20,000 bases of DNA from Neophaeotheca triangularis (Eukaryota). The position numbers and the translations under genes are program-made. Numbering within the stretch: the first letter of the stretch is position 1; every line of letters begins with the position of its first letter. A model generated the notes under the pieces. The model was not told the origin of the DNA. It made no database searches and saw only the letters and a list, made by a program, of their open reading frames with translations. The stretch is taken from the NCBI GenBank assembly GCA_054600435.1, contig BAAIJX010000043.1, positions 176,906 to 196,905 of the forward strand, in the 5' to 3' direction. Shown piece by piece: positions 1 to 20,000 of the stretch.

Positions 1-2746
1 TGTTGGGTGTGTCGGAGGGCTCCGGTGCTGCTGGCATGGCGGTACCCTTTCTCTTGACTGCGACTTTCATTGGTGAGCCTGCAAGAGCAGAGACGTTGTG
101 AGAAGTCTTGTAGGGAGACGTTGTGGTAGTAGAGCCGAGGATTGAGTTAGCCTTGGGTGCAGGAGCCTTACGGCCAGCCCTATTGCTCTGCTTCTTCCCG
201 AGCCCCGTAGTTTTGACTTCATCCGCAGTCGGCAGTTTAGTAGGCTTCAGCCCCTTGAGATAGGACACGAGCGGTCCGTCCATGTTGGCACCATACGAAA
301 GCGCCAGCTGAACACGGTCCTGGGTGGTAGGGGGTCTGTTTTTTAGCTCCTCCACGGTCTTGAAGAAGAGCTTGGCGTCCGGGCCTTTCAGACCAAAGAA
401 GTCGAGCTTGGGGTCCATGGTACTGTTGGCCTGCTTGCGCTTCGTCGTGGCCTGCCAAATGAACCATGTCTGGCAGTAGACTTCGTGGGCATGGAAGCCG
501 ATGGTGTCGTGCATGTCCACGAGACGGGCCATGCAGTTGTTGCCATAACCATCCAACGCGAACCTGCCATTAGAAGCACACTTCAATTGATAGTTGTACC
601 AATCCTCCACGCGCTCAAGAGCACTGGGTCCAGAAGCTTCGTGGCCGATGGTTTGAGAGGTGAGGCGTGGGTTCACCGTCGCGCTCTCGTCAAGTGCCTT
701 CGAGGTCGATGGCGGATTGATTGCCATCGGTCCTTCAGTGTTTTGGTGCGGGGCATCTTCCATGAAGACATCCATGGCGTCCGGAGCAAACGTGCCAAAA
801 GAGTTCGGCGCAGCAGATGTCGTTTCCATACGGTCCAGATCCGCCATATTAGCGGACGCTGCAGATCCCGCCACTGCCTGAGCTGATTCAACGCGTCCGG
901 CGGCACCGGGAGCTTTTGACGGTGTAGCCATAACCTCGCAATCTTCTTCCCCAGTCAACTTCTCTATGGCCTCCACGATGTCTGGCTCCATACTGCCCTG
1001 CAGATCCTCCCAAGCCTCCAGTTGTTTGTCCACATTCTTCTTCGAGATATCAGACAAATACTGCCCGATTGTGCGCGTAGACTTTTCCCCTTTCCTGTTC
1101 TTGTGCGTGACTTTCGTTTTACGGAGATCTAGCTTCAGCAGCTTCCACGGAATGCCACCAGCCTTGACAAGGGGTCCACGGAAGCGGTCACCGGTAGGAG
1201 TCGGGGAAGTTGGCTGCTCCTCCTGACTCAAAGGCCACTTCGGTGGAGGAGTCTCCATAGCCGGGAGTTCGAACGAGGCGCTGTCTGAGAGGGCAGGCTG
1301 TGGAAGTGGTTCTGGCGACGCAAAAGAAAGGCCACCAATTCCAAATACGTCCGAGAAGGAAGGTAGCTTAGGTTTCGTAATTGAAGTGTCAGTGCTTCTG
1401 AAGCGCTTATCGTCCATGCGAGTTGGTTTGGTCAGGTAAGCAGTGTCCGGGCCGTGCTTCTTGCCGATTCCAGCGGTGATCACTACGTCCATGATGCCTA
1501 GGTTGTGATCTTCTTCCTGTAGATGAGTTGGCAAAGGCAGGCCTGCAACCGCGGCAAGGTACTTTGCAGAGACTGAAGTATCGCCACTGGAGTCGTGCCC
1601 ACGAGCAAGTGCTTCGCGCTTGAGTGCGTCAGCTATCACTGCCCACTTGCCTTGTCCCGCCGTCGTTGGAGGCTTCTCATGTGAGCCGCGCTCATAAGTC
1701 CACGGCTTTTCCGTTTGACGGTGCATTCTGGTGCCGCTGAATAGCTGAAGGCCGCCGATGCCTTTGAGCGCGCTGGCGAGTCGAGCGGCGACGAAGGCAA
1801 CCCCGACCAGTGATCCATTGAGGAACACTTCGATCTTCAAGTCTCCAGGTTTCTGGCTGCTTTCAAGAGGCAAGAAGGTCTCCGGAAGGATGTTGATGGC
1901 GAGTGCGAGCGCTTGCTGAGATGTGTTGTTGACGGAGTGCGGTGTAGAGAAGGGTGGCACAGAAGACGTGATTTCGCTGTACTTTCTTTTGCTGTCTGTT
2001 GAAGGGGAAGCGGCATCTTTAGCGCGACGAGACTGCGCAAGCTTAGAGGTTGAAGAACCACTCAAGCGTACGGGGTCCGTCAGAGACTTCTGTGGGCTAG
2101 ATGCAAAGACACCTTTCGATGGTGTAAGCATGGGTGAGGAACCGATTGAGGTCAAAGATGAGTCGCTGTCCGGCTGCGTACCAAAGTGGTTGCCAAACGT
2201 AGCATCGCCTTCGTTGATGTTTGTTGCGGTTACTTTGTCTGGAGATGTGAGCGCAGGGTCTCTGTGATCTGTCGGATCGTCTCCAGTCTCGCAGCAATCG
2301 CCATTGACGTCCACGTCCGTAGGCTTAGCCTTGCGTTTCGCAGCTTGTGAACCGGGAGCCGGCCTCATGGGAAGGCGCAAAGCACCACTGAGCGGCACAG
2401 TATGGTCAGAGGATTTTTTCAGACCCGGAGACGTACCTTGAAACGCAGCAAGAGTGCTCTTGTTGATATCCGCGGCTTTCAACCTGCCCAAGGTGCTTGC
2501 TTCGACCATGAAGAAGGGGGTATCGCCGTTGGGACCCAGCAACTGCGCATTCTCATCGGAAACGCCATTGGTGATTTGAACCGGGCGTTCAAGCAGTCTC
2601 TCGCCGTTCTCCAGAAGGTTGTCGATCCGTTTGGTGCTGTCGCGGTATTCGCTTCCCTGGTTGAGGTCTATACCGCGTGAAAGGGATGCGTGAAGGTCGG
2701 TCACCTTCAGCGACGCTGTGACGCCTAAGGCGCTGTGCGTCGGCAT
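1..2746 (-). CDS. Long hypothetical protein (>900 aa, Pro/Ser/Thr-rich), 3' end outside the window
   Basis: ATG at 2746 in a good Kozak context (GCCATC-ATG). Reads MPTHSALGVTASLKVTDL..., later GIMDVVITAGIGKKHGPDTAYLTKPTRMDD (ATG at 1492, same frame), and AMPAAPEPSDTPN at the window edge (same frame). Its absence from the ORF track fits a frame with no stop before base 1. From memory it resembles a Pezizomycotina hypothetical family; not verified. Confidence 0.8.
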   Translation of the reverse strand, partial: MPTHSALGVTASLKVTDLHASLSRGIDLNQGSEYRDSTKRIDNLLENGERLLERPVQITNGVSDENAQLLGPNGDTPFFMVEASTLGRLKAADINKSTLAAFQGTSPGLKKSSDHTVPLSGALRLPMRPAPGSQAAKRKAKPTDVDVNGDCCETGDDPTDHRDPALTSPDKVTATNINEGDATFGNHFGTQPDSDSSLTSIGSSPMLTPSKGVFASSPQKSLTDPVRLSGSSTSKLAQSRRAKDAASPSTDSKRKYSEITSSVPPFSTPHSVNNTSQQALALAINILPETFLPLESSQKPGDLKIEVFLNGSLVGVAFVAARLASALKGIGGLQLFSGTRMHRQTEKPWTYERGSHEKPPTTAGQGKWAVIADALKREALARGHDSSGDTSVSAKYLAAVAGLPLPTHLQEEDHNLGIMDVVITAGIGKKHGPDTAYLTKPTRMDDKRFRSTDTSITKPKLPSFSDVFGIGGLSFASPEPLPQPALSDSASFELPAMETPPPKWPLSQEEQPTSPTPTGDRFRGPLVKAGGIPWKLLKLDLRKTKVTHKNRKGEKSTRTIGQYLSDISKKNVDKQLEAWEDLQGSMEPDIVEAIEKLTGEEDCEVMATPSKAPGAAGRVESAQAVAGSAASANMADLDRMETTSAAPNSFGTFAPDAMDVFMEDAPHQNTEGPMAINPPSTSKALDESATVNPRLTSQTIGHEASGPSALERVEDWYNYQLKCASNGRFALDGYGNNCMARLVDMHDTIGFHAHEVYCQTWFIWQATTKRKQANSTMDPKLDFFGLKGPDAKLFFKTVEELKNRPPTTQDRVQLALSYGANMDGPLVSYLKGLKPTKLPTADEVKTTGLGKKQSNRAGRKAPAPKANSILGSTTTTSPYKTSHNVSALAGSPMKVAVKRKGTAMPAAPEPSDTPN

Positions 2747-3509
2747 GATGGCGAGCGCAATGTTGTTGTGAGAAGGAGCGAAGCGAGTGGTATTGCTATT
2801 GTGTGGTCAATGCGAGTAGAAAAGGTGCTGAGTTGGAATGTGAGGTGAGGTTGCTAGAAAGCGAAAGAGTCTACCAGCATGTTTTCTCCAAGTGAGCTCC
2901 TGGACATGAAAGCCCGTGTGGACGTCATTCTTGCCTGAGAAGGAAGGCACGTCGTTGGAGAAAACGGCGGGAGCACCCGCAGTCGTCGCTATGGTAAACC
3001 TACAACCCACAACGGTAACTCCCTTAATCTTTGCCGCATGCTACTCTGCCAGATTGTGTTCCTCCAAACTCAGGCCGGGAGCTACCGAATGGCTTGAAGG
3101 GTCGAAACATCTGCCAGCAGCACAAATCGGGTTCAGGGGTTCACCCGGCCTCACATGGTCGACCTCTTGAGCTTCCACGGCCGAATTGACATCTCCTGGA
3201 CCATGGCCAACGGAGCGGGACTGGCGGTGGAAACCCCCATAACTTTGCTGGCCGACGACATCAGCGATAACGCCAGCCTTCTTGCAGCCACCTCTGTTAG
3301 AACAACTCTCTGCACAATCGATAGGCTTGAAGGCGCCAAAGTCGTACGATCGAGGGAAAAAAGAAGTCGCCGCGAAGCATCGCCCACCTCTGAACAAGGA
3401 CCGTGATTTCTAGCAAAGGCTCGTAAAGATCCGCCAGCGGTCCATACGATCCTGATGTACTGACCTAGAGGCTTCCGGGTCGACGCAACATGCCCATGGC
3501 TTCACAAGT

Positions 3510-4373
3510 TCACCCTCTACCCTCAGTGATGATTCCAATACTTGGGGCCTCCAGACTACCCCCAAGCTCAACTACCGTCCGATCATAAACCCTAGAGACA
3601 GCAACATCCCAACTCTCCTGCTCCTCAACCCCATCATCTTCCTCCAACCTATCCCCCTCAAGCACCAGCTCCCCATCCGTCTCATCGCCCACCCCCGCCT
3701 CTTCCTCCTCGGCCTCCTCCCCCCCTCCTCCCACAACCTCCGCAACAGAAACCCTAGTCCTCTCAACCAAACTCCTAATCCTCACCTTCTCTGTCCCACT
3801 AACGCCCCTCCCCCTATCAAACCCCGGCAACGGAATTCCAGTCTGTACATCCCTGGCCGTCAACAAACTCGCAAAGACACGATCGAGCTGATCCAAAGTC
3901 TTAAACATGGCTCGCGGCGTCGGCGGCATCGCTCGCACGATATCCGCCAACAGTAACGCCAGAGTGATGAGGTAGGGGATTTGCAACGAGGGCGTGCCGG
4001 AGACCCAGATCACGGAGACGAGCTCGGAAATATCTTTGCAGGCTTCGCGCATGGACTTGTAGCCTTGGACGTCTGTGGGCCAAGATTGCGGGGCGGTGTT
4101 GGTTTGTTGGGGTATGGGCTCGGTGGTGGCTTGCCAGGTTGATGGATCGCGCGGCGAGGTGCGCTTGGCGAAGCGTCGCTGGATGTGTAGCATGCGGGAG
4201 TCAATATGTCGGATCAAAGTGGATTCTTTGGGACCGCCGGGTTTGAGGGGCGTGTGACGGGGACTAGGGAGGGTTCCTGCTGGTACTGTGCCCGGTCTTG
4301 GGGAGCTGATGGATGAGGCTGGTGGCGATGGGAGAGTGAAGCCGCCGGGCTGTTGTGCGGGAGAAGACATCAT
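3510..4373 (-). CDS. Tfb6-like (TFIIH-associated subunit, PF17110-like) protein
   Basis: 302-codon ORF; the first real ATG is at 4373 (MMSSP..., 287 aa). Motifs LPSPRHTPLKPGGPKE, GYKSMREACKDISELVSVIWVSGTPSLQIPYL, TEKVRIRSLVERTR and VSRVYDRTVVELG match my recollection of filamentous-fungal Tfb6-domain proteins. Confidence 0.7.
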   Translation of the reverse strand: MMSSPAQQPGGFTLPSPPASSISSPRPGTVPAGTLPSPRHTPLKPGGPKESTLIRHIDSRMLHIQRRFAKRTSPRDPSTWQATTEPIPQQTNTAPQSWPTDVQGYKSMREACKDISELVSVIWVSGTPSLQIPYLITLALLLADIVRAMPPTPRAMFKTLDQLDRVFASLLTARDVQTGIPLPGFDRGRGVSGTEKVRIRSLVERTRVSVAEVVGGGGEEAEEEEAGVGDETDGELVLEGDRLEEDDGVEEQESWDVAVSRVYDRTVVELGGSLEAPSIGIITEGRG

Positions 4374-4702
4374 GGGAGAGTTGTGGCTAATTAAGGAGAG
4401 CGGTGTAACACTTGCCACTTGAATCGAGAGCGATGTTGCTATTTATCTGAAGCAACGTGCTTCGCGGCGATGTTTAGAAGCTGAGGATGTCGTCTGGACT
4501 CGAGGACCGCTTCAATGTAGCTTATCTTATCTACAATCTGCTGACAAGCTTGGAAGATTGAGGGTTCGGGCTAGTCATAAGAGGTAGGCCTCCGGGCTGC
4601 TTCGGAGAATTAACGACCTTCATCACCATGTGAATGACACACTGTTCACCTACCAAGCAAGGGAACTGATTATATACAAAGTGTGCTATGTTAGAGTCTT
4701 TT

Positions 4703-7315
4703 CTAGTGCCCGATGCCCCCAGCAATCCACTCCGCCCGCGCCGGATCACCTGGCGGAGGAAACATGCCTCCAGCGGCCTGTTGCCCATCCACAGGCGGTT
4801 GCTGCTGCTCACCCTCCCCCTGCCTCCTCTCCTCAGCATTCCGCCTCTGCTGCCTGCGATAGAAAACAAGCCAAGCAAGAGCAGCGAGCAAACCACCTAT
4901 TAGCAGCGTCTCGATCAAATCGTCATCAATATCCGCATCGTCCCAATCGCCACCAGGCATTGGATCGTAGTCGTCGGGTTCATACTGCGCGTCCTCCATC
5001 TCCTGGTGGTACTGTGCGGCATCGGCTTCTAGGAAGTCGTCCAGCCATTGCGACCAGCTGCGCTTCTTCTTTTGCTCCTTGAGCTCCGTCTCGGGCCCGT
5101 CGTCGATACCGTGAATACTGCCGCCCGAGATTCCGTTCCACCAACTGCGCCATCTGAGTTTCCAGAGAGAGAGTTGGACGGGAAGGTAGGCTTCTGTGTT
5201 CGTCGCGAGAGCTTGGTCGTAGAAGCGCTTGGCTAAGTGGAAGTCTTGGTCGATGCCAATGCCGTTTTCGTGCATCCAGCCTAGGTTCCACATTGCTTGC
5301 GCTGAAAGCATGGATTCTGCTGCTGCCTGGTAGCAGGATGCTGCATTTTCGAAAGAGGTTGGTGCACCGAGGCCAGAAAGATAGTAGTCGCCCACCTTCA
5401 CTTGCGAGTCGATGTTGCTCTGTTTTGAGGAGCGAGTCCAGTACGTGAGGGCAAGAGTGGCATCGTTTAGAAGTGCCGCCGTTTTGTCTGTAGCGCTTGC
5501 AGATAACGATCGCAGCCAGGTCAATGGGCTCCATGTTGGCGTAGTATGGTCCAGGAGGTAGGCGACGTTGGCTTGAGCATTCTCTGAGCCTTGCTCGGCA
5601 GCCATAAGGTAGCCGATAAGAGCTTTTTGATTATCGCCATCTTCATAGGCGGCGTAAGAGTCGGTCAACGAACCCCAGATTGCTTCGACCTTCTCGGCAA
5701 CTATCTTGTAATGCGCAGCCGCCACATTACACGATCGCTCACGCCCAATACCCTGATCGTTCAGCTCCGCAAGGTAATAAAAAGCTTCAATGTGGGAGTT
5801 GCGAGCAGCGTATTCAAAGTAGCGAATTGCCGTGGGGACGTCGCCTTGATCGAGGAAAAGAGCACCAAGGTTGGTCTGCGCGACGGCCAAATCCTGGTCA
5901 GCGGCTGAAGCCAGCAAGTCTGCAGCCCTCATCACATCAACTTCGACGCCATAACCGCGTAGATACATGATCCCCAGGCTGTACTGACAAAGGGCGTCGC
6001 CGTTGGCCAAACCTCGTAGAAACCAGATTTTTGCCTTGCTGAAGCTCTGCTCCATGCCTTCGCCGCGCAAAAACATCCGACCAAGGTATCCCGCGGCCTT
6101 CGATGCCAGCTTCTCAGTACTGGGAGAGACGTCGCTCTTGATTTTGCCGTCACTGGCCCAGTATTGTCGTGCGACGGTCATGAAGTATTCCTTGGCCACC
6201 TTGACGTCACGAGGCAGTCCGCGTGCGCCATCATAATGGAGACGAGCGAGCCCATAGGTTGATGTAAGCTGGCCCTTTGATGACTGAAAGTGCAGATACT
6301 CGAGGACATCGTCCACGTCTGCATATGCATCGCTCGTGGGGCCACCCTGCTTCGCGAGCATACCAGCGCTACTGACGGAAGCGCCTTCGCCATACACACC
6401 GCCATGCTCATCTGCCAGCCTATAGCTCTCACGAACTAGACTGTTGCCGCCGGGAGGTCCGGATCGGTAGTATTGTATAGCCTTGTCCGCCACTTTCCTG
6501 TACCAGTGCACAGCTTCATCACAGTTCCTCGGCGTTGCAACACCCGCGTAGTGCCTATACGCCAGAGTCATCTCTGATCTTGTGTTCCCCTGCTCCGCCG
6601 CGAAAGTGTGATAAAGCATGCTCTTAGCCTGGTCTGCCGGTCTATCCACGCTCAACCCCGTGGCATACAGAAACCCCACCATATATTGTGCTGTACTGTT
6701 GCCATCCAACGCCGCCAATTGTTCGTAAAGGTCGAAAGCTGTTTCGTAGTTGATCGGGTGCGTGTAGTTTCCATGGAAGTTCATCTCCGCCAACAGAAAG
6801 AGAGCGTCCGGGTCGTCATCCTTCGCAGCCTCCTTGAGCAGCTTGACTGCCTGACCCAGGGGCTCTCCAAGCTTGGCTGGGCGGCTGGAAGAAGTCGTCA
6901 AGACGTTGGACGATTGCGGAGCGTTCATGAAAAGGAGTACGAAGGCTTCTTTGGCGTAATAGACAGTGGTCCCAAGGAAGCCTTTCGGCTTAGCTGTGTA
7001 TTGGACTAGCTTTGAGGTCGTTGGCGGTTTGATCTTGCGCAACAGATCTGAGGCCTCGTTGACCGCTTCCGAGGTCTTTCGATCATGCTGCCCGTTGGCA
7101 TGTACATTGTCGGTAGACAGCTCGTCGACGCCAAATACCTCTTGTTTCGGTTGCTGAGCGTCTTCCAAGACAATCTCTTCATGGGCATAAGACGAAGCGA
7201 GGAAGAAGAGGAAAGTAACTAGACAGGTATTAGAAAAAGGCTGGGCGACATTATTAGCAAAAAGAGTAGACATGCCTAGTAGAAGAGGCGCATTGCGCCA
7301 GCTGCTGTGTCTCAT
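4703..7315 (-). CDS. HRD3: ERAD ubiquitin-ligase complex subunit Hrd3/SEL1L (Sel1 repeats, type I membrane protein)
   Basis: N-terminal signal peptide; many Sel1 repeats (AQYMVGFLYATG, SEMTLAYRHYAG, AAGYLGRMFLRGEG, AMWNLGWMHENGIGIDQDFHLAKRFYD); acidic juxtamembrane segment; single TM helix (LLIGGLLAALAWLVFY); C-terminal GMFPPPGDP...WIAGGIGH. About 851 aa after removing the 57-nt intron. Confidence 0.95.
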   Translation of the reverse strand: MRHSSWRNAPLLLGMSTLFANNVAQPFSNTCLVTFLFFLASSYAHEEIVLEDAQQPKQEVFGVDELSTDNVHANGQHDRKTSEAVNEASDLLRKIKPPTTSKLVQYTAKPKGFLGTTVYYAKEAFVLLFMNAPQSSNVLTTSSSRPAKLGEPLGQAVKLLKEAAKDDDPDALFLLAEMNFHGNYTHPINYETAFDLYEQLAALDGNSTAQYMVGFLYATGLSVDRPADQAKSMLYHTFAAEQGNTRSEMTLAYRHYAGVATPRNCDEAVHWYRKVADKAIQYYRSGPPGGNSLVRESYRLADEHGGVYGEGASVSSAGMLAKQGGPTSDAYADVDDVLEYLHFQSSKGQLTSTYGLARLHYDGARGLPRDVKVAKEYFMTVARQYWASDGKIKSDVSPSTEKLASKAAGYLGRMFLRGEGMEQSFSKAKIWFLRGLANGDALCQYSLGIMYLRGYGVEVDVMRAADLLASAADQDLAVAQTNLGALFLDQGDVPTAIRYFEYAARNSHIEAFYYLAELNDQGIGRERSCNVAAAHYKIVAEKVEAIWGSLTDSYAAYEDGDNQKALIGYLMAAEQGSENAQANVAYLLDHTTPTWSPLTWLRSLSASATDKTAALLNDATLALTYWTRSSKQSNIDSQVKVGDYYLSGLGAPTSFENAASCYQAAAESMLSAQAMWNLGWMHENGIGIDQDFHLAKRFYDQALATNTEAYLPVQLSLWKLRWRSWWNGISGGSIHGIDDGPETELKEQKKKRSWSQWLDDFLEADAAQYHQEMEDAQYEPDDYDPMPGGDWDDADIDDDLIETLLIGGLLAALAWLVFYRRQQRRNAEERRQGEGEQQQPPVDGQQAAGGMFPPPGDPARAEWIAGGIGH
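7219..7275 (-). other. Probable 57-nt GC-AG intron in HRD3
   Basis: Minus strand: G|GCATGT...TTCTAATACCTGTCTAG|TT. Removing it joins MRHSSWRNAPLLL to VTFLFFLASSYA, giving a clean signal peptide. Confidence 0.75.
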
Positions 7316-7982
7316 CTTGGACGCTGGTTACAGGTGCGATTCCAATTCCGGCGGACGATACACATGGTACTGCTCAAACATCAACAGCTCACAAGCATTA
7401 CCTACTTGGAGCTGGGGGATCGGTAGCAAATGTGTACTAGTATGTCTGTCACTTGGATTGTGTTTGGGCTGACTGGGTGACTGGCCAGCTGGCTATCCGT
7501 TCCTTTGTCCGGGAGAAGACGAGCAGCAGGCAGTTCGCAGCCACAACCAACGCCAACGCCAACGCCACACCTGATACGACGGTCGTACACTCCTACGAAG
7601 ACTCGGATTTTTTTCCCGCGGCCCCGCGGCTTTACTGAACTTTTAAACTTCTTTGTTTTCCCTTATAGTACTACTCCCTCTTTATTTACACACTATGCGC
7701 ACCTTTGTTATAATGGTTCAAGTCCTACATTTCTTTTATGCCGCAAATTGCGATTATGGCCGTATACGGCCTAAGGCATTATTTCGCGCGGTACGCGACA
7801 GCTATAAAGTCGCGACCTTACTACCTCGTCTACCTTCTACCACTACTACTACCTACCGGTCCCTTTACTCGATCACACTAAGCCTACCTCGTTAGGGTAT
7901 AGTAGTCATAGTCTATTAAGTATCTACTAGCTTATAGGCTACATATCATACTAACAAAACTACTAGCTAAAATTCACTCGCT

Positions 7983-8557
7983 ATACCCCCTAAAAACAAA
8001 AAGTAGGTGTTTTTCCCTAAATTAAATACCTTTTAAGTATACTCTATACTAACTTAGGCTTAAATAGACATAAAGTTAGTCCCGAGCCGGACCTAAGCGA
8101 TATTACTATCTACGACCTTAAAAGGCTCCGCCGCCCTAAAACTACTAACTCGAGCGACTTTTAGTTCGTGAAGTAAGAGACTTAGGACGAGTAGCTTAGC
8201 AAGTCAAAAGTAGGTACAATATATAAAAATGCAGCTAATAAGTTAAGGAAGTTTACTACGGCTAGTAAGATTATAGAGGATAAGGAGGTTAGGATAGATG
8301 TAGTAGAGCCTTACTCGGAGTATACTCGCTATAGTAATTAGCTACCTTACCGTGTTTATAAGCGCCTTAAGCTCGAGAGCGGCATAGTAGTCGATAAGGG
8401 GGAGATATATGCGCTTTATAAAAGGTAGAGTAAGTCTCGCTACACTACTAACTACTAAAAGAGTCCCCCCTCGATTAAGGAGCGATTACAACTAGCGGAG
8501 GCTATAATTATGACTCTCTCTACTAGAGTCCGTACGCTCGAGTCTATAAGGCCGTAA
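7983..8557 (+). pseudogene. Gene A: RIP-inactivated small Zn(II)2Cys6-like protein with C-terminal coiled coil (~169 aa)
   Basis: ATA (former ATG) at 7983, MPPKNKK. Intron 8003-8067 (GTAGGT..ACTAAC..TAG) restores the frame. TAC/TAT codons at 8312, 8321, 8348, 8408, 8417 and 8441 give C-x2-C-x8-C-x19-C-x2-C-x7-C if reverted to TGC/TGT. Then IKERLQLAEAIIMTLSTRVRTLE. TATAAAG at 7803 and a CT-rich tract lie upstream. The true stop position is uncertain. Confidence 0.65.
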
Positions 8558-8806
8558 GTAAGGGGAGGTTAAATAAGGAGTTTTAGGTTTTAAGGGCTAA
8601 ATCTAGCTATTATACCCCTAAGTTAACTACGAGTCGGAGTTTGTTTACTTTAAAAATCAATGAATTTATTAAATCTTACCTAAATTCAACTAATTAACCC
8701 TATAAACCTTAATTTTACTCCTTAAAATCTATGAAAAATCACTAAAAAAACTCGAATTTTAAGAATTTCTCTTATATTATAAATTGAGAAGCAAAAAAAG
8801 AACGAT

Positions 8807-9146
8807 TTATTAATACTTATATGCAAATAGTAGCTAACTCGCAATTTTACAAAATAAAAAGGATAAGAAAAGAAGGAAAAACTAGTAACTAAAAGAAAAA
8901 ACCACTTAATTCAAGAGCAAATCCGCGAAAAAAAAAGCAAAAAAAAAAGTATATTATTAATACTTATGCCTATATAGTAGTTAACTCGTAAAATAGACTA
9001 AACTAAACTCCTACCCTAAAAAACTAAATTAATCAAAAAAAGACTAAAAATCAAAAGAAAAAACCTCTTAGAGCGCCCGGTCATTATAAGAAGAAAAAAA
9101 CCGAGATTTTGTTAATATTTATGCGTACATAGTGGCTAACTCGCAA
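8807..9146 (+). repeat. Three 38-bp direct repeats within an A-tract-rich intergenic region
   Basis: 8807-8844 TTATTAATACTTATATGCAAATAGTAGCTAACTCGCAA; 8954-8991 TTATTAATACTTATGCCTATATAGTAGTTAACTCGTAA; 9109-9146 TTGTTAATATTTATGCGTACATAGTGGCTAACTCGCAA. Start-to-start spacing is 147 and 155 bp. Confidence 0.9.
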
Positions 9147-9258
9147 ACATATTTCTTTTAAGTAAAAAAAACGAAAAAAAGCAGTAATCATAAGCACTAA
9201 GTCCTACGGCTCCCCCCTACACCTACATAGAGTATAGGTACTATAAGTCTCCTACTAT

Positions 9259-10421
9259 TTACCCCTTCTTCCCCCTTCCTTTACCCTTACCCTTACCCCT
9301 AGACTTTCCCTACCCCTATCCCCCCTACTAACCTCCGTCTTCCTTATCGATAGGCCTAGCTCGTTTAGAGCGGCGAGGCATCTTCCCTTCCTTACCATAT
9401 AACTTATCGCTAGTCCGTATACCGCTAGAACCCCTATTATTATAGGTAAGAGGGTCGAGGGGGTCTAAAGGTAGTAGACTCGATAAGCGCGACAAACTGT
9501 CGTTACTAGTACTAGTCATATCTTACTTATCTCGCGTAGTAGATTTACTGTCCGCTTCCCCCTCCGGTTCCCCCTCTTACTCCCCCTCTTACTCCGTATC
9601 CCCTCCGTACCCTATAAATGTATTAAAGGTCGGCCTAGGGACTAGATCGTAATAGAACAACTCGTTCCCGCCTTACATAGCAGCTCATATAGCTTATAGG
9701 GTTAGTATATAGCCTACTAGGTCTATAAACTCCCTAATCACGTTAGGGAGCTATACCCTCGAAGTCTATAACTACTCCTTCTTAATCGGCGTATCTCTAG
9801 TCTCTATACTATAGCGTACATCTTCGCTAGCGTCGTCGCTAGTCCGGTGGTTCTAGGGTGTTACTATTGTCTTACTCTTCTTACTCTTCTTCTTTTTGCT
9901 CTAATAGTTAGTACGTAACTAGATAACGATTACTACCTTATAAGGCTTGTTTTTACTAGCCTTAAAGGAGATTAGTACTTCTCGGACCGACATGCTCTCG
10001 ACTACACTACTATAGTCGCGCGGACAATCGTCGTCGTCGAAACTATTGATAAAGCGATAAGTGTAGTACCGAGTCTAGGTCGATTTAGGGTCCCTCGTCT
10101 ACTTATTACTATACCGCGTAGTCAAAAAGCCTAAAAGAGATAAGCTAGACTCGACGAAAGCCTACTCTATAAAGCCGTCCGTAACCTCCTAGATCTTACG
10201 TAGCTCGTCATACTTCTATAGGTCTATACTAGGCTCGTCGCCGCTATAAGTAATAATAGTAACCTCTTATAACTAAAAAGTGACCTCTATCCGGAACTTA
10301 ATAGGCTTTAGAGCTAGAGGTCCGGAGCTATTACTACGCTAAGTCGCCTCCGAGTTATGTAAGCTTAAAGCCGTTAAGCCTATATAAGGCCTACCCTAGA
10401 GGTTTTGTAGTCGATTACTAG
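9259..10421 (-). pseudogene. Gene B, 3' part (interrupted by the LTR retrotransposon); hypothetical protein with acidic region and Gly/Lys-rich tail
   Basis: One continuous frame with RIP-type stops: NRLQNL*GRPYIGLTALSL...KPIKFRIEVTF...SKKKKSKKSK...E*EGE*EGEPEGE...GKSRGKGKGKGRGKKG-TAA (9261-9259). Includes track ORF 9328-9519. Confidence 0.7.
10417..10421 (+). repeat. Left 5-bp target-site duplication ACTAG
   Basis: Immediately precedes the TG of the 5' LTR; identical ACTAG at 17156-17160. Confidence 0.9.
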
Positions 10422-10637
10422 TGTGAGAGGGAGAATCCCCTTCACATGATGTATAAGCCGTACGTGATCCGTACGAGCTATGCTTAGCACCTACAGCTAA
10501 ATATTAGCTAAGTCGGGTACCTACATATAAGTTCCTCAAGAAATATTGTATATACATTATAGTAGACACATTTCCATCTCACGCTACTAGTTAGTGTTAT
10601 GCTGTACATATTCTACATTAGACAATATACCCTTACA
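10422..10637 (+). repeat. 5' LTR (216 bp, TG...CA)
   Basis: TGTGAGAGGGAGAATCCCC...TACCCTTACA; aligns without gaps to 16940-17155. Confidence 0.97.
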
Positions 10638-10648
10638 TAATATTTCTT
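10638..10648 (+). promoter_or_regulatory. Primer-binding site complementary to the LTR interior (self-priming type)
   Basis: AATATTTCTT (10639-10648) is the exact reverse complement of AAGAAATATT (10538-10547) in the LTR. There is no TGG-type tRNA PBS. Confidence 0.7.
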
Positions 10649-10666
10649 TAGAGATAGTAGCCCGAG

Positions 10667-11737
10667 ATAGTCGAGACACGCTAATCGTCCCGCCTAGTGT
10701 CGGATAAAACCTAGCGACTAGGGACAAGCGATTCGTACATAGACCGCGACTTAGATATAGGCATCCTAGCGACGATTAGCGAGCGAATCGCCACGCTTAA
10801 AGTAGAGCGAGATGCGCTACGCTAAGCGTCTACCCTTACACGACTAGAGCGCGATGTGGAGGCGCTAAGACGAGGTAAAGAACCCGCCTTAGAGCCGGGT
10901 CGTACGACGACTACACCTTAAGAGCACGCGGTGAAGAAGCGCACATTACGACTAAAAGACCCGGAAAACTATAGTAGAAAAACGCTAAAGGCATATAGAG
11001 TTTTCATGCGGGAGTGTGAAATGGCTTTTAATGTGACCCTAGACAACTTTTAAAGCGATCACTATAAGATCATATAGGCTATGTAGTTTCTCCGAAACAC
11101 CCCTACTAATTCATAGTTTAGCTACTAGCGATCTCTCGATAACTCGACTCGAGTAACATAGGACGACTTTACGAAGTTCCTACTAGACGAGGTCGAAGAT
11201 CCGTTTAACCGTAGGTTAGACATAGCTAAACGATATAATAATGTATACTAGGGAACCTACTCGGTAAAGGATTTCGCAATCTACCTCGAGACCCTCAAAG
11301 ATTAGCTCGCTCTATATAGCGAAGAACACCGTATCGAGCACTTATATACGAAGCTTTAAAAAGAGCTCCGTATTACCCTCACGAATCTCTATAAGATGCC
11401 TATCACACGGGAGTCGCTCGTAGTAAAGGCGGCTACCTTAGAGCGTAACATGCGAAAGAGCGGCATAGCTAAGTCGTACACGATAGGCGCGGCGACTACA
11501 TCTCGGTCGCATAACAAGCGTAAGGGCGACGAGAATAAGAAAGAAAATAGTGGAGACAAGAAAGAGAATAGAACAAACCCGGGCGTATACACACTAGCTT
11601 CGACATAGTCGGGCGACACTAGGATTTGCTATACCTACGGCTAAAAGGGCTATATCTCTCCTACCTACCTAAAGAAGAAGGACAACCCTAATAGCCTCCT
11701 AGTTAATAACATCTAAGGAAAAGACCGCACGTCCTAG
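10667..11737 (+). pseudogene. gag: gag (RIP-inactivated)
   Basis: ATA-GTC-GAG-ACA-CGC (former MVETR start); LKDPENYSRKTLKAYRVFMRECEMAF; track ORF 11396-11608 is in this frame. Zinc knuckle at 11627: C-Y-T-Y-G-*-K-G-Y-I-S-P-T-Y, which reverts to CX2CX4HX4C. Confidence 0.9.
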
Positions 11738-14700
11738 ATAACTCGGGACAAGTAAGGCGTAAACAGATCGACCTTATGCCGCCGATAGAACGTACCTAGG
11801 ACATACTCGACTCGTAATTGCGACCACGGCCTATCCGAGTTACCTTAGACCCCGGGGACGCGGTAAGTATAATTAGCTAGGCTATAGCGAAGCAACTAAG
11901 CCTTATACTAGTTAAGAGCGATCTGCCTGTCCTAGTATAGGTAAATAGTAAGAGAGAGTACTACTACGTAGTATACGAGGTTAACCTATAGGTAACTAAC
12001 GATAAAGGGGAGTTTCGCGTATTCTCCGCTATAGTGTATAGGATCGATAAAGAAGGCCCTAACCTACTCATTAGGAATTCTACCCTAAAAAGACAAAGCG
12101 TCACAATCGACTATAGAACGCAGCTGTTCCGCTTTAGCCTCGTTAATAAGGCGCGGGTATAGCTCGTTAAGCTCGATGACCTAATAGACAAAGAGAAAGG
12201 CACTCTCGCTATACTAGGCATAGTCTAGCTAGTTTACGAACTATAGGCGTTAGGAATAGCGGCATTGTTTAGTATAGGCGAAGAGCCCGAGGTATGTATA
12301 CTAGACGCACTTTAGGAATATGTGGATGTATTCTCCGCGGATTCGGCAGCCTTACTCCTAGTACATAAAGGAACCGACTACTAGATTAACCTATACCCTA
12401 ACATAGAGCTACCTTATAGACCTCTATATAACCTATCGCATAGGGAACTCGAAATCTTAAGAAAGTACCTAACAAAGGCCCTTAAGAGGGGCTAGATAAG
12501 ACATAGCACTTCTCCTACGGGAGCCCTAGTGATGTTCGTTCCGAAGAAGGACGGCACTCTACGACTATATGTCGATTATTGTGTAGTTAATGAGCGGACA
12601 ATCAAGGATCGATGTCCGATTCCACTAATCGGCGAGACCCTCGATCGATTAAGCGGTGTAAAGCACTACTCCTACCTAGACCTAAAAGACGCCTACTACC
12701 GTATTCGAATAGCGGCGGGGGATAAATGGAAGACAGCTTTTCGCACTAGGTATAGTCATTTTAAGTACCTAGTTATGCCTTTTAGATTAGCTAATGCCCT
12801 AGCTACCTTTTAGGCCTACATAAACCGCGTATTAGCGGGTTTAGTCGACATTTTATGCGTTGTCTACCTAGATGACATTTTAATCTATATATATAACGCA
12901 GACCTTAAACGCTATTAGATCGTAGTTCGAAAGGTCCTAGACCGCTTACGAAACGCATAGCTATTTGTAAACCTTAAGAAGTACAGTTTCGCTATCTAGT
13001 AGGTAGAATACCTAGGATTTATCGTGAGCATAGAAGGTGTTTAAGCTGACCCTAAGAGGGTAGCGACAATCTAGGAATGGCTAGCTCCTTAGATAATCAA
13101 GGAGCTCTAAGGCTTCCTAGGATTTACGAACTTTTACCGCCGTTTTATCGTAGGATACTCGCGTATTGTTACGCCCCTTACCGCATTAACGCGGAGGGAT
13201 ACCATATAGTAGTAGGAAGGCGATATAGAGCGTGCCTTTAACTAGTTGATCGACGCTTTCTAACATGCGCCTATCCTATAGCATTTCAACGTATTATAGG
13301 TAATTCGCCTTGACATAGATATATCGACTTTTGCGATTATAGGCATCATGTTATAGCAAGACGAGAATAGACAATAGAGGCTAGTAGCCTTTATCTCTCG
13401 TAAGCTAGAACTAGTAGAGCGGAACTACGAGGTATATGACTACGAGCTTATAGCCATCGTGTTCTATTTCAAGTAATAGAGGCATTACCTCGACGGTACC
13501 TAGCATACTACTTAGGTCTATATAGACCATAATAACCTATAGGGTATACGCGATGTATAGAAGCTTAACCCGCGATAAGCGAGGTAGGCAATGTTCCTTA
13601 CTAGCTTCGATTTCGAAGTCTACTACTAGGTAGGGAAGACAAATCCTATAGACGGACCTTCGCGAAGGCCGGACTACTATATAGAGAATAACGTAGTTAA
13701 CTCCCTATTACCTACTCTTTAACACAAAGTGCGTTTGTTAACAGACAAAACCCTACCGGAGTACGCGAATACGTTCGTAATTAGGGCTACGAATACCGTA
13801 ACTATAGCGGGTAAGTAACGCTTATTGTCCGTACCTTAAGGGGTTATAGAACACACTAACGAAGGATTGCCGGATCCTATGTCTAGCATAGCTAGGTGCA
13901 TACAGCGCGTACCTCGTCATATAGTAAGGTTACTACCAAGTAATGAACCTATATAGGGTATAGGCGAGTAGTTACGAGAAACGATCTATAAGATATAGTA
14001 GAGGGACGCCTTTACATGTAAACGATTATATACTGCCTCGCACGACACTCGTACTACCCGAAGTAGCGATGCGTAGCCTTAGCGTAAAGACGAGAACGGT
14101 CTTCTCTAACGTAAGGGGAGACTATACATTCCTTGTAAGGAGTCATTCTAGGTAGAGCTTCTACGGAAGTATTATGATGATCCTATAGCGGGTCATTATA
14201 GAGCCCTCCGCACATAAGAACTCCTGTCTAGGCACTATTAGTGGCTAGACATAGAGAAGCATGTACGAAACTATGTTAGTACATGTGCGGTTTACTAGCG
14301 GAGTAACGCACTAAGACATAGGCCTTATAGCGAGATGAGTTCTTTACCTGTCCCTAAAAATGTGTCTAAAGAGTTAACTATAGACTTCATTATAGGGCTG
14401 CTACCGTTAAAACGAGACAACTACGTATATGATGCGATCCTCGTAATAGTCGACCGCTACTCAAAGATAGTCCTCTACATACTAGCTTGTAAAACGTGGA
14501 CTACTTAGGACTTTACGAGAGTCTTTACAGACTACGTAATATGTAAGCATAGTGTACCTAATAGGGTTGTCTCTAATAGAGGATCGATCTTCATATCGGC
14601 ATTTTGGTCTAAGATATGCTTCTAGTTACGCATAACGAGACGCCTATTAACCGCATTTCATCCGTAAACGGATAGCTAGACAGAAAGACAAAACTAGGTA

Positions 14701-15456
14701 CTAGAGCATTACCTAAGAATCTTCTACTACGAACAGTAAGATGATTAGGCTCCTATACTCCTAATTGCTAAGTTCACCTACAATAATATAGTGCATTTAA
14801 GTATAGGGACTTTACCTTTTTAAACATACTGCGGTAAATCCGGTAATTACCCCGAGGCTCCTAAGGATAGTCGCCCTAGAGGGGAGGTACCTACCGCGCA
14901 TAATAGAATAAACTACCTATAGGAGATACGCGAGTAGCTTAAGAAGAAGATCCGAGCCGTATAGGAATCGTAGAAGAGGCATTACAATACGAAATACTAA
15001 CTAATGCGTTTTAAGCCAGGAGATATAGTGATACTAAACACTAAGAACCTTAAGGTAAATAGACTAAGTAGGAAGATGTTAGACAAATTCATCGGGCCTT
15101 TTAGAGTCAGCACCGTAGTTAGCTCGTAGGCGTACCGCATATAGATACCACCTACATATTAGGTACATGACGTCTTCTATATGTCTCTACTAGAACCCTA
15201 CTACTACCGGAAAGGTTAACCTTTAGACAATATAGCGGAGCTAGAGGTCCTTCTAGACGGTAACGAGGTATAGGAGGTAGAAGGTATCTAAAAGAAGAAG
15301 AAGGTTAAGGGAGACACCTTGTACCTAGTCAAATAGAAAGGTTATGATACTAGTTAGAACTAGTAGGTCCCTAAAGAAGACTTCGAGAACATATAGGAGT
15401 CGATTGATAAATTTAAGGCGCGAAACAAGCGCGGGAAACGTACGAAGAAGACATGA
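11716..15456 (+). pseudogene. pol: pol polyprotein: protease, RT, RNase H, integrase, chromodomain (RIP-inactivated), in the -1 frame relative to gag
   Basis: Protease LDPG at 11845; [29 protein letters not shown] and YLDD at 12865; RNase H ERNYEVYDYELIAIV and IDHNNL; integrase IDFIIGL, VIVDRYSK and TAFHP*TDS*TERQN; chromodomain *EVEGI...YLVK*KGY at ~15271-15420; TGA at 15454-15456. Sampled positions from protease to stop are all in one frame. Confidence 0.95.
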
Positions 15457-15465
15457 TTAGATATA

Positions 15466-15614
15466 GAGCCGTATAGGCTCGAGATTAACCCCGAAGGGAA
15501 AATATCTACTAGTAGAGGCCCCGAAGGGCAACGCCTAAAGGACTTTACAAAAAGCTAAAAAACAACGTAAACTCTAAACCTATAAAGACCCTAGAGGGTA
15601 ATAACCCCGGAGGG
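15466..15614. repeat. Cluster of short hairpins/palindromes, including four CCCYRRAGGG-like copies, downstream of pol
   Basis: GAGCC-GTATA-GGCTC at 15466; CCCCGAAGGG at 15489 and 15519; TCTACTAGTAGA at 15505; CCCTAGAGGG at 15589; CCCCGGAGGG at 15605. Confidence 0.7.
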
Positions 15615-15717
15615 AAGAGAGCACCTAGAACTATACTATAGAAATAGGAGTAACACGCGATTAACATGCGCTTATCCTACGGCTAGAGGCTAGAACGCCG
15701 GTACTACGCATAACCGC

Positions 15718-16489
15718 CTAGGCATTATCCGGAGCCTCGGAGGGCTCGGAGACGATAGTGTTAGCGTCGCTTTCGTCGCCGCTACCCTTAGAGTTAGAGT
15801 CCGAAGACTCCTCCTCGTTAGGCGTAAGCCCGCGGCCCTATAAATTAGTTAGTGAAAAGCGTAAGAGTAAGGTACGATAAAGGGGTAAACATACGATACG
15901 ACGCCACGTCTTCGCTATACCCTTAAGATGCTTCTCCTACTTCTCCTAGGAGGATAGGATTAGACTAAGGAAGTCCTATGTGCTAGTAGGGACCTTAGTA
16001 GGAACCCTAGTAGCGCGACCACGACGCCTAGCGACATGCTTACGAGCGAGGTACGAGCGATATGTAGTGCGCTAGGCACGCGTAAGCTTTATACCGACAC
16101 GACGAACTACCGGCACCTTAGAAGTAGCCCTACTACCCCTATTGTTATTAAGGGTAGTGACATACTCCCTATAGAGCTAGTATAGACGCTCGGCGTAGCC
16201 CTAAAACTCGCGAGGAAGCTGTAAATCATAGTTAGCTCGTAGCTTATTGAATCGCAACCTAAGAACTTATAAGGTAATAGTTAGCCCTATAGCCCTTATT
16301 GTACTTCTAGTAGGCCTTTTCACTAATGTCGTAGATAGGACCGTTCTTCGCAATGTTAGCGAAATAGCGCGAGTAGGTAGGAACGCGAGGCGCGTTCGTA
16401 TTAGCTACGAGCGTGGTGCGGCTAAACTTGTATTCGGTAACGCCGCGCGTAGACTTAGTAATGTACTTAGGGAGTATATAGTTAGGCAT
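15718..16489 (-). pseudogene. Antisense three-exon accessory gene inside the retrotransposon; Zn(II)2Cys6-like protein (~220 aa)
   Basis: Exons 16489-16271, 16218-15895 and 15837-15718, all multiples of 3. Introns 16270-16219 (ATAAGT from GTAAGT..GCTAAC..CAG) and 15894-15838 (GTATGT..ACTAAC..TAG). All 7 internal stops are TAG. Reversion gives C-x2-C-x10-C-x6-C-x2-C-x7-C; the C-terminus is acidic. Confidence 0.85.
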
Positions 16490-16660
16490 GTTAATGGTAA
16501 GAGTCGTTAGTAGTTATTATGCATATAATATGTATATAGTAGATAAAGAAGGGGTAGAGCGCGTAGAATCGGTAAAGGTGTTAAGAGGGTGTTGTTGTTA
16601 TAAAGAAGGAGAAGAGTCGAGGGTAAGAAAGTCGAGGGAGCAGACCTTAAAGGGGGCGTA
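16490..16660 (-). promoter_or_regulatory. Putative core promoter and 5' UTR of the antisense gene
   Basis: Minus strand reads CCCCCTTTAAGGTCTGCTCCCTCGACTTTCTTACCCTCGACTCTTCTCCTTCTTTATAACAACAAC...TTACCATTAAC-ATG: a TATA-like element, a CT-rich tract typical of fungal promoters, and a Kozak-like context. Confidence 0.55.
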
Positions 16661-16926
16661 GTCTTTATTGCCCTTAGTAACAAACTCGCCTTTATTACCT
16701 AATGCGGAAAGCATAAGGCCTAGATACGCGCTTTATTAACGCTCTGTATACGGGCGTTATGCGATAAAGGAGAGTCACGTAGAAGCTTCTCATCACCTAC
16801 CTAGACTCGAAGAAAACAAAGGAACATACTAGAGCCGGCGTAATAAGGACACTCTTTCCTAAGGATTTCCTAAAGGGTTTGCTAGGTTTTATCGAGGCCT
16901 TATATTACTACTAGGGACATTAGCGT

Positions 16927-16939
16927 AGGGGGGAGCGAA
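16927..16939 (+). promoter_or_regulatory. Polypurine tract
   Basis: AGGGGGGAGCGAA directly before the 3' LTR. Confidence 0.9.
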
Positions 16940-17155
16940 TGTGAGAGGGAGAATCCCCTTCACATGATGTGTAAGCCGCACGTAATCTACACGAGCTATG
17001 CTTAGCACCTATAGCTAAATATTAGCTAAGTCGGGTACCTATATATAAGTTCCTTAAGAAATATTGTACATACATTATAGTAGACACATTTCCATCTCAC
17101 GCTACTAGTTAGTGTTATGCTATGTATATTCTACATTAGACAATATACCCTTATA
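16940..17155 (+). repeat. 3' LTR (216 bp, TG...TA; terminal CA mutated by RIP)
   Basis: Gap-free match to the 5' LTR with 14 differences by manual count, all transitions. Confidence 0.97.
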
Positions 17156-17160
17156 ACTAG
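17156..17160 (+). repeat. Right 5-bp target-site duplication ACTAG
   Basis: Matches 10417-10421. Confidence 0.9.
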
Positions 17161-17575
17161 TTAGTATATAGTACTCGTTAGCACGGGATTTTTAGAAGAC
17201 GGTATGCGTAGGACGGATTTAGCGGCCTAGATCGCTATCGTCTCGGTCTATAACTCCTACTACTAGGTTCCTATAGCTATGCTCTCGATTCGCTAGTTCC
17301 TAATAGGAGGAGGTCTAGGAGCTACCGCCGGTATAGTTAGAGGTGTTTGTCGAGGATATATGCTAGTCTAGATAGACGCTATCTCGTAGTAGGCCTCTTA
17401 GGGTAGTAGTAATAGGGACTACTAACGAATAGTAGACACCCCTCCTATCTAGGGGGTAGGGGTTACGGAGTCTATACGCGGGACATACGTCTAGGTAGCT
17501 ATAGAGTCGCTCGTGATTCCCCTTCGAGCGCGGGCAAATCGGATTGTTAGTCTATGTCAGCATTTAGTTGTCTAT
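17156..17575 (-). pseudogene. Gene B, 5' part
   Basis: GCCACT-ATA (former GCCACC-ATG) at 17575; reads DN*MLT*TNNPICPRSKGNHERLYSYLDVCPAYRLRNP...IRPTHTVF*KSRANEYYILTS, in frame with the 10416-9259 part once the retrotransposon and one TSD are removed. A CT-rich minus-strand tract lies upstream at ~17680-17720. Confidence 0.7.
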
Positions 17576-17942
17576 AGTGGCTCGGTTAGAGATATACGCG
17601 TAAGTAAGGTTAAGACGAAAGATGATGTTAAAAAAGAGCAAGAAGTAAAGCTATATATATATAGAGACAACTACGAGGTAGAAGAGAGTAAAAGGAAGAA
17701 GAAAGAGGGAAGGGGGGACGGCTATCTTATTAAACAATAGGACGACTAGTAGCGGTATGTTACTTACCCTCGTATATAGAACTATGTAGGCGCGATTTAC
17801 GCGTAATGTGTCGTAAATCCGAGGTAAAATTTCTAAAATAGCGGTACTAACCCCTATACTTTATATAGGATGTTAAATCTAGTAAGTATAGTATAATCTA
17901 GACTAGACGCCCTTACGAGTAGTACCCCGAGACACATACGAT

Positions 17943-19253
17943 TCACTCTAGGCTAGGGTCAATAAATGCTATAGGAGTATAGTTCATATTACCTAGCTCT
18001 AGCAATTTAGCGTTACCTAGGCTAGTACTACTAATAAATAGCTCCCCTACTACATTAAACACCCCCTTAGCTACATTAGCGGCTCGCTACTATGCCGCTG
18101 CTAGTAGTCGCGCGAGCTTACTAAGATCCGGGGCCTCTCCGTTCTATATATAGCTATAAACTCGATCTATGAGGGCTAAAAACATATGTCGATGTAACCG
18201 CGAGCTGTCTACGGTAGTCTATATACTGTCGAGTCCTATAAATCCGAGCTCCTCTAGAGTAGTAGTATAAAACTGCTTAGTAGGCTCTAGTAGGTAGGCG
18301 TCGATATCTAAATACTTAGTTAGCTACTAGATATTATGTAACTCGCGCACTTTTACTTATAGAAATCCGCTAACTCGGCCTATAACGGAAGGATGAGTTT
18401 AGTAAGCATAGTATAGCTATAGTCTTATTTCCCTTATATCTATAGGTACTCGAAGAGTAGATCTAGGACCCCTAGCGTCGAGTAAGGCGCTTTTAGCTAC
18501 TTCCTTATAGTGTATCTATTCTAGAGCTTCGTAAACTTAATAAGTTAGTCATAAATAATAGATATATAGACTATAAGGAAAGTAATGCGGTAATAGAGTA
18601 AGGCCGGCCTATAGATACCCCTCCTTACTAGTGACTCGAAGTATAACTTCTATACGTTAATTGCTCCTTTATATAAGACCGAGACTATGACTCGGTCAGG
18701 ATTATGGCGGAGCGAGGGCGGAGCGTAATCATAGTAATAATAGTAATAGTCCTTTAATATAGAAACTATTCGATAGTAGATAGGAGACTTCACTATTAGC
18801 CATCTTATATACTTTCGTAGTATGTACACTTAGTACTCCCGAGCTACTCTATAGCTTAGGCCGCTAATGTCCCGCTAGCGCCGCGGTCGTGACAATTGCC
18901 TCCCTCTCTAGTAGCTCGTCCTCGAGCTAGTACTTATAAGTATAGTTATGCGAAACCCCGTTATAGCGTATATATTAGCATCCTCGTTAAAAACCTCGGT
19001 AGTGTCTTTACTAAGGAAAAGAGTAATACTACGTACCGCCGTCGTACTATTAGGTCCCTAGAGTGAATTTACCCTAAACCTAAGTTCGCTACGGCGAGGT
19101 ACGTTATCGTCGCGATAAGCGGTATTAACGGCTACGTAGCGGTGATCTAGCGGAGCGGTAATTACTAGCGGAGCCTTAGCGTGATTATGCTGTAATTACG
19201 TAGAGGTAACCTACTAGCTACTTCTCTTTCGAAGACTTCCTCCTTTTAACTAT
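17943..19253 (-). pseudogene. Gene C: RIP-inactivated spliced hypothetical gene
   Basis: Clear intron 18360-18308 (ATAAGT from GTAAGT..GCTAAC..TAG) joins STLGVLDLLFEYL...AELADF to YIDAYLLEPTKQFY...AFIDPSLE-TGA (17945-17943). A second intron near 18536-18580 is probable. The start (ATA-GTT-AAA-AGG-AGG-AAG at 19253) and 5' exon structure are tentative; TATATAAAG lies on the minus strand at ~19351-19359. Confidence 0.55.
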
Positions 19254-19610
19254 AACAATAACAATAGCCTCTATTCCGTCGTAGTCCCTTTAGCGTACTA
19301 GTCTACCTTTTAATAAGGTAACCTTCTTTGTCGGTAAGTGAACTTTAGTTCTTTATATACGCGCTACCGTCGGTCCGTATACGGTTCCTATTGTTCTTCG
19401 ACAATAAAACTAACCTTACCTAGTTTCCTATTATTACCTGCTTCCGGTAACCTTTCGAAAACCTTACCTAGTGCGGTTTAACAAAAAGGCGCTCCTCGTA
19501 CCTCTAATACCTTCTTCCCTTCTTTATCGACTACTTTTTTCGCGATCTTCGCTATCGCCCTTTTTCGCTAACTCTATTCACTGCCTTTATTACTCCGCCG
19601 CCGTTCTATT

Positions 19611-20000
19611 ATGCCTCCGCGTATTAGTAAGCGTCCAAAGGCGCTAGTCGACTATAGCGTTAGCGCTATAGCTATTAATAGTAAGGGTGCCTTTACTATA
19701 GATAGGGCGATTGTCGCTAAGGGAGTCTTTATAACTAAGGGCTACTATCGGATCGCCGCTAGTAGCTTCACGGAGGAGGAGTTAAAGGATCTAGTTAATG
19801 AGTCGAAGTCTACTAAGAAGGGTTTAAAGTCGGAGGGTATTAGTACGAAGCGCGCTACGGCCGTTAAGGGTATAGGCTTGAAACGCAAGTATGCTAAGGG
19901 TAATAATAGTGAGGAGAGTAGGTCTAATAAGGGTACGCTAGCGTTCCGTTACTTCGCCGACATCGATAAGGGTAAGGAGCTTGCTCCTATCGATGTTAAT
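19611..20000 (+). pseudogene. Gene D: RIP-affected hypothetical gene, 5' 130 codons, running off the window
   Basis: ATG at 19611 after a CT-rich tract (19500-19610); MPPRISKRPKALVDYS...FTEEELKDLVNESK...LKRKYAKG...FRYFADIDKGKELAPIDVN with no stop to base 20000. Missed by the ORF track because it has no stop. Confidence 0.65.

Follow-up and report, generated by a model that had tools for sequence, protein, structure and literature searches.

LTR retrotransposons are commonly portrayed as gag-pol machines, with antisense extra genes described for certain families of plant elements and for Boty, an element of the fungus Botrytis; we know of none among these genes, in plant elements or in Boty, that has a known function. 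In fungi the case is brtn, an antisense extra gene of the chromovirus Boty reported by Zhao et al. 2011 (Virology 417:248), according to the passages of PMC7264820 and PMC8365987 that cite it; it is also discussed in PMC4227169 and PMC5987419, and its function is given as unknown in the sections of these sources that treat it. In plants, antisense open reading frames located between pol and the 3' LTR (aORF-3R) occur in Grande, RIRE2, Retand and PvRetro13, and the section of PMC7264820 devoted to them describes them as conserved among family copies and of unknown function. Full-text literature searches yielded no fungal precedent for an antisense extra gene other than brtn, and no fungal LTR retrotransposon for which a zinc-cluster or Cys-rich antisense gene is described. 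The literature check called for in an earlier note on this DNA, whose author knew of no characterised spliced zinc-cluster gene in a fungal chromovirus, thus shows that an antisense extra gene as such already has a published example in Boty.

The window, i.e., the whole 20,000-nt stretch of DNA analysed here, contains at 10422-17155 a chromovirus mutated by RIP, whose LTRs are 216 nt long and whose target duplication measures 5 bp. A gene of three exons sits on its minus strand, past pol and ahead of the polypurine tract (PPT). The features of both are, in the order of the window:

10417..10421, no strand: target-site duplication ACTAG, 5' copy, directly flanking the LTR
10422..10637, plus strand: 5' LTR of 216 nt, TG...CA, defined by the direct repeat
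10642..15456, plus strand: gag-pol in one frame, defined by domain matches and stop counts
15457..15717, no strand: spacer separating pol from the antisense gene where the two converge, defined by position only
15718..15837, minus strand: exon 3 with the terminal TAG, encoding an acidic, Ser-rich tail; weak profile match
15838..15894, minus strand: intron 2, 57 nt, phase 0, with GTATGT, CACTAAC and ATAG
15895..16218, minus strand: exon 2, 108 codons, the family's basic helical core; profile match
16219..16270, minus strand: intron 1, 52 nt, phase 0, with GCTAAC and ACAG present and the donor ATAAGT instead of GT
16271..16489, minus strand: exon 1, 73 codons, an N-terminal arm and a six-Cys domain whose six Cys are now Tyr; matched by the profile and by L001 (see below)
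16490..16922, minus strand: region upstream of the antisense ATG, including a CT-rich tract (about 16580-16650)
16923..16939, plus strand: polypurine tract GCGTAGGGGGGAGCGAA
16940..17155, plus strand: 3' LTR of 216 nt, defined by the direct repeat
17156..17160, no strand: target-site duplication ACTAG, 3' copy, directly flanking the LTR

The LTR direct repeat (10422-10635 and 16940-17153) is 94% identical. The gag-pol frame is interrupted by substitution stops alone (70 TAG, 37 TAA and 2 TGA in 1605 codons), and a Pfam domain search placed RVT_1, RT_RNaseH, Integrase_H2C2, rve, SH3_Tf2-1 and Chromo in a single plus-strand frame of the window, in the chromovirus order of RT, RNase H, integrase and C-terminal chromodomain. 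The Chromo score in the RIP-mutated window is 21.3 bits, below the cut-off of 25.1, whereas the 50%-identical pol of an unmutated metagenome contig, L001, exceeds it with 31.9 bits; the domain order in the former and the chromodomain of the latter uphold the earlier classification of the element as a chromovirus. The 9-mer that opens the window PPT is also found directly 5' of an LTR-like segment in L001. The spacer between the converging genes likely comprises a 3' UTR and a terminator, a role suggested by its position.

The antisense gene, read directly from the DNA and recomputed, begins with an ATG at 16489, and its last exon codes from 15837 to 15721, followed by TAG at 15720-15718. The recomputed model agrees with the earlier description of a minus-strand gene with two phase-0 introns of 52 and 57 nt and about 220 codons in which TAG is the sole type of stop: its 221 codons include 8 TAG, 0 TAA and 0 TGA, together with 0 Cys and 17 Tyr. 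This copy is dead, because seven of the TAG codons are internal (the eighth being terminal), all six cysteines of the family have become Tyr, and the donor of intron 1 starts with AT. The CT-rich tract once described as a promoter is indeed present in the upstream region, and L001 likewise has such a tract just 5' of its ATG; the promoter role of the region and of the tract is putative.

Judged on the window DNA alone, the gene model is not clearly beyond chance. In Markov shuffles of the RIP-mutated DNA, about 0.8 intron-like motifs per 12.5-kb strand pass strict criteria and 1.9 pass RIP-tolerant ones, while 1 and 6, respectively, are observed on the minus strand, and the 39 TAG-tolerant frames of at least 100 aa found in 13 kb include several on both strands of the gene region. 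For frames of at least 201 codons, the TAA plus TGA density of 0.036 per codon translates into an estimated 0.07 or so TAG-tolerant frames expected in 1.5 kb. RIP creates many TA, TAG, CTAAC-like and GTA-like words, and the shuffled motifs together with the abundance of shorter frames favour the view that the frame and its introns arose by chance when RIP acted on non-coding DNA. This reading can be put to the test of homology.

Among 1.84 billion representatives, a phmmer search with the window frame of exons 2-3 retrieved 12 proteins at E<=1e-3. Eleven constitute a family (E 7.8e-11 to 8.7e-4, the best being P0004, in exon 2), and one, P0014, was set aside as an F-box repeat protein. Full-length spliced homologues come from Pyrenochaeta, Alternaria and Meristemomyces, each bearing the name 'hypothetical protein' (among the annotated homologues are Pyrenochaeta sp. 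IQ07DRAFT_379335, Alternaria alternata IG631_00987 and Meristemomyces frigidus LTR08_000922, as well as AA0117_g13260 and AG0111_0g12727); the remainder of the family are nameless entries, and a Pfam search of the homologues gave no family above threshold. A profile of 33 homologues, built without the window sequence, matches exon 1 at E 8e-11 (profile positions 2-78) and exons 2-3 at E 4e-28 (76-219); the two matches lie in different frames, the switch falling exactly at intron 1, and the next-best match in a six-frame translation of the 20 kb has E 0.33. Against the individual window exons, the profile gives E 4.5e-13 for exon 1, 3.9e-26 for exon 2 (positions 77-180) and 0.024 for exon 3. 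The antisense gene is accordingly judged real, because the homologue profile picks out precisely these exons, and no other stretch, in 20 kb.

The direction of the substitutions points the same way. Fifty-four conserved columns differ between the window and the family, and 19 of these are reachable from a codon of the consensus residue by C>T/G>A changes alone, compared with 2 and 2 explained by the control directions. Six cysteines are invariant in 9 of 9 homologues, in the arrangement C-x2-C-x10-11-C-x6-9-C-x2-C-x7-C, and at each of these six columns the window carries Tyr (TAY), a single RIP-type G>A step from TGY. Cysteines hidden by RIP behind tyrosines had been proposed from the window sequence, and the proposal is borne out since all six invariant Cys columns are TAY there; the spacing then deduced, C-x2-C-x10-C-x6-C-x2-C-x7-C, matches the Cys columns of the homologues exactly. 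A further Tyr, passed over in that reading, is His in the closest relatives. By comparison with its homologues, the six-Cys motif of the window is a mutated relic. Matches to the 33-protein profile, Cys columns that all land on Tyr codons and changes that follow the direction of RIP jointly refute the explanation by chance, whose probability we regard as practically nil.

The same gene is found in a distant and intact relative of the element. On L001, a pol of 954 aa is open on the strand opposite to an intact three-exon gene, and the contig runs from pol through this antisense gene to a PPT/LTR/PBS-like segment with a short LTR, followed by gag and protease. The site between pol and the 3' LTR, where a counterpart had been suggested to be sought, is thus occupied in this element as well, with a pol-gene spacer of 96 nt. 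Exon 1 of the window matches that of L001 at E 8e-17. The L001 introns (GT...CTAAC...CAG) fall at the same profile positions as those of the window: L001 exon 1 ends at position 76 and exon 2 begins at 77 in both, and intron 2, of 60 nt in L001 and 57 nt in the window, shares its position too. Unspliced homologues read through the intron 2 site as V-S, V-C or V-G, and the read-through residues of unspliced homologues agree with CTRAC...CAG and GT donors. The pol proteins of the window and L001 share no more than 50% identity over 945 aa, so that the gene has been kept with the element through a long divergence. Genomic context outside the genome of the window comes from L001 and L002, near-identical contigs from two samples that are counted as one.

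Contigs from run X1 that differ from the window span both ends of the extra region, so that the segment is not private to one copy; 370 of 392 variant places in this run are transitions. Run X2, an air metagenome, contributed an LTR piece only, and runs X3 and X4, which carry the same organism label, contributed nothing.

These observations have to be weighed against the idea that the gene is a captured host gene, a reversed passenger copied without serving the element, and that its relatives elsewhere are an ordinary host gene. Retroelements do capture additional ORFs, as described in PMC5408684, and the introns, the separate upstream region and the CT-rich tract are host-like traits. Several homologues, moreover, have one member each and lie on contigs of great length (1.7 Mb, 4.0 Mb and 2.1 Mb), as expected of host sequence, and some NCBI-annotated homologues may be host genes. 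Other clusters, however, are multi-copy, as in P0028 with 39 member sequences on 9 contigs, and the longest contigs of several clusters measure 6.0-6.6 kb, close to the size of the element itself. Place and orientation are common to two elements whose pol proteins have diverged to the extent given above, and the introns sit at equal profile positions in both. Between the recent copies L001 and L002 (99.5% identical), all five differences in the exons are synonymous, as are 8 of 12 in pol; this is a sign of purifying selection on the gene, with a synonymous-only signal of five differences. A gene captured long ago and retained since would be an element gene for practical purposes, and a mere passenger appears improbable.

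The synonymous differences also bear on another possibility, namely that the functional product is an antisense RNA, for instance one forming dsRNA with the genomic RNA and thereby regulating the element, the open frame being secondary. The geometry is favourable, as the transcript would fully complement the 3' part of the genomic RNA, and regulatory antisense transcripts from fungal transposons are described in PMC10648671. Such a product leaves unexplained why six cysteines are invariant in nine homologues, why open frames have been retained in several genera and why all five differences in the frame of the gene are synonymous, and we consider it very unlikely to be the primary function. A protein role and an antisense RNA role could coexist.

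With an encoded protein as the preferred reading, intact relatives give its size as about 217-266 aa. The segments differ in charge: in five homologues the predicted pI is 7.8-9.7 for the Cys domain, 9.4-11.4 for the helical part and about 4 for the tail, which is rich in D/E/G/S. An AlphaFold2 model of P0006 (mean pLDDT 81, pTM 0.66) predicts three long helices, a further short helix at each of the CxxC motifs and a tail of low confidence; when folded by itself, the Cys domain yielded no usable model (pLDDT 46). Foldseek with the whole-protein model returned no PDB match at E<=0.001, in a search dominated by helices, and VIA-align against 48,161 chains produced generic helical hairpins and coiled coils alone (best Z 5.3). 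When the chain sequences of the whole PDB were searched with a profile, Skp1 alone was returned, at E 2.3 and on the acidic tail. Known DNA-binding families were thus not matched by Pfam, PDB sequence, Foldseek or VIA-align.

Searches of other collections had similar outcomes. In the ESM Atlas, nameless Ascomycota clusters were the only relatives (score 0.90, 63 members); a weak lead there to PF12511 (DUF3716) as the identity of the N-terminus (0.79, 28% of members) was unsupported by hmmscan and dropped. Viral contigs searched with two family alignments contained no relative, and a phage collection, in itself uninformative here, had no match to the 1.5-kb region. A 16-residue match in a bacterial MAG contig, beside an elongation-factor-like (GTP-binding) frame, was judged spurious.

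The earlier note had called the product Zn2Cys6-like, a claim that comparison with PF00172 did not bear out. The canonical spacing of this class is C-x2-C-x6-C-x5-12-C-x2-C-x6-8-C. The C2-C3 loop comprises 10-11 residues in 9 of 9 homologues versus the canonical 6, the other three spacings lying within canonical ranges. Among eight homologues, one gave a sub-threshold partial match to Zn_clus (E 0.19, 12.3 bits against a gathering cut-off of 21), the other seven having none at E<=10; the window frames and 12 other proteins gave no match to PF00172. Membership of the domain in Zn2Cys6 is thus not demonstrable at the sequence level. It is still worth asking whether the protein is a true Gal4-type DNA-binding transcription factor that would recognise CGG-type sites in the LTR. 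Six invariant cysteines would fit, as would the register of C3-C6 with positions 11-31 of the 39 in Zn_clus in the lone partial match and the predicted short helix at each CxxC, since Gal4-type domains likewise have a short helix per CxxC; the sequence of basic head, helical middle and acidic tail also recalls Gal4. Opposed to this are the long C2-C3 loop, the failure of all eight homologues to reach the Pfam cut-off and the retrieval of Skp1 alone from the PDB, which should contain Gal4-type structures. C1, C2, C4 and C5 by themselves are, in our reading, spaced like a C4 zinc finger or zinc ribbon. A genuine Zn2Cys6 factor is therefore unlikely, although the six-Cys domain itself most likely binds zinc.

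Taken together, the stretch is, with good probability, a RIP-killed copy of an accessory gene proper to a lineage of ascomycete chromoviruses, and this lineage probably belongs to Dothideomycetes because of its named relatives (Alternaria, Pyrenochaeta, Meristemomyces). Conserved signals and annotated gene models suggest that the antisense gene is transcribed and spliced in intact elements. Lying between pol and the PPT, opposite to the genomic RNA, it would be expressed from its own upstream region with two short phase-0 introns. Introns antisense to the genomic RNA can persist in a retroelement; not being removed from this RNA, they would therefore be copied at each retrotransposition. The spliced message of intact relatives would encode a conserved N-terminal arm, a six-Cys basic domain, a three-helix basic region and an acidic Asp/Glu/Gly/Ser tail, and the protein would resemble a miniature Gal4-type factor with a metal-binding basic head, a helical middle and an acidic tail.

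It is tempting to propose, tentatively and with somewhat less than even confidence, that the product is a small nuclear regulator that binds nucleic acid or chromatin to the benefit of the element, e.g., an activator of the LTR. Location in the nucleus, DNA binding and benefit to the element are presumed here, as are the roles of transactivator, anti-silencing factor or targeting factor that had been suggested for it. The acidic tail and basic helices are equally compatible with histone or RNA binding. A more far-reaching hypothesis, which we regard as conceivable yet rather doubtful, holds that a clade of fungal chromoviruses encodes, through a spliced antisense gene, its own metal-binding transcription or chromatin factor with a new six-Cys DNA-binding fold related to Zn2Cys6 but distinct from it. 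Such a factor would bind the LTR or host chromatin and could switch the element on, shield it from silencing or steer its integration; its gene would correspond, in a fungal retrotransposon, to the regulatory genes that complex retroviruses carry.

If the product is indeed such a regulator, made by the element, fungal retrotransposons would be seen to carry control genes of their own, and a handle would be offered on how they escape or exploit genome defence. The gene has features that lend themselves to testing, including the conserved six-Cys basic domain, the helical core, the acidic tail, the fixed introns and the sign of purifying selection, and intact copies occur in culturable fungi, e.g., Alternaria. 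More generally, real genes can be retrieved from repeats with a heavy load of mutations when RIP is read in reverse, taking Tyr back to Cys and TAG back to Gln or Trp.

Among known systems, brtn of Boty shares, as far as its published description goes, the general layout of a fungal chromovirus with an extra gene on the antisense strand. Its host belongs to Leotiomycetes, whereas the named relatives here come from Alternaria, Pyrenochaeta and Meristemomyces; the named homologues listed, in a family whose entries are mostly nameless, include no protein called BRTN and none from Botrytis or Sclerotinia. The aORF-3R class of plants corresponds to the window gene in position and orientation: pol ends at 15456, the gene runs on the minus strand from 16489 to 15718, and the PPT and LTR start at 16923 and 16940, in an order repeated in L001. 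Conservation among copies, the other property of this class, is seen in the diverged contigs of run X1, in L001 and L002 and in the multi-copy protein clusters. The plant frames belong to plant hosts and mostly to non-chromovirus Tat/Retand lineages, while the product described here has a six-Cys domain and its gene two conserved spliceosomal introns.

On the protein side, Zn2Cys6 factors (PF00172; Gal4 type) share with the family six cysteines in two C-x2-C halves within a basic context, as well as the order of head, helical middle and acidic tail. The second half, C-x2-C-x7-C, conforms to the canonical spacing, unlike the first, C-x2-C-x10-11-C rather than x6. The Pfam score is below the cut-off, and the family protein, at about 220-265 aa, is far smaller and devoid of the fungal transcription-factor middle homology region. 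A possible parallel in mode of action is offered by HBZ of HTLV-1, a nuclear bZIP factor that this complex retrovirus encodes in antisense and through a spliced message. Both are spliced genes opposite to gag-pol near the 3' LTR and encode small proteins with basic and activation-type parts, but HBZ comes from an animal retrovirus, is transcribed from the 3' LTR itself, is a bZIP rather than a Cys-rich protein and has no homology to the present family, so that the comparison illustrates how the antisense gene of these chromoviruses might work, and not the group to which it belongs.

A 214-nt direct repeat of 94% identity marks the two LTRs of the chromovirus. In one of the three forward frames between them (10640-15500), RVT_1, two RNase H models, Integrase_H2C2, rve, SH3_Tf2-1 and Chromo follow in this order, while a Pfam search over the six frames of 15456-16940 returned no match. 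It is in this latter region, on the minus strand, that the earlier note had placed an intron-containing third gene, and its reconstruction is right in detail and the finding real. The ATG, exons, introns, CTAAC and YAG signals, stops of TAG only and upstream CT-rich tract all stand; the exception is the donor of intron 1, which reads ATAAGT.

Features of the element and of its antisense gene in the window
10422-10637: 5' LTR, 216 nt, TG...CA (read in the alignment)
16940-17155: 3' LTR, 216 nt, TG...CA (read in the alignment)
Flanking both LTRs: the five bases ACTAG (read in the alignment)
Directly 5' of the 3' LTR: purine run (polypurine tract)
16489, minus strand: ATG of the antisense gene
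Minus strand: exons of 73, 108 and 39 codons
Minus strand: two phase-0 introns (52 and 57 nt), both with CTAAC and YAG

The gag-pol frame carries 109 stops in 1605 codons (70 TAG, 37 TAA, 2 TGA) with no change of frame, so that the damage consists of substitutions only, as RIP produces, and other genes in the element should likewise remain in frame. The antisense gene has 8 TAG, no TAA and no TGA in 221 codons. Intron-like motifs number one with a strict donor and six with a RIP-tolerant donor on the minus strand, against 0.8 and 1.9 per 12.5-kb strand in first-order Markov shuffles. TAG-tolerant frames of 201 codons are expected by chance about 0.07 times in 1.5 kb, as estimated from stop densities, and long frames of this kind occur on both strands of the region. 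Taken alone, these intron and frame signals are suggestive of a real gene, weak and not decisive.

The surroundings of the element are sharply divided. Positions 1-7000 are GC-rich (55% GC), while the sequence from about 7500 to the end is of RIP type (GC 34-47%, TpA/ApT 1.8-2.3, (CpA+TpG)/(ApC+GpT) 0.28-0.44). The final unmutated gene ahead of this block, an 878-aa open frame in the GC-rich host DNA (4694-7327, minus strand), encodes a Sel1-repeat protein (PF08238, E 1.9e-39); one minus frame encodes at about 3561-4064 a TFB6 domain (TFIIH subunit, PF17110, E 3.8e-53), and another minus frame of 1-4699 contains a long open low-complexity stretch with no Pfam match. The frames of 7400-10421 gave no Pfam domain; within this stretch, at 8787-9146, where the window is richest in AT (34% GC), two families of diverged direct repeats interleave (58 nt x3 and 54 nt x2, spaced 147-162 nt, 70-76% identical). 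Past the element (17156-20000) the DNA is likewise of RIP type (TpA/ApT 2.04); its six frames contain no Pfam domain and it has no repeat in common with the element, which argues that the chromovirus landed in a repeat block that was older and had already decayed.

What carries the gene beyond its local signals is a family of homologous proteins. The frame running through exon 2, intron 2 and exon 3, with TAG read as X, was searched by HMMER against 1.84 billion representative proteins and returned 12 at E<=1e-3 (best 7.8e-11). One, a 1442-aa F-box repeat protein (P0014), was left out as a chance match; the remaining 11, with extra members from word-indexed searches (3 hits among 284 candidates, 7 among 5651 and 25 among 8000 scored), form one family. 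Where the source gives a name it is "hypothetical protein", the named species being Pyrenochaeta sp., Alternaria alternata, Alternaria gaisen and Meristemomyces frigidus, and the other members being unnamed ENA, JGI and Logan entries; none of the 25 word-indexed hits has a precomputed Pfam domain. Several clusters contain multiple copies (9 contigs each for P0028, which counts 39 member sequences, and for P0035), the longest contigs of many clusters measure 6.0-6.6 kb, about the length of the element, and the related clusters in the ESM Atlas, with 63, 157 and 77 members, consist of unnamed Ascomycota sequences only. A profile of 33 homologues, built with the window sequence excluded and run on the six-frame translation of all 20 kb, matched at 16489-16265 (E 8e-11, profile positions 2-78) and, in a different frame, at 16221-15757 (E 4e-28, positions 76-219), the next best match having E 0.33. 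The switch of frame coincides exactly with the 52-nt intron.

In full-length homologues an N-terminus resembling exon 1 of the window is followed by six cysteines, C-x2-C-x10-11-C-x6-9-C-x2-C-x7-C, invariant in 9 of 9 homologues. Single RIP-type transitions turn TGY into TAY and CAY into TAY. The window has tyrosine at all six invariant columns, so the run of tyrosines is, as had been proposed from the sequence alone, a run of former cysteines; an additional tyrosine skipped in that first reading aligns with histidine of the closest relatives. Over 100 conserved columns (at least 60% of homologues agreeing) the window matches the consensus at 46 and differs at 54; C>T/G>A changes alone, starting from a codon for the consensus residue, reach 19 of these 54, against 2 for the reverse transitions and 2 for a transversion control. 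The window's gene is a relic, with seven internal TAG and a terminal TAG, six cysteines lost and one splice donor lost.

The introns also appear to be shared, as far as protein letters tell. Homologues called without intron models read through intron sequences: exon 2 begins with [IVLM]-P-x-E-F, preceded in unspliced forms by A/T-N/D-x-x-Q, which is CTAAC or CTGAC followed by CAG read in that frame, and past the end of exon 2 come V-S, V-C or V-G, as GTAAGT, GTATGT or GTxGGx donors would give. In one relative (ENA proteins P0019/P0018) both introns are read through in frame with no stops; intron 1 opens with L-C-F, which is incompatible with a codon-initial GT donor, and the position or phase of this donor may differ in that lineage.

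A single scan of JGI metagenome contigs gave two related loci, L001 and L002, and in the first of them the intron signals are seen directly in DNA. This contig of 5981 nt is not RIPed. Its pol fragment, open over 954 aa, comprises RT, RNase H, integrase, SH3 and a chromodomain exceeding the Pfam cut-off (31.9 bits). The same strand has, further along, a 387-aa gag with a zinc knuckle, as well as a protease-like frame, and the opposite strand carries, between pol and gag, an intact three-exon gene whose predicted product of 266 aa has all six cysteines and a long acidic tail.

Antisense gene of L001
2111: ATG
2339-2387: intron 1, GTAGGT donor, GCTAAC branch site, CAG acceptor
2739-2798: intron 2, GTGAGT donor, GCTAAC branch site, CAG acceptor
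3018-3020: stop, 96 nt from the pol stop

Profile position 76 is the end of exon 1 in L001, and position 77 starts exon 2 in L001 and the window alike. A segment of about 115 nt (1660-1774, minus strand), starting with TG and ending with CA, lies between gag and the region upstream of the gene; it is preceded by the 9-mer with which the window's polypurine tract begins, and two bases after its end comes TGGTATC. From these motifs, recognized by eye around a single copy, we read the segment as a putative LTR with a primer-binding site; if this reading is right, the LTR, against 216 nt in the window, is very short for a Ty3/gypsy element. The order pol, gene, LTR, gag is what an assembler produces for a repeated or tandem element when it passes through a single LTR.

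Identity between the window and L001, lowered by RIP, is 50% over 945 residues of pol, 39% in exon 1 and 35% in exon 2, which indicates that the gene stayed in place as the element diverged. L002, from another sample, is 99.5% identical to L001 over 4343 nt (21 differences): 12 differences fall in pol, 8 synonymous and 4 not, 5 in the exons of the antisense gene, all synonymous in its frame, and none in its introns. Five of five is a small number, yet an unlikely outcome for an unread frame. Positions 1-156 of L002 have no match to L001 1430-1585; the break falls within the gag frame, close to the upstream end of that frame, and suggests that another copy or junction is present in the second sample.

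A one-off capture by the window copy is contradicted by the gene's position between pol and the putative LTR in L001 and by a sequencing run of the species itself, in which the summed depth of 15457-16939 equals that of pol. Contig pieces differing from the window span 15239-15607 and 16538-16911 (370 of 392 variant places being transitions), so that the region belongs to at least one other, differently mutated copy. In summed contig depth the 3' LTR (16929-17182) exceeds the interior of the element about threefold (~1100 against 270-420). Several loose ends lie at 17153-17155, as expected from solo LTRs or further copies, and an air-metagenome run contains a 149-nt LTR piece with one difference.

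Membership of the Zn2Cys6 class, suggested by the earlier note, was not borne out. Only one of eight homologues matched Zn_clus, partially (C3-C6, E 0.19, 12.3 bits where the cut-off is 21), the other seven giving nothing at E<=10, and the C2-C3 loop has 10-11 residues rather than the 6 of the motif. The homologues matched nothing in Pfam above threshold, nor did the family match anything in a PDB sequence search. In the AlphaFold2 model of homologue P0006 (33-row alignment, mean pLDDT 81, pTM 0.66) the chain begins with an arm, forms a short helix over both C-x2-C motifs (residues 40-44 and 62-66) and then three long ones (77-99, 107-137, 151-183), and ends in a tail of low confidence; Foldseek found nothing at E<=0.001 and VIA-align generic helical matches only (Z<=5.3), and the N-terminal domain folded alone gave an unusable model (pLDDT 46). 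The likeness to Zn2Cys6 lies in six cysteines in two halves, the second canonical, in the basic setting and in the modeled helix at each C-x2-C. In our judgement a true but divergent relation is doubtful, whereas the six-cysteine domain probably binds zinc in some way.

The antisense gene is element-borne, under selection and converges on pol; it has an upstream region to itself, and its introns are conserved. When introns are antisense to the genomic RNA, they escape its splicing, and reverse transcription passes them on. The cysteine domain of five full-length homologues has a pI of 7.8-9.7 (basic in four, near neutral in one), the helical part is basic (pI 9.4-11.4) and the tail acidic (pI ~4). 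The product would be small and nuclear, with a basic head that binds metal, a middle made of helices and a tail that is acidic, and it would act on nucleic acid or chromatin on the element's behalf. The most economical guess, a tentative one, is that it activates the element's own promoter; protection from silencing or integration targeting would be alternatives.

The full-text literature search found one fungal precedent for the antisense layout, brtn, and no cysteine-rich or zinc-cluster product or conserved introns described for such a fungal gene. The protein family, its six-cysteine domain, the fixed introns and the spread in ascomycete elements appear to be undescribed. No BRTN, Botrytis or Sclerotinia protein was among the named rows of the word-indexed searches, which depend on shared words and return mostly nameless rows. 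An antisense extra gene in an LTR retrotransposon, fungal chromovirus included, is already known: passages of PMC7264820 and PMC8365987 credit Zhao et al. 2011 with the "additional antisense gene brtn" of Boty-like elements in Botrytis cinerea, PMC8365987 assigning it to BcGypsy1 and noting its absence from the current B05.10 annotation, and PMC4227169 and PMC5987419 mention it in passing. In the review PMC7264820, Boty stands alongside Grande, RIRE2, Retand and PvRetro13 of plants as an element with an antisense ORF, of unknown function, between pol and the 3' LTR.
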